Notes under the pieces: generated by a model
Seen by the model: the letters and a program-made list of their open reading frames with translations, nothing else
Databases searched by the model: none
Told to the model about the DNA's origin: nothing
Assembly: GCA_963791045.1 (NCBI GenBank)
Contig: CAWBQK010000013.1
Span: 270,933 to 334,932 of the forward strand
DNA: 64,000 nucleotides
Direction: 5' to 3'
Source: Candidatus Latescibacterota bacterium
GTDB taxonomy: Bacteria; Krumholzibacteriota; Krumholzibacteriia; WVZY01
Shown here: positions 1 to 64,000 of the stretch, piece after piece
Layout of the letters: each line of letters begins with the position of its first letter
How positions within the stretch are numbered: position 1 is the stretch's first letter
Made by a program: the position numbers and the translations under genes

Positions 1-104
1 AATAGCGTCTGGACTCAACTCGTCCGCAATCGTATCCTGTCTCCAACGCTGTGTGAGTCAAACGGAACCAATCTTTGAATCTCCGTCAAAGGCCCGAGAA
101 CGAC

Positions 105-902
105 ATGGGAAAAACAAGCACCGGAGCTCTCGATCAGGATGTTCGAATCACCGATCAGTTGAATCCTGATATTGATTTCACCCGTCCGCCTGGCGGCGGC
201 AAAGAGCTTTTTGACATCGTCGGCAGCTTATCGGGCAAACGAATCCTCGACGTGGGATGCGGGCTCGGGCCGTACAGGCAAGAAATCGAAAAACGGGGCG
301 GCAAGTGGATCGGCGTCGATTTAAAGGGACCCGGGTGCAGCGTCATCGCTGATGGCCTTCACCTTCCGTTTCCCGACGGATCATTTGACGGCGTGCTGTG
401 CGCCGCCGTTCTTGAACATGTTCCCGATCTCGATATTTTCATGATGGAAATCAAGAGGGTCCTCGCCGCCCACGGCGTACTGTTCGGATATGCGGCGTTT
501 CTCGAACCGTTCCACGGCATGTCCTACTACCACATGACACACCTCGGACTCGAGCACTTGCTCATAAAACATGGATTTCGTCCCAATCGTATTTTTGCCG
601 CGCGAAACGGCACCGCGTACCAGATCGAGAGCATGTTTTTTCCACGATACATTCCCGTCGTTCAGCCGGCGTTCCGCGCCGTCGCCCAATGGTCGATGGC
701 AATCACGATGTGGCTTAATCGAACAGTCCGCTCGATGGTCCGTGCTCTCCGCGGCGGCCAGCGCGATGACGGAACGGACGCGATTCGTTACAAACAACTA
801 CTCTCTCTCCGGTTTGCCGTCGGGTTCAATTTTGTCGCGCGGCGCTCCGATTCTCCCGGCGTCATTGCGTCCTACTCCGCTTTTTCGGACCCCAATCGTT
901 AG
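105..902 (+). CDS. Class I SAM-dependent methyltransferase (Methyltransf_11-like)
   Basis: Motif I ILDVGCGLG and LPFPDGSFDGV. ATG at 105 preferred over TTG at 75. Confidence 0.8.
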   Translation: MGKTSTGALDQDVRITDQLNPDIDFTRPPGGGKELFDIVGSLSGKRILDVGCGLGPYRQEIEKRGGKWIGVDLKGPGCSVIADGLHLPFPDGSFDGVLCAAVLEHVPDLDIFMMEIKRVLAAHGVLFGYAAFLEPFHGMSYYHMTHLGLEHLLIKHGFRPNRIFAARNGTAYQIESMFFPRYIPVVQPAFRAVAQWSMAITMWLNRTVRSMVRALRGGQRDDGTDAIRYKQLLSLRFAVGFNFVARRSDSPGVIASYSAFSDPNR

Positions 903-1007
903 ATATTGCGATTTTCGCCTCGCGAATTCCTACCGCACAAAGAGGTTAGCGGCGGACGCGCAATTTGCACGATTTTTCACCTGACAAACACTTCTACATT
1001 ATTATAT

Positions 1008-1037
1008 TTGAATGAGTTGGCCGCTTCGTGCTATAAT
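1008..1037 (+). promoter_or_regulatory. Putative sigma70 promoter for the 1204-aa secreted protein
   Basis: TTGAAT (1008-1013), 18-bp spacer, extended -10 TGcTATAAT (1029-1037) in AT-rich intergenic DNA. Confidence 0.5.
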
Positions 1038-1124
1038 TAATCATTGCCTGTTCTCTGTCCTTGGTGGCCTATCCGACGAGCAACCCCTAACTAGACTTAT
1101 GTAAACACCAGGAGCAAACATCCT

Positions 1125-4100
1125 ATGACTACGCTTCTTCGCCTTGGGTTCGCCATTGCCATCATCGTAACCGTCCTGTCGCCGTACTCGGTGCGCGCCG
1201 TCGAACCAGGGACAAATGATCTTGGTTTTCTCGAGGGCATAAGCCTCATCGAACTCGAGACGGACGACATCGCTTCGATGCACGTCGCCCGCCGGTTGAT
1301 TCAATCTTACGGCGGCACCGTCGCCATCATGTCGCCCCCTTCTCTTCTCGTCGGCGTGATACCGTATGAGATTCGCGATCAACTCATCGGAAAAACGGGA
1401 ATCAAGGACATCTATCATACCGAGGTACTTCCCGGCGAAGTCCAGACGAACGATTCGAGATCGGAAGCGATGGTCGGATTCTTTAACGCCGCCGTCAGAG
1501 GCGAACTGGCCGCGGATCGGGACCGGTTTATACAGTCGGTAACGGCGGACGGCCCGCGCGAACAACGCGAGCCCGACCTTTTTTCGGCTGACGACATCGA
1601 CCCCCGCGCTTACCTCGATAACCTGCTGGCCAACGGGCTGGACGCTAAAAAACTCGAAGAAGAGGGTCTTCCCCTCAACCCGACCACGATGGCCACCGCG
1701 GGCAACAGCGACTACATGACGGGCACAGTGGCGTTGACGCTTTTCTTCGTGGAAAGCGACGGCACCGGTTCCGACCCGGATCAGTACACATGGACGCCCG
1801 AACACATGCAGAATTATATAAACGGCGTGGGAACCGCGCTCTACTGGTGGTCCAGCCGCGCCGCGCAGCACGGGGACTGTTGGGTTACCTTCCTCATCAA
1901 TTATTATTCGGGAGCCGACGAGAGATGTCAGCAGTGGGTCGAACCGATTCTGCATACCACTGAATACGAGGAAACGTGGATTAACGAAATCATGTCGAAC
2001 TTCGGTTACACATCGGGAACTCGCTTTTCCCGTGTTAGTGCTTTCAACACCTGGCAGCGATCGTATTACAACACCGACCGCTCGTATTCGGCTTTCATCC
2101 CTTACAACCCGGCCCCCGCGGCGGCAAGCTTTCCCGGAGGCGGAACGGCATACGCATACTGGTATGGCCCGCATACGGTTTTGCTCTACCACGTTCAGGG
2201 ATGGACGACCGCCGAGGTATTCGCTCACGAAACCGGCCATATCTTCGGCGCCTGCGACGAGTATGCGGGCGGGTGCTCATCGCCCACGTACGTTTGTGCC
2301 AACGGCGTAATCAACGGCAATTGCGAAGTCGGCAATCCCGACAGCCGCGACTGCATGATGAAAGAAAACTCGTTCTCAGTTTGCACGTACACAGTGAGTC
2401 ATCTTGGTTGGGAGATTAACAACCCATGTGCACCGGCGGAACCGCCTCTTCTCCCCACGGTGACATTGTCGACGGTCGATCCTCCGTCCGGATTCCACGG
2501 AGTGGACACATCGATCACTCTTTTTGGATCCAATTTCTACCCCGGGATCAGACTGGAAATGGGGGACGACATCTTCGTCCACGGGATCGATATTATCAAC
2601 GACCACACGCTTATCGCCCATACGACGGTTCTCGCATCCGCTCCCCCGGGACTTCGCAACGCCCGGGTCTTCAACCGTGACGGTCAGTTCGCGACACTCA
2701 CGGATGTATTCGAAGTTCTCCCCACGACGCGGCACTATTATTCGCCCACGGGCGGGGACGGTCCTCCCTATCTGTCGCCGGCAAACGCGGCCACGTCGTT
2801 TGAAGACGCCATCGCAGCCACCTACGACGGCGATACGCTCTTCGTCGTGACGATGACCTTTGACGACTTTTCGCTCATCGTCAATCACGGCGTTGTTTTT
2901 CACGGCGGATGGAACAACGATTTCAGCGCCCGTGACCTTGAAACCGGCAAGACGCTTGTTAACCTGAACGCCATAAACGGCAACATCACTTTTACCGGCG
3001 CGTCGCAAAACGCGGGGTTCGATGGATTTACAATCCAGAACGGCACCGGCGTGTATGACTTTTTCCCCTTCGGCGCCTATTTTGGCGGCGCGGTCCGATT
3101 CGTCGGGGGCAGTGCGGTCATCGCCAATTGTGAAATCAGTTCCAGCGCGGCGGGTGGCCCGATGAACTACGGTCTTGGAGGAGCGGTCTTCGCCGACGGG
3201 TGCCAGGTAGACATTCGTGACAGTTATATCCACGACAACGCGGCGACCCAGGGCGGCGCCCTGTACCTCCGCGGATGCACAGGGACGGTCTCGGGCAATA
3301 CAATCTCGGGCAACTCGCTATTCGCATCGCCCGAAACTCTTGTTGGCGGCGGCGTTGCCATCGTCGACTCGCCGGAAATGATTTTGACGGATAATGTCTT
3401 TTCGTCGAATACCTCCGCTGCGGAGGGCGGCGGGCTTTATGTCGAAAACTGCCCCAACCTGACAATGACCGGCGGCTCTCTATCAGCAAACGAGGCATCC
3501 TTCGCCGGCGGCGGTGTCAGGCTCAAGAAAACGACCGCCGTAATAGACGGGGTCGAGTTCAACGGCAACACCAGCGCCGGCCTCGGCGGCGGACTCGCCG
3601 CCATCGACTCGACCAACGCCACACTGTCAACGTCGACTTTTGTGTCCAACTCCGCCGCGGTCGGAGGGGGCGCTTATGCAACGGCCGGCTCTTTCTTTGT
3701 GACCCACAACCTCTTCACCGGCAATGCGTCGGCAAGCACCGGCGGCGCGCTGGTGGTGAGCGTAACAAATTCCGGAACCGTAATCGGAAACACGCTCAAC
3801 GCCAACTCGGCAAGCGGTGTGGGAGGATTGCTGGTCGGCGGAGACGTTGAGATTTTCAATAATATTGTCACAAACAACACGGGGCTGGGCGTTTCGTCCA
3901 CCTCGGGACAACCCCCCGTCTTGTCTCACAACCTCACGTGGAACAACTCGGGCGGGGACTATTCGAATTGCACGCCGGGCGACGGTTCGATATCCGCCGA
4001 CCCGATCTTCGTCGATCCCGCGGGCGGCGATTATCACCTGGCGCTTCATTCTCCGGCGATCGACGCGGGTATTGTAAACGGTTTGTACACGGACCCAGAT

Positions 4101-4739
4101 GGATCGCGCGGGGATCTGGGAGTCTACGGCTCGCACACATTCCAGATGGAACAGCCTGCCTTCACCAACAACCTGGCGGCTGACGTGGAGGGGGCAAACG
4201 TGGTTCTCGAATGGGACAAAAATCCCGAGAGCGACATCGCCAATTATGCCGTTTATTGCGACACCATCGGAGGCTTCACCCCTTCAGAGTTGAATTTTGT
4301 CGCGCTCGTCTCGGGATCCGACTCGACAACAACACTCGACCTTCCCGCGGATTCCTCGTACTATGTTGTCTCCGCCGTCGACACCGGCGGCTACGCGGGC
4401 GGTTACTCGGCGGCGGCATCGATTTCGCCTGCCACGGGTATCGGAGATCGTGTCACGCGCTATGAATACAAGCTGGGACAGAACGTACCCAACCCGTTCA
4501 ATCCGGTGACAACCATCGCCTATCAGCTTCCCGCAAGAACCAACGTCGAGTTGAATGTTTACGATGTCAACGGCCGCCTGGTGCGGCGGTTGGTATCGCA
4601 GTCACAGGGAGCGGGATCCTACTCGATCACATGGGCGGGAAAAAACGATTACGGAGAACCCGTGGCTTCCGGTGTCTATTTTTACCGTCTCAATACGGGC
4701 AGCTTTGTCAAAACACGAAAAATGGTTCTTTTGAAATAG
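1125..4739 (+). CDS. Secreted multidomain zinc metalloprotease-like protein (HExxH domain, Ig/IPT-like domain, right-handed beta-helix, FN3-like, FlgD-Ig/T9SS-like C-terminal domain)
   Basis: Signal peptide ending VRA; HETGHIFGACDEY plus downstream CMM Met-turn candidate; repeated GGA(L/V)/FxxN beta-helix motifs; C-terminal QNVPNPFNP...GVYFYRL...KMVLLK; RBS AGGAG. Confidence 0.8.
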   Translation: MTTLLRLGFAIAIIVTVLSPYSVRAVEPGTNDLGFLEGISLIELETDDIASMHVARRLIQSYGGTVAIMSPPSLLVGVIPYEIRDQLIGKTGIKDIYHTEVLPGEVQTNDSRSEAMVGFFNAAVRGELAADRDRFIQSVTADGPREQREPDLFSADDIDPRAYLDNLLANGLDAKKLEEEGLPLNPTTMATAGNSDYMTGTVALTLFFVESDGTGSDPDQYTWTPEHMQNYINGVGTALYWWSSRAAQHGDCWVTFLINYYSGADERCQQWVEPILHTTEYEETWINEIMSNFGYTSGTRFSRVSAFNTWQRSYYNTDRSYSAFIPYNPAPAAASFPGGGTAYAYWYGPHTVLLYHVQGWTTAEVFAHETGHIFGACDEYAGGCSSPTYVCANGVINGNCEVGNPDSRDCMMKENSFSVCTYTVSHLGWEINNPCAPAEPPLLPTVTLSTVDPPSGFHGVDTSITLFGSNFYPGIRLEMGDDIFVHGIDIINDHTLIAHTTVLASAPPGLRNARVFNRDGQFATLTDVFEVLPTTRHYYSPTGGDGPPYLSPANAATSFEDAIAATYDGDTLFVVTMTFDDFSLIVNHGVVFHGGWNNDFSARDLETGKTLVNLNAINGNITFTGASQNAGFDGFTIQNGTGVYDFFPFGAYFGGAVRFVGGSAVIANCEISSSAAGGPMNYGLGGAVFADGCQVDIRDSYIHDNAATQGGALYLRGCTGTVSGNTISGNSLFASPETLVGGGVAIVDSPEMILTDNVFSSNTSAAEGGGLYVENCPNLTMTGGSLSANEASFAGGGVRLKKTTAVIDGVEFNGNTSAGLGGGLAAIDSTNATLSTSTFVSNSAAVGGGAYATAGSFFVTHNLFTGNASASTGGALVVSVTNSGTVIGNTLNANSASGVGGLLVGGDVEIFNNIVTNNTGLGVSSTSGQPPVLSHNLTWNNSGGDYSNCTPGDGSISADPIFVDPAGGDYHLALHSPAIDAGIVNGLYTDPDGSRGDLGVYGSHTFQMEQPAFTNNLAADVEGANVVLEWDKNPESDIANYAVYCDTIGGFTPSELNFVALVSGSDSTTTLDLPADSSYYVVSAVDTGGYAGGYSAAASISPATGIGDRVTRYEYKLGQNVPNPFNPVTTIAYQLPARTNVELNVYDVNGRLVRRLVSQSQGAGSYSITWAGKNDYGEPVASGVYFYRLNTGSFVKTRKMVLLK

Positions 4740-4769
4740 CCTTCGGCCTGATCGAACAAGCACGCCCCA

Positions 4770-5216
4770 ATGGGAGCTTTCGCAATCATGTTGCTTTTGC
4801 TTCACACCGCCGCAACGTGGATGATGGTCGGCGTCATCTGGTTTGTCCAAATCATCCATTACCCTCTTTTCAACAAGATCGGCGAGGGAGCCTTTCCCGA
4901 ATACCACAAGTTGCACATGAACTTGACCATGCGCGTGATTACCCTACCGTCCGTGGTCGAAGGAATCACCGGGGTACTCATTGCCCTGAACCGGCCGGAA
5001 GGCGTTACATCAGCGCAGATATGGATGGGTCTGGCGCTGCTCGCCGTCATCTGGACTGCCACTTTTCTCATGCAGGTCCCAAAACATTTTGCGCTGTCGA
5101 AAAAATACGACACGCGGCTCTACCGTTCGCTCGTCGGCTCCAACTGGATAAGAACCGTGGCGTGGAGCCTGCGCGGCGCGCTCACCTTGTGGATGATTTC
5201 GGGAACAATGAATTGA
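4770..5216 (+). CDS. Small 4-TM membrane protein of unknown function
   Basis: Four hydrophobic helices; conserved-looking motifs GVIWFVQIIHYPLF, QVPKH and NWIRT. Confidence 0.7.
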   Translation: MGAFAIMLLLLHTAATWMMVGVIWFVQIIHYPLFNKIGEGAFPEYHKLHMNLTMRVITLPSVVEGITGVLIALNRPEGVTSAQIWMGLALLAVIWTATFLMQVPKHFALSKKYDTRLYRSLVGSNWIRTVAWSLRGALTLWMISGTMN

Positions 5217-5228
5217 TGGGAGCGGGGA

Positions 5229-5630
5229 TCAGCCGAGCGAGGCTATGACGTCGCGGAGGTCTCCCTCCAGGGGAAGCGCCTTGTTCGTCTTCGCATCAAC
5301 AACAACGAAGGTGACTTCCGCGTCCGCGACGACATCGTCGGTATCGGCAAAATGAATTTCCTGGCGGACCGTCGCGCTTTTTTCGCCCAGCCTCGACAGC
5401 GCGCATCTCACCTCGAGAAGATCACCGAGCATAGCGGCACGGCGGTAGTTGATCGTTATGTTTACGATAGTAAACGCCAGGCCGCGCTCGAGCCACGCAC
5501 CGATATCGATTTTCTCTTCGATGAGTTCCCACCGCGCGTCCTCAAGAAACTCTAAATACCGCGCATTGTTGACATGGCCATATACATCGAGATGATAGCC
5601 GCGAACCTTTATGCGTGTGTTATATGTCAT
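5229..5630 (-). CDS. fadM: Acyl-CoA thioesterase, hotdog fold (YbgC/FadM family)
   Basis: IKVRGYHLDVYGHVNNARYLEFLEDARW closely resembles the E. coli FadM/YbaW N-terminus as I recall it. Confidence 0.8.
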   Translation of the reverse strand: MTYNTRIKVRGYHLDVYGHVNNARYLEFLEDARWELIEEKIDIGAWLERGLAFTIVNITINYRRAAMLGDLLEVRCALSRLGEKSATVRQEIHFADTDDVVADAEVTFVVVDAKTNKALPLEGDLRDVIASLG

Positions 5631-5669
5631 CGATTTTACCCGGCGCAAGAAATGATAAAAGTCTTGTTC

Positions 5670-5720
5670 AAATCAAAGACCCGGAAACGGGACCTCGCCG
5701 GCCCCGCCCCGGGTATTTGA
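5670..5720 (-). terminator. Hairpin/putative terminator after citF
   Basis: Minus strand tcaaatacccggggcggggcc-ggcga-ggtcccgtttccgggtctttga forms a long GC/GU stem followed by ttt. Confidence 0.5.
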
Positions 5721-5749
5721 CTTCATCAGTCGAAGAACATCTCAATCGA

Positions 5750-7315
5750 TTACTCTTCAACCTGCCACACGGTATCGATAACCGTTCCATCAACCCACTT
5801 AATGACGGCGATCGGCTTATCGGTTACCGGCGGTTCCTCCGGCTTGCCGCCGATGATTCCTTCGATCTCGTCTTTGAGATCACGGATACGGCGAATCGGG
5901 AGACTCGTGTTCTTAACCGCTTTGAGCAAATCCTTCCGCCGAGGATTGATGGCGATCCCGCGCTCAGTGATCACGACATCGACGAGTTCGCCGGGGCCGG
6001 TCACCGTGGTCACCTTGTCGACGATCACCGGTATCCGGTCGCGGAAAGAAGGAATGGCGAGAATCGTACATCCCGAGGCGAGACAGTTTTGCCAGCCGCC
6101 GATGCCGTGGAGCAGGTAGCCGTCCGAATGGGTCACGACATTGGCGTTGAAATTAACATCAACCTCGGTCGCCCCCAGAACCGCCGCGTCGACCAGACTG
6201 GCGAAGTTGCCCTTCCCGTGGAAGTTGTACGACGTAAACGGCGTCGTCGCTACGTGCGAAGGGTTTGAACCGATCGACTCGACGGCGGCGAGATCAAACG
6301 TCTGTCCGTCGAGGATGTAATCGGTGAGCCCCTCGTTCAACATATCGACAAGATACTGTGTCGATCCGCCGCGGACAAAACGCGCCTTGACGCCGTCTTC
6401 GCGCATCATGTTTTTGAGAATCTCGACGAAGGCCAGAGCGATGCCGCCGGCACCCGCCTGGATGGAGAACCCATCGCGCATGATCCCCGATTCCCGTATA
6501 AAACGGGCCACATATTCAGCGGTGAGAAGCCGGTCGGGACTCTTCGTGATTTGCGTCGTGCCCGATACGATCTTCGCCGGATCGCCGATCTTATCTACTT
6601 CGACAACAAAATCCACATTGTTGCCTTGCACCTGCCACGGGATGCACGGAAAGGGGACGATGTTGTCGGTGACGACAATTACACGATCCGCATGAATCGA
6701 ATCGGCGAGTGCGAAACCGATCGAGCCGCAGGCCGAAGGCCCGTGCGATCCGTCCGAGTTGCCAAACGGATCCGCCGTCGGCGCCGCGATAACAGCGACA
6801 TCGACGTGAACCTCGCCGTCCTGGATCGCCTGCCAACGGCCGCCGTGCGATCGCAGCACACCCAGGCCGCGCATCTTACCGTGCGACGCGTAGCGCCCGA
6901 GGGGGCCGTTCATACTTCCCTCGATATGATGGATCACACCGCGATCCATAAGATCTATCATCGGCTCATGACACGGAAACGACGCGGTCGGGAACCACAT
7001 CAAGTCCTTGACCCCGAGTTCGGCTGCGGCGCCGAGCGCCATGTTCGCCACCTTGTCTCCGTTGCGGAGATGGTGGTGACTCGATATCGTCATCCCGTCC
7101 TTGAGTCCGCATTTCTTGAGAGCTGTCTTGAGATCGCGAACGCGCTTGTCCCCGTTTGCCGGATAATCCCGGCACGAACGAATCGGCGCCCCATACTTGT
7201 GACCTTTGGGTTTGTACGCGCCGACTCCCAGATAGGGAACCTGCTCGCGACCGTTAACAATCTTGGGGACTTTTCGCCCCACCTTATTCACGACAAAGTC
7301 GGATTTACCGCTCAT
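5750..7315 (-). CDS. citF: Citrate lyase alpha subunit-like CoA/ACP transferase
   Basis: GLKDGMTISSHHHLRNGD, LRSHGGR, TEVDVNFNANV, TTVTGPGELVDVVITERGIAINPRR and DGTVID are CitF hallmarks. Confidence 0.9.
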   Translation of the reverse strand: MSGKSDFVVNKVGRKVPKIVNGREQVPYLGVGAYKPKGHKYGAPIRSCRDYPANGDKRVRDLKTALKKCGLKDGMTISSHHHLRNGDKVANMALGAAAELGVKDLMWFPTASFPCHEPMIDLMDRGVIHHIEGSMNGPLGRYASHGKMRGLGVLRSHGGRWQAIQDGEVHVDVAVIAAPTADPFGNSDGSHGPSACGSIGFALADSIHADRVIVVTDNIVPFPCIPWQVQGNNVDFVVEVDKIGDPAKIVSGTTQITKSPDRLLTAEYVARFIRESGIMRDGFSIQAGAGGIALAFVEILKNMMREDGVKARFVRGGSTQYLVDMLNEGLTDYILDGQTFDLAAVESIGSNPSHVATTPFTSYNFHGKGNFASLVDAAVLGATEVDVNFNANVVTHSDGYLLHGIGGWQNCLASGCTILAIPSFRDRIPVIVDKVTTVTGPGELVDVVITERGIAINPRRKDLLKAVKNTSLPIRRIRDLKDEIEGIIGGKPEEPPVTDKPIAVIKWVDGTVIDTVWQVEE

Positions 7316-7352
7316 TGTCTGCCTCCACGATCAGTCGTTTTGTTTGCGTATC

Positions 7353-8612
7353 TTACTTTTTTGAAATCAACCCCGCGCGTTTCGCCGTTTCCACGAGCCG
7401 TTGTGCCCGCAGCACGACCGGCGGGTCGACCATCTTCGTCCCCAGGCTGACGACGCTTAAGCCTTTCTTCTTTGCGGCATCGAAAGCGGCAACGATCTTG
7501 AGCGCCTTTTCGATTTCTTCGGGTCCGGGGGCGAACGCCTCGTGAATCACCCGGATCTGACGGGGGTGAATACACCCCATTCCTTCGAATCCAAGACCGC
7601 GGGCGCGAACACCCCACGCTTTGAGACCGTCCGAGTCGCCCACATCCCCGTAGACCGAATCGATCGCCTGCACGCCGGCGGCACGCGCCGCGTTGGCCAG
7701 GCGGACACGCGCGAACTGCGATTCGTCTCCCTCCCTGGTCTTGCGAACGCCCATGTCGGCGGTATAATCCTCGAGCCCGATGGTCAGAGCCACCACGGTA
7801 TCGGCCGCGCCCGCTATCGCAAACGCGTTCTCGACACCAAGCGCTGACTCGATGATCGGCATCAACCACACCGGCGATTTGATTTTGTGCTGCCCTTGGA
7901 TCTTTTTGATCCGCTTGTCGACGTCGGCCACTTGTTCGGCGGTTTCGACCTTCGGGATCAACACCAGGTCCGGCGACTCCGGAATGATTTCGTCGAGATC
8001 ATCGAGTCCCATGGGAAGCTGGTTTATCCGGACCATCCGTTCGGCGCCGAGAAAATCGATGCATCGAAGTCCGTTTCTGACCAGAATCCGGGCCGAGTCT
8101 TTCTCGCCGGGATGAACCGAATCCTCGAGATCGAGAATCACGGCGTCGGGTCTATGAATTCCCGCATTTATCGCGAATTTGGGTTCGTTACCGGGAAGAT
8201 AGAGCCTCGACCTGCGCAGCCGGTCGCTTGCCGTCGGTCCCGACTGCTTGATCTTCCGCCCGATCGGTGTGCGTCCCTTGCACCCGGCGCGCCTTAGCGC
8301 CGTCTCAACTCTCGCGCCAATAACGAACGGCAGCCCTCCCTTGTCTTCGACTTCAACCCTGGCGTTCTTGACACCGTAACCGGCGAGAACCTTCTTTACC
8401 GTCTCGCGGATCGACTTGCCAAAAAACGCCTCGACCTTCGAACGGAGCTTGAGTTCCACGCCTCCTTTGTCCGACAATGTCACCGATACAAAGAGATCGG
8501 ACTTTACATCGTCTCCGCGGCGGCCGGCCTCGCCTTTCTTCGGCGCGGGCCGCTTCGCCCGCGCGCCCGCGCGTCCCCGTGCTTTCACGGTTTTCTTCTT
8601 TGCTTTGGGCAT
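7353..8612 (-). CDS. citE: CitD (ACP, gamma)-CitE (citryl-ACP/CoA lyase, beta) fusion with basic N-terminal tail
   Basis: N-domain KSDLFV...SKVEAFFGKSIRETV...VEDKGGL...ARVETALRRA is CitD-like. C-domain RRSRLYLPGN, ILDLEDSV, IIESALG, GLEDY, CIHPRQI and MVDPP is CitE. Confidence 0.88.
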   Translation of the reverse strand: MPKAKKKTVKARGRAGARAKRPAPKKGEAGRRGDDVKSDLFVSVTLSDKGGVELKLRSKVEAFFGKSIRETVKKVLAGYGVKNARVEVEDKGGLPFVIGARVETALRRAGCKGRTPIGRKIKQSGPTASDRLRRSRLYLPGNEPKFAINAGIHRPDAVILDLEDSVHPGEKDSARILVRNGLRCIDFLGAERMVRINQLPMGLDDLDEIIPESPDLVLIPKVETAEQVADVDKRIKKIQGQHKIKSPVWLMPIIESALGVENAFAIAGAADTVVALTIGLEDYTADMGVRKTREGDESQFARVRLANAARAAGVQAIDSVYGDVGDSDGLKAWGVRARGLGFEGMGCIHPRQIRVIHEAFAPGPEEIEKALKIVAAFDAAKKKGLSVVSLGTKMVDPPVVLRAQRLVETAKRAGLISKK

Positions 8613-8637
8613 TTCCCTTCCTCTTTTCCGCGTAAAC

Positions 8638-9819
8638 CTAGAGCTTCGAAATAATCGCGTCGGTCATCTGTATCGCCGTCGCCGCACCCTTAGAAATAGC
8701 GTCGGGCCCACCCGCGAGTTTCATCATATCGTACGGGCGAACCTTGCCTTCCTTGACAACCGCGGCAACCGCGTCGCGCATCCGCTTCGCCTTGTCGCCT
8801 TCGCCCACATGATCGACGAGCATCGCCGCGCTCAACACCATCGCGATCGGGTTGACGATCGGCGGATCGAGGTTTTCATATTTTGGCGCCGAGCCGTGCG
8901 TGGGCTCGAATACGGCGACTTCGTCGCCTATATTTCCCGAGCAGGCAAACCCGAGACCGCCGACAAGACCGGCGAACGCATCGGAAACGATGTCGCCAAA
9001 GAGATTGCCCGCGACGACCACGCCGTAGATTTCCGGATTCTTGGTCAGCCACATCATCTGCGCATCAATATTGGTCGACCACAGTTCGATATCAGGATAC
9101 TTCTCCTTCACGCTGGCCGCCACGTCTTCGAGCATTCCCGAAGTCTCACGAAGCACGTTCGGCTTTTCGCAAACGGTGACCGATGGGTACCCGTGTTTCT
9201 TCGCGTAGGCGAAAGCGGCCTCCATGATTCGCGTGCACGCATTGCGCGTAAACATGCGGACAGACACCGCCAAATCTTCGCCTTTGACATCCGCAAACGG
9301 TTTGTATTTTGGATGGGTCCCGAAACCCTTCCGCACCTCTTCGGGCGGATTTGTCCATTCCAGGCCGCAGTAGAGCCCCTCCGTGTTCTGACGGAAGATC
9401 ACCGCGTCGACTTTCGGCTCTTCGAAGCCACCGTCGGCGGTCTGGCGGATAAAGTTGAGTGGATTGCCGGGGAACGACCGGCAGGGACGGATACAAACAT
9501 CGAGATTGAATTTCTGCCGCATCCCGACGATCGGGCTGAAGTAGACGTATCCCTTGTCACGAAGCTCTGGGCTGAGCTCTTCGGCGGCCTTGTTTTTCGG
9601 CTTCGAAGTGATCGCGCCGAACAACCCCAGCTTGTGTTCTTTCAAGAGCTTGAGGGTTCTGTCGGGGAGCGGATTTCCCTCTTTGATCCAGAAGTCCCAA
9701 CCAATATCCGCATGAACGTAATCCGCCTCAAACCCAACCGCCTCCAACACCCGTACGGACTCCGGAAGAACCACTTTGCCGATACCGTCACCGGGCATCG
9801 TTACTACTGTACGCTTCAT
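8638..9819 (-). CDS. Beta-decarboxylating dehydrogenase, homoisocitrate dehydrogenase-like (ICDH/IPMDH family)
   Basis: MPGDGIG, LFGAITS, YFSPIVGMRQ, RQNTEGLY, NLFGDIVSD, FEPTHGSAP, NPIA. YxSPIVxxR resembles fungal Lys12. Confidence 0.85.
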   Translation of the reverse strand: MKRTVVTMPGDGIGKVVLPESVRVLEAVGFEADYVHADIGWDFWIKEGNPLPDRTLKLLKEHKLGLFGAITSKPKNKAAEELSPELRDKGYVYFSPIVGMRQKFNLDVCIRPCRSFPGNPLNFIRQTADGGFEEPKVDAVIFRQNTEGLYCGLEWTNPPEEVRKGFGTHPKYKPFADVKGEDLAVSVRMFTRNACTRIMEAAFAYAKKHGYPSVTVCEKPNVLRETSGMLEDVAASVKEKYPDIELWSTNIDAQMMWLTKNPEIYGVVVAGNLFGDIVSDAFAGLVGGLGFACSGNIGDEVAVFEPTHGSAPKYENLDPPIVNPIAMVLSAAMLVDHVGEGDKAKRMRDAVAAVVKEGKVRPYDMMKLAGGPDAISKGAATAIQMTDAIISKL

Positions 9820-9861
9820 AATCGTTACATCCCCCTTCACAAATGTTTGTTTTTGAAATCG

Positions 9862-11811
9862 CTACGAGAGACCGAGTCGTTTGCGAACGAGATTCTCGAT
9901 GCCTCCCGCGATCACCAGCGACTGAGGAACCGAACCCAGCGGCGGGAAACCGAACGTTTCGCCTCGGTGGGTCAATGTTCCGCGTGAAAAATCGATGACC
10001 AGCTCGTCGCCGGGAATAATCGTCGGCTTGCCCGATTCGATGTCACTCGCGAGTTCTTCGCGGAGCCGTTGGACGAGTTCCGGACATTCGATACACACAA
10101 ATCCGTTGTTGTAAGCGTTTCGCAAATACGTCTGCGAAAAGCTTCCAGCTATAACAAGTGCGATGCCCTTCGCCTGAAAGGCAGTCGCCGCCTGCTCGCG
10201 ACTCGATCCCGTTCCGAAATTGTTCCCTCCGACGAGCACATCGCCCTCGAATGTGTTTTTCGAAAACTCGGGATCGTAGTTCTCCATCAGGACACGCGAC
10301 ATTTCCTCGCGTGTCATTCCCTCTTTGTAGGTATAGTCCTTGCCGTAGATCCCATCGGTGTTGAGATTGTCCTGCGGGACAAATACGAGACGTCCCTGGA
10401 TCTTCTCGGGGAACCCCGATTGAATCTCCACGCTCTCACCACCGGCGCCGGGGCCGGATTCGATTACAGAGAACTGTTTGTCGGGACTGCGCCCGTCGAC
10501 GACATCGGGGCCGGTGATAAAACCGGCGATGGCCGACGCGGCAACTACTTGTGGACTCGCCAGATACGCCTGCGCGTCGCGCGACCCCATTCGACCTTTG
10601 AAGTTCCTGTTCGTCGCCGAGATCCCTACCTCTCCGGGCTCGAGAAGCCCGGTCCCAAGACCGATGCACGGTCCGCATCCGGGGGGAAGCGGACGCGCGC
10701 CCGCCTCCAGGAGCGTCCCCCATACACCGCTGGCTTCCGCGGCATCCTGGATTTCCCGGCTGGCTGCGGCAACGTAGAACTCGACACCGTCCGCGATTTT
10801 TTTGTCTTTCAACACGGCCGCGGCGACTTCAAGATCGTTGTACCGGCTGTTCACGCACGAGACAAGGTACGCTTTGCGAATCGCAATTTTCTCTTTTTCG
10901 ATATCGAAAACCGATCGCATCACCTGGACCGAATCGGGCCCCGATACATGCGGACTAACATCTTCCAAGTTCACTTCAATCCGGGCCGCGTAGTTCGCGT
11001 CACCGTCCGGCGACGGCGGGCTGGTCTCCCAGTTTGCAATGTCACCTTCGGTAAACCGCTCAACACCCTGGGCGCTGAGCACGGCATGCCGTTCTTTGAG
11101 ATATCGGATCGTAACGTCGTCGACCGGGAACCATCCAACAAGCGCTCCCCACTCGGTCGTCATGTTTGAAATGGCCATCCGCTCATCCATGCTCAAACCC
11201 GCGACGCCGAGCCCCGTGAACTCCACCGCGGCGTTAAGCACCTCGCCCTTGTTGTAAAGACCGCAGAGCGTGACGATGACATCCTTGCCCGTGACGCCTT
11301 CGCGAAGTTTGCCGCTGAAAACAACTTCAATCGTGCGCGGAATCTGCCACCAGAACTCGCCGGTGGCCCAAATCGCGGCCGCATCGGTCCTGACGACCGG
11401 CGTCCCAAGCGCGCCGAGCGCCCCGTACATGTTCGAATGCGAGTCCGACCCCACGACCAGCGAGCCGGGAACGACATAGCCGTTTGCGACCATGATCTGG
11501 TGCCCGATCCCCGTCCCGGCGGGATAGTGATCAACACCCTGCTCGGCGGCAAATTCGGCGATAGCCTTGTACTTCGCCAGGTTGGCCTCGGATGTATTCT
11601 GGATATCGTGATCGAGCGGAAAAACCGGCTGCCGCGGGTCGTGGATTTTCGCGGCGCCGATCGCCTTGAACTTGTTCATAACCGCCGCGGTGTTATCGTG
11701 CGTCATGACGTGCCGCGGACGCAACGACACGACGTCGCCGACACGCACCGGCCGGTCGGGCCCCTCGGTCATGTGCGCCTGGACAATTTTTTCGACAATG
11801 GTCTGCCCCAT
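9862..11811 (-). CDS. lysF: Single-chain homoaconitase (fungal Lys4/LysF type)
   Basis: LDHDIQN, GIGHQIM, SDSHSNMYG, GTPVVRTDAAAIWATG, three Fe-S Cys (VSCVNSR, CGPCIG), ISATNRNFKGRMG; fused swivel domain DNLNTDGIY, FGTGSSREQA. Confidence 0.9.
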   Translation of the reverse strand: MGQTIVEKIVQAHMTEGPDRPVRVGDVVSLRPRHVMTHDNTAAVMNKFKAIGAAKIHDPRQPVFPLDHDIQNTSEANLAKYKAIAEFAAEQGVDHYPAGTGIGHQIMVANGYVVPGSLVVGSDSHSNMYGALGALGTPVVRTDAAAIWATGEFWWQIPRTIEVVFSGKLREGVTGKDVIVTLCGLYNKGEVLNAAVEFTGLGVAGLSMDERMAISNMTTEWGALVGWFPVDDVTIRYLKERHAVLSAQGVERFTEGDIANWETSPPSPDGDANYAARIEVNLEDVSPHVSGPDSVQVMRSVFDIEKEKIAIRKAYLVSCVNSRYNDLEVAAAVLKDKKIADGVEFYVAAASREIQDAAEASGVWGTLLEAGARPLPPGCGPCIGLGTGLLEPGEVGISATNRNFKGRMGSRDAQAYLASPQVVAASAIAGFITGPDVVDGRSPDKQFSVIESGPGAGGESVEIQSGFPEKIQGRLVFVPQDNLNTDGIYGKDYTYKEGMTREEMSRVLMENYDPEFSKNTFEGDVLVGGNNFGTGSSREQAATAFQAKGIALVIAGSFSQTYLRNAYNNGFVCIECPELVQRLREELASDIESGKPTIIPGDELVIDFSRGTLTHRGETFGFPPLGSVPQSLVIAGGIENLVRKRLGLS

Positions 11812-11864
11812 TATCATCCTCCCATGTGTACTCGTGCAGATGGCACAAAATCGTGTACGTCACG

Positions 11865-11960
11865 GCACCGAGTGGACAAAGGTTTTTGGTGAATCCGCAG
11901 GACGCTAATATTCAAATGCGTCCGAGGACCTGAACAAAAAAACCTTCGTCCACTCGGTGC
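11865..11960. repeat. ~96-bp intergenic imperfect palindrome/hairpin
   Basis: gcaccgagtggac...gtccactcggtgc outer arms, aaggttttt/aaaaacctt middle, ggacgc/gcgtcc inner. Confidence 0.8.
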
Positions 11961-11973
11961 GTATCCTTCTCCG

Positions 11974-13353
11974 CTAGCGAATATCCGCTTTGCAGAGATC
12001 CATCAGTTCGGTGATCGAGCCGATATTTTCGAGGCCCCACACCGCGTCCTTCAACCGTTTCCTCGCGTCGTCCGACAGGACCGGCCTGGCCAACGCGTCA
12101 AACTTGTCTTCGATTTCGGCATCGGTGAGCGGGTTGCGTGGATCGCCTTTTGGATAGTCGAGCTGTTTTTCGAATTCCTTCCCGTCCGTCGTCGTGACCT
12201 TAACCTTCACACGCTGGAGTTCGGGGAAAACAGCTTCGATCTCCGGATCGGCAACCACCACGACCTTGTTCAGCTGCTCGCGGATCTTGTCATCCATGAT
12301 CCGCTCCTGCTCGAACTGCGCCGGTGTCACCTGACGGTCGACAATCGCCGCCGCAATCACGTAGGGCAAACTGTGATCCGCCGTCTCCTTCGAGCGCGGG
12401 TCGTACTTGCTTGGGTCCGCGAGAATGTCCGCCGCACGAGCGAGTGAGCGGATGTGGACCTCTTTGACCTGGTCGGGCGAAAGATCATTTTCAGTTATAA
12501 TATCGAGAGTGGCCGATATAGGCGCGTGTGTCAGTGCTTCGGTCGGAAATGCTTTCATCCCGCATTTTTCAATACGCCACGAATCTCCAAGCCCATCGGT
12601 CAAAATATTCAGCTTCCATTCGGGGCCGAAACAATGGGTCAGGCCTTCCTTGCCATCGACGACATGCTCGGGTCCCGTGTAGCCTTTTTCGGCGAGCAGC
12701 GCCGCCATCACGCCACTCTGCGTCGCCATCGGATCGACGGTGTTCTTCATCATCGTAAGCTTCCCAGCCGTAACCGCACCGAGCGTTGAGTGCCGCGAGG
12801 CGGAAATACCGATGGCGTGCTGGATCTTTTCCCAGTCGAGACCCAGCATCCAGCCGGCAACGATCGGAGAAACAAAAGCGGTCAGTGTCGCGTGGTGCCA
12901 ACCGCGCTCCCGGATCCCGGGGAACGCCGCTTCGCAGAACCGCATCTCAAACTCATGACCCAAAACGATACCTACGATCAAGTCTTTGCCGTTTCCGCCG
13001 GCCCTTTCACCGCAGGCGAGCGCCGCTGGAATAATATCCGATGGGTGCGACGGATCCTGCTGCCAGTAAATGTCGTTGTAATCCATGACACGAACCATCA
13101 ACGCGTTGGCAAGCGACGCCGTCACCGCGTCGGTTTTCTTTCCCGTACCGAGAATAGTCGCGTTTCCCTTGCCGCCGATTTCCTCGAGGACATCGAGCGC
13201 GATCTCCGCGTCTTCCTGGCGCAGTCCGCCAAACGCACACCCCAGAGAATCAAGTAGATAACGCCGCGCTTCGTGAACGGCGTTCTCGCCGATGTGTTCG
13301 AACTTCAAATCGGCGGCCCAGCGAGCCATTTTGGCTGTAATTGTTTCCGACAT
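11974..13353 (-). CDS. prpD: MmgE/PrpD family dehydratase (2-methylcitrate dehydratase-like)
   Basis: VRVMDYNDIY, HPSDII, KYDPRSKETADHSLPY, YPKGDPRNP. Confidence 0.9.
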   Translation of the reverse strand: MSETITAKMARWAADLKFEHIGENAVHEARRYLLDSLGCAFGGLRQEDAEIALDVLEEIGGKGNATILGTGKKTDAVTASLANALMVRVMDYNDIYWQQDPSHPSDIIPAALACGERAGGNGKDLIVGIVLGHEFEMRFCEAAFPGIRERGWHHATLTAFVSPIVAGWMLGLDWEKIQHAIGISASRHSTLGAVTAGKLTMMKNTVDPMATQSGVMAALLAEKGYTGPEHVVDGKEGLTHCFGPEWKLNILTDGLGDSWRIEKCGMKAFPTEALTHAPISATLDIITENDLSPDQVKEVHIRSLARAADILADPSKYDPRSKETADHSLPYVIAAAIVDRQVTPAQFEQERIMDDKIREQLNKVVVVADPEIEAVFPELQRVKVKVTTTDGKEFEKQLDYPKGDPRNPLTDAEIEDKFDALARPVLSDDARKRLKDAVWGLENIGSITELMDLCKADIR

Positions 13354-13406
13354 CCCTAAATCGCCTCCGCTTCTTGCAACCGGTTCGTCTTGAGACCGGG
13401 CAACTA

Positions 13407-13943
13407 CTAAAGGTTTTTGAATGGTAGGAAGCTCATAAAGTCCGCATGATGAACTATGGTCGCTTCGGTGGTTCTTTTGACGAGTTCCCCTTCACCTGCA
13501 TGTGCGGCGATGATGTGACACACATCGTCGGGCACTCCGCATTCCATCGCGAGGGCCACACCGGTAAAAGGATGTCTGAGAAGTTTTCCCCGCACACTCT
13601 GCTTCGCCTCGCCGTCTATTTTCTCGTATTCGAGAAGTTTCCCGACATCGGCGAGAATGGCTCCCGCGATTACAGTATCCATGTCAATCGCGAGCGCTTT
13701 TCCCAAAAATTCCTTCATCGCTTCCGCTGATTTTCGCGCGATGTGCACAACACATCTTTTGTGTTCCATAAAAGTCGATGGGCAATTCGGAACGAGCAGC
13801 GTAAAAGGAATTCGTTCCAGATCGTCCGCGGTGAGCGGACTCAATTCCAACGCTTTCATCCACGTCTTTTCAACACTCTCACGAAGCTCGGCATTCTCAA
13901 TCCATTCCAACTCCGGCCAGAGTTTCGCCACTGCCTCACGCAT
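13407..13943 (-). CDS. HD/HDIG-domain protein with AD in place of HD
   Basis: EHKRCV...AILADVGK...RHPFTG...IIAAH...IVHHAD follows the HD-fold motif order; RBS AGGAGG. Confidence 0.8.
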   Translation of the reverse strand: MREAVAKLWPELEWIENAELRESVEKTWMKALELSPLTADDLERIPFTLLVPNCPSTFMEHKRCVVHIARKSAEAMKEFLGKALAIDMDTVIAGAILADVGKLLEYEKIDGEAKQSVRGKLLRHPFTGVALAMECGVPDDVCHIIAAHAGEGELVKRTTEATIVHHADFMSFLPFKNL

Positions 13944-14024
13944 CGAAAATTCCTCCTGCGAAGATACCGTTGTTCCGGCCCGTTCCGGCGGGCCACAGGC
14001 CCCATATCCATTACTCAACACAAC

Positions 14025-14053
14025 AGATTACGTGGTCTCAAAGCCAATGTCAA
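14025..14053 (-). promoter_or_regulatory. sigma70 promoter of the HD-prpD-lysF-dehydrogenase-citDE-citF operon
   Basis: Minus strand TTGACA (14053-14048), 17 bp, TAATCT (14030-14025). Confidence 0.7.
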
Positions 14054-14109
14054 TTTGTACCGGCGGATTCACAACGGGATTTCACTCGGGCGCCGGGGCG
14101 GGCACAATT

Positions 14110-14811
14110 TTACAACGATGCGAAGGAGTCCATCGCCTCAGATATAAACATCTCGACGAGCCGCCGATCCTTGCGGCCCGACTCGTCCTCGACACCCGTA
14201 TGGGAATCAACCCCGGCGGGGCGAACGACACGGATAGCCTCGGAAACGTTACCGGGGGTGAGCCCCCCGGCGAGGATAACCGGAAGCGGCGAAAGCTCGA
14301 CGAGCCGCCGACTGACCGACCAGTCGTGGGTCTTGCCCGTCGCCCCCGACCGGCCCGTGGCGGGATCGAAAGTATCCGTCAGGAAAGCGTCGACAAAGGG
14401 GCTCATTTTCTCGACGTCGGCGAGAAGATCGGAGAAACTCTCCCTCCGAACAATGAGCGATTTGATCACAAAGAGGTCTCCGGCGCACCTTCCCAGGGCG
14501 GCGAGTTCTTCGAGCGCCAGATCGCCTTGCAGCTGGACGGCCGGGGCGTTGACGTCCCGGCACAAAGCCTGGATCTCCTCGGCGCGGTCGAGATAAGTAA
14601 TCACGATCCCGTGTAACGGCGGCCGGAGCGAATCGATTATCGCTCGCGCCGCTTTCTCAGAGAGGTCCTCCCTGCCACCGCCAAGACGAAGCGGAAATCC
14701 GAGGGACCCGGCGCCGCATTCGCTTACCATTTTCGCCTCATCGTCATCGATGATTCCGGCAATTTGAATCAGCGGCCGGCCGTCCTGGAATATTCGGGGT
14801 TTGTTCTTCAT
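14110..14811 (-). CDS. trpF: Phosphoribosylanthranilate isomerase (TrpF)-like TIM barrel
   Basis: AVQLQG, FLTDT, GATGKTHDW, ILAGGLTPGNV, GVDSHTGVE. N-terminus reads QIAG instead of KICG. Start uncertain. Confidence 0.75.
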   Translation of the reverse strand: MKNKPRIFQDGRPLIQIAGIIDDDEAKMVSECGAGSLGFPLRLGGGREDLSEKAARAIIDSLRPPLHGIVITYLDRAEEIQALCRDVNAPAVQLQGDLALEELAALGRCAGDLFVIKSLIVRRESFSDLLADVEKMSPFVDAFLTDTFDPATGRSGATGKTHDWSVSRRLVELSPLPVILAGGLTPGNVSEAIRVVRPAGVDSHTGVEDESGRKDRRLVEMFISEAMDSFASL

Positions 14812-14938
14812 TCGGGGCACCTTGAAAGCGCGTTGAGTCGGCACGGCCCTGATCATACGGGCTTTACATGTGGCGGGCAACCCGCATATTCTTGCACGAA
14901 AGTTGCCTTCGACCGACCCTTTCAATTGGAGCGGAGAC

Positions 14939-16495
14939 GTGCACCCGACAAAACCCGACGAGAAGCGCGCGGCGTTCATGGACATCGGCACCAACTCGGT
15001 GCGGATGCTGATCGTCGGCATCACCGGCGACACGTACACGGTGCTCAGCAAGCAAAAAGAAATGGTCCGTCTTGGAGAGGGCGAATTCGACGACGGGATG
15101 CTCAAACCCGAAGCCGTGGAACGCGCTGCGCTGGTCTGCGGCGAATTCGCGGAAATGGCCAGGGGATTCGAAGTGGACGACATCCTCGCGGTCGCCACGT
15201 CGGCGCTCCGTGAAGCCGACAACAGGGCCGAGTTCATCGAGCGCCTGCATGAGGAAGCGGCCCTCGACGTTAGAGTCATTTCAGGCCCCGAAGAGGCGCG
15301 CCTGATCTACCTGGGAGTATCGAGAAGCATCCATCTCGAAAGCACCCCGGCTCTTTTTATCGATATTGGCGGCGGGAGCACCGAGCTCATCGTCGGCGAC
15401 AACGTCGACTACGAATCGCTCGACAGCGTGCAGCTCGGCGCAATCCGGCTCGCAAATCTATTTTTTCTGAAGGACGAAAATGGGCCGGTGCCACGGAGCC
15501 GATACAAATTGATCCGTCAGTATGTTTACAACAGGGCGATCCGCGTCATCCAACGGCTTGCCGGCAAAAAGTATGCGGCGGTGGTGGGCAGTTCTGGGAC
15601 CATCGAGAATCTCGCCGACATTGCCGCACGGATGTTCCACGGACGTAAACGCGTTCCGGAAGATCTCTTGACCCGCGCCCAGCTCAAAACGGTTATTTCA
15701 CACCTTTGTGAGCTTCCGCTCGAAAAGAGGCGGCAGGTACACGGCATAAATGCGAACAGAGCCGACATCATCATCGCGGGTGCCGCTGTTCTCGATGGTC
15801 TGATGAAAGCGCTCCATGTCGATGAACTCCGCATAAGCGGACGTGGCGTTCAACACGGCCTCCTCGTCGATTATCTCGCATCAAATCAGCACGATCTTCA
15901 CGCGAAACCCTACACGGTCCGCGAGCGTAGTGTTTTAAAACTCGGAAGATCCTGCCGGTTCGACGAACAACACGCGCGGCACGTGGCGGATCTCGCCCTC
16001 GAACTTTTCGACTCGGGCAAAGAGGCGGGGCTTCACGCGCTGGGCGAATGGGAGAGGGAGCTTCTTGGCCACGCCGCTCTTCTTCACGACGTCGGGATGT
16101 TTGTCGCGTATAACAGCCACGAGGCACACACCTACTATCTCATCCGCCACGCCAACCTTCTTGGTTTCGATCAGACCGAAACCGCGATCATGGCGTCGAC
16201 GGCTTTCTTTCACCGCAAACGTTTCCCGCGCAAAAAACACCCCGAGTTTGCCACGCTCGACAAACGATCCGGCCAAATCGTGAGGGTTCTCGCGACGTTT
16301 CTGCGAATGGCGGAAAGTCTCGACCGAAGTCACACTAACGCTATCGACCATGTACGGCTCCTGTCGGGAGACGAAGAGATCGTTTTGGAGACCCGATCGG
16401 AAAAGGGCACGCAGCTCGAAGAATGGAATATCCCCCAGAGGGCCGAGGAGTTCGAGAGGGTGTTCGAAAAAACGCTCGTGGTTAAGAAGTTGTAG
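14939..16495 (+). CDS. ppx: Ppx/GppA exopolyphosphatase with C-terminal HD domain
   Basis: DIGTNSVR, VATSALREA, ISGPEEARLIYLGV, IDIGGGSTE, RADII, ALLHDVG. GTG 14939 follows GGAG. Confidence 0.9.
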   Translation: MHPTKPDEKRAAFMDIGTNSVRMLIVGITGDTYTVLSKQKEMVRLGEGEFDDGMLKPEAVERAALVCGEFAEMARGFEVDDILAVATSALREADNRAEFIERLHEEAALDVRVISGPEEARLIYLGVSRSIHLESTPALFIDIGGGSTELIVGDNVDYESLDSVQLGAIRLANLFFLKDENGPVPRSRYKLIRQYVYNRAIRVIQRLAGKKYAAVVGSSGTIENLADIAARMFHGRKRVPEDLLTRAQLKTVISHLCELPLEKRRQVHGINANRADIIIAGAAVLDGLMKALHVDELRISGRGVQHGLLVDYLASNQHDLHAKPYTVRERSVLKLGRSCRFDEQHARHVADLALELFDSGKEAGLHALGEWERELLGHAALLHDVGMFVAYNSHEAHTYYLIRHANLLGFDQTETAIMASTAFFHRKRFPRKKHPEFATLDKRSGQIVRVLATFLRMAESLDRSHTNAIDHVRLLSGDEEIVLETRSEKGTQLEEWNIPQRAEEFERVFEKTLVVKKL

Positions 16496-16548
16496 CGGAA
16501 AGGTTTACCGGCTGCAGCGAAGAAAACATCCAACGAGACGCAAGCCGG

Positions 16549-17025
16549 TCATTTCAATAAAGTGGCAGGTTGCAACAACCAAACGAGCTCCCCGTGCCGG
16601 CTGTCCCGAGAGCAAAGATCCACACGCGCGACACTTCCCTTTTTGCACACCACTATGGCGCCGCCGATAAGTTCGCCGATAATCGAACTGCAACTCGGCT
16701 CGTGACCAACGAAGGCGATCCGTTCAACGGCGGGGTGCTCCTCAATCAACGATCTCACGTCTGACACATCGAACCCGAACCCGAGTCTATCATCAACCAC
16801 AAGCCGATCTTTGATTTCCAGGACATCGGCGACTATTGTGGCCGTCTGAATCGCGCGGGTTAACGGGCTCGAGACAATGCGATCCACTTCGAACCCTATC
16901 TCCGAGAGCCGCCGCGCTTGTTTTTCCATTCGGTACTTTCCGTCGGATGTCAGCGGCCGTTCAAAATCTCCGCCGTCCCACGCGCTGCGGTCGGCCCTGC
17001 CGTGACGGATAAAATAGAGTTCCAC
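16549..17025 (-). CDS. sixA: SixA-type phosphohistidine phosphatase
   Basis: IRHG, RPLT, SSPLTRAIQTA, VGHEP. Confidence 0.85.
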   Translation of the reverse strand: MELYFIRHGRADRSAWDGGDFERPLTSDGKYRMEKQARRLSEIGFEVDRIVSSPLTRAIQTATIVADVLEIKDRLVVDDRLGFGFDVSDVRSLIEEHPAVERIAFVGHEPSCSSIIGELIGGAIVVCKKGSVARVDLCSRDSRHGELVWLLQPATLLK

Positions 17026-17042
17026 TTGTCACGTCCTCCCGG

Positions 17043-18815
17043 TCAAAGCGGCCAGAAAACAGGGATGAGGAATGTGGCGGCGATCCACAAAATCAGATTG
17101 AGCGCCAGACCGATCCGCAGGTAGTCGCGGAAGAAATATCCGCCCGGACCCATTACAAGAAGGTTGGTTTGATACCCGATCGGCGTGGCAAAACACGCGC
17201 TGGCGCCAAACGCGACGGCGATGAGAAGCGGCTTGGGGTCGACCCCCATCTCTCGGGCAATCTCGAGAACAAGGGGCGTGAGAAGAACCGCCGTTGCGTT
17301 GTTGGTCAGGAACGCCGAAAGCAAACTCGTTATGAAGTACACAATCGCGATCAACATCGTCGGGCCAAAATTGTCCGCGATTCCAATCACTCCGCGGGCC
17401 AGGAGCTCCGCCATGCCTGTTTTTTCCATCGCGATCCCGAGCGGAAGGGTGGCGGCAATAAGGAGAAGAACCGAGCTTTCAAGCGACCGAAAGGCTTCCC
17501 GAACCCGCAAACACCTGACCAGCATCATCAACGCCGCCCCCCCGACGGCGAGAATCGACAGCGGCATCCAGCCGAACGTGGCGCCGACAATGACGAGAAC
17601 CATAATCAAAAACGCGATCGGCGCGTTCTTTGGGAAGCGAAGGGTCCTTTCAACTCCCTCGACGAGAAGCACGTCGCCCGTCGCCTGGAGTTCGTAGAGC
17701 GAGCTTTCCTCGCCCTGAATCAACAACACGTCGCCCACCTGGAGTTTCATCTCGCGAAGGCGTTCATGGAGATGGCGCCCCATTCGTTGAACGGCGAGGA
17801 CCTTGATCCCATAATGCCTGTTAAGACCGATTTCGCCCAACCGAAGATTGAAAAACGGCGAGTTCGGCGTGACAACAGCCTCAACCACATGGAGATCCAT
17901 CCGGCTGATACGAACGCGTTGTGTGTCCGCGACTGCCGACGCCAGGTCGATGCCCTGTCTTTCGAGAAGCGTGTGGATCCCACGTGCCGTTCCCTCGACA
18001 AGAAGCGTGTCACCGGTTTCTATCTCTGTGTTGTCCGGGGGGCCCAAAAGAACATCTTCACCCCGGACGAGCTCGAGGATTTTCACGTCTTCGATGCCCG
18101 AAACCAGCCCCCCCAGGTTGTCGCCTGACAACCGGCTCTTGTCGGGGACAATTATTTCGGTCACAAACCGGCTCCTGTGCTGGCGTTCGAGAAGCTGACT
18201 CAAGACCTTTCGCTTTGGCAGCAACTTGTTTGCAAAGAGCAGGATGAACCCACCCCCCAGCACGAGGTAACACAAACCCATCGGCGTGAACTCGAACATC
18301 CCGAACCCTTCACCACCCGCCTGTTTGTAAAGACTGTGAACCAGGATATTTGTGCTGGTGCCCACAAGGGTCAACGTCCCGCCGAGAATCGCAAAGTAAC
18401 TCAACGGAATCATCAGTTTTGACGGCAGAACCTGCGTTTGCTGGCAGATTCTCAGCACCACAGGAATCATCATGATCACGACGGCGGTGTTATTCAGGAA
18501 CGCGCTGGGGACAGCGGCGAGTCCCGCGATAATCAGAAGGAGAACTTTCGGGTCACGAACCGGAACACTGGTAGCCAGGCGGGCGACATAGTCGACCGCG
18601 CCGGTTTTTGACAATCCCGCGCTCAAAACAAACATCGCGGCGATGGTTATCGTAGCCTCGTTCGCAAAGCCCGACATCGCTTCCGCGGGCGTCAGAATTC
18701 CCGCGGCGGGAAGCGCGAATATGATCAGCAGCGCCGTCAATTCGTACCGCAGCGCCTGGCTCACCATGAGCGCAAACGCCGCTATGAGAATCAATGTCAG
18801 CGCGATCATATCCAT
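17043..18815 (-). CDS. SLC13/DASS-family permease with two TrkA-C (RCK_C) domains
   Basis: SAFLNNT, GGTLTLVGTSTN, TPIGYQTNLLVMGPGGY; central soluble RCK_C repeats. Confidence 0.85.
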   Translation of the reverse strand: MDMIALTLILIAAFALMVSQALRYELTALLIIFALPAAGILTPAEAMSGFANEATITIAAMFVLSAGLSKTGAVDYVARLATSVPVRDPKVLLLIIAGLAAVPSAFLNNTAVVIMMIPVVLRICQQTQVLPSKLMIPLSYFAILGGTLTLVGTSTNILVHSLYKQAGGEGFGMFEFTPMGLCYLVLGGGFILLFANKLLPKRKVLSQLLERQHRSRFVTEIIVPDKSRLSGDNLGGLVSGIEDVKILELVRGEDVLLGPPDNTEIETGDTLLVEGTARGIHTLLERQGIDLASAVADTQRVRISRMDLHVVEAVVTPNSPFFNLRLGEIGLNRHYGIKVLAVQRMGRHLHERLREMKLQVGDVLLIQGEESSLYELQATGDVLLVEGVERTLRFPKNAPIAFLIMVLVIVGATFGWMPLSILAVGGAALMMLVRCLRVREAFRSLESSVLLLIAATLPLGIAMEKTGMAELLARGVIGIADNFGPTMLIAIVYFITSLLSAFLTNNATAVLLTPLVLEIAREMGVDPKPLLIAVAFGASACFATPIGYQTNLLVMGPGGYFFRDYLRIGLALNLILWIAATFLIPVFWPL

Positions 18816-18845
18816 AAAATCTCTTCGACTCCTAAACGGTCGGCG

Positions 18846-20295
18846 TTATTCGATATCGGCCGCCACTTCGTTAATCAATTTCCACGCCTGTTCGACGTGC
18901 CGCGCTTCCGTCATCGCCTGACCGATACAAAACCGGAGAGTCAGGCGGTCGTCTACTCGAGTATGTGTCAAATACAGCCGTCCGCTTTTGTTCAAACGGT
19001 CCATGATGGTCTGGTTCACGTCGTCACCACCCGTGTGTCTGAAACACACAAGATTGAGAGGAGCTGGAGCGGCAAGTTCGAACCGGCCACTCTCGACGAT
19101 CCATGACGCGAACTCCTGGGCAAGCTCAACGTGTCGGCGGACGTGATGCGCCAGACCTTCGACCCCGTAGTGCCGGATTACAAACCACAACTTCAGGGCA
19201 CGAAACCGCCGGCCCAGCTGCACGTGCCAGTCGCGGTAATCGATAACCGCACCCGACCGCGTTGCCTCGTTTCTCAAATACTCGGGCAGTATGGTCAAGG
19301 CATCGATAAGCGCTTTGCGGTCCCTCACATAGAAACAGTCACAGTCGAAATTCGTAAACATCCACTTGTGCGGATTGAAGCAATAACTGTCCGCGAGTTC
19401 CAGCCCATCGTGAATCCATCGGAACTCCGGGCAAACCGCAGCGGTGCCAGACATGGCTGCGTCGGCATGCAGCCACAGTCCATGTTCCCGGCAGATCTTG
19501 CCGATTTCGCCGCAGAGGGTCCATCGCATTCGTCGATGTGGTTCCGACCGTGGCACTGACAAAAAATGGCTCGAGTCCATTCTGCAAATCCTCGGCGACC
19601 TTTCGCGACAGATCATCGGGCCGCATCGCCAGAGCGTCGTCGACATCGACACTGCGCAGATTTTTGCGCCCGATGCCGGCGATCCTGACTCCTTTTTCGA
19701 TCGAAGAATGACCCTGGCTTGATGTGTACGCAATTAGCTTTCCATTACAGCCGGATTCGTTTGATTCCAGCCCCGTAAACCGCTCTCGCGCCGCTATCAA
19801 CGCGCACAGCGAGGCGCTCGAAGCCGTATCCTGTATCACGCCCCCACCCGGGCCGGTCGAGAGAAATCCCGACGGAAGGCCGAGCATCTCGACGAGCCAG
19901 TCGAGCACCTGGGTCTCAAGTTCGGTGCAGGCCGGGCTCGTCGCCCACAGCATCCCCTGGACACCCAACCCGGAAGAAATCATGTCACCGAGAATCGACG
20001 GGCCCGATGTGTTTGACGGGAAATATGCAAAAAAATTCGGCGATTGCCAGTGGGTGACACCGGGCAGGATGATTCGACCAACGTCATCCAGGATCGAGGC
20101 GAACGCCTCGCCCTTTTGCGGCGGACGATCGGGAAGAGCATCGCGAATATCCCCGGGGGACACTTTTGAGAGAACGTCCATCTTCTCCACGTTCTCGTGG
20201 TAGTCGGCGATCCAATCGACGACCATCCTTCCGAACTCCCTGAATTCGTCCGGAGTCATGTGGTAACTCATTGTTTCACAAGGTCTTTTGGGCAT
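18846..20295 (-). CDS. PLP-dependent aromatic-L-amino-acid decarboxylase (group II), +1 frameshift near 19513
   Basis: 5' ORF has THWQSPNFFAYFP and SPACTELE; 3' ORF has LHADAA, FNPHKW (PLP Lys) and LGRRFRALKLWFV. Removing one base in gaccctctgcggcgaa fuses them. Confidence 0.85.
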
Positions 20296-20355
20296 GGGCT
20301 TCTCCTCAAATTCCCGCGCGGATCCTGTCGCCGATCGCCCCACTCTTCGTTTGGT

Positions 20356-22452
20356 CTAATTCGAGCTTACCTGTTCCAGCGCTCGCTTCGTCGCTTCGAG
20401 CATCGCTTCCGCCCCGACAGGTGATCCCGTCGCATTCTTCATCCAGATATCCGGAGCGACGTTTCCGACAACCGCCATCCGTTCGACTTCCGACCCCACC
20501 GTCCCCGCTTTTTTCATCTGCTCCTCTATCTGCAGCGCAATCAAGTGACCCAAAGGATAGTCGGGGAGATAGAGGAACGAGTGAATCATATGCGAGTAAA
20601 CACCGAGCAAAACGACGTCGTTCGTTTTGAAAATCGGGGCGTAGTACTTGTTCCAGACACCCTTTGAAATCTCGATCGTGGCTTTTTTGAGTTCCGCGGG
20701 TGTGGCCTGCGGATGGTCGTACATCCAGTGCCACACGGCCATATCGACCAGCGCCACCGCCGCGATCTCGCAGGCGCCCCAATAATCGTTGAGAATTTTC
20801 ATGGATTCGCTTTCGGAATCGGGCGAATCCAGACCCAGCAGCTGGAGATCGTGAGCCTGAAATACGAAGGCGAACGCTTCCGTGAACGCGGTATTGGGAA
20901 CTCCCTGGAGAAGCGTGTGATCGATGTCATTCAAAGAAAGCGTCTGTTCGACGTTGTGCCCCATCTCGTGGACGGCGATATTAAACCCTTTGTAGTCCAT
21001 CCCGTCGCTGCCAACTCGCGTCCGAAGCCGCGACGGAGCTTCACGCATGCCCGCACCCCAGGCGTGTCCGGACCCTCGGGCGGGTTCGACGACGATGTTC
21101 GCCGCGAGATAATCCGCACGATCCGGACTGAAGCCCAGCGTTCTCAGGAACTGGGGCATGTCCTTTTCATAGGCCGCCGCATTCGGATATCTTTCCTGTA
21201 CGATCTCGTCGAGCTGGGCCTCCGTGTACGCTCCCCTGGGACGAAATCCGTTGTACCAGATATCGAACGGTTCAAGCGGACGTCCGAGACGCTGTTCGAT
21301 AAGCGCGGCAACCTGCTTCAAAAGCGGCGACGTGAGGATTTGTTCGAACACCTCGCTCACGCGTTCTTCCGGAATCTCCCTGTTTTCGTCGAACCGGCGC
21401 GCAATATGGGTCGGCGCGGTAGGCGAGTACGGGTCGATCATTTTTGCCGCGAGAAATGTATCGAGCAGGATCTTGTATCGAGTATCCGGCTCAGGCGAGC
21501 TGGATATTTTCAGGTCCGCCGGCGCGGGCCTATCGGTATCGCTGGCCGCGGCCGCCGTCACTTCGTTTTTGTACGGTTTCCAGTCAACATACGGGTTGTC
21601 GATTACCGCCTCGGGGATGGTTTGATCCACTATCCGCTCCATGACCAGCTGTATCATACGCTGCCGCTCGAGACCGCCTTCGTCGTTGCTGTACTGGGCC
21701 TTGATTTCATCACGGAGATTCCAGTGTGAGAGCAGTCGCAGCCCCGGGCGGAACAAACGTTCGCCGTCATCCGTCAGGAGATGGTGCATCCAAATATTGT
21801 ACTCAGCGATATATTGATCCGACGCGCCTCCCGCCACCGAGACCGCCTGGAGAACCTCCGCCGGAATCCGTTTTGAGAACCGCTGCGCCAATCTCGTCTC
21901 GGCCCACTGCCGGCGGGTCCACGCCGGTCCATCGTTTAGCCGTTCGTCAAGCGTCGTGAGCGGAAAATTGAGAAGAACGGCGAAAGCTAGTTTGTTTTCG
22001 AAGAAATCATCGGACACGTGGGACGATGGATCCCAACCGGCAAACACGCCGTCAAAAGGAAGGATGGGGCCGATGTCGAGGTCGGTTTGACGGCGGCAGA
22101 TCAACATGATTTCGAGCATATGTCCGTCGATTTTTTCCAGCAGAAGCTCGTACCGCTCGAACATCTCGTCGAGCGCCGTCTCGTCGCCCGCGAAATTCGC
22201 GAGAGCGAATGCTTCGAATACTCCGGCATCGCCATCCTGCTCACGCCAAAACTGAGACACCTGGTCGAGCCCCTTCGCGACCCTTTCCCGCTGCCCTTCT
22301 CCAAACTCGGATACGAGTTGTTTTTCAAGTTTTTCGACCGAACCGTTCATCCAGTCGGGCTTGTCGATATTGGCAAATGACGGCACCATGCTCAATACCA
22401 CCACGGCAACGGTGAAAATGGCGACGAATGCCAAACGGACGGTAATAGGCAT
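20356..22452 (-). CDS. Secreted protein with gluzincin-like HExxH...ExxA motif
   Basis: Signal peptide ending SFA; HEMGH followed by TAFTEAFA; RBS AAGGAG before ATG 22452. Confidence 0.7.
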   Translation of the reverse strand: MPITVRLAFVAIFTVAVVVLSMVPSFANIDKPDWMNGSVEKLEKQLVSEFGEGQRERVAKGLDQVSQFWREQDGDAGVFEAFALANFAGDETALDEMFERYELLLEKIDGHMLEIMLICRRQTDLDIGPILPFDGVFAGWDPSSHVSDDFFENKLAFAVLLNFPLTTLDERLNDGPAWTRRQWAETRLAQRFSKRIPAEVLQAVSVAGGASDQYIAEYNIWMHHLLTDDGERLFRPGLRLLSHWNLRDEIKAQYSNDEGGLERQRMIQLVMERIVDQTIPEAVIDNPYVDWKPYKNEVTAAAASDTDRPAPADLKISSSPEPDTRYKILLDTFLAAKMIDPYSPTAPTHIARRFDENREIPEERVSEVFEQILTSPLLKQVAALIEQRLGRPLEPFDIWYNGFRPRGAYTEAQLDEIVQERYPNAAAYEKDMPQFLRTLGFSPDRADYLAANIVVEPARGSGHAWGAGMREAPSRLRTRVGSDGMDYKGFNIAVHEMGHNVEQTLSLNDIDHTLLQGVPNTAFTEAFAFVFQAHDLQLLGLDSPDSESESMKILNDYWGACEIAAVALVDMAVWHWMYDHPQATPAELKKATIEISKGVWNKYYAPIFKTNDVVLLGVYSHMIHSFLYLPDYPLGHLIALQIEEQMKKAGTVGSEVERMAVVGNVAPDIWMKNATGSPVGAEAMLEATKRALEQVSSN

Positions 22453-22604
22453 TTGGAACTCCTTGGTATGGGCGCGAAACCGTTTTGAGCTTCGAGAAGA
22501 CACAACAACATCCGGCTGCCCTCATCGAGTTAAGGCGGCTCTCACCAGCGGTAAATTTGATTTGGGATTATACCCTTTTTTGACAACGGTGTACACCGCC
22601 TTGA

Positions 22605-23255
22605 CTACAGCGGTGGGCGGAGGAGGACGGCTTCAGTCATGGCGTGCCGTTCGGGGGCGGCGGCGCCGTGGCGGTGCTCGGGGCCCATGCCTTCCCAATG
22701 GTGGATCACGTCAAAATCGGGGAAAAAGTCGAGGATTTCACCGGGTTCGAGATAAGTTCTGGTTCCCCATTCGTCGTCCCGGAAAGAGTTCTTTCCGACG
22801 GGTTGCAGCGTTCTCGATATCTTGTTGAACGCCGGATCCGCTGTTGTAAACGCCGTCAAGAACACGACGCTTCCCTCTCCCGTCCAATCGAGAATCTTGG
22901 CGATGAGATCCTGGATCGACGGCGGAGACAACTGCGGGACAATCCCGTAAACAGCGATGCCCGCATACGATTCGATATCCGGAGAAAAAGTATCAAACCC
23001 ACAAGCGAAGACGCGAACCGGGAGATTTTCGCGAACGGCGTGCGTTTCTATCTGGTTCACCGCCACTTTCGATGGATCGATCGCATCCACCTGAAACCCC
23101 TGCCGGGCGAGAAAAAGCGTATTGCGACCCTGGCCGGCGCCAATATCGAGAACGGGCCGCGATCGGTCGATCAACCCGCCATGGTCGATGAGCGTTTCCT
23201 CAGGTTCGGGTCCAAACACGTGTTCTATGTCACCGTATCTTTTGTCGTAATTCAA
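22605..23255 (-). CDS. Class I SAM-dependent methyltransferase (TehB-like)
   Basis: VLDIGAGQGRNTLFLARQGFQVDAID. Confidence 0.8.
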   Translation of the reverse strand: MNYDKRYGDIEHVFGPEPEETLIDHGGLIDRSRPVLDIGAGQGRNTLFLARQGFQVDAIDPSKVAVNQIETHAVRENLPVRVFACGFDTFSPDIESYAGIAVYGIVPQLSPPSIQDLIAKILDWTGEGSVVFLTAFTTADPAFNKISRTLQPVGKNSFRDDEWGTRTYLEPGEILDFFPDFDVIHHWEGMGPEHRHGAAAPERHAMTEAVLLRPPL

Positions 23256-23270
23256 ATCTGTCCGCCCGTC

Positions 23271-24047
23271 TCACAGAATTCCCGTGCCGAGGCCCGCAGC
23301 AATTACAAACAGCATGATGGACACGACCAACTGGACGGTTCGCATCGTAATTTTTGTCAGAAGCCGGCGACCAACAACGGCGCCAAGGAACGCGCAGACC
23401 ACCGCGGCAATCAAAAGCCTGGTATCCTCGCCGCCAAGTCCGGCACCAAACCGCGAGCCGTACACGCCGAGACGTATAACATCCACAACACACGCCACAA
23501 CCACGCCCGTGGCAATAAAACTTTCCTTGGTCAATCCACAGCGGAGAAGAAAAACGCTCCGTAGAGCCCCCTGGTGTCCCGACAATCCACCGAAAAAGCC
23601 GCTCAACACGCCGCCAAGCGGCAAGTACCGTCTGTCCAGGGACATGCTTTCTTTGGATCCCGAAAGTTCAACAACAGCGAAGAGGACCATCAAGAGCGAA
23701 ATCACGACTTTTATCGGTGTGATCGAACAATCCCGGCCCATGCAACTGTACTCATGCAGAGGTGAGAGGCCGGATATCCACACGAGGGCGCTGGCACCGG
23801 CCCAGGCCGCTATCACGGCGGGAAGTCCGAACCTTAGGGCCACATCGCGATCGGCATGGCGGCCGACGAGAAAAAGTTTTCCAAGATTGTTGGCGAGATG
23901 AACTATCGCCGTCATCGCGACGGCAATACCCGGCGGGCTGAACAGCGCAAAAACAGGAAGCAGAATTGTGCCCAGCCCAAACCCCGAGAAGAAGGTCAGC
24001 GCCGAAGCCAAAAACGACACAATACCGATGACAAGTACCGCGACCAC
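23271..24047 (-). CDS. TSUP (TauE/SafE) family membrane transporter
   Basis: TFFSGFGLGTILLP and SGFFGGLSGHQGALRS; multiple TM helices. Confidence 0.8.
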   Translation of the reverse strand: MVAVLVIGIVSFLASALTFFSGFGLGTILLPVFALFSPPGIAVAMTAIVHLANNLGKLFLVGRHADRDVALRFGLPAVIAAWAGASALVWISGLSPLHEYSCMGRDCSITPIKVVISLLMVLFAVVELSGSKESMSLDRRYLPLGGVLSGFFGGLSGHQGALRSVFLLRCGLTKESFIATGVVVACVVDVIRLGVYGSRFGAGLGGEDTRLLIAAVVCAFLGAVVGRRLLTKITMRTVQLVVSIMLFVIAAGLGTGIL

Positions 24048-24148
24048 TTTTGTCCGATTCTGGAAATCAGTTCAATGTCCTCAACGAATTAAAAACAACG
24101 TTTGGAGGGTATCAGCGGGAGCGCGAAAAAGGGAGGAGAAAAAAGGGC

Positions 24149-24210
24149 AAAAAAAGGCGACGCGGCTTTTAGATGTCTCATCTTTGCAGGAGCTGTCCGA
24201 ACCGCGTCGC
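24149..24210 (-). terminator. Hairpin plus U-tract (minus strand)
   Basis: gcgacgcgg (24157-24165) / ccgcgtcgc (24202-24210) inverted repeat, followed on the minus strand by T7. Confidence 0.55.
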
Positions 24211-24375
24211 AACGTTCTTGATCTTTGGGAGCCATGTGTAAGGAGCGGAATGCTGGTGCAGCGTTGGGGGGTTGATTTGTGTGGAATCAGAAGCCTCCCG
24301 CCCCTTATACGTGACCCCGGCGGATCAATTATTTTGTTTCTATGGGAATGATAAACGATATGGGATCTTTAATCA

Positions 24376-24439
24376 ATCAGAGGAGAACCTGATTTTTTTG
24401 TAGGAGTATCACCCAAACCACCCGTAGGACAATTCCTAC
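24376..24439. promoter_or_regulatory. Three palindromic boxes about 23-24 bp apart, candidate NarL/LuxR-family binding sites
   Basis: ATCAG-N8-CTGAT (24376-24393), degenerate GTAGGA box (24400), perfect GTAGGA-caat-TCCTAC (24424-24439). Confidence 0.5.
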
Positions 24440-24554
24440 TTATTATTGCCGGGTTTTCACGTCGTTGTAAATTTCGCCATTTCAATATGTTTCATATTCG
24501 CCCATTCCCACGCCACATTAACCCCTCAGTTAACATAAATCAGAACGCCCCGCG

Positions 24555-25199
24555 TCAATCCACTTCGTCCTCGACAAGATCGTGCCGGAGCGCATATCGG
24601 ACCAGGTCCGCATTGCTCCTGAGGTTCATCTTCTCAAGAATCCGTGCCCGGTATGTGCTAATCGTCTTCACGCTCAAACTCAGTTGGTCGGCGATCTCCG
24701 AAACCGTTTTGCCGCTTGCGAGATCGAGCAGGACTTCGTACTCGCGGTCCGAAAGTTTTTTGTGCGCGAGCACACCGGCAGCATCCCTCTCGAGATCCTC
24801 GGCAAGCTGTTCGGCCAGCGCCGCGCTTACATACTTGCCGCCGTTCAATACTTTGTTGATCGCGTTGACGAGTTCTTCGGGGGCGGACTCTTTTGTCATG
24901 TAACCCGATGCGCCCGCTTTCAACACACGCGTGGCGAACTGATCTTCCGGATGAAAGCTCAATATCAACACAGGCAGGTTCGGACGGTCCCTCTTTATCT
25001 CTTTAAGAGCGTCGAGTCCGCTTCTTCCCGGCATGGATACATCGAGAATCACGACATCCCACTCTTTAACACGCAGAAGTTCCAACGCTTCTTCAGCGCT
25101 GGTCGCCTCTTCGAAATAAAGATCGTCGAATTCATCGACAAGTATCTGCTGGAGACCACGGCGGACCACCGCGTGATCGTCCACGATCAAGACTCTCAT
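24555..25199 (-). CDS. NarL/LuxR-family response regulator (UvrY/GacA-like)
   Basis: MRVLIVDDHAVVRRG, LDVSMPG, GASGYMTK, LSDRE, LSVKTISTYRARILEK. Confidence 0.92.
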   Translation of the reverse strand: MRVLIVDDHAVVRRGLQQILVDEFDDLYFEEATSAEEALELLRVKEWDVVILDVSMPGRSGLDALKEIKRDRPNLPVLILSFHPEDQFATRVLKAGASGYMTKESAPEELVNAINKVLNGGKYVSAALAEQLAEDLERDAAGVLAHKKLSDREYEVLLDLASGKTVSEIADQLSLSVKTISTYRARILEKMNLRSNADLVRYALRHDLVEDEVD

Positions 25200-25253
25200 A
25201 ATCAACCGCTCCCAACTTTGTTCCACGAGCCTGGTCAAACAATAACACGGCCG

Positions 25254-28200
25254 CTAGTCTTCTCCCAATGGAATCAACACACGGACCCGGGTTCCTCCGC
25301 CCTCAATATTGTCGAACATCACTTTCCCCCCGAATACATGCGCCCGCTCCCTCATTCCCAGAATCCCCAACCCCTCTTTTTGCTGCAGGTTATCCTCGGG
25401 AAACCCCTTGCCGTCATCGCTCACATCGAGCAAGAACCTGTCCTCTTCGGCGTGGAGTTCGACCAGCACCCGTCGCGCGCCCGAGTGCCGTCCAACGTTG
25501 GTGAGGATCTCCTGGAAAATCCGAAATACGGCTGTCGATTGGTCGGGATCGAGGCCCAAATCGACTTCTTCGAGGTGGTGCTCCACAATCCGGCACTCCA
25601 CATCGGTACGGCTCTGGAATTCCTGCGACTGCCATTCGATGGCTCCAATGAGCCCCAGATCGTCCAAAATCATCGGCCTGAGCTGGGCCGAGATCTTTCT
25701 TACCGACTTGACCGACGCGTCGATTTCGGTGTTCATCAATTTGATCTTTTTTTCTAGTTCGATTCTGTGCTCACCCTCATCACTTCGGTCCAGTCTTTTT
25801 TCGATCCACTTGAGGTCCATTTTGATTCCCGTAAGAATCTGACCCAACTCATCATGAATCTCGCGGGCGATACTGGCGCTCTCCTCCTCCCTGATCTCGT
25901 GAACCCTTAGAGCGAGCGCCCGAAGCTGTATTTGCGATTCCCTTATCTCTACTTCGGCAGTTTTGCGATCGGTCACGTTGAGGGCGATCGCAAGACAACC
26001 GATAATCTTGTCTCGGTCGTCACGCAGCGCCTCGGTGTGCACCTCCCACACGCTCTCGCCCCATTTGAATTCCCATGTCGTCGGCTCCCCATCGAGGGAT
26101 TTCCTGTGCATTGCGATCGGATAAAAATCCGGATCGTCGGTGTCAAAAAACTCGTAGAGACTCATTCCAACAACTTGATCGGACTCGAGGCCGAGCGCTT
26201 CCAATCCGGCCCCCATGCTTGAGGTAAATTTGAGGGATCGGTCGGTTGTCCACAAGATCGCCGGGATCTGGCTGACAATGAGACGAAGCCGGTCGTCAGC
26301 CTCACGAATCAACCGTTCCGCCTCGAGAAGATCCGTGGTGTCGTGGGAGACGATCTGGACGCCCATGTTTTTCCCATCTGCGTCTATCACCGGTTGGACC
26401 ATCGAACGGAAATGTCTTTTGCCCGACGGCACTTCGACATCGTCTTCGAATTGCGCCCCCGCGCCTGACTCCAGCACTCTTTTGTGTCTGGCCAAGAGTT
26501 CGCGTGCGAGTTCTTCCGGGAACAATTCCCGGAGATTCTTGCCCACGAGTTCTTCCGCCGTCGACCTCAGGTTCTCCGCGCCAATCTGGTTGACGAGCAG
26601 GAGGTTCCCATCCGTATCCCAGAAGGTCACCGGTGTTCCAGTGTTCTCGACCAGAAACCGGTAATTCTTTTCGCTCTCGCGGAGTGCCTTTTCGATCTCT
26701 TTGCGTCTCGATATGTCGACATCCATGCAAATAAATTCTCTCACTCCCTCGGCGAACGGGATGGAGAAAATTGTCGAGTATGCGGTTCCTTCCGAGCCGT
26801 CTTTCCTTTTGAAATTCCATTCCGCCGGGCCGGAGGGAGTATTCGTCCGACCCACCTGTTCGAGGACCGCACGGAATTCGACGGCGCCCTCTTCATCGAG
26901 AATCAAATTGTCGAGGGTTTTGCCGACCGCTTCGTTCGACGACCAGCCGTACATAACTTCAGCCGCGCGGTTCCAGAACAACACCTCGCCATTTTTGCCA
27001 TATCCTTCGATCGCCACATTGGGAGTAGCGGAAATGATCGATCTCAGCCGCTCTTCACTCTGGCGGAGGGCCTCTTCTGCTTGTTTGCGCTCGGTAATGT
27101 CGATATTCACGCCGACTAATCCCTGAACCCTCTCCCCGTCGTAAACCGGCGACATGGTATGGAAGATGGAATTCTCCTTGCCATCGAGGTTGAACGATAT
27201 CTCGTCCTCGACCTGCTCGCCCGCCAGCGCCTTTTCTATATTGGGCACCCAGATATCAAGGACGTCAGAGCCCAAATCCGTTTCGTGGAGGAGCTTCCCG
27301 ACAATATCTCCCCACCTCTCCCTGGAGTGCGAATTCTGCATAACGCACCGGCGGTCTTCATCGAGGAGGTAGAAGTCGAAGGGGATGCTCTCAATAGCCG
27401 TTCGGAACCTGGCCTCGCTCTCCCGTAGCTTGCCCTCCGCGATGGTGCGGGCCGTCACATCCTCGGTATGAACGAGCACGATATCGGGATGGATGAAGGC
27501 GTAAGAAACATTGAGATATTTGGATGTACCGGTGGATTTGAAGTGATACAGCATACTTGTCCGCAAAGAACACTTCTCGTCGTAACATTGCTTCATCTGA
27601 TCGCGGATCTCCGGTTGATCCCCAAACAACTTGGCCGCTGTAACACCGAGCTGTTTCCCGATCTGTCCTTCGGTGATCTTTTCAGCCGCCAGGTTAAAAT
27701 CTGTCAGAAAGAAATCTTTTCCCCGCTTTTGCCATGTATACACGGGGATGGGAAGCTCCTTGTACTGTGCTTTAAATCTCGCTTCGCTCTCACGAAGCGC
27801 ATCCTGGATCTTTTTGCGGTTCGTGATATCCCTCGCCATTCCCTGCGATCCGGTCACATCGCCGCCCTTCCACATGGGTGTCGCGTTGACCTCCAGACAG
27901 ACCGGCTTTTTGTTCTTGTTGAAAATCCGGAAATCGAGACCTCTCACCTCACCACCCATCCTCGTCGACATGAATCCTTCCATGACTTTGTCAAGATCCT
28001 CCGGCACGATGTGTTCGCGGAAATCTGTGCCTATGAATTCATCCTGCAAATAACCAAGAATACGCGTGAGCGCCGGTGAGCAATACGTAATCTTGCCTTC
28101 ATTATCGAGCTGATAAATAGCATCTGAACTTGTTTCGGTGATTCTCCGAAACATTTCCTCGCTTTGTTTGAGCCTGTCCTCGTTGGCCTTGCGATCGCTT

Positions 28201-28664
28201 ATATCTTTTGAGATGCCAAAAAAGTGAGTCTTGCCGCTTCGAGTCGTTATCATCCCGGGCGTGAACAGAAGGGGGATTCGAACACCGTCTTTCCGATCGT
28301 ACGCCATCTCAATCGCCACGAACTCACCGTCCATCATCTTTTGGCGGTGTTCATCGACCTTCGCGAGCTCTTCTTGCGGCCACCCCGGGAGAGGCGGCGC
28401 CGCCCCGATCCACTCGTCACGGGGGTATCCGGTAATCTCGCAGAACGCATCGTTTACCTGCAAAACCGTAAACTGATCATCGCTGACAATAAACCCATCC
28501 GGTGAATTCGCGATAAGAGCCTCGGAATACGCGCGGGCGTCATCCAGCTCCGTGACCCGCCTGGTGAGGAACTCGCGGCGAACCCGTGTCATCACAAGCC
28601 CGCCGAGCACGAAACCGAGCACGGCGACGGCAACTATCAACAAGGTGATTTCGATCGAACCCAT
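25254..28664 (-). CDS. Membrane-anchored sensor histidine kinase with about 7 PAS/PAC domains, HisKA_3 type
   Basis: One N-terminal TM; seven PAS units ending in DI(S/T)xRK-like motifs; IAREIHDELGQ, QEILTNV, DDGKGF, GLGILGMRER. Confidence 0.92.
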   Translation of the reverse strand: MGSIEITLLIVAVAVLGFVLGGLVMTRVRREFLTRRVTELDDARAYSEALIANSPDGFIVSDDQFTVLQVNDAFCEITGYPRDEWIGAAPPLPGWPQEELAKVDEHRQKMMDGEFVAIEMAYDRKDGVRIPLLFTPGMITTRSGKTHFFGISKDISDRKANEDRLKQSEEMFRRITETSSDAIYQLDNEGKITYCSPALTRILGYLQDEFIGTDFREHIVPEDLDKVMEGFMSTRMGGEVRGLDFRIFNKNKKPVCLEVNATPMWKGGDVTGSQGMARDITNRKKIQDALRESEARFKAQYKELPIPVYTWQKRGKDFFLTDFNLAAEKITEGQIGKQLGVTAAKLFGDQPEIRDQMKQCYDEKCSLRTSMLYHFKSTGTSKYLNVSYAFIHPDIVLVHTEDVTARTIAEGKLRESEARFRTAIESIPFDFYLLDEDRRCVMQNSHSRERWGDIVGKLLHETDLGSDVLDIWVPNIEKALAGEQVEDEISFNLDGKENSIFHTMSPVYDGERVQGLVGVNIDITERKQAEEALRQSEERLRSIISATPNVAIEGYGKNGEVLFWNRAAEVMYGWSSNEAVGKTLDNLILDEEGAVEFRAVLEQVGRTNTPSGPAEWNFKRKDGSEGTAYSTIFSIPFAEGVREFICMDVDISRRKEIEKALRESEKNYRFLVENTGTPVTFWDTDGNLLLVNQIGAENLRSTAEELVGKNLRELFPEELARELLARHKRVLESGAGAQFEDDVEVPSGKRHFRSMVQPVIDADGKNMGVQIVSHDTTDLLEAERLIREADDRLRLIVSQIPAILWTTDRSLKFTSSMGAGLEALGLESDQVVGMSLYEFFDTDDPDFYPIAMHRKSLDGEPTTWEFKWGESVWEVHTEALRDDRDKIIGCLAIALNVTDRKTAEVEIRESQIQLRALALRVHEIREEESASIAREIHDELGQILTGIKMDLKWIEKRLDRSDEGEHRIELEKKIKLMNTEIDASVKSVRKISAQLRPMILDDLGLIGAIEWQSQEFQSRTDVECRIVEHHLEEVDLGLDPDQSTAVFRIFQEILTNVGRHSGARRVLVELHAEEDRFLLDVSDDGKGFPEDNLQQKEGLGILGMRERAHVFGGKVMFDNIEGGGTRVRVLIPLGED

Positions 28665-28826
28665 GGTTAAAACCTTAGAAACTTCAATTCCGCCTACTGG
28701 CGCTGCATGGGACCGGAAGGCGATGTCAACGGAGGGAAGGACTGTAACTCATACACGTACTGTACAGTTACACCGCGCCCCCGTCAACCCCAGTTGTCGG
28801 CCGGCCGAGAAACCATGAACGTCCAC

Positions 28827-28880
28827 TTGACAAAATGAAGGATTATTTATATCATGAATCATTGTTCACAACATGAATCA
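28827..28880 (+). promoter_or_regulatory. sigma70 promoter with overlapping probable TetR operator
   Basis: TTGACA (28827), 17 bp, TATCAT (28850); TGAA-N6-TTCA at 28855-28868; catgaatca repeated at 28853 and 28872. Confidence 0.65.
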
Positions 28881-28907
28881 CGACCGCGAAGACGATCGGC
28901 GGACAAA

Positions 28908-29564
28908 ATGACCACACCAAGAAAAACGACCAGAAAAGAGAGAGAGAAACAACGGCACAAAACCGAAATTCTCCTCGCCGCCGAAAGGGTTTTTGCTGAA
29001 AAGGGCTATGAAAGAGCCCGGATGAGCGATATTGCGATCGAGGCGGAGTTCAGCGTGGGGTACCTTTACCAGACATGGGAAAGCAAAGAAGACCTCTACG
29101 CCTCTCTTTTTGAATCCAAATACAAAGAATTCAAGAAATTCGTTCAGAAAAGAATCGCCACCACAACCGATCCGCTCAAACAAGTCAATCTTCTCATCGA
29201 CAGCTCAGTCGATTTTATTGACGAGAACAGACCTTTTGCCAGGCTTTACCTGGCGGAGACATCCCCGTCGGAGATTCGATTGCTCGGAACGATGGGCGCA
29301 CGGATCAAAAGGCTGCATAACGCTTACCATCAATTCGTGGAAAAAATATTTGCAGGCGGCGTGGAGCGTGGCGTGTTTGTCTCGGTCTCCCCCGGGGATC
29401 TTGCTCTCGCTCTCGACGGCATAATCTTCGCTTTCGCCAAAGACCATGTCAAAAGCAACTCGAGCAGGAGTTTTACCCGCCGCGGCGATGTCATCAAACA
29501 GATCTTTTTCAACTCAATTCTGTGCAAACCGACTCGGGCGAAAAAGGAAGTGAGGAAATCATGA
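28908..29564 (+). CDS. TetR/AcrR family regulator
   Basis: ILLAAERVFAEKGYERARMSDIA...VGYLY...SKEDLY helix-turn-helix. Confidence 0.9.
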   Translation: MTTPRKTTRKEREKQRHKTEILLAAERVFAEKGYERARMSDIAIEAEFSVGYLYQTWESKEDLYASLFESKYKEFKKFVQKRIATTTDPLKQVNLLIDSSVDFIDENRPFARLYLAETSPSEIRLLGTMGARIKRLHNAYHQFVEKIFAGGVERGVFVSVSPGDLALALDGIIFAFAKDHVKSNSSRSFTRRGDVIKQIFFNSILCKPTRAKKEVRKS

Positions 29565-30919
29565 CGAGGAGAGCCTGCATCCTTGCCGTCCTGATCATCT
29601 TTTCGTTATCCACCCCGCGGGGGGCCGCGCCGGTTCATTCGCAAACGACTCCGGACGCCCCCGTCGACACACTGCAGCTTGGACTCGACGACGCGATCCG
29701 GATTGCGCTGCAGAACAACGAGGAAATAGGGATCGCCGAGGCCGGGCTCGACCGGGCCAAAGGGACCAAGAAGCAGGCCACGGCGGCGGCACTTCCCCAT
29801 CTGGGATTCAGCGCAAGATATACGAGGAACATCCAGATACCGGTGATCTTTTTCAACGATCCTGCATCCAACGAAGTCATTCCAATTGAGATCGGCCAGG
29901 CAAACGATTATCTGATGAACTTCTCGCTCGACCAGGTCGTCTACGCTTTCGGCCGGGTTGGCGGCGCGATCAAGGCGGCGGACTATTATCTCAAGAGCAA
30001 TGAGGCGGCGCTTGAGTCGACGAAACAAGACGTGAGACTCCAAACAGAGGTCGCCTATTACGACGCTCTGTTTGCCGTGGAAGTCCGGCGGATCGCAATC
30101 CAGTCCCTGGACGCAGCAGAAAAACACTTCGAAGAAACAAAACGAAAACTGCGGCAAAACATGTCGTCACGATTCGACTCGGTCCGCGCGGAAGTCGAAG
30201 TCAAAAACCGTGAACCGGAGGTTCTCAACGCGGAGAACGCGATACGGATCGCTCGCCTCAATCTCAAGAGAGTTATGGGCATAGATCGGACTATTCCGAT
30301 CGCGCTCACCGACACGCTGGTCTTCGAGCCCGAAGTCTATTCGCTGGATGAAGCGATCAGGGAGGCACAAATCGCGCGGCCGGACATCCAGGCGCTTCGG
30401 CTCCACGTCGCGATGACCGACAAACTTTACAGTGTTCAGAAACGCTGGAATCTCCCGTATCTTTCGCTGTTCGGAAGCTACAACTTTCAGGCCCAGACGT
30501 CGAACGATCTCATTCCGCCGAGTGACTCGTTCATCAAAAGTTTTGGCCTCGGGCTCTCACTCACTTTTCCAATCTTCGACGGGCTGGAGAACCGCGGAAA
30601 AGTCGCCCAGGCGCAGGCCGATCTCTCCGCCGCCAAGTACACTCTGAAGAGGTTGGAAAATGTCGTAGCGCTCGCCATCAATGAACTCTACGATCAGATG
30701 GGAGCCGAAGAAAAGAACCTGAGAAGCCAACAGGCCACCGTGGGGATGGCGGAAGAAGCATACCGCCTCGCGCTGGTACGGTTTACGAACGGCCTGTCTA
30801 CAAACCTCGAACTCGAAGATACCGAACTCGCGCTTACCAGCTCGCGGCTGAATTATTCCGAGGCGGTTTACCGCTACATGGTCGCCAAGAAACGATTCGA
30901 ATACGCAATGGGTCACTAG
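29561..30919 (+). CDS. TolC-family outer membrane factor
   Basis: Signal peptide, LSLTFPIFDG, helical repeats; ATGA overlap with tetR. Confidence 0.88.
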   Translation: MTRRACILAVLIIFSLSTPRGAAPVHSQTTPDAPVDTLQLGLDDAIRIALQNNEEIGIAEAGLDRAKGTKKQATAAALPHLGFSARYTRNIQIPVIFFNDPASNEVIPIEIGQANDYLMNFSLDQVVYAFGRVGGAIKAADYYLKSNEAALESTKQDVRLQTEVAYYDALFAVEVRRIAIQSLDAAEKHFEETKRKLRQNMSSRFDSVRAEVEVKNREPEVLNAENAIRIARLNLKRVMGIDRTIPIALTDTLVFEPEVYSLDEAIREAQIARPDIQALRLHVAMTDKLYSVQKRWNLPYLSLFGSYNFQAQTSNDLIPPSDSFIKSFGLGLSLTFPIFDGLENRGKVAQAQADLSAAKYTLKRLENVVALAINELYDQMGAEEKNLRSQQATVGMAEEAYRLALVRFTNGLSTNLELEDTELALTSSRLNYSEAVYRYMVAKKRFEYAMGH

Positions 30920-30944
30920 TCACTAGTGGTGAGGAGCCATTCAG

Positions 30945-32057
30945 ATGAAATCCAAACGGGTTGCGATAATTGTCATTGTGGCGGTCGTGGGACTGCTTTC
31001 CGCCCTTTTTGCCTGGCGCTTCATGGGATTGAAGGACCGGACGGCGGCGAAGAGCATCGATGAAATACAGACCGAGGAAGGGATCCCTGTCGATGTTTAT
31101 ATCGCGGGCAAAAGCACCGTGTCGATGCATCTCGAAATCATGGGGAGTGTCCGCGGCGTCGAGCAGGTCAATATTACGAGTTCGCTCGCCATCGATATTA
31201 CGGGCATCGCGAAACGCGAGGGCGATGTTGTAAAGAAAGGCGATGTCATTATCAAGCTAGCCCGAGACCGCCGCGGCAAAGCCTACCACCAGTACACGAT
31301 GGCGAAACAGGCGCTCGACAATGCAAAACTCGACCTGGAGCGGATGGAGAATCTTTTTTCGGAAGGCGCCGTTTCCGGACAAGCGCTCGAACAGGCTCGT
31401 CTCGCGTACGAAAACGCCAAGGCTCAGTACGACCAGGCGGCCTCGGTCGTCGACCTGGTAAGCCCCATCGACGGCGTCGTCACAATGATAAACGCGACCG
31501 TGGGGTCGCAGGCCTCACCGGGAATCCCTCTTGCGACCGTGGCATCAATCGGCAAAATGCAGGTCCGTTGCCAGGTCGGTTACGATGAAGTTTCGCAACT
31601 CAGCGTCGGACAGACGGCGTATGTCGAGATTCCATCCAGCTCCGGTCGCTCCAGATCCACGGGCGGACAGAGCGAATCGATCGAAGGAAAAGTAACACGC
31701 GTATCTCTGTCCTCCGATCCGAACTCGAGACTCTTTCTCGTTGAAGTAACCGTCGATAACCCGGAGGGCAAACTGAGGTCCGGAGTCATCACAACGGCGT
31801 CCGTTCTCGTCGATGAAAAGGACGATGTCATCGCAATCCCAGCCGAAGCCCTGCTCGAACGCGGGGGCAAATTATTTATTTATAAAGTCGACTCGAACCG
31901 TGCGGCGCTCACGGAGGTGACTTACGGGATGGATAACGGCACTCTGCTCGAAATGCGTTCCGGGGTCGCCGAAGGAGATACCGTCGTTGTTCGGGGACAG
32001 CACCAATTGACCGACCAGGTCCGCTTGAAGCTTCACAGCGTCGAAAGGAATGACTAA
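30945..32057 (+). CDS. RND efflux periplasmic adaptor (MFP)
   Basis: N-terminal anchor, EGDVVKKGD, SPIDGVV, GDTVVVRG. Confidence 0.88.
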   Translation: MKSKRVAIIVIVAVVGLLSALFAWRFMGLKDRTAAKSIDEIQTEEGIPVDVYIAGKSTVSMHLEIMGSVRGVEQVNITSSLAIDITGIAKREGDVVKKGDVIIKLARDRRGKAYHQYTMAKQALDNAKLDLERMENLFSEGAVSGQALEQARLAYENAKAQYDQAASVVDLVSPIDGVVTMINATVGSQASPGIPLATVASIGKMQVRCQVGYDEVSQLSVGQTAYVEIPSSSGRSRSTGGQSESIEGKVTRVSLSSDPNSRLFLVEVTVDNPEGKLRSGVITTASVLVDEKDDVIAIPAEALLERGGKLFIYKVDSNRAALTEVTYGMDNGTLLEMRSGVAEGDTVVVRGQHQLTDQVRLKLHSVERND

Positions 32058-32060
32058 GCG

Positions 32061-35000
32061 ATGTTTCTCGCCCGCATGGCAGTTCGCAAACCCGTACTGA
32101 CGACAATGATCGTTTTGTCGTTCGTGGTCCTTGGTTTCTTCTCCTGGCAGCGACTCGTTGTCGATATGCTGCCCGAAGTGGATTTCCCCTATGTGACGAT
32201 TACCACGATCTATCCCGGCGCCGGTCCGTCTGAGGTCGAAACTCAGATAACCAAAAGGATCGAGGACGAGGTCAGCACGATCGCGAATCTCAAATCGCTC
32301 GATTCGATCTCGCGCGAAAATCTGTCGCTGGTCATTCTTGAATTCGAGCTCGGTGTAAACGTCGATATCGCCGCAATCGAAGTCAAGGATAAGGTAGACG
32401 CGATCTTCTCCGATTTTCCCGATGACGCCGACCCGCCTGTAATCGCCAAGTTCGACATAAACGCGACGCCGATTATATACCTCGCTATCTCGAGCACGCG
32501 GCCGCCCGAAGAGGTCTACCAGACCACCAAGAACGAGATAAAAGATTTCCTGTCACGAGTGGATGGGGTGGCATCGATCGAGATCACCGGGGGCCGCGAA
32601 CGCGAAATCCAGGTCGCCGTTGACAAAAAGCTTCTCAAATCGTACGGACTGTCTCTCGTCGAGATCGTGGGCGCGATCGCTTCCGAAAATATCAATGTTC
32701 CCACCGGCAGAATCACGGAGACCCGCCAGGAGTTCACCCTGAGACTGCTCGGCGAGTTCAAAAGCCTCCGCGAAATGAGGAGAATCCGGATCCCCATCGA
32801 GAACGGTTCGATACCTCTCGAGAACGTGGCTGAAATCATTGACGGCTTCAAGGACCAGAGATCGCTGGCCCGTTTCAACCGCGAGACCACCGTCCAGGTG
32901 TCGATCCAGAAAAGGTCCGGCGCGAACACCGTCGAGGTTTCCGACGGCATCTACGCGGCGCTCGAAGAATTAAGGGAACTCGTTCCTTCGGATTACAATA
33001 TTGCCGTGGCCCAGGATGAATCGAACTTTATCAAGGACGCCGTAAAAGACGTCACCCAGAATATCTTTCTCGGCATCTTACTGACCACGGTGCTCTTGTA
33101 TCTCTTTCTCCACAACATCCGTGTCACCCTGGTAGCCGCGGTGGCAATGCCGACATCGGTTATCGCCACGTTTCTACTTATCGACAGCGCCGGGTTTACC
33201 CTCAATATTCTTACACTTATGGCGCTCGGTATAACCGTCGGTGTCCTCGTCACCAACGCGATTGTCGTTCTCGAGAACATAATCCGCCACCTCCAGATGG
33301 GCAAATCCCCAGACGAAGCCGCCATTGACGGCACGACCGAAATCGCCGTGGCCGTCGTCGCCAGCACGTTGACAAATATTGTTGTTTTTACCCCGATCGC
33401 ATTCATGAGCGGTATAATCGGACAATTTTTCTTTCAGTTTGGTCTCACCGTCGTATTCGCGACGCTCTTTTCTCTCCTCGTGTCGTTCACGCTGACGCCG
33501 CTCCTGGCAAGCCGCTTTTTCGAAAGCTCCAAGATCGAAGTTGGTGATGAGGAGGGCTCTTCGATACATCACTCGCCAAGGAAAATCGCTCTGTTCGATA
33601 GGTTTGAAACGGCGTGGGATAGTTTTTATAACGGGCTCGAATCCCTCTACAAGGGGAGTCTCATATGGGCATTGAGACGCCGGTTCATCACGATTCTATT
33701 TGCCGTGGCGCTTCTTGCCTTTTCGTTCTTCATCTTCAATAATCTCGGCGGCGAATTCATGCCGACGCTCGACGAGGGATTCATCACCATAAAGATCGAA
33801 ACACCCGCGGGGAGCAACCTCGAAGAAACCAACCGTGTGCTCCAACAGGTGGAAGAGATTCTTGAAAATGAGCCGGAAACGGTGTCGATCCTCGCATCGG
33901 TCGGCGGAGCAAACCTCGGTGTCGAGGATGGGACGATTATTCTGAAGGTAGTGGCGAAGTCCGAGCGCGAATTAGGAATCATTGACTATACGAACTCGCT
34001 CAAGCCGAAACTTGCCGGGATACCCGGCGCCAAGATCCGTCTCTCGGTAGGAGCGGGAGGCGGCGGTGGGGACGAGGGAGACATCTCTCTCGAACTTACC
34101 GGGCCGGACCTCGACGTACTGGAGACCTTCTCCAAAGAGATCCTTGATTCGGTTATGACCGTGCGCGGTCTGGCGGGAATCAAATCGAGCGTGGAGGCGG
34201 AAAAACCCGAGTTGATTTTTGTTCCCGACCGCAAGCAACTCGATCGCTTTGGTTTGAACTCCGCCATGGTAGCGATGGCGCTTCGCACCGGCTACGAAGG
34301 CGAGATCGCGTCGCTCTACCGCGAGTCCGACGAGGAATATGACATTCGAGTGAGATACAGTGAGCCGGACAGAAGAAACCGGGAATCTTTCTATTCGACC
34401 GAAATCAAGACAGACAACGGCAATGTGCCCCTCACCCAGCTCGGTGACATCGTCGTGGGCACATCTCCCGGTGAAATACTCCGTAAGGATCGGCAAAGAC
34501 TCGTCAGGATCGACGCGACGGTGGCAAGCAAGACCCTGTCAGAGTTGGTCGCCGAGATCCAGGTAAAGCTCAAAGACCTCGACCTGCCCCCCGCATACCG
34601 CCTGGACTACGGCGGGATGTATGAGTTTCAGCAGGAATCGTTCGCGTCGATGTTCCAGGCCCTGTTTCTCGCCATCTTATTGACCTACATGGTGCTCGCC
34701 GCCGTTCTCGAGTCCTTCGTTCATCCCATTACCGTCATGATGACGCTGCCGCTCGGTCTCGTAGGAATGGCGTTCGGACTGTTCCTCACTGGCCAGTCGA
34801 TCAATATCTTCTCCCTGATGGCGTTTATCATGCTCGTCGGCATCGTGGTCAACAACGCCATCCTGCTCCTCGACTATACGGGCGTACTCCGCAAAAAAGG
34901 AATGTCGCGACGGGAGGCGTTGATCGAGGCGTGCCCGGTGCGGCTCCGCCCGATCATTATCGCGAACATGGCGATTGCCATCGGGATGCTTCCTCAGGCG

Positions 35001-35129
35001 CTCGGCGGCGCGGGGAGTGAGTTCAGATCGGTGATGGCGGTGGTGACGATGGGCGGCGTTCTGGTGTCGGCGGTCTTCACCATGTACCTGATCCCGGTGA
35101 TCTACGACCTCCTCGACCGCGGCAAATAG
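32061..35129 (+). CDS. RND efflux permease (AcrB/MdtC-like)
   Basis: PEVDFP, NAIVVLENI, SFTLTP, GIVVNNAILLLD, RLRPII. Confidence 0.92.
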   Translation: MFLARMAVRKPVLTTMIVLSFVVLGFFSWQRLVVDMLPEVDFPYVTITTIYPGAGPSEVETQITKRIEDEVSTIANLKSLDSISRENLSLVILEFELGVNVDIAAIEVKDKVDAIFSDFPDDADPPVIAKFDINATPIIYLAISSTRPPEEVYQTTKNEIKDFLSRVDGVASIEITGGREREIQVAVDKKLLKSYGLSLVEIVGAIASENINVPTGRITETRQEFTLRLLGEFKSLREMRRIRIPIENGSIPLENVAEIIDGFKDQRSLARFNRETTVQVSIQKRSGANTVEVSDGIYAALEELRELVPSDYNIAVAQDESNFIKDAVKDVTQNIFLGILLTTVLLYLFLHNIRVTLVAAVAMPTSVIATFLLIDSAGFTLNILTLMALGITVGVLVTNAIVVLENIIRHLQMGKSPDEAAIDGTTEIAVAVVASTLTNIVVFTPIAFMSGIIGQFFFQFGLTVVFATLFSLLVSFTLTPLLASRFFESSKIEVGDEEGSSIHHSPRKIALFDRFETAWDSFYNGLESLYKGSLIWALRRRFITILFAVALLAFSFFIFNNLGGEFMPTLDEGFITIKIETPAGSNLEETNRVLQQVEEILENEPETVSILASVGGANLGVEDGTIILKVVAKSERELGIIDYTNSLKPKLAGIPGAKIRLSVGAGGGGGDEGDISLELTGPDLDVLETFSKEILDSVMTVRGLAGIKSSVEAEKPELIFVPDRKQLDRFGLNSAMVAMALRTGYEGEIASLYRESDEEYDIRVRYSEPDRRNRESFYSTEIKTDNGNVPLTQLGDIVVGTSPGEILRKDRQRLVRIDATVASKTLSELVAEIQVKLKDLDLPPAYRLDYGGMYEFQQESFASMFQALFLAILLTYMVLAAVLESFVHPITVMMTLPLGLVGMAFGLFLTGQSINIFSLMAFIMLVGIVVNNAILLLDYTGVLRKKGMSRREALIEACPVRLRPIIIANMAIAIGMLPQALGGAGSEFRSVMAVVTMGGVLVSAVFTMYLIPVIYDLLDRGK

Positions 35130-35145
35130 AAACCTCCAATACATT

Positions 35146-38142
35146 TCAGCGACAGGACCCACGCCGGGGCGCCGCCCACGATCGGGCTATTTCTCGGGCT
35201 TCCGGCGTGACCGTCAGAGTCACGCGTTCGCCGTCGCGGAGGACGACCACCGTGACCGGCTCACCGATTTTCACGCCGCCCAGCGCATACGTATAGTCAT
35301 AAATATTCGTAATCGTCTGACCGGCGAATTCGACGATTACATCGCCACCCTGGAGCCCCGCCTTGTCCGCCGGTCCACCCCCGCTGACACCGGTCAGTTT
35401 CACACCCTCCATATCTTCCGCCGCGTAGTCCGGAATCGTCCCAAGATAAGCGGTGAGCGACCCCCGCGACCCCATCTGTGATTTCGACTTCTCGACTTTG
35501 ACATAGTCCGGGCGGTCGGGACGGATTAACAGGTCTGCGACGACCAAACGCGCAAACCTGCCGATCCGAACCATATCGTCATACTCTAGCGTCTCCGGAT
35601 CGTCGGACGGTTTGTTGTAATCACTATGAACCCCGGTAAAGAAGCTCACGATCGGTATTTCCTTTGGATAAAACGACGTCACGTCTTCCGGCAGATACGG
35701 GTCCGACTGCATCGTCAGGTTAAACCCCGCAACGACGTTTCTTTTTTCCATGATCTCGGGCCATATGTTCGAAGAGCCGACACCCTGGACAGTGAGCTTG
35801 TTTTCACGAAGCCGGCCCACCATATCAAAATTGACATAGGCGGCGATTTTCTCGAGAGGGAACGGCGGGTTTTCGACAAAAAAGGATGACCCGATAAGAC
35901 CCATTTCCTCGCCCGACCAGAAACCAATCATCAATCCGCGCCTGAACGCGTCAGGATTTGTCTTCTGCTCCTCGGCAAACGCCGCGGCAAGCTCCATCAC
36001 CATCGATGTCCCCGACGCATTGTCATCCGCTCCATTGTGGATCTGCCCCTGCTGGTCCTTGTCGGCAAGCGAGCCAATCTCGCCGTGCCCAATGTGATCG
36101 TAATGCGCCCCAATTATGACAAACTCGGCATCCTCCATCCCCGTCGACGGTGGAATCATGCCTATCACGTTACGGTCGCTTCTCTTCTCCCTCTCGACTC
36201 CCGTCGCCAGCTTCACGGTCACGCCGGCAAGCTCAAATGTCCCCTCGACGTGCGGGCTTTCCAGATCGAGCTGGGACTGGACGTCATCGAGTGTCTTATC
36301 CGAACCGGCAAAAAGAAGATCGGCGACACGGCCGCTGACCGACGCGATGGGAATCCCCGAGCTCGCGGAGCTCTGGTCGAACTTGAGCGGAATGAGTGTA
36401 CCCGGGTCATAGGATGTCGGCCCCGTAACGACAAGAAGCGCCTTTGCTCCACGCTCACGCGCAACCATCGCCTTGTACCGGAGTCCCGCATAGTGATTGA
36501 GTTCCTGCCGTCTCTCAACATCCGCTTCTTCGGGGACATAACGGAGAACGAGGACTATTTTGTCTTTAACATCTATACCGCCGTACGAATCATAACCGTG
36601 CTCGAGATCACCGGGAACGCTCAGCCCATACCCGGCAAAAACGACGGCACCTTCGACCTCATCGCTCGCCGAGAACGCCAGGGGACGGAAAGCCTCGCCG
36701 AGAACAAACGATTCGCTCTCGCCTTCTTTGGGTGAAACGCTCAATGCGCACTCGTCCTCGATGATCTTCATCCCCGAGGTGAAGGGAAATTCCTGAAAAA
36801 ACGTCCCGTCGTCGCCCAGAGGCTCTATTCCAATCTCCGCGAGATAACCGGCGAGATAGTCCGACGTGAGCTTCGTTCCCTTTGAACCCGTCAGTCGGCC
36901 TTCCATCCTGTCGGACGCAATAAACCCAACTTCCTCACGAAAATCGGCGGCCGTGATTTCCGCGGTCAGACCCTTCTCTCTCCCCTCGCGCATCGGCGCG
37001 GCCGCCAACGCGGCCAGGGCCGCGTCGTGATCCCAGTCGGCTATGAAAATCTGCGACTTCTTGTCGGCCGTCCGGTTCGATGTCCACGACAGACGCTTGC
37101 CATCAGGGGAAAACACGGGAAGACCGTCGAAGCCATCTGTATACGTGACCCGTACGGGCTCGCGGGTTCCGAGGGCGTCAACCATGTAGACTTCGAAGTT
37201 CGAGAATCCAAGTTTGTTGGATGCAAAGACCACATACTCGCCGGATGGATGGAAATACGGAGCCCATGACATCGCGTCGAACTCAGTCAAACGCCTGCGA
37301 TCGGACCCATCGAGACGCATGGTATAGATGTCGGCGAGCATCCCGCTTTCGTCAAAGTGACGCCAGACGATCCGCTTGCCGTCGGGTGTAAAAAACGGTC
37401 CCCCATCGTAACCCGGCCAATCGGTCAATCGGGTCTGCCCGGAGCCGTCCGCGTTCATAATGTAGATCTCGGCAAAATAGGCCGTGTCCATTTCCAGCCG
37501 CTTCTTATCCTTGTCGGAAAGTTTGTCGGCGGGATAGCCGTCACGGATCGAGCAAAAAACGATTTTGTTTCCATCAGGCGAATATGCTCCTTCGGCATCA
37601 TAACCGACAGCATCGGTCAGTCGCACGGAAGCGCTTCCATCCCGTTTCGTCGCGAAGATGTCAAAGTGTTCGTCGTAGTCCCACGAATAGCGTCGCTCCT
37701 TGCCCGATTCGCGAAATTCGATCTCGGCTTTTTGTTTGGCCTCGGCTTCGGGATCGAGATGGGTCGAGGCAAATAGAACCTCATCGGTTCCCGGCCGGAA
37801 AAACGCGCATGTGGTTTTGCCGGTTCCGGGAGACACGCGGTGGGTGTCACCCGATTCGAAATCGAGGATATAAATTTGATAAAACGGATTCGTGGACTCA
37901 CGTTCACTCTGAAATATCAAATGTTTGCCGTCTTCGGAGAAATAACCCTCACCGGCGCGTTTACCCTGGTAAAGAAGCTGCCGGCCATTGGAGAGAAAAC
38001 TCTGATCGCCGGAATCATCGCTTTGCGGTGTATCGGCCGCGTCTGCGTGGCCGAACGCCGCAAACCCGGAATCGATACCGGCAAACGCGCCCAGGCACAA
38101 CGCCGCCACAATAAGAATGATTCCCATAAACTTGAGAGCCAT
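35146..38142 (-). CDS. Secreted M28 aminopeptidase with TolB-like PD40 propeller, PA and PDZ domains
   Basis: FSPDG repeats; GAHYDHIG, NGADDNASG, WSGEEMGL, NFDMVG; C-terminal YLGTIPD...GPADKAGL. Confidence 0.9.
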   Translation of the reverse strand: MALKFMGIILIVAALCLGAFAGIDSGFAAFGHADAADTPQSDDSGDQSFLSNGRQLLYQGKRAGEGYFSEDGKHLIFQSERESTNPFYQIYILDFESGDTHRVSPGTGKTTCAFFRPGTDEVLFASTHLDPEAEAKQKAEIEFRESGKERRYSWDYDEHFDIFATKRDGSASVRLTDAVGYDAEGAYSPDGNKIVFCSIRDGYPADKLSDKDKKRLEMDTAYFAEIYIMNADGSGQTRLTDWPGYDGGPFFTPDGKRIVWRHFDESGMLADIYTMRLDGSDRRRLTEFDAMSWAPYFHPSGEYVVFASNKLGFSNFEVYMVDALGTREPVRVTYTDGFDGLPVFSPDGKRLSWTSNRTADKKSQIFIADWDHDAALAALAAAPMREGREKGLTAEITAADFREEVGFIASDRMEGRLTGSKGTKLTSDYLAGYLAEIGIEPLGDDGTFFQEFPFTSGMKIIEDECALSVSPKEGESESFVLGEAFRPLAFSASDEVEGAVVFAGYGLSVPGDLEHGYDSYGGIDVKDKIVLVLRYVPEEADVERRQELNHYAGLRYKAMVARERGAKALLVVTGPTSYDPGTLIPLKFDQSSASSGIPIASVSGRVADLLFAGSDKTLDDVQSQLDLESPHVEGTFELAGVTVKLATGVEREKRSDRNVIGMIPPSTGMEDAEFVIIGAHYDHIGHGEIGSLADKDQQGQIHNGADDNASGTSMVMELAAAFAEEQKTNPDAFRRGLMIGFWSGEEMGLIGSSFFVENPPFPLEKIAAYVNFDMVGRLRENKLTVQGVGSSNIWPEIMEKRNVVAGFNLTMQSDPYLPEDVTSFYPKEIPIVSFFTGVHSDYNKPSDDPETLEYDDMVRIGRFARLVVADLLIRPDRPDYVKVEKSKSQMGSRGSLTAYLGTIPDYAAEDMEGVKLTGVSGGGPADKAGLQGGDVIVEFAGQTITNIYDYTYALGGVKIGEPVTVVVLRDGERVTLTVTPEAREIARSWAAPRRGSCR

Positions 38143-38247
38143 GAGTCTCCTCCAATCGTTTTAGATTCTGGTCATCCGATGTCGGTTTTGAGATGTATTC
38201 GCGTGGAATCTGCTACTGGTAAGAAATACTAAAGGTCGGGGCAGAAG

Positions 38248-38916
38248 TCAATCGGAGCCCAAGGCCCTCTCGATCTCGACGAAAACGGCCTCAATAGTCT
38301 GGTCGCCATTGACTTCGATCAAAACGCCCTTTTTGGCATAGTATTCGACGAGAGGCGCAGTTTGCTCGTGATATACCCGGATGCGGTTTTCGATTGTTTC
38401 CCGAGTGTCATCCGCCCGACCCCGGTTGAGCAAACGGGTGAGAAGGACCTCATCGGCAACTGAGAGATTGATGGCTATCAATCCCGGGGTTCCCCTCTTC
38501 GACAGAATCTCGTCCAGCCCGCCGGACTGAGCGAGGGTTCTGGGGAACCCGTCGAGGATGAATCCCTTTTCGCAATCGGGCTCTTTCAGCCGGGTCTCGA
38601 CCAGATCGAGAACGATTTCATCCGAGACGAGATCGCCTCGCTCGATGACAGCCTTGACCTTTCTGCCGAGGTCCGTGTCTTTCTCGATTTCGGAACGGAG
38701 AACCGCCCCGGTGGAAATATGGGATATTCCGAAAGATTCGGCGATTTTCTTGGCCTGGGTTCCTTTGCCGGCCCCCGGAGGCCCCATGATAACGAGTTGA
38801 AGGGGAGACGGGGTCGACGCATTGTCCAACTCGGCGGCCCCGGAAGAATCATTGCTCTGACAGGCCCCGGCAAACACCATGATCAGCGGGATCAAACCAT
38901 AGAGGCAGCCTTTCAC
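38248..38916 (-). CDS. adk: Adenylate kinase (short, LID-less) with N-terminal lipoprotein signal
   Basis: GPPGAGKGTQA, HISTG, ILDGFPRT, RGRADD; N-terminal MKG, hydrophobic stretch, FAGAC; RBS GAGGAG before GTG. Confidence 0.85.
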   Translation of the reverse strand: MKGCLYGLIPLIMVFAGACQSNDSSGAAELDNASTPSPLQLVIMGPPGAGKGTQAKKIAESFGISHISTGAVLRSEIEKDTDLGRKVKAVIERGDLVSDEIVLDLVETRLKEPDCEKGFILDGFPRTLAQSGGLDEILSKRGTPGLIAINLSVADEVLLTRLLNRGRADDTRETIENRIRVYHEQTAPLVEYYAKKGVLIEVNGDQTIEAVFVEIERALGSD

Positions 38917-38993
38917 AATATTCTCTCCTCTTCTTCGCTTCCAGGCCGTTACGTTCTTGAATTTTCAAGGCAGCCACCGTACTCAACACCTGA

Positions 38994-39305
38994 CTATACC
39001 ATACGTTCGACATCCACCTGGAACGCCCGGATTGGATGGGTACAGTCGTCTTCGACTTCCTCCTTATCGGGCAGCCCGGCGATGGCATCGAGGATCTTGC
39101 TGGCTCGCTCCGTCGGAAGGATCGCAAAGTGAAGCCTCGAGTATGCAGGAATATCGCTCGACGGCCACCATCCGTGCTTTTCGAGCTCGCACAATGTGTG
39201 ACCGGTAATTTCCGTCTCGCTAAATATGTGAACGCCGTGCTCTTTGAAAAGCTTTCTGATCTTTTCCGTGTCTTCGATCAAGCCCATAACACCGATGAGT
39301 TTCAT
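38994..39305 (-). CDS. Small putative PII/GlnB-like-fold protein at the end of an RND operon
   Basis: 103 aa, RBS GAGGAGG; beta-alpha-beta pattern ending IRAFQVDVERMV. Fold assignment is inferred. Confidence 0.6.
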   Translation of the reverse strand: MKLIGVMGLIEDTEKIRKLFKEHGVHIFSETEITGHTLCELEKHGWWPSSDIPAYSRLHFAILPTERASKILDAIAGLPDKEEVEDDCTHPIRAFQVDVERMV

Positions 39306-39324
39306 CCCGGCCTCCTCAGATGAG

Positions 39325-42300
39325 TCATTCGACTTCGTCATTTCCGATTTCCTCCGGCGTCAAATTTCGCTTCTCGACCATGTAGTACACCAACGGAACT
39401 ACACCCAGTGTCAACACCGTCGACGCAATCGCGCCGTACATGAGCGATATGGCGAGACCCTGGAAAATCGGATCGAACAAAATTACTATCGCGCCAATCA
39501 CTACCGTCCCGGCGGTCAGAAGGATGGGGCGTGTCCTGACGGCGCCCGACTCGAGAACAGCCTGCTTGAGTGTTCCACCGTCCGCTCGGCGAAGTTGGAT
39601 AAAGTCGATGATGAGGACGGAGTTCCGGACCATGATCCCCGCCAGGGCGATCATCCCGATCATCGACGTCGCGGTAAAGAACGCCCCGTGTATCAAGTGG
39701 CCGGGAATGATTCCCACGAGACTGAGCGGGATCGCTATCATCATGACGAGCGGGGTCTTGAACGACTGGAACCACCCGATCGTCAACAAGTAGATGATCA
39801 GGAGTACCACGGCGAAGGCTCCGCCAAGATCTCTGAACACCTCGTATGTGATCTGCCACTCGCCGTCCCACTTAAGGGCGAGTTCTTCCTCGAGAAACGG
39901 CTGGTGGGTGTAAAGCGGTTTGATCGTGTGTCCGTCCGCGAGCTGGATCGCTTCGATACGCTTGTTCATGTCGAGTATCGCGTAGATCGGACTCTCGATC
40001 GCGCCGGCAACATCGCCGGTAACATATACCACCCGCTGGAGGTTTTTCCTGTAGATCGCCTTTTCCTCGACGGATCTCGCGAACCTGAACGACGTCCGCG
40101 ACCGGAATCATCTGGTTCGTGCGGGATCTCACGTAGACATTCTCGAGATCGTCCACAGACGTCCGGTTTGCCCTCGCGAGCCGAAGCTGGATCGCGACCG
40201 GTTCGATTTCATTGGGATCCCTGAGAAGCGTGACTTCGCCGCCCGCGAGCCCGATCCTTATTGTCTGCGCGAGCTGCTCCGTGTTGACCCCCCGGATGGA
40301 CGCTTTTTCCTTGTCCACAACGAGGGTAAAAACCTTCTGGTCATCCTCGACATACCAGTCGACGTCGACAACTCCCTCGGTCGTTTCAAAAACTTCGCGA
40401 ACCTTACGCGCCAGTTCGATCTGCTGCTCGTAATCGGGGCCGTATACTTCGGCAACCAGAGTAGACAACACCGGCGGACCGGGCGGCACTTCGGACACCT
40501 TCACACGGGCTTCGTATTTGGCGGCGATTTCCTGGATTTTCGGGCGCAGCCGTTTGGCGATCGCATGACTCTGATCGGAGCGCTCGCTCTTGTGCACGAG
40601 ATTGACCTGAATATCCGCAACGGTCGGTCCAGTTCTCAGGTAATAGTGGCGGACGAGCCCATTGAAATTGATCGGGGCGCTCGTCCCAACATAATATTGA
40701 TACGTTGTAACTTCAGGTACAGTCTTGAGATAGGTCGAAATCTCCTTCGCGACACGCGCCGTCTGTTCGAGCGGTGTTCCCTCGGGCATATCGATAATGA
40801 CCTGCATTTCGCTCTTGTTGTCGAACGGCAGGATTTTGACTTCAACCGCGCGGAAGAAGAAAAGGCTCACCGACCCAAGAAGAAGCACCACGACGACGGC
40901 AAGCCACATCCAGATCTGTTTATTATTGTCCAGAAGCGGGCCCAGCGTTTTGTTGTAAAACCTGTAAATACGAGTTTCCTCTACCCGGTATTCTTTCTCC
41001 TCGCCGCCGTGCGCCTTGAGCAGCCGGTAAGCAAGCCACGGAGTACCCACCAACGCGACAAATAATGAGAAGAGCATCGCGAGCGCCGCGCCGATCGGCA
41101 TGGGACTCATATAGGGGCCCATGAGACCCGAGACAAACGCCATCGGCAGTACCGAGGCGATCACGGTAAAGGTCGCAAGAATGGTCGGATTCCCCACCTC
41201 GCTGATCGCCGCTATCGCCGATTGGAGTTTCGGCAGCCTCCGCATGAGAAAATGCCTGTGAACGTTCTCGGCAATAATGATCGAATCATCGACAACAATA
41301 CCCGTTACAAAAATCAGCGCGAACAGCGTCACGCGGTTCAATGTGTAGCCGAACAGATAATAGACAAACAGTGTCAGCGCGAAGGTAATCGGAACCGACG
41401 CGAACACTACCAGGCCTCCGCGCCAACCAAGAAAAATACCGACGACTATTGTCACCGCGATGATGGCGCCGAGAAGATGCTCGAGCAGGGTGAGAACTTT
41501 TTCCGATGCCGTCTCGCCGTAGTTACGTGTCTCAGTGATATATATGTCCTGAGGCACGAGGCTTCCTTGCAGTGCCTCGATTTTTTTCATGACCTGGCTT
41601 GCCACCTGCATCGCGTCGGAGCCCTTGCGCTTGGCGATCGCCAGAGTCACCCCGGGGTACTCTTCGCCGCGATCCGCGTGAACCTCTTCGGCAGCCGGCC
41701 CCATGCCGTGGAACACGTAGCTGCTAACTTCTTCAGGCCCATCAACGATTTCCGCGACGTCACGAAGGTAGACGGGATGGGCTCCCGAAACGCCCACGAC
41801 GAGATTGGCGACGTCCTCGGCGTTCTCGAGAAAGTCCCCGGTCCGAACGATATACTCGGTGTTGAGGCGCTGAAAACTACCTGAAGTGAGCTGCTGATTC
41901 GCCGAGCGAATCTGTTGGGCGATTTGCAGAGGCGTAATCAGATGAGCCTCGAGCCTTTCTCTGTCGAGGATCACCCTGATCTGACGCTTGAGTCCGCCCT
42001 TGACTTCGACTTCGGATACATTGTTTATCTTTTTGACTTCTTCGGCGAGCTGGGTTCCCACGCGCCGCAGCTGGTACCCGTCGTACCGGTCGCTCCACAT
42101 CGTCAGGGTCAGGACCGGAACATCATCGATGCTCGAGGTTTTCAACAACGGGAAGTGAACACCGTCGGGCTTTTTATCCATGTTCTTGAGAATCGTCGCC
42201 CAGAGTTTGACCAGGCTTTCCTCCATATCCTCGCCAACAAAATAGCGAACGGTGAGAACGGAGAAGTCCGGCCGCGACATCGAGTAGATATACTCGACAC

Positions 42301-42541
42301 CGGGAATCTGACTGATAACCTTTTCGAGCGGCTTCGTAACCCGCTCTTCCATTTCCCTGGCGCTGCTTCCCGGATAAGGGATAAAGATATCGACGATCGG
42401 CACCACGATCTGAGGTTCCTCTTCCCGCGGCGTGTTTATCGTCCCGAAAAAACCGACGAGAAGCGCCGCCAGCATAAGCAGCGGTGTCAGTTTAGAATCG
42501 ATAAAAGCCTGTGCCAGGCGACCTGCGATTCCCGTTTTCAA
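39325..42541 (-). CDS. RND efflux permease, +1 frameshift near 40072
   Basis: PREEEPQIVVP, GIVVDDSIII; 3' part GIMVRNSVLIIDF, RTRPILLT. Deleting one base in gagatccgtcgag gives EIVEEKAIYRKNLQRVVYV. Confidence 0.88.
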
Positions 42542-43626
42542 TTTGTCACCTCGACTCTTTGTCCATCCATCAACTTTGAGTCACTGCCCGTCACAACCAT
42601 TTCGCCGGGGTCGAGACCGGAAAGGATTTCAATTCCATCTGTGACGGAACGTCCGGTGCGGACCCAGCGGAGGTACACGCGTCCGTCTTCCCCGACAACG
42701 AACAAACCCTCGAGCTGGCCGCGATCGAATACCGCTTCCTGCGGGACGATAAGTCTTTCCTTGGGTGCGCGGCTTATCACGAGTCGCGCGAACATACCCG
42801 ACTTGATCGATCCGCCTGGGTTCTGGATGAAGACCTTGATTTCGAACTGGTGGCTTCCCGGGTCGGCCGTCGGAATGATCTGATCGACACTTCCCGTAAA
42901 CACCTGGTCGGACGCATCGATCGCACGGGCGGGAATGATGACCTTAACGGGCATCCCGACACTGAGATGTTTGATCTGGCTCTCGGGGACGCTTGCCACC
43001 ACTTCGAGCTGGCGGACGTTTTCAAGAGTAAGTATCGGCCTGCCCGGTGTCGCGAGGTCTCCAACATCAACGAACGTCTTAGTTATCACGCCATCGAACG
43101 GTGCAACAACGTTGACGTACTGGAGCAGGTCCTCGACTTCCTTTTTCATTTCTTCGGCTCCGTTGAGTCGCGCCTGCGCGCTCTCGTAACCCATTCGAAC
43201 GTCGTCGAGCTCTTTTTGTGTCGCCGCTTTCTCTTCATAAAGCGATTCGAACCGCTCAAGGTTTCTTTTCGCGTTTTCAAAATGAGATCTCGCCTCCGTA
43301 ACACCCGCATCGGCCTGGGCCAGCCTGGACCGGATATCCTCCCCCTGGATCTTGACGAGCATCTGTCCCTTCTTGACCGTTTCACCCTCCGTCACGTAGA
43401 TTTGCTCGACCTTACCCATGACCTTCCCCGCGATACTGGCCTCCTCGGCCGGCTCGATCGAAGCGGAGTACTGGACGGGTTCTTCCGCCGACCGCGTCAT
43501 CGCCTGGGCCGCGCGTACCGCCACAGGGGGATTGTCGTTCACATCGTGTGTTTCATCCTGTCCTCCGCCGCAGCTGGAGATGATCAACAAACCGACGGCG
43601 GCAAGAATTGACATGTACCGTTTCAT
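42538..43626 (-). CDS. RND periplasmic adaptor, lipoprotein
   Basis: Lipobox ISSC; EGETVKKGQ, APFDGVI, SGMFAR. Confidence 0.88.
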   Translation of the reverse strand: MKRYMSILAAVGLLIISSCGGGQDETHDVNDNPPVAVRAAQAMTRSAEEPVQYSASIEPAEEASIAGKVMGKVEQIYVTEGETVKKGQMLVKIQGEDIRSRLAQADAGVTEARSHFENAKRNLERFESLYEEKAATQKELDDVRMGYESAQARLNGAEEMKKEVEDLLQYVNVVAPFDGVITKTFVDVGDLATPGRPILTLENVRQLEVVASVPESQIKHLSVGMPVKVIIPARAIDASDQVFTGSVDQIIPTADPGSHQFEIKVFIQNPGGSIKSGMFARLVISRAPKERLIVPQEAVFDRGQLEGLFVVGEDGRVYLRWVRTGRSVTDGIEILSGLDPGEMVVTGSDSKLMDGQRVEVTN

Positions 43627-43664
43627 GAGCTCATCCACTCCTTGAAAAATTCCGAACCCGCAAA

Positions 43665-45020
43665 TCACTGCTCGACCGTTTTTCCGGCCGTTCCCAGATA
43701 AAAATGAAGTTCGCTCCGCGCGACCTTGAAATCATACATCGCTCTTTGCAGACGAAGCTGCGCATCGGTGTACGCCGACTGTCTGGTAAGAAGATCCGAA
43801 ACCCGCTCGAGGCCTTTCTGGAATCTGGCTTCAACGATCCGAAGACTCTCACCCGATTGTTCGACCGCCTGTTCCGCGACATCCATCCGCTCCCTTGCGG
43901 TTATCAATCCGCGGTAAGCCTGGCGGACCTCCATACTGCTTCGGGCCTGCGCCTCCCGGTACTGAGCCCTTGTGGCCGCGGCGAGGGCGTTCGCCTCGTT
44001 TTTTCGCCCCCACTGCCCCAGGCCGTCAAAAACACTCCACTCGAGCAATACGCCGACCGTCCAATGATTCTTGTTTGTGCCGAAAATATTTTCATCGTGC
44101 CATTCGGTTACCCCGAACGCGTTGAGCCGTGGAATCCACTCGCCACGCTGCATCCACACACCACGGCCGGCCGCCTCGTCTGCATAATAAAGCGCAAGGA
44201 GGTCCGAACGACCGGCGGGGATAGTATCGAGCGGCACTTCTTCGACTATCTTCTCCAGGTCGGATACGAAGAGACTATCCGTCGGGATGATTTCACCGAC
44301 ATCTTCCAAACCCAGGAGGAATTTCAGTTGATCGCTTACGTTCGCGATATTCAGTTTGGCCGTCAGACGATGTTCTTCGATTTCGGCAAGCCGGACCTGG
44401 GACGACAGGAGATCCGCCTTCGACACAATGCCTCTGTCATAGGAGGACTTCACCTCGGAGTAATGAGTCCGGGCCGTCTCTACGGCGTCATCAATCGTGG
44501 CCAGGTTGCCGTTCGATAGAATAAGGCCGTAATACGCCTTCTCGACTTCGAGCGCAATTTTTTCCTCGGTCCTGTCGAGGGCGTGTTCACTCGCCTTTTT
44601 CGCGCTACCCGCGGACGACTTACCATAGATTGCGTCCATATTGATGATCGGTTGATCGAGTCTTATCACCGTCGCAAAGTTCGTAATCGGATCGGGGTTG
44701 TTGAGCGCGTCGAGCGCGAGGTCATCTTGCGAGAAAATACCCTGCCTCAGTTTTGAACCAAAAACGGCGACGGGCTCGTCCGATCTTAAGTAGCCTTCGC
44801 TAAGAACCAGGTGTGGAAGAAAAGCCTGCCAGCCACCAAGGTCTTGACCCTTGGCTTTGTCCAACTGGCTCCTGGCTATAAGGATCTGATGGTTGTTTTC
44901 CTTCGCCAGAGAAAGCGCCTCGTCCAACGACAGCCTGCGAGCGGTCGTCCCAAAGGCTTGCGACGCCAAGACAGCGACCATAATTATTGAAAGCAGTATT
45001 CGTGATTTTGCCATTTTCAT
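43665..45020 (-). CDS. TolC-family outer membrane factor
   Basis: Signal peptide, LEWSVFDG, helical repeats. Confidence 0.85.
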   Translation of the reverse strand: MKMAKSRILLSIIMVAVLASQAFGTTARRLSLDEALSLAKENNHQILIARSQLDKAKGQDLGGWQAFLPHLVLSEGYLRSDEPVAVFGSKLRQGIFSQDDLALDALNNPDPITNFATVIRLDQPIINMDAIYGKSSAGSAKKASEHALDRTEEKIALEVEKAYYGLILSNGNLATIDDAVETARTHYSEVKSSYDRGIVSKADLLSSQVRLAEIEEHRLTAKLNIANVSDQLKFLLGLEDVGEIIPTDSLFVSDLEKIVEEVPLDTIPAGRSDLLALYYADEAAGRGVWMQRGEWIPRLNAFGVTEWHDENIFGTNKNHWTVGVLLEWSVFDGLGQWGRKNEANALAAATRAQYREAQARSSMEVRQAYRGLITARERMDVAEQAVEQSGESLRIVEARFQKGLERVSDLLTRQSAYTDAQLRLQRAMYDFKVARSELHFYLGTAGKTVEQ

Positions 45021-45508
45021 AACGAGCCTCTCCTGGGGTCTCCTCTTTTATAACAGACCGGTACAAATTACCGAGCGGGGATCGGCGTAGGGTATTCTGG
45101 CACCTGGAGTAGAAGCGGAAGGATGTCGGAATCTGCTGACAGCCATGCCCGCGCGGACCAATCCACCTGGCGGGTCATGTTGAGAATACCTACATAGCAA
45201 CAGGATAGCAGAACCACGCCGTGTGGGCACGCATGAAATGCGCGTCACGTGGATCGCGCCGACCTCCAGATTCGTGCGTTTGTACCCTATGTATCTTTAG
45301 TGTCAAAACAGGGGTTGGAGGTTCCCGGATTTTGGACGGAAATCCAGTGTACGGGCATATACAATCGGCCTATACAAAACAATGCGTTCATTCTATAATC
45401 CCGAAATCATTATCTGCGGTTTATTGGTACATGAGCCATAAGTTAATGAACAGATGCGGTACCTCGTACCCATCCGTTTGATCTTTAGCACCTTAGGGAG
45501 GGGTGTGT

Positions 45509-46769
45509 ATGTCTAACCAAAAAGTCATGAACCGGTCGCTCGTTGTTGTCGGCGCGCTGTTGATACAGTTGTCGCTCGGCGCCATTTATGCGTGGTCGGT
45601 GTTCACCAAACCGCTCGTTGCCGAGGGGTGGAGCAAGGCCCAGACGCAGGCTGTCTTTTCCGCGGGTCTCGCCCTTTTTGCCATCGTTATGGTAATTGCG
45701 GGACGGGCATTGCCCAAAGTGGGGCCGAGAAAACTCGCCATGTGGGGCGGCGTGGTTCTGGGGCTCGGTTACGTCCTCGCCGGCGTGCTGGGCGCGACCA
45801 ACTTCTGGGTTCTCTTTATCTGTATCGGGATCATCGGCGGCGCCGGTATCGGTCTTGCCTACGTGGTGCCCATCGCCGTCGGAATGCGCTGGTTCCCCGA
45901 CAGGAAGGGCTTTATAACGGGTCTGGCCGTTGCCGGTTTTGGTTTCGGAGCGATGCTCTGGGTCAAACTGGCCGGCTCGTGGGGGCACCTCATAGCCAAA
46001 TACGGGCTTGGGAAACACGTTCATCATATACGGCATCCTGTTTTTTGCCACGGTCGTCGTCGGTGGAATCTGGATGGTCTTTCCACCCGAGGGCTACAAG
46101 CCCAAGGGCTGGGAACCCGCCCAGGCGGCAAAAGGCGCGGCACCGGCCGCCGGCTCGATCGACTTCGAGAGCGGTGCGATGCTTCGCACACCTCAGTTCT
46201 TCATGATCTTTATGACGTTCCTGTTTAGCGCCAGCGCGGGTCTGATGAGTATCGGCCTCATGAAGCTCTTCCCGTCGCAGGCGCTCGAAGCAAACGGGAT
46301 GTCACCGATAGCGGCGTCGGCGACCGCCGGCACCGCGATGGCGGTGTTCTTCTCGCTGGCCAACGGCCTTGGCCGGATCGGGTGGGGAACGATTTCAGAC
46401 AAGATCGGCCGTAAAATGTCGATTATCATTATGACGGCGGTCCAGGGGGTCATGATGCTGTGCTTCCCGTTTATGGCGGGCACAACGGCACTGCTCTACC
46501 TCGGGGCGACGCTGATCGGCTTCAACTTCGGCGGCAACTTCGCGTTGTTCCCGACGATCACTGCCGATACCTTTGGGAACAAATTCGTCGGACAAAACTA
46601 CGGATGGGTGTTCCTCGCATATGGCGTCGGCGGGATATTCGGACCGATCCTCGGTGGCAGGCTGGGGGACATGGGCAACTTCCCGATGGCGTTCACAATC
46701 GTCGGGATTTTGTGTCTCGCAGCATCGCTGATAATCGCGACGGTCAAACCACCGTTCAAATCAAACTAG
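45509..46769 (+). CDS. OFA (oxalate/formate antiporter-like) MFS transporter, +1 frameshift near 46012
   Basis: LGAIYAWSVF, WFPDRKG, GFGFGA; 3' half ANGLGRIGWGTISDKIGR, FGGNFALFP. Extra base in cttgggaaacacg. Confidence 0.85.
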
Positions 46770-46803
46770 GAACGGTCTCCAGGATCCACTGGATTTGCAT
46801 AAG

Positions 46804-46832
46804 AAAAGCGCGCTCTCGGGCGCGCTTTTTTT
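46804..46832 (+). terminator. Intrinsic (probably bidirectional) terminator
   Basis: aaaagcgcgctc-tc-gggcgcgcttttttt between convergent genes. Confidence 0.8.
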
Positions 46833-46855
46833 GTGGGTGTCGGACAGGCGTGAGA

Positions 46856-47500
46856 TCAAATCGAGTTCGCCGCTGATCCAGTACGCGTGCTCAAGTAAAA
46901 ATGCCACAACAACCGCGCCGCGACGGCCCGCCACGGCCGCCATTTCTCCCCGATTTCCTCCAGTTCGTCGCTTGTCGGCCGGACGGGAAGACTCAGAGCT
47001 TCCGCGGCGCCGACCATGAGAGCAAGATCCGAAGCCGGCCACACATCGGGCCGTTTCAGCGCCTGCAACAGGTAGATGTCCGCCGTCCAGGGGCCGATTC
47101 CTTTTTGCGCGGTGAGCATCCTTCGCGCATCCTCATCGCTCATTTTGCCGACGGCGTGAAGGTCCAAATCCCCCCCGGCAACCGCTTCGGCCAACCCTCG
47201 GCAATATCCCATCTTTTGACGGCTGAAACCAATGGCTTTGAGTGTTGGGGCGCTAAGCGACAGGAGTTTCTCGGGGGTAACGGTCTGCATTTTCTTTTCG
47301 AGCCGGCCGATGGTTGCTTTCGCCGACGCCAGTGACACTTGTTGTTCCAGAATTATATAGACGAGAGTGGAGAATCCGGGTTTGCGGGTCCACATCGGCG
47401 CGGGGCCGAAATTTTTGATGATCGAGGCGAGGCGGCGGTCGCGGCGGGCCAGTATTCTAAGACCATCCGCGTAGGATTTCTTGTCGAGCCGGGGCACCAT
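46856..47500 (-). CDS. alkA: DNA-3-methyladenine glycosylase II (HhH-GPD)
   Basis: ILEQQVSLASA, KGIGPWTA, DVWPASD, WRPWRAVAARLLW; TAATG overlap with the upstream gene. Confidence 0.85.
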   Translation of the reverse strand: MVPRLDKKSYADGLRILARRDRRLASIIKNFGPAPMWTRKPGFSTLVYIILEQQVSLASAKATIGRLEKKMQTVTPEKLLSLSAPTLKAIGFSRQKMGYCRGLAEAVAGGDLDLHAVGKMSDEDARRMLTAQKGIGPWTADIYLLQALKRPDVWPASDLALMVGAAEALSLPVRPTSDELEEIGEKWRPWRAVAARLLWHFYLSTRTGSAANSI

Positions 47501-49413
47501 TAATTCTCTTCCCCATCCGCCGTGTCGGCGGGCGAAGGAACCCACCCCTTCTGACGAAGCCATTCTTCGGCCTGGGCAACCCTCTCAGAGAAGATCAACC
47601 ACATGAACGCGTCACCGTCACGGATCTTTACCTTGTGATCGAACAGTTCCACCGATTCGCCTCTTTTGACCGCGACCGGCAGAAGCGTGTTTTTTAGCTC
47701 TTTTGGGGTGTCCGCCGGCGTCGCGTCGGCCGCCTCGACGGATTCTTCTTTTGGCTCCTCCGGTCCTTTCCACTCCCAGCACGCTACCGCGGCAATTCCC
47801 CTCCGAAGCCGGACCGACCACAACTCGACATCCGTCTCTCCTCCAAAGAGGACACCGGCGCCGGTTTCATAAACCATGTCATCCTCGATCGATCCATGCC
47901 CGCGCTCGATCGCGACAAATGTTCTGGGCACCTTGTAGTCGTGGGCTTTCTCTATAAAAAGCAAATTCACCGCGTCGTTCCAGAGAACGCCCACAGCGAC
48001 TTTGCGGGATTCGAGGTCGGCGCCGAGAAGAACACGCTCTTCGAGCGCATTTCCAAAAACGACACGAAACCCTTCCCTTTGCGCCTCTCGAGTGGCTTCA
48101 GCGCGCGCATCGATGAACACGACTTCTTCCCCTGCGTCGCGGAATATCCCACCAATGAGCCGGCCGAGATTGTGCGCGCCCAGAATCACGTAGCCAAGAC
48201 CGGTCGGGCGGCGGACGCCGAGCCATTTCGCGACCCACACCCCGGTCGTCCCCTGAAAAACAACGGTAACCGCGATAACAAGAAATACCAGCGCGCGAAG
48301 CTCCGTGCCGCCGGCGATACCGGCATGCTCAAGACGGTCGTAGAAAAGAGACGCCACCGCCGCGGCAACAATCCCGCGGGGCGCCAACCACGAAAGAAAT
48401 GTCTTTTCTTTGACGCTCATGCCGGATCGAAGCGTGCACGCAATCACATTGACGGGGCGAACGACAAACATCAACGCTAGCACCACCATGAGTCCGGGAA
48501 CCCCAAGAGCCCGCACGTCGGCCAGTCTCACGTCGGCCGCCAGGAGGACAAACAACATTCCAATGAGAAGAACTGTCAGCTGTTCTTTGAATTCCCTCAG
48601 CTCGGGGAGCGCCGGCGTGCGGACATTTCCAACCACAAACCCCGCGACGATAACACTGACAATCCCGGTCTCCGGAAGAATGACGTTACTGGCCTGAAAG
48701 AGCGCGAGCGCGAGCGACAGCGTAAAAACGTTTTCAAAACCTTCGGGAACGATCCGCCGCGAACGGAGTGCCAGCGCGATGATGATCCCACCAATGAGTC
48801 CGATGAGGACGCCAAAAATGAGACGAGTGGGAAGACCGGCAAGACCCAGGGCCATCGCGGAACGCGTCGGACTCAAAACGATTTCGAGGACGACGATGGC
48901 GAGAATGGCGCCCACTGCATCGATGAAGACGCCTTCCGCCTCAAGAACCGTCTCGAGTTTTCGTACGATCCGTATGCGGCGAAGCAGGGGTGTAATGACG
49001 GTCGGTCCGGTTACAATGACAAGCGAGCCAAAGAGAATCGATACCGTCCAGTCCCAACCAAGTATCATGCGTGCGGCGAGCGTGCCGCCAATCGCGGTTA
49101 CAACGGCGCCAAGAGATATTAGAAGCTGGATTGTCGTCGCCTCTCGGCGGAGACGCCGCCAGTTGAGATTGAGCCCACCTTCAAAAAGGACAACGGCGAC
49201 GGCAAACTCGACAAGAATGGTGAGCGCCTCGCCAAGCTCATCGGGGCGAAGAATGTTAAGCAGGTCCGGCCCCAGGAGGGCGCCGGAACCGAGGAGTATT
49301 ACAATTCCCGGAATTCTCAAATGGCGGGCCAGCGATTGTGCAATGATCCCAACGGCCAGCGCGAGCGCAACCGTGAGCGCCGGTGTCACGCCAATGTCGA
49401 AATGCACACGCAT
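47500..49413 (-). CDS. CPA1 cation:proton antiporter with C-terminal TrkA-N (RCK) domain
   Basis: LFEGGL, VTGPTVI, EAEGVFID, APRGIVAAAVAS, ILGAHNLG. Confidence 0.88.
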   Translation of the reverse strand: MRVHFDIGVTPALTVALALAVGIIAQSLARHLRIPGIVILLGSGALLGPDLLNILRPDELGEALTILVEFAVAVVLFEGGLNLNWRRLRREATTIQLLISLGAVVTAIGGTLAARMILGWDWTVSILFGSLVIVTGPTVITPLLRRIRIVRKLETVLEAEGVFIDAVGAILAIVVLEIVLSPTRSAMALGLAGLPTRLIFGVLIGLIGGIIIALALRSRRIVPEGFENVFTLSLALALFQASNVILPETGIVSVIVAGFVVGNVRTPALPELREFKEQLTVLLIGMLFVLLAADVRLADVRALGVPGLMVVLALMFVVRPVNVIACTLRSGMSVKEKTFLSWLAPRGIVAAAVASLFYDRLEHAGIAGGTELRALVFLVIAVTVVFQGTTGVWVAKWLGVRRPTGLGYVILGAHNLGRLIGGIFRDAGEEVVFIDARAEATREAQREGFRVVFGNALEERVLLGADLESRKVAVGVLWNDAVNLLFIEKAHDYKVPRTFVAIERGHGSIEDDMVYETGAGVLFGGETDVELWSVRLRRGIAAVACWEWKGPEEPKEESVEAADATPADTPKELKNTLLPVAVKRGESVELFDHKVKIRDGDAFMWLIFSERVAQAEEWLRQKGWVPSPADTADGEEN

Positions 49414-49467
49414 TCCCCCCGTTGTCGGCAAAAAGAAAGGACCGACAACCTGTCGGCCCTGGCGGGT

Positions 49468-49791
49468 TTACACATATTCTTCACGGACGGGCGAGAATAC
49501 ATCAATGACCCTGCAATCGGTCACCGCTGTGCCCGAGTGCGGAATGTCCGGGGGGATCAGAACGACGCATCCCTCGGTCATCTCGAACAGCTTGCCGTCA
49601 ACGATGAGATGAAATTCGCCGTCAATGACGTTGACGGTCTGTTCGTGAGGGTGGCTGTGCTCGGGAAGCGTTGCGCCTTCCCGAATATCCCAGTATGCAA
49701 GGGTGATCCGTTCGGTGTGAACGAATCTGGCATTGAATCCGGGTACAACTTCCCGGGCCGGATACTCACCGAGCTTGACGTATTTGGTCAT
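49468..49791 (-). CDS. Cupin domain protein
   Basis: PEHSHPHEQ, IPPDIPHS, DVFSPVREEY. Confidence 0.85.
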   Translation of the reverse strand: MTKYVKLGEYPAREVVPGFNARFVHTERITLAYWDIREGATLPEHSHPHEQTVNVIDGEFHLIVDGKLFEMTEGCVVLIPPDIPHSGTAVTDCRVIDVFSPVREEYV

Positions 49792-49877
49792 GATACCTGC
49801 CTCCGTTCATTCTCAGAATTTCAGCGATGGTACCACGCCGAGGGAAGATTGAGAAAGCAGTGAAGCGCGTCGAAAAG

Positions 49878-50432
49878 CTACTTCTTTGGCGTTTCCTTTT
49901 TTTCAACGAAATCGAGGGCCACCGAGTTGACACAATATCTCAGCCCCGTCGGTCTCGGTCCGTCCTCGAAAACATGCCCCAAATGCGCTCCGCACCGGTT
50001 GCATCTTACTTCGACACGGACCATTCCAGCGCTTCGATCAGCCTTTTCCTCGATACCTTTTTCACTGATCGGCGCCCAAAAGCTGGGCCAACCGGAACCC
50101 GAGTTGTATTTTGTCTCGGAAGTGAACAGCTCGTTACCACAGCACACACACTTGAAAACGCCCTTGCCCTTAAAATCATTGTACTTTCCCGTAAACGCCG
50201 GCTCCGTGCCCCCCTCGCGGGTAACCCGATACTGGTCAGGGGTCAGTATTTCACGCCATTCTTTGTCTGATTTTTCCACTTTCTCGGACCCCCCTTTTAT
50301 TTCTTTTTTGGAATCGGCCTCCTCGACCTTCTTCGCCTTGTCTTTATCGGCCGCGGCCGCACCCGCCGACACGGCCGGCAAACTCGCAAGTACAAATAAC
50401 ACAATAAGTAAAGTAGTAAGTCGCAATATCAT
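49878..50432 (-). CDS. msrB: Methionine-R-sulfoxide reductase with signal peptide
   Basis: [40 protein letters not shown]; hydrophobic N-terminal signal. Confidence 0.92.
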
Positions 50433-50507
50433 ATGAGAGCCTCCTTGCCCACGGTTGTCTTTTATATTTGTCGGGGCAATTGATGGTAGCTTACACCCCG
50501 CCGTGCA

Positions 50508-50550
50508 GAAAAACAAAACCGCCGGGATGACATTGAGCCATCCCGGCGGT
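50508..50550 (-). terminator. Intrinsic terminator after the malic enzyme gene
   Basis: 12-bp perfect stem accgccgggatg/catcccggcggt followed on the minus strand by tttgttttt. Confidence 0.8.
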
Positions 50551-50589
50551 GAACCGAACTCCGCAGAAGCGGGGTGCTTTACGCTAAAC

Positions 50590-52260
50590 CTAGGCGTATT
50601 CCGGATAGACCGGCCAGTACATCTGTTCTTTCATATACGCCAGCAAATCGTCAGGTCTTTCGACGGTCGCCAGTTCGCGCTTGTAAGCCACCTCGGCAAC
50701 AGCCGCGGCAATGGCGCCCGACACCTCACGGATCTTTGTCAATGGCGGATACACACACCCGAATTCGAGTTCTGCATCCGTCACCTGCTGGGCCAACGTT
50801 TTGGCCGCTTCAAAGAACATTTCATCGGTGACGCGTGTGGCGCCGCACGACACAACACCCAGGCCGACACCCGGGAACACATAGGCGTTGTTCCCCTGGC
50901 CCGGAACGAATTTCTTGCCGCCGATTTCGAGTGGATCGAACGGGCTGCCGCTCGCATAAATCGCTCTACCGTCGGACCATGTGTATGCCTGCTCCGCCGT
51001 ACACTCAGCCTTTGATGTCGGATTCGACAAGGCGAAGACCAGCGGCCGCTCGTTGAGTTCACTCATGGTTTTAACGACTTCTTCGGTAAACGTTTGGGGC
51101 TGACCCGACACACCGATGATCGCCGTGGGTTTGAGATCCTTTATGACGGACAGAAGATCGGGATGGAACTCATGCTCGTGGGCGAAGCCAAGCTTGTGCG
51201 GCTGGAGCTCTTCGAGCCGACTCTTGACCACGAGACCCTTTGAGTCAACCATCCAGCAACGTCTCTTCGCTTCTTCAGGTGAAAGCCCTTCGGCAATCAT
51301 TGCCGACACGATGAGATTGCTGATTCCGACGGCTGCGGAACCGCCGCCGAGGAACACGATATTCTGATCTTTGAGGGCGCCGCCCGTGATTCTCATCGAG
51401 CCGTAGATCCCGGCAAGTGTCACGCCGGCCGTGCCCTGGATGTCGTCATTGAACGAACATACCTGTTCGCGGTACTTGTCGAGCACGCGGAATGCGTTTA
51501 GGTTCGCAAAATCTTCCCACTGGATCAGACAGTTTGGGAAGACGTCCTGCACGGCCCACACAAACTCATCAACGATTTCGTCGTATTCATCACCGCGAAG
51601 TCTCGGCTTCTTCACGCCGATATACAGCGGATCTTCGAGAAGCGCCTGGTTGTTCGTTCCGACATCGAGAGTGATGGGGAGGCACAACTGCGGGTCAACG
51701 CCGGCACACGCCGTGTAGAGACACAGCTTGCCGACCGGAATGCCCATTCCGTTGGCTCCGAGATCACCGAGACCGAGGATACGTTCGCCGTCTGTTACGA
51801 CGATAACCCGCGTTTCCGTCGTTCGCCAGTTGCGGAGAATGTCTTTCATGTGACCCTTGTCATTCGCCGACAGAAAGACGCCGCGCGAGCGCCGAAGGAT
51901 GTGCCCGTATTCCTGGCACGCCTTACCGACCACAGGTGTATAGATAATCGGCATCAGCTCAACGATGTTGTCGAGAATAAAACGGTAGAACAGCGTCTCG
52001 TTCCTGTCCTGGAGCGCGGCCATCTGGATAAACCTCTCGAGCTGATTCGGCTTTGTCTTGAAGTTTTCCATGATGCGCAGCAGCTGTCGTTCGATGTCCA
52101 CCACAACAGGCGGAAGCAGTCCTCGCAATCCCAACGCGTCACGCTCCGCTTCCGTAAATGCGGTGCCCTTGTTCAGAGAAGGATCGTGAAGCAATTCTTC
52201 ACCTGTAGGAATCCGTCGGATACAGTTTTTACTCTGTACCTTTATGTATTTGTCAGCCAT
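50590..52260 (-). CDS. maeA: NAD(P)-dependent malic enzyme (large MaeA/SfcA type)
   Basis: [55 protein letters not shown]. Confidence 0.93.
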
Positions 52261-52532
52261 CGCAAATTCTCCTTTTCGAGACTCAATCGGGCTGATTGGT
52301 TAATATGAAGGAAAAAGCAACTCGCCGGGAGCGGCAATCGCCCACACCCTGGATCCCCCGGACCCGGCAAATCAAATTTTGTATAAGCGGAAATGTGACC
52401 GCGAACACGCCCTTCCCCACCTCGTCTGCCGCGAGGGTTTTTCACAACAGAATCAAATCTTTACGATACCGGTTACCTCCATGACCACGCCGCTTCGGGG
52501 AAGCGGCAGGGGCCTTACCGTAAGATCGATTC

Positions 52533-52561
52533 ATTTTATACCCTTGGTGTGCCGCCGTCAA
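52533..52561 (-). promoter_or_regulatory. sigma70 promoter upstream of maeA (mirror copy at 62335-62363, +)
   Basis: TTGACG, 17 bp, TAAAAT. Confidence 0.6.
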
Positions 52562-52622
52562 GCGGCTGATCTTTCCGGCGACGCGAGGAGTGGTTTGCGG
52601 CCGAGACGACACGAAGCGGCGG

Positions 52623-54065
52623 CTATTTACGCCAGTACGAGGGGGAAAAAAGGATGACAACGGTAAAGATCTCCAGGCGCCCGGCGAGCATGAGAAACGC
52701 GAGAACCCACTTGCCCAGAGCCGGAATGTGGGCATAGTTGTCCATCGGCCCGACATCGCCAAGACCGGGCCCGATGTTATTCATCGTCGCCGCCACCGCG
52801 CCAAACGAGGTCGCCATATCGAGTCCAAGGGCCGACATCGCGAACACCCCGACAATAAAAATCAGAATGAAGGTTATAAAAAAGCCGACGACATTTGACA
52901 CGACTTCGCGGGGAATCGCGTTTTCCCCGAGACGCACGGGGCGGACCGCGTGCGGGTGGAGCAGGTGGGTGATTTCATTGAAAACGAATTTGATGAGCAG
53001 GTGGATACGCATCACCTTCATCCCGCCGCCCGTCGATCCGGCGCACCCGCCGACAAACATGAGCACGAAAAGCACGAACTGCGATGTAAATGCCCACTTC
53101 TCGTAGTCGGCCGTACCGTAGCCCGTCGTCGTAACTATCGATACGACCTGGAATAGCGCTTTTCTGAACGCGAACGGAAAGTTCCTGTACTCAATAAAAA
53201 ATGTATCGAACCCGATGAGAACCAGCGCGAAACCGATGATCGACATGAAGAACAAGAATTCCCTGTTCCGGACGTATGCCCGGATGTCTCCGCGGAGCAA
53301 CCTGTAGTGGAGGGCGAAGTTTGCCCCCGCCAGGATCATAAAAACGATAACGACATAGTCGATGTAAGCGCTGTTGTATGCGCCGATGCTCGCGTTTTTT
53401 GTCGAGAAACCGCCCGTCGCCATTGTCCCGAATGTGTGACAGAGCGCGTCGAAAACCGACATCCCGCCGAGGAAGAGAAGCAGCGCCTCGATCGCGGAGA
53501 TCAATACGTACACACCCCAGAGTATCTTGGCCGTTTCGGTGATTCGCGGTGTCAGCTTGTCCGCGACGGGACCGGGAACCTCCGCTTTAAAAAGCTGCAT
53601 ACCGCCGACACCGAGAAAAGGGAGGATCGCAAGCGAAAGCACGATGATCCCCATACCGCCAATCCAGTGTGTGAGACTGCGCCAAAAAAGCACCCCGTGC
53701 GGCAGTGTCTCGACATTGGTGAGAATCGTCGCCCCCGTGGTCGAGAAACCGGACATCGTCTCGAAATACGCGTCGGTGAATGACGGAATCGCCCCCGACA
53801 GGATAAACGGTAGACAGCCAAAGAGCGAGAAAAGGACCCAGGCAAAGGTCACGACGGCGAACCCTTCCTTGGGCCGGAGGTCTTTCTCGAAACGTGTCAG
53901 CTTGAAAAGGAGAAAACCGATGAGAAGTGTTATGCCTGCGCTGCTCAGTAGCGCGACGTAGTCGCCGTCACCATAGTAGAACGAGAACCCCGCGGGAAGC
54001 GCCATCGCGATCGCGAGAAAAATCAAAAGAAACCCGAGGATGTGTATGACACTGGAAAAATGCAC
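52623..54065 (-). CDS. trkH: Trk K+ uptake membrane subunit
   Basis: [46 protein letters not shown]. Confidence 0.92.
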
Positions 54066-54084
54066 CGGCGGACCCGTCCCGTTA

Positions 54085-55428
54085 TTACTTTTCGAAGAGT
54101 TTCTCGACCTCGTCCAACGCCTGCGGTGTCGTAAAAACAACCACTTTGTCGCCGGGCTCGATCTGCGTATCTCCCTTTGGAATAATAAGTTGGCCTTCGT
54201 GCAAAACCGCCCCAACCAGCGCCCCCACCGGGAAATTGATATCGGTCAGCTGCTTCTTGGTGATCTTGTCCCCGTCCTGGGCAACAAATTCGAGGAGCTG
54301 GGCCTGGATTCCGGGAAGACTGGCGATCGACTCGACTTCCTTCTGCTGAATGTGTCTCTGAACGGCGTTTACCGTGAGCAGCTGTTTGCTCACCACCGCA
54401 TCCATACCGATCTTTGTGGTGATCGGAAGATACTCGAGCTTGTTGACCAGAGCGATGGTTCGGGGAACAAGCATGTGACCCGCGACCAGGGTGGTAATAA
54501 TATTGGTTTCGTCGTCGCCCGTGACGGCGATAAACGCGTCCATGTCGACAATGCCCTCGGTGGCGAGGAGATCGATATCTGTTCCGTCTCCATGGATTAT
54601 CAGAGTGTGCGGTAGAATGTCCGCGATTTCTTCAGATTTGCCCTTGCTGCTTTCGACAATTTTGACACGGACGCTTTTACCGAGCATGGATGCAATGAAT
54701 TGACCGATCAATCCGCCGCCAAGGATCATAATATCCTCGACACGAACGTCCGTCTTGCCCGAGATCTTTATCAGTTCGGGCACAAAACCCGGATCACACA
54801 CGACGAATATCTGGTCGCCGGTGTTGAGCTTGTCGTCACCCTTGGGGATAATTGTATCCTGATTCCTTGCGATCGCCACGATCCGCATGGGCGGATTACC
54901 GTGATGTCTCGCGAGATCAACCAGCCGAATGCCGAGCATCGGAGAGTTGCCCTCGAGCCGCATTCCCACAACTTCTATTTTGCCATCGGCAAACTGAAGC
55001 ACGTCGGTGGCGCTCGCCTGCCGGATCAGTCGAACGATCGCCTTCGCCGTCTCCTTCTCCGGGTGGATGATCAGGTCGGCGCCGAATTCATGCGCCTCGA
55101 TGAGACATTCCGAATCGGCCAGTTCGGGATTTCGCACACGCGCGATCGTGCTCCCCGCCCCCGCTTTTTTTGCGAGCATGCACGCGAGGAGATTGACCCC
55201 ATCGCTGTCGGTCATCGCCGCGACGATATCGGTATGCTCGATGTCAGCCTCTTTGAGAACCCTGACGCTCTCGCCGTGACCCTCTATTACAATCGCGTCG
55301 AGCTGTTCACGCGCGCGCCGGACCTTTTGCGGATCCAGTTCGACGATCGTGATGTCATGCTTATCGAGCGACAGTTGTTTGGCCAGCTGGAACCCAATAT
55401 CACCCGCGCCAATTATAAGAACTCTCAT
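54085..55428 (-). CDS. trkA: Trk K+ uptake RCK subunit
   Basis: [28 protein letters not shown]. Confidence 0.93.
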
Positions 55429-55516
55429 GCCGAAATACGCTCCCTTGCGTTGGTCCCGCGATTATATACGAAATACGCTCAATATCCACTTCTGAAATGT
55501 CTTTTGGGGTAAAGAC

Positions 55517-56269
55517 TTAGCCAAAAGCGAAGATGAGCGCGCGGAGCTCGTTCCACAGTGCACGGTACTTGAGAGACGCCGGGGACGCCGGCGACACGGC
55601 GGGAACGGGTTGACGGGAAAGCCCCATACGTTCGATATCGGACATGTACGGGATATAGTTTTTCAATATCCCGCGGTACTCGCGCGACATGCGTTCCATG
55701 GTCGATCGGTGGAGTGTTTTGCGCATCTCCACCATGGAATAAAACGCGAGCACCTTTTGGGTCCCATATTCATTCTTGGCAAGAAAGTTGAGGAGCGTTT
55801 CAAATGTCCTCGCCGACAGTGTCGTCGGAACCACGGGAACGATAATCTCATCGGCCGCGGAGAAAACATTCTCGGCAACGATATTGATATTCGGCGGGCA
55901 GTCAAGAAAGACGAGATCGTAGTCTTCCGAAAATGGTTCGAGCACCTTTCGCAATCGATCCTTTGGATTTTTTGTTCCGCTAAGACCGACGTCGAAATTT
56001 CTGTATGAAAAGTCGCCGGGAAGCAGATCGAGATTTTCGTAATCCGTCCCCTTGATGCTGCGGTCGATTCGTTTGCCGCCCCGCAGCAGACTCTTCACCC
56101 CCGCTTTGATCTTGGGTTTGACGCGAAAGTAGTAAGTCGCCGAACTCTGGGGGTCGAGATCGCAAATGAGCGTTCGGCCGTCGGAGCGCGAAGCGAGATA
56201 GGACAGGTTTACGGCGGTCGCCGTTTTCCCCACCCCGCCTTTTATGTGATATACGGCTATTACTTTCAT
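55517..56269 (-). CDS. ParA/Soj-family ATPase
   Basis: Deviant Walker A KGGVGKT, DLDPQ, LDCPP; no parB nearby. Confidence 0.9.
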   Translation of the reverse strand: MKVIAVYHIKGGVGKTATAVNLSYLASRSDGRTLICDLDPQSSATYYFRVKPKIKAGVKSLLRGGKRIDRSIKGTDYENLDLLPGDFSYRNFDVGLSGTKNPKDRLRKVLEPFSEDYDLVFLDCPPNINIVAENVFSAADEIIVPVVPTTLSARTFETLLNFLAKNEYGTQKVLAFYSMVEMRKTLHRSTMERMSREYRGILKNYIPYMSDIERMGLSRQPVPAVSPASPASLKYRALWNELRALIFAFG

Positions 56270-56423
56270 AGTGTGTCCAAATCCTGGCACGGGTCCTTCA
56301 CTCTTGAGACAGTTCGATCTTTCTCTGGCCCTCGCTCCACTTCGCTCGACTAACCGTCGGCTGCGCCGACGGTGGATCTCGCTCGCTCCCGCGAAAGGGC
56401 CTTTCGAAAGACCGCCCCGGCAC

Positions 56424-57338
56424 TCACTCTGCCCGCGGAAAAAGCTCCTCAAATAAACGTGTATTCGCGGGGGAGGCGAACTTGCTAAAAACCTCCGCGA
56501 ACGAGTTTCTCACTTCCAATTTGTCGTTCTCGAGCGAGCCGATGAGCGCGCCGACAGCCACGCCGGTCATCCGCGTCTCCTCACCCATTCCGGACATCTC
56601 TTCGGCGAAAATCCTCAAGCCCTCCTGCTGAAAACAGATGTCCTGGTGGCGGCCAAGATTGTCCTGGAGCAGTTTCAGTTGTTTGATCAGTTTTGAAATC
56701 TTGTTTTTGTCGTATAAATTCGAAAAATATTCGAGAAGGTAGCGGAGTTTCTTGCAGTCGATTCGAAGCGCGTGTAGCGCGGCGTCTTCGAGTTCGGCGG
56801 CCACTTTGGATCCCGAATCGACAACACTTCCGTGACGCGACCTTATGCTTGCGTTGGCAAGTTCGACCACGGGGGTCGACGATTTCCTGTTGGCGTCATC
56901 TTCCGAAAGGGTCGTGTCGAGGATACGCTCCCACTCATCGAGAGTACCTAGACACTCATCGGAATCCAGCCACACGGCCACTCGAACCAGCTCGGTGGCA
57001 CGCTGGGCTCGGAGGTGTTCGAAGAGCGGCTCGATATGCTTGCGAACATCGGCCGGAACCAGTTCGCGGTAGCCGCCGGCGTTGAGCAGGTAAACGTCGA
57101 GGTCGCGGAGCCGATTGGTTGTGCTTCCGAATACGGCAAAGCGTTTGCGAAAGGTCCCCGCCACACCCGCAGGAAGAACCTTTTTGAGCTGTACGAGCCC
57201 CGCGCGAGTTCGCCGGCTCGCCACGCGAAAATCGTGAAGAAACTCGGTGTCGACATCCCGTTTGATGCCATCGATGTTTTTGCGCATTACGCCGGAAAGA
57301 AAACGAAATATGCGGACGAGCGCTTCGTAGCTGCTCAT
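56424..57338 (-). CDS. CHAD-domain (polyphosphate-binding) protein, 5'-truncated at the palindrome centre
   Basis: EFLHDFRVASRRTR, LRDLDV, LHALRIDCKKLRYLLE, LQDNLG. The frame stays open upstream (GDYSSKLNIKL) to the centre, with no RBS. Confidence 0.85.
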   Translation of the reverse strand: MSSYEALVRIFRFLSGVMRKNIDGIKRDVDTEFLHDFRVASRRTRAGLVQLKKVLPAGVAGTFRKRFAVFGSTTNRLRDLDVYLLNAGGYRELVPADVRKHIEPLFEHLRAQRATELVRVAVWLDSDECLGTLDEWERILDTTLSEDDANRKSSTPVVELANASIRSRHGSVVDSGSKVAAELEDAALHALRIDCKKLRYLLEYFSNLYDKNKISKLIKQLKLLQDNLGRHQDICFQQEGLRIFAEEMSGMGEETRMTGVAVGALIGSLENDKLEVRNSFAEVFSKFASPANTRLFEELFPRAE

Positions 57339-57541
57339 ATCGGGATCGAGTTTGATGTTCAGTTTGGAAGAGTAGTCGCCGGGGCGCTTTCGGCCGGCTT
57401 CGAGGAGGCTCGAATATATGTCGGCTCCGGCGAAAAAAATTCAAAGAGACCGGCGCCGACATATACTCGAGCCTCCTCGAAGCCGGCCGAAAGTGCCCCG
57501 GCGACTATTCTTCAAAACTGAACATCAAACTCGATCCCGAT

Positions 57542-58456
57542 ATGAGCAGCTTCGAAGCGCTCGTCCGCATATTTCGTTTTCTTTCCGGCGTAATGCGCAA
57601 AAATATCGATGGCATCAAACGGGATGTCGATACCGAGTTTCTTCACGATTTTCGCGTGGCGAGCCGGCGAACTCGCGCGGGGCTCGTACAGCTCAAAAAG
57701 GTTCTTCCTGCGGGTGTGGCGGGGACCTTTCGCAAACGCTTTGCCGTATTCGGAAGCACAACCAATCGGCTCCGCGACCTCGACGTTTACCTGCTCAACG
57801 CCGACGGCTACCGCGAACTGGTTCCGGCCGATGTTCGCAAGCATATCGAGCCGCTCTTCGAACACCTCCGAGCCCAGCGTGCCACCGAGCTGGTTCGAGT
57901 GGCCGTGTGGCTGGATTCCGATGAGTGTCTAGGTACTCTCGATGAGTGGGAGCGTATCCTCGACACGACCCTTTCGGAAGATGATGCCAACAGGAAATCG
58001 TCGACCCCCGTGGTCGAACTTGCCAACGCGAGCATAAGGTCGCGTCACGGAAGTGTTGTCGATTCGGGATCCAAAGTGGCCGCCGAACTCGAAGACGCCG
58101 CGCTACACGCGCTTCGAATCGACTGCAAGAAACTCCGCTACCTTCTCGAGTATTTTTCGAATTTATACGACAAAAACAAGATTTCAAAACTGATCAAACA
58201 ACTGAAACTGCTCCAGGACAATCTTGGCCGCCACCAGGACATCTGTTTTCAGCAGGAGGGCTTGAGGATTTTCGCCGAAGAGATGTCCGGAATGGGTGAG
58301 GAGACGCGGATGACCGGCGTGGCTGTCGGCGCGCTCATCGGCTCGCTCGAGAACGACAAATTGGAAGTGAGAAACTCGTTCGCGGAGGTTTTTAGCAAGT
58401 TCGCCTCCCCCGCGAACACACGTTTATTTGAGGAGCTTTTTCCGCGGGGTAAGTAG
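57542..58456 (+). CDS. CHAD-domain protein, mirror copy
   Basis: Near-identical to 56424-57338 (Y4F, one G to D change, different last residues). Confidence 0.8.
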   Translation: MSSFEALVRIFRFLSGVMRKNIDGIKRDVDTEFLHDFRVASRRTRAGLVQLKKVLPAGVAGTFRKRFAVFGSTTNRLRDLDVYLLNADGYRELVPADVRKHIEPLFEHLRAQRATELVRVAVWLDSDECLGTLDEWERILDTTLSEDDANRKSSTPVVELANASIRSRHGSVVDSGSKVAAELEDAALHALRIDCKKLRYLLEYFSNLYDKNKISKLIKQLKLLQDNLGRHQDICFQQEGLRIFAEEMSGMGEETRMTGVAVGALIGSLENDKLEVRNSFAEVFSKFASPANTRLFEELFPRGK

Positions 58457-58612
58457 AGGGACGGGGCGGTCTTTCGAAAGGCCCTTTCGCGGGAGCGAGC
58501 GAGAATCCACCGTCGGCGCAGCCGACGGTTAGTCGAGCGAAGTGGAGCGAGGGCCAGAGAAAGATCGAACCGTCTCAAGAGTGAAGGACCCGCGCCAGGA
58601 TTTGGACACACT

Positions 58613-59365
58613 ATGAAAGTAATAGCCGTATATCACATAAAAGGCGGGGTGGGGAAAACGGCGACCGCCGTAAACCTGTCCTATCTCGCTTCGCGCTCCG
58701 ACGGCCGAACGCTCATTTGCGATCTCGACCCCCAGAGTTCGGCGACTTACTACTTTCGCGTCAAACCCAAGATCAAAGCGGGGGTGAAGAGTCTGCTGCG
58801 GGGCGGCAAACGAATCGACCGCAGCATCAAGGGGACGGATTACGAAAATCTCGATCTGCTTCCCGGCGACTTTTCATACAGAAATTTCGACGTCGGTCTT
58901 AGCGGAACAAAAAATCCAAAGGATCGATTGCGAAAGGTGCTCGAACCATTTTCGGAAGACTACGATCTCGTCTTTCTTGACTGCCCGCCGAATATCAATA
59001 TCGTTGCCGAGAATGTTTTCTCCGCGGCCGATGAGATTATCGTTCCCGTGGTTCCGACGACACTGTCGGCGAGGACATTTGAAACGCTCCTCAACTTTCT
59101 TGCCAAGAATGAATATGGAACCCAAAAGGTGCTCGCGTTTTATTCCATGGTGGAGATGCGCAAAACACTCCACCGATCGACCATGGAACGCATGTCGCGC
59201 GAGTACCGCGGGATATTGAAAAACTATATCCCGTACATGTCCGATATCGAACGTATGGGGCTTTCCCGTCAACCCGTTCCCGCCGTGTCGCCGGCGTCCC
59301 CGGCGTTTCTCAAGTACCGTGCACTGTGGAACGAGCTCCGCGCGCTCATCTTCGCTTTTGGCTAA
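58613..59365 (+). CDS. ParA-family ATPase, mirror copy
   Basis: Identical to the left copy except S to F near the C-terminus. Confidence 0.85.
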   Translation: MKVIAVYHIKGGVGKTATAVNLSYLASRSDGRTLICDLDPQSSATYYFRVKPKIKAGVKSLLRGGKRIDRSIKGTDYENLDLLPGDFSYRNFDVGLSGTKNPKDRLRKVLEPFSEDYDLVFLDCPPNINIVAENVFSAADEIIVPVVPTTLSARTFETLLNFLAKNEYGTQKVLAFYSMVEMRKTLHRSTMERMSREYRGILKNYIPYMSDIERMGLSRQPVPAVSPASPAFLKYRALWNELRALIFAFG

Positions 59366-59453
59366 GGCTATATCCCAAAAGACATTTCAGAAGTGGATAT
59401 TGAGCGTATTTCGTATATAATCGCGGGACCAACGCAAGGGAGCGTATTTCGGC

Positions 59454-60797
59454 ATGAGAGTCCTTATAATTGGCGCGGGTGATATTGGGTTCCAGCTGGC
59501 CAAACAACTGTCGCTCGATAAGCATGACATCACGATCGTCGAACTGGATCCGCAAAAGGTCCGGCGCGCGCGTGAACAGCTCGACGCGATTGTAATAGAG
59601 GGTCACGGCGAGAGCGTCAGGGTTCTCAAAGAGGCTGACATCGAGCATACCGATATCGTCGCGGCGATGACCGACAGCGATGGGGTCAATCTCCTCGCGT
59701 GCATGCTCGCAAAAAAAGCGGTGGCGGGGAGCACGATCGCGCGTGTGCGAAATCCCGAACTGGCCGATTCGGAATGTCTCATCGAGGCGCATGAATTCGG
59801 CGCCGACCTGATCATCCACCCGGAAAAGGAGACGGCGAAGGCGATCGTTCGACTGATCCGTCAGGCGAGTGCCACCGAAGTGCTTCAGTTTGCCGATGGC
59901 AAAATAGAAGTTGTGGGAATGCGGCTCGAGGGCAACTCTCCGATGCTCGGCATTCGGCTGGTTGATCTCGCGAGACATCACGATAATCCGCCCATGCGGA
60001 TCGTGGCCATCGCAAGGAATCAGGATACAATTATCCCCAAGGGTGACGACAAACTCAACACCGGCGACCAGATATTCGTCGTGTGTGATCCGGGTTTTGT
60101 GCCCGAACTGATAAAGATCTCGGGCAAGACGGACGTCAGCGTCGAGAATATTATGATCCTTGGCGGCGGAATGATTGCCCAATTCATTGCTCCATGCTCG
60201 GTAAAACGTCCGTGTCAAAATCGTCGAAAGCAGCAAGGGCAAATCTGAAGAAATCGCGGACATTCTACCCCATACTCTGATAATCCATGGAGACGGAACA
60301 GATATCGATCTCCTCGCCACCGAGGGCATCGTCGACATGGACGCGTTTATCGCCGTCACGGGTGACGACAAAACCAATATCATTACCACCCTGGTCGCGG
60401 GTCACATGCTTGTTCCCCGAACCATCGCTCTGGTCAACAAGCTCGAGTATCTTCCGATCACCACAAAGATCGGTATGGATGCGGTGGTGAGCAAACAGCT
60501 GCTCACGGTAAACGCCGTTCAGAGACACATTCAGCAGAAGGAAGTCGAGTCGATCGCCAGTCTTCCCGGAATCCAGGCCCAGCTCCTCGAATTTGTTGCC
60601 CAGGACGGCGACAAGATCACCAAGAAGCAGCTGACCAACATCAAATTCCCGGTGGGGCGCTGGTTGGGGCGGTTTTGCACAAAGGCCAACTTATCATTCC
60701 AAAGGGAGATACGAAGATCGAGACCGGCGACAAAGTGGTTGTTTTTACGACACCGCAGGCGTTGGACGAGGTCAAGAAATTCTTCCAAAAGGAATAA
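59454..60797 (+). pseudogene. trkA: trkA mirror copy with frameshifts
   Basis: Single-base deletions relative to the left arm near 60190, 60206 and 60655. Confidence 0.75.
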
Positions 60798-60817
60798 CGA
60801 AACCGGACTGGCCGCCT

Positions 60818-62273
60818 GTGCATTTCTCCAGTGTGATTCACATACTGGGTTTTCTTTTTGATGTTCCTCGCTGTTGCGATGTTGTTACCGATCAGCGTTT
60901 TCACTGTACTATGGCGACGGGGATCACTACGCACTGCTTATTAGTGCCGCTATCACGCTTATCTTTGGTTTTATTACGTACAAATCGACAAAGTTTGCCC
61001 AGATGATTTTGAGACCCAAGGAAGGCTTTGCCATCGTCACCTTTGGATGGCTGGCGTTTTCTATTTTTTGGTAGTCGTTGCCAATTATATTTCGGGGGCA
61101 ATACCCTCGGTGACCGATGCGTTTTTCGAGACGATGTCCGGGTTTTCCACGACCGGGGCGACTATCTGACCGATGTGGAAGCGCTCCACACGGACTGCTC
61201 TTCTGGCGAAGTTTGACGCATTGGATCGGTGGGATGGGGATCATCGTGCTTTCGCTTGCGATCCTGCCCTTTCTCGGTATTGGTGGGATGCAGTTATTCA
61301 AAGCGGAAGTGCCTGGCCCGGTGGCCGACAAACTAACACCGCGGATCACCGAAACGGCCAAGATTCTCTGGGGTGTGTATGTGATGATCACCGCCGGGCG
61401 GAAGTCGGGCTTCTCCTGCTAGGGGGAATGGATCTTTGTTCGAGTCGCTCTGCCACGCGTTTGGCACGATGGCCACCGGCGGGTTCTCCACGCGCAATGC
61501 GAGTATTGGCGCGTATGACAGCGCCTACATTGATTATGTCATAACCTTCTTTATGCTTCTTGCCGGGACCAACTTTGCACTTCACTACCGATTCATAGGC
61601 GGAGGGATTTCCGGGCCTATATGGGAAGAGCCAGGAGTTTATGTTTTTCCTCTCGATTATCGGGGTCGCGCGGTTGCAATCATCGGACTCGATACATTTT
61701 TCATCATTATAACGACGTCGCCTTTACGATTCGAAGACGCTCTTTCAGGTCGTGGCGATTCTTACAACAACAGGGTACGGAACGGCGGATTACGAGGAGT
61801 GGTCGTTTACGTCGCAGTTTGTTTTGTTTGTGTTGATGTTTCTTGGTGGATGCGCCGGATCTACGGGTGGTGGGATGAAAATCATGCGTATCCATCTATT
61901 GGTCAAGTTTGTCTTTAACGAGATCACGCATCTGCTTCATCCCCACGCGGTGCGGCGCGTGCGAATTGGCGACAACGCGATTTCGCGCGATGTGGTTCAG
62001 AATGTAGTCGGGTTTTTTATCACATTCATACTTCTCTTTATCGCCGGTGTGCTTGTCATGTCGGCGCTTGGTTTGGATATGGCAACGTCGTTTGGGTCGG
62101 TGGCGGCGACGATGAACAACATCGGCCCCGGTCTTGGTGATGTCGGACCCACCGACAACTACGCGCATATCCCCGCGTTGGGGAAGTGGGTTCTGTCGTT
62201 TTTGATGCTTGTCGGCCGGCTGGAAGTGTTTACGGTGATCATCCTCTTTTCGCCCTCATACTGGCGAAAGTAG
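60818..62273 (+). pseudogene. trkH: Divergent trkH copy with multiple frameshifts
   Basis: Fragments [26 protein letters not shown] and [10 protein letters not shown]...SPSYWRK lie in different frames, with many substitutions versus the left copy. Confidence 0.8.
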
Positions 62274-62635
62274 CCGCCGCTTCGTGTCGTCTCGGCCGCA
62301 AACCACTCCTCGCGTCGCCGGAAAGATCAGCCGCTTGACGGCGGCACACCAAGGGTATAAAATGAATCGATCTTACGGTAAGGCCCCTGCCGCTTCCCCG
62401 AAGCGGCGTGGTCATGGAGGTAACCGGTATCGTAAAGATTTGATTCTGTTGTGAAAAACCCTCGCGGCAGACGAGGTGGGGAAGGGCGTGTTCGCGGTCA
62501 CATTTCCGCTTATACAAAATTTGATTTGCCGGGTCCGGGGGATCCAGGGTGTGGGCGATTGCCGCTCCCGGCGAGTTGCTTTTTCCTTCATATTAACCAA
62601 TCAGCCCGATTGAGTCTCGAAAAGGAGAATTTGCG

Positions 62636-64000
62636 ATGGCTGACAAATACATAAAGGTACAGAGTAAAAACTGTATCCGACGGATTCCTACAGGTGAAGA
62701 ATTGCTTCACGATCCTTCTCTGAACAAGGGCACCGCATTTACGGAAGCGGAGCGTGACGCGTTGGGATTGCGAGGACTGCTTCCGCCTGTTGTGGTGGAC
62801 ATCGAACGACAGCTGCTGCGCATCATGGAAAACTTCAAGACAAAGCCGAATCAGCTCGAGAGGTTTATCCAGATGGCCGCGCTCCAGGACAGGAACGAGA
62901 CGCTGTTCTACCGTTTTATTCTCGACAACATCGTTGAGCTGATGCCGATTATCTATACACCTGTGGTCGGTAAGGCGTGCCAGGAATACGGGCACATCCT
63001 TCGGCGCTCGCGCGGCGTCTTTCTGTCGGCGAATGACAAGGGTCACATGAAAGACATTCTCCGCAACTGGCGAACGACGGAAACGCGGGTTATCGTCGTA
63101 ACAGACGGCGAACGTATCCTCGGTCTCGGTGATCTCGGAGCCAACGGAATGGGCATTCCGGTCGGCAAGCTGTGTCTCTACACGGCGTGTGCCGGCGTTG
63201 ACCCGCAGTTGTGCCTCCCCATCACTCTCGATGTCGGAACGAACAACCAGGCGCTTCTCGAAGATCCGCTGTATATCGGCGTGAAGAAGCCGAGACTTCG
63301 CGGTGATGAATACGACGAAATCGTTGATGAGTTTGTGTGGGCCGTGCAGGACGTCTTCCCAAACTGTCTGATCCAGTGGGAAGATTTTGCGAACCTAAAC
63401 GCATTCCGCGTGCTCGACAAGTACCGCGAACAGGTATGTTCGTTCAATGACGACATCCAGGGCACGGCCGGCGTGACACTTGCCGGGATCTACGGCTCGA
63501 TGAGAATCACGGGCGGCGCCCTCAAAGATCAGAATATCGTGTTCCTCGGCGGCGGTTCCGCAGCCGTCGGAATCAGCAATCTCATCGTGTCGGCAATGAT
63601 TGCCGAAGGGCTTTCACCTGAAGAAGCGAAGAGACGTTGCTGGATGGTTGACTCAAAGGGTCTCGTGGTCAAGAGTCGGCTCGAAGAGCTCCAGCCGCAC
63701 AAGCTTGGCTTCGCCCACGAGCATGAGTTCCATCCCGATCTTCTGTCCGTCATAAAGGATCTCAAACCCACGGCGCTCATCGGTGTGTCGGGTCAGCCCC
63801 AAACGTTTACCGAAGAAGTCGTTAAAACCATGAGTGAACTCAACGAGCGGCCGCTGGTCTTCGCCTTGTCGAATCCGACATCAAAGGCTGAGTGTACGGC
63901 GGAGCAGGCATACACATGGTCCGACGGTAGAGCGATTTATGCGAGCGGCAGCCCGTTCGATCCACTCGAAATCGGCGGCAAGAAATTCGTACCGGGCCAG
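62636..64000 (+). CDS. maeA: Malic enzyme, mirror copy (partial, runs off the window)
   Basis: Near-identical to the 5' part of 50590-52260; RBS AAGGAG. Confidence 0.85.
   Translation, partial: MADKYIKVQSKNCIRRIPTGEELLHDPSLNKGTAFTEAERDALGLRGLLPPVVVDIERQLLRIMENFKTKPNQLERFIQMAALQDRNETLFYRFILDNIVELMPIIYTPVVGKACQEYGHILRRSRGVFLSANDKGHMKDILRNWRTTETRVIVVTDGERILGLGDLGANGMGIPVGKLCLYTACAGVDPQLCLPITLDVGTNNQALLEDPLYIGVKKPRLRGDEYDEIVDEFVWAVQDVFPNCLIQWEDFANLNAFRVLDKYREQVCSFNDDIQGTAGVTLAGIYGSMRITGGALKDQNIVFLGGGSAAVGISNLIVSAMIAEGLSPEEAKRRCWMVDSKGLVVKSRLEELQPHKLGFAHEHEFHPDLLSVIKDLKPTALIGVSGQPQTFTEEVVKTMSELNERPLVFALSNPTSKAECTAEQAYTWSDGRAIYASGSPFDPLEIGGKKFVPGQ

Follow-up and report, generated by a model that had tools for sequence, protein, structure and literature searches.

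The window analysed here, a stretch of 64,000 nucleotides from Candidatus Latescibacterota bacterium, contains six minus-strand genes (Table 1) whose order is kept in at least five phyla, an arrangement that, by its conservation in other genomes, is far beyond chance. From first to last, the genes encode an HD-domain protein, an MmgE/PrpD-family enzyme, a Lys4-type hydro-lyase, an Iso_dh-family dehydrogenase, a CitD-CitE fusion and a CitF-type transferase. An initial annotation had described six co-directional genes of this content and had read them as a homocitrate lyase operon. The genes were found as described, while the interpretation is only partly supported. We consider the chances slightly less than even that the operon interconverts 2-oxoadipate plus CO2 with 2-oxoglutarate plus acetate by way of homoisocitrate, cis-homoaconitate and homocitrate, probably in the catabolic direction. 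The reaction series, its direction and the stereochemical argument given below are what we infer from the genes, which may quite conceivably form one self-contained "homo" citrate lyase-aconitase-isocitrate dehydrogenase sequence.

Table 1. Features of the six-gene operon and its borders (positions in the window).
Feature	Position	Strand	Evidence
Terminator-like hairpin 3' of CitF	5670..5723	-	Fold energy versus shuffles
CitF-type acyl-carrier/CoA transferase (alpha subunit), 521 aa	5750..7315	-	PF04223, 440 bits
CitD (acyl-carrier) domain fused to CitE-type lyase, 419 aa	7353..8612	-	PF06857, 68.5 bits; PF03328, 178.7 bits
Iso_dh-family beta-decarboxylating dehydrogenase, 400 aa	8638..9840	-	PF00180, 248.9 bits
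Fused large- and small-subunit aconitase-family hydro-lyase, fungal Lys4 type, 651 aa	9862..11817	-	TIGR00139
MmgE/PrpD-family enzyme, 459 aa	11974..13353	-	PF03972, 243 bits; PF19305, 159 bits
Variant HD-domain protein, 178 aa from ATG 13943	13407..13943	-	PF01966, 33.9 bits (cut-off 22)
Promoter-like TTGACA (14053-14048), 17-nt spacer, TAATCT (14030-14025)	14025..14053	-	Sequence read directly

Conservation of gene order had been chosen beforehand as a test of the proposal, and the order was kept. With the PrpD-like gene as anchor, all six genes occur in the same order in 54 of 80 genome loci, 20 further loci are colinear up to the contig end and six are exceptions; when HD served as anchor for metagenome loci, 24 of 80 had all six, 53 a prefix of the order, and three were odd. 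The PrpD-anchored genome loci belong to the Latescibacterota, Gemmatimonadota, Acidobacteriota, Bacteroidota and Verrucomicrobiota. Median identities of the operon proteins across phyla are 62-77%, and the PrpD-like protein is 74-88% identical across the 80 loci. We found no seventh conserved gene: no flanking family is present in more than 17 of the 80 loci, the commonest being unrelated housekeeping genes, and because no flanking family recurs widely we take the six genes to be the unit. The gaps from HD to CitF, calculated from the gene coordinates, are 53, 156, 21, 25 and 37 nt. The closing hairpin reported downstream of CitF was borne out, as the 91-nt fold around it has an energy of -40.1 kcal/mol (z = -3.9) and none of 200 shuffles was as stable. 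The letters of the promoter reported upstream of HD are indeed present, but the candidate is weak and not above chance: TAATCT matches TATAAT at three of six positions, a promoter scan of 10 kb did not list the site, and the scanner found seven promoter-like sites in those 10 kb versus 3.5 +/- 2.0 in shuffles.

The assignment of the hydro-lyase as a homoaconitase holds at the equivalog level, as far as sequence models can indicate. It scores 739.4 bits with TIGR00139 (homoaconitase; cut-off 529.9), and the aconitase, LeuC/LeuD and isopropylmalate models all fall below their cut-offs. Its best solved match is the large subunit of M. jannaschii homoaconitase, the three cysteines of the cluster (C321, C381 and C384) are conserved in 71-72 of 73 sequences, and the small-domain loop N-T-D-[GA]-I-Y-G-K-D-Y-T-Y, which we take to be Lys4-like, is strictly kept in the alignment. 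According to PMC3556520, fungal Lys4 interconverts homoaconitate and homoisocitrate only, and a second enzyme is required for homocitrate. For the neighbouring protein, called PrpD in the initial annotation, membership of the MmgE/PrpD family stands and a closer assignment does not. It scores 65-93 bits with the PrpD equivalog models, whose cut-offs are 458-950 (best, 92.7 versus 950), and among solved structures it is closest to IDS epimerase (143 bits), then to cis-aconitate decarboxylase (about 100) and true PrpD (56-63). By the equivalog models, all of them far below cut-off, it is not a bona fide 2-methylcitrate dehydratase. The protein might instead be an epimerase or a decarboxylase, which counts against the homocitrate reading.

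The dehydrogenase, previously described as HICDH-like, belongs to the Iso_dh family but reaches the cut-off of no equivalog model, homoisocitrate dehydrogenase included (best, AksF2, 259 bits versus 540). Its K320, Y321, V329, Y370 and K374 align with K344, Y345, V351, Y391 and R395 of E. coli Icd, so that by alignment its cofactor residues are NADP-type. In the substrate loop S102-P-I-V-x-M/L-R108, residues S102, P103, I104, V105 and R108 are kept in 62 of 64 sequences; Ile stands in place of E. coli Asn115, and the isocitrate-binding S-x-N motif lacks its Asn. The CitD part of the fusion passes TIGR01608 (67.1 bits; cut-off 63.5), and its S38-D39 is invariant in 58 of 58 sequences, one position past the column of E. 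coli Ser14 in a gapless alignment. The CitE part stays below the cut-off of TIGR01588 (261.5 bits versus 443.4). CitF is 37% identical to its E. coli namesake and scores 490.3 bits with TIGR01584 (cut-off 501.45); among solved structures it is nearest to 2hj0 and 1xr4, each a putative alpha subunit of citrate lyase.

The substrates of CitE-type lyases are 2-substituted malates of S configuration. Starting from 2-oxoadipate, the NADP(H)-type dehydrogenase would form homoisocitrate with CO2 and NADPH, a reductive carboxylation that its cofactor residues fit, and the Lys4-type Fe-S hydro-lyase would convert homoisocitrate to cis-homoaconitate. The MmgE/PrpD-family enzyme would then perform the half-reaction beyond Lys4-type enzymes, from cis-homoaconitate to homocitrate. 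CitF would attach homocitrate to the CitD thiol (or to CoA) in exchange for acetate, and CitE would split it into 2-oxoglutarate and the acetyl thioester. All steps are written as reversible, and the net reaction would be 2-oxoadipate + CO2 + NADPH <-> 2-oxoglutarate + acetate + NADP+. Given the preference of CitE-type lyases, the intermediate may be (S)-homocitrate, and this would explain the need for a hydratase other than aconitase. No route from 2-oxoadipate to 2-oxoglutarate and acetate was found in the searchable literature. If the catabolic route is true, 2-oxoadipate would be disposed of without CoA, ATP or oxygen.

The catabolic direction, that is, disposal of 2-oxoadipate, for example from lysine, is in our view the more likely one. 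The opposite direction, in which acetate and 2-oxoglutarate would give 2-oxoadipate without a synthase for lysine synthesis by the aminoadipate pathway, had also been proposed, and it fits the reported lack of a homocitrate or isopropylmalate synthase, which extends beyond the window: no HMGL-like (LeuA/homocitrate synthase) gene was found in the whole genome, although this genome is 81% complete and its absences are therefore soft. We count the missing synthase in favour of the homocitrate reading too. The genes for lysine synthesis do not support the biosynthetic proposal, since LysX reaches its cut-off in none of nine operon genomes whereas DapF is present in all nine, and this genome has a LysA-like match of 226 bits; a DAP route without LysX speaks against biosynthesis. 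The thermodynamics of citrate lyase indicate, moreover, that it is energetically unfavourable to condense free acetate, and the NADP-type site is unlike the NAD-type site of known biosynthetic enzymes of the family. We therefore regard the biosynthetic direction as very improbable. As to the source of 2-oxoadipate, one contig of this genome carries adjacent genes for an LKR-like protein, saccharopine dehydrogenase and a class-III aminotransferase, which are unlinked to the operon and by which lysine could plausibly be brought towards aminoadipate. Counting against the homocitrate reading, none of 160 loci has saccharopine-pathway or lysine genes close to the operon, and three genomes that carry the operon and belong to the same family as the window (G200, G205 and G206) gave no Sacchrp_dh_C match. 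The claim of 2-oxoadipate breakdown from lysine or tryptophan is thus weaker than initially stated, and rests on enzyme family names and the unlinked LKR-SDH pair.

The initial annotation had allowed for a variant acting on citrate or methylcitrate, and citrate or another alkyl-citrate is still to be weighed as substrate. A citrate lyase, an aconitase-equivalent pair and an NADP-isocitrate dehydrogenase would link 2-oxoglutarate, isocitrate, citrate, and oxaloacetate plus acetate, either as a reductive branch of glutamate breakdown or as the cell's IDH step. The operon copy is the sole Iso_dh found in this genome, G200 and G021; no monomeric IDH was found in this genome, which does have citrate synthase and an aconitase of the AcnA type, and together these fit an isocitrate role. 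The NADP-binding residues shared with Icd and the closeness of CitF to its model cut-off point the same way. In family f7, CitDE-CitF has pyruvate kinase on one side and PEP carboxykinase on the other, surroundings that look like those of an ordinary citrate lyase and count against homocitrate; in genome G016 an aconitase-family gene directly precedes CitDE-CitF; and the S-P-I-V loop, also to be counted against homocitrate, is found in Iso_dh proteins of other Latescibacterota families in TCA-like surroundings. Against a citrate series, however, it is the homoaconitase model that the hydro-lyase passes and every aconitase model that it fails, the Ile in place of Asn115 of the isocitrate site is invariant, and a two-enzyme isomerase would be redundant for a prochiral citrate in a cell with AcnA. 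Operon genomes of other phyla have three to six Iso_dh genes, so that the operon gene is an extra copy there, and CitG, CitX and CitC are absent. On balance we find a citrate series distinctly unlikely. Another substituted citrate or malate series, such as 2-oxobutyrate <-> 3-methylmalate <-> citraconate <-> (S)-citramalate <-> pyruvate + acetate, or one with methylcitrate-, isopropylmalate- or plant tricarboxylate-type substrates, is unlikely but deserves some weight. It would suit the hydrophobic I104 and V105 at the side-chain pocket of the dehydrogenase and a CitE whose nearest solved structures are malyl-/beta-methylmalyl-CoA lyase and the citramalyl-CoA lyase CLYBL, and no LeuA, LeuB or LeuCD was shown in this genome. 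The ACP-type citramalate lyase of Clostridium, which has the same transferase, lyase and carrier parts, is to our knowledge the only other enzyme of CitDEF architecture. The LeuC/LeuD and isopropylmalate models are nevertheless far below cut-off where the Lys4 model is passed, the presumably Lys4-like loop is strictly kept, and threonine, propionate or leucine pathway genes are linked in 0 of 160 loci.

The operon could also be a mere juxtaposition of two independent modules, one an ordinary CitDE-CitF lyase, the other a trio of PrpD-like protein, hydro-lyase and dehydrogenase with HD. Of 20 CitDE-CitF loci examined within the phylum, 15 lack the trio in their vicinity, and genome G022 retains HD and the trio, with CitDE/CitF not found by the query used; both observations also count against the homocitrate reading. 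The genes are scattered in the largest family, and HD recurs in a different organic-acid island. Such independence is hard to reconcile with a single six-gene order across at least five phyla while the flanks change, with short gaps and a single closing terminator, and with the CitDE/CitF of other-phyla operons being closer to those of the window (58-83% identity) than are the isolated pairs in families f7 and f8 (45-57%), and we think it quite improbable.

Compared with known systems, the proposed homocitrate route combines familiar parts in a different way. Citrate lyase CitDEF (EC 4.1.3.6; E. coli citCDEFXG) has the same CitF transferase, CitE lyase and CitD carrier at 37-38% identity, but here CitD and CitE form a single fusion protein, which misses the CitE equivalog and has its carrier serine shifted by one, and the lyase genes are joined to four genes foreign to citrate lyase. 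The reported absence of citC, citX and citG from the window extends to the genome: no CitG or CitX was found, a tblastn search with E. coli CitC, CitX and CitG gave nothing better than E = 0.025, and CitG occurs in none of the 208 genomes of the phylum, nor in any of five operon genomes from other phyla. The methylcitrate cycle likewise divides one isomerisation between a cofactor-less MmgE/PrpD enzyme and an Fe-S hydro-lyase (PrpD and aconitase), whereas the operon has no PrpD orthologue and would pass its product to a dehydrogenase instead of a lyase of the isocitrate lyase family. PrpB and PrpC are missing as initially reported, with no citrate-synthase family or PrpB-like protein among the scanned window ORFs of at least 150 aa. 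Known disposal of 2-oxoadipate proceeds by oxidative decarboxylation to glutaryl-CoA or by HglS-type conversion to 2-hydroxyglutarate; the physiological end, delivery to central metabolites, would be the same, but the proposed route would carboxylate 2-oxoadipate, isomerise the product and cleave a C-C bond, and it would need neither oxygen nor a CoA ester of the substrate. The upper alpha-aminoadipate pathway of fungi (Lys20/21, aconitase plus Lys4, Lys12), as described in PMC3556520, shares the Lys4-type hydro-lyase at the equivalog level, and in both cases isomerisation is split over two enzymes and a beta-decarboxylating dehydrogenase follows. In the operon, a lyase complex takes the place of the synthase, the partner of the Lys4-type enzyme is an MmgE/PrpD-family protein and not aconitase, and the dehydrogenase has NADP-type residues; because lysine synthesis in the host follows the DAP route, a reverse run relative to the fungal pathway is probable.

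The variant HD protein is an integral sixth part of the operon. In 79 of 80 genome loci the PrpD-like gene is immediately preceded by the HD gene. A longer ORF extends over 13407-14021, but the true start is probably ATG 13943, because AGGAGG (13957-13952) precedes it by 8 nt and orthologues align from residue 25-27 of the longer ORF. The "HD" doublet reads A124-D125 (of 74 aligned sequences, 71 have the A and 73 the D), and the predicted structure suggests a generic HD fold (best TM 0.65). HD was also found, at 76% identity, in another organic-acid gene island (L220).

The six ORFs run head to tail with intergenic gaps of 21–156 nt and encode, from 5' to 3', an HD protein, a PrpD-like enzyme, a hydro-lyase, a dehydrogenase, a CitD-CitE fusion (CitDE) and CitF, as assigned with Pfam and NCBIfam models. 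Judged from the sequence, the HD gene most likely begins at an ATG with AGGAGG just upstream, and its orthologues align from that start. Both hexamers of the promoter proposed in the initial annotation are present, although the second is a poor one and the site was left unrated by a promoter scan. The proposed closing hairpin is strong and lies directly after CitF, and a gene for a YbgC-type thioesterase is found beyond this terminator. No riboswitch was detected in the window or in the four loci searched. A divergent, stand-alone TrpF-like gene sits directly upstream of the HD gene and promoter region and also adjoins HD in three related loci (L061, L074 and L158); its PRAI domain scores 66.9 bits, every NCBIfam TrpF model stays under its cut-off, and the long N-terminal stretch of the ORF looks non-coding. 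In one Acidobacteriota locus an Acido-Lenti-1 RNA motif (58.5 bits, gathering score 37) lies, on the opposite strand, between the PrpD-like gene and the hydro-lyase gene; it was not found in seven further Acidobacteriota loci.

Coordinates of features in the window and in compared loci (L-numbers, taken from genomes or metagenome contigs)
Location	Coordinates	Strand	Feature
Window	1125-4739		Secreted protein, 1204 aa, with beta-helix repeats, a metalloprotease-like motif and a type IX secretion sorting domain
Window	5750-14021	minus	Six-gene operon (hydro-lyase 651 aa, dehydrogenase 400 aa, CitDE 419 aa)
Window	13943	minus	Most likely start codon of the HD gene
Window	14110-14790	minus	TrpF-like ORF
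Window	18846-20343		Pyridoxal-dependent decarboxylase, split into overlapping ORFs
Window	39325-42541		AcrB-type pump, split into overlapping ORFs
Window	45503-46769		MFS transporter, split into overlapping ORFs
Window	50896-64000		Near-perfect palindrome; inverted arms of ~6.5 kb, 94-99% complementary
Window	57431-57449		The 19 nt between the palindrome arms
Contig C1, same genome	67617-71485 (L156 8118-11986)		Three adjoining co-directional genes
L026 (genome G051)	7365-14157		Stand-alone CitDE-CitF between pyruvate kinase and ATP-type PEP carboxykinase
L059 (genome G040)	146-17991		Gene cluster
L103 (Acidobacteriota)	11473-11518	minus	Acido-Lenti-1 RNA motif
L220	9986-10534		HD protein, 76% identical to that of the window

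The initial annotation had depended on this gene order being conserved elsewhere, and it is kept in several phyla. In a survey of the genome collection with the PrpD-like gene as anchor, covering the best 80, all from MAGs, of at least 583 confirmed relatives, the six genes were all colinear in 54 of the 80 loci and colinear to the contig end in 20. Of the six exceptions, three were Terriglobia loci in which nothing matched CitF within 5 kb, two others had the genes in separate HD-PrpD and hydro-lyase-dehydrogenase-CitDE units, and the last lacked a match to HD. These 80 loci included 45 from Acidobacteriota, 26 from Gemmatimonadota, four from Bacteroidota (Rhodothermales) and one each from Akkermansiaceae and Latescibacterota. 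Metagenome contigs, most of them short, gave 24 complete sets, 53 prefixes of the order and three odd arrangements among 80 loci anchored on HD. Confirmed relatives number more than 560 in metagenomes and more than 580 in the species-level genome collection, and the closest locus elsewhere, among the matches listed, belongs to a Candidatus Latescibacterota MAG. Median identity to the window was 76% for HD, 77% for the PrpD-like enzyme, 68% for the hydro-lyase, 73% for the dehydrogenase, 62% for CitDE and 75% for CitF. When the 2013 flanking ORFs of the 80 loci were clustered, the flanks proved variable, the commonest family occurring in 17 loci, so the six genes are a unit by themselves. A seventh conserved gene was sought by Pfam in the 40 commonest flank families, which turned out to be unrelated housekeeping genes only. 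A literature search on the gene set found no description of it.

Within the phylum Latescibacterota the CitDE fusion is present in 138 of 208 species genomes and hydro-lyase relatives (E <= 1e-50) in 159, with clear hydro-lyase orthologues (55–79% identity) in six of the nine families. Among 20 loci around CitDE, one had the same six-gene order, one had all six genes reordered, three had some operon genes within 8 kb and 15 had CitDE-CitF alone; among 20 loci around the hydro-lyase, one carried the full set and three had a PrpD-like gene nearby. Another of the hydro-lyase loci (genome G022) has the HD, PrpD-like, hydro-lyase and dehydrogenase genes, with the lyase genes absent from it; the two genes between its HD and PrpD-like genes encode a multihaem cytochrome and an unknown protein, and no lyase. 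On two metagenome contigs (L214 and L221) HD is followed directly by the hydro-lyase with no PrpD-like gene in between, so that HD-PrpD adjacency is not universal. In a PrpD tree built by a quick method the window groups, together with its nearest relative, within a Gemmatimonadota/Rhodothermales clade and separately from other Latescibacterota, which hints at transfer. Since the strongly supported branches of that tree are compatible with a single Latescibacterota origin, we do not claim transfer as shown.

The identification of the third gene product as a fungal-type homoaconitase was reached again at the equivalog level. The hydro-lyase scores 739.4 bits against TIGR00139 (cut-off 529.9), has fused Aconitase and Aconitase_C domains, and reaches no cut-off among the aconitase and isopropylmalate isomerase models; its predicted activity is the interconversion of cis-homoaconitate and homoisocitrate. 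Residues C321, C381 and C384, which from their position in the family we take to be the 4Fe-4S cluster ligands, are kept in 71–72 of 73 aligned sequences, and the small-domain loop is strictly conserved. Fungal Lys4 enzymes catalyse only homoaconitate <-> homoisocitrate, with the other half-reaction coming from aconitase, and methylcitrate requires PrpD because aconitases are limited to trans-eliminations (PMC3556520). The gene initially named PrpD does belong to the MmgE/PrpD family, matching at the level of family Pfam domains alone, but is not a PrpD orthologue: its scores against the PrpD equivalogs (92.7, 88.5 and 65.1 bits) lie far below the respective cut-offs of 950, 575 and 458. Among solved structures it comes closest to IDS epimerase (143 bits), an IRG1-like protein of Bacillus and cis-aconitate decarboxylases, while true PrpD structures score 33–63 bits. 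This kinship with the epimerase and the decarboxylases makes dehydratase one of three plausible activities for the enzyme.

The dehydrogenase, described initially as HICDH-like, is a member of the Iso_dh family but misses the homoisocitrate dehydrogenase equivalog, as it does every other equivalog cut-off (best AksF2, 259.3 against 540, and AksF, 253.3 against 500). Thermus HICDH is its second-best solved structure, at 175 bits. It carries the catalytic Arg, Tyr, Lys and Asp set, and K320, Y321, V329, Y370 and K374 are counterparts of the NADP-binding K344, Y345, V351, Y391 and R395 of E. coli Icd; across the nine orthologues compared, the first four do not vary and the fifth is either K or R. 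In E. coli Icd, Ser113-x-Asn115 contacts the gamma-carboxylate of isocitrate. In the corresponding substrate loop here, S102-P-I104, Ile is present in 62 of 64 sequences, giving S-P-I-V against the S-x-N-V of isocitrate dehydrogenases; MAFFT places a neighbouring 14-residue insertion differently, so the register of the loop depends on the ungapped stretch before R108. A mutant Thermus homoisocitrate dehydrogenase carrying Val at the V105 position reportedly lost isocitrate activity and kept homoisocitrate activity, and we give this no weight. The S-P-I-V loop also occurs in shorter Iso_dh genes of two other families of the phylum (f4 and f7), whose neighbours are aconitase-family, CitF-like and 2-oxoacid oxidoreductase genes, and is for this reason a mark of the clade and not proof of substrate.

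CitF scores 440 bits against its Pfam model and 490.3 against TIGR01584 (cut-off 501.45), the CitE part 261.5 against TIGR01588 (cut-off 443.4), and the CitD part 67.1 against TIGR01608 (cut-off 63.5). In E. coli CitD, Ser14 is the prosthetic-group serine, and CitG, CitX and CitC respectively make, attach and acetylate the group. The carrier domain here has an invariant Ser38-Asp39 (58 of 58 sequences), and in a gapless alignment Ser38 falls under E. coli Gly15 and Lys/Arg37 under Ser14, placing the serine one residue past the Ser14 column. The absence of citC, citX and citG noted initially extends beyond the window: CitX was not found in its genome (81% complete), tblastn there with E. coli CitC, CitX and CitG gave nothing better than E = 0.025, and CitG was found in none of the phylum's 208 genomes, nor in any of five operon genomes of other phyla. 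The complex differs from citrate lyase (CitDEF with CitC, CitX and CitG) both in its CitE and in these accessory proteins. In another family of the phylum the isolated pair in L026 is consistent with an ordinary citrate lyase that yields oxaloacetate in that lineage, with CitG still absent.

The HD protein ranks with the best conserved products of the operon and has the Pfam HD domain and fold, but its metal-site His-Asp doublet reads Ala124-Asp125, with Ala in place of His in 71 of 74 sequences. Its model (pLDDT 87.7) matches generic HD structures only, the best being YhaM (TM 0.65), and its matches in the ESM Atlas are clusters of 'putative metal-dependent phosphohydrolase' only. A complex prediction for the HD and PrpD-like proteins (score 0.00, mark 0.32) has no bearing either way. 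A close HD relative (L220) lies in a different organic-acid island, beside a dicarboxylate symporter, an MFS transporter, a LysR regulator, a distant MmgE/PrpD protein, two distant aconitase-family proteins, an Ldh_2-family dehydrogenase, an FAD enzyme and an RraA-like aldolase.

Our best reading of the operon, offered tentatively and at a little under an even chance, is a homocitrate-type pathway that is probably catabolic. The Lys4-type assignment, the requirement for a second (de)hydratase and a decarboxylating dehydrogenase without the Asn of isocitrate enzymes point to the series 2-oxoadipate + CO2 <-> homoisocitrate <-> cis-homoaconitate <-> homocitrate <-> 2-oxoglutarate + acetate, in which the lyase complex would make or break homocitrate. 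To this extent the initial annotation holds: the gene set is real and strikingly conserved, and a homocitrate-type pathway is partly supported, its biosynthetic direction being unlikely. No HMGL-like synthase (LeuA, homocitrate synthase or CimA) was found in the genome (81% complete), in agreement with the synthase-free gene set first described, and one proposal built on it was a synthase-free entry to aminoadipate lysine synthesis. That proposal is unlikely, as DapF is present in all nine operon genomes tested and LysX in none. The same distribution, together with the NADP-type cofactor site and the uphill condensation from free acetate, favours the catabolic direction. In the window's genome citrate synthase, an AcnA-type aconitase and DapF were each found, LysA gave one match below its cut-off, LysX gave none over cut-off and monomeric IDH was not found. 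Several observations count against the homocitrate reading: lysine-breakdown genes adjoin the operon in none of 160 loci, three operon genomes from the same family as the window lack the saccharopine dehydrogenase domain altogether, CitDE-CitF pairs are isolated in much of the phylum, and the operon's dehydrogenase, in the company of a citrate synthase and an aconitase, is the sole Iso_dh found in the window's genome and two others (G200 and G021). Either these bacteria are without isocitrate dehydrogenase, or the operon dehydrogenase also fills that role.

The 2-substituted malates split by CitE-type enzymes are S-configured, (S)-citramalate lyase being an example, and LeuA-type synthases yield the R series, which aconitases accept; (R)-homocitrate is the form in lysine synthesis and nitrogenase, and (S)-homocitrate is its mirror image. 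A lyase-based route would thus go via (S)-homocitrate, which would account for the recruitment of a non-aconitase enzyme. Extended in this way, the homocitrate-type pathway would be a new route from 2-oxoadipate to 2-oxoglutarate and acetate through (S)-homocitrate, with a carrier independent of CitG and CitX and a spread by transfer, a combination that we consider unlikely as a whole. The PrpD-like enzyme would then be an (S)-homocitrate dehydratase, the carrier would be loaded without CitG or CitX, perhaps with the strictly conserved 'AD'-variant HD protein taking part, and no CoA, ATP or oxygen would be required. The route would form a third bacterial ending of lysine breakdown, transferred among soil and sediment phyla. 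If true, a very widespread gene set would gain a function, and lysine/2-oxoadipate catabolism a new anaerobe-compatible branch that is missing from current genome-scale models of Acidobacteriota, Gemmatimonadota and Latescibacterota; citrate-lyase-type complexes would be able to work without the CitG/CitX prosthetic-group machinery, and new roles would fall to the MmgE/PrpD family and to a degenerate HD protein.

Elsewhere in the window's genome, the three genes on contig C1 encode an AlaDh_PNT_N protein (lysine-ketoglutarate-reductase-like), a saccharopine dehydrogenase and a class-III aminotransferase, and may form the opening steps of lysine breakdown by a saccharopine route. Saccharopine dehydrogenase was rejected as a co-occurrence marker, being too common (165 of 208 genomes) and mixing at least two score classes. 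A Pfam search around four Latescibacterota hydro-lyase loci, taken as dispersed copies, found no lysine genes. The cluster in L059 contains acetyl-CoA synthetase, a distant CitF-like gene (30%), PFOR, malic enzyme, two fused aconitase-family genes (38% and 31% to that of the window), an Iso_dh with S-P-I-V and a 2-oxoacid:ferredoxin oxidoreductase, and may represent a variant with a second aconitase-family enzyme in place of the PrpD-like one.

Outside the operon, the window also encodes a large secreted protein, and the three genes split into overlapping ORFs suggest assembly frameshift errors or pseudogenes. The arms of the palindrome carry malic enzyme, TrkH, TrkA, a ParA-like ATPase and a CHAD protein, the second copy being frameshifted. 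Since the last base of the window is also the last of contig C13, the palindrome is probably a fold-back assembly artefact.
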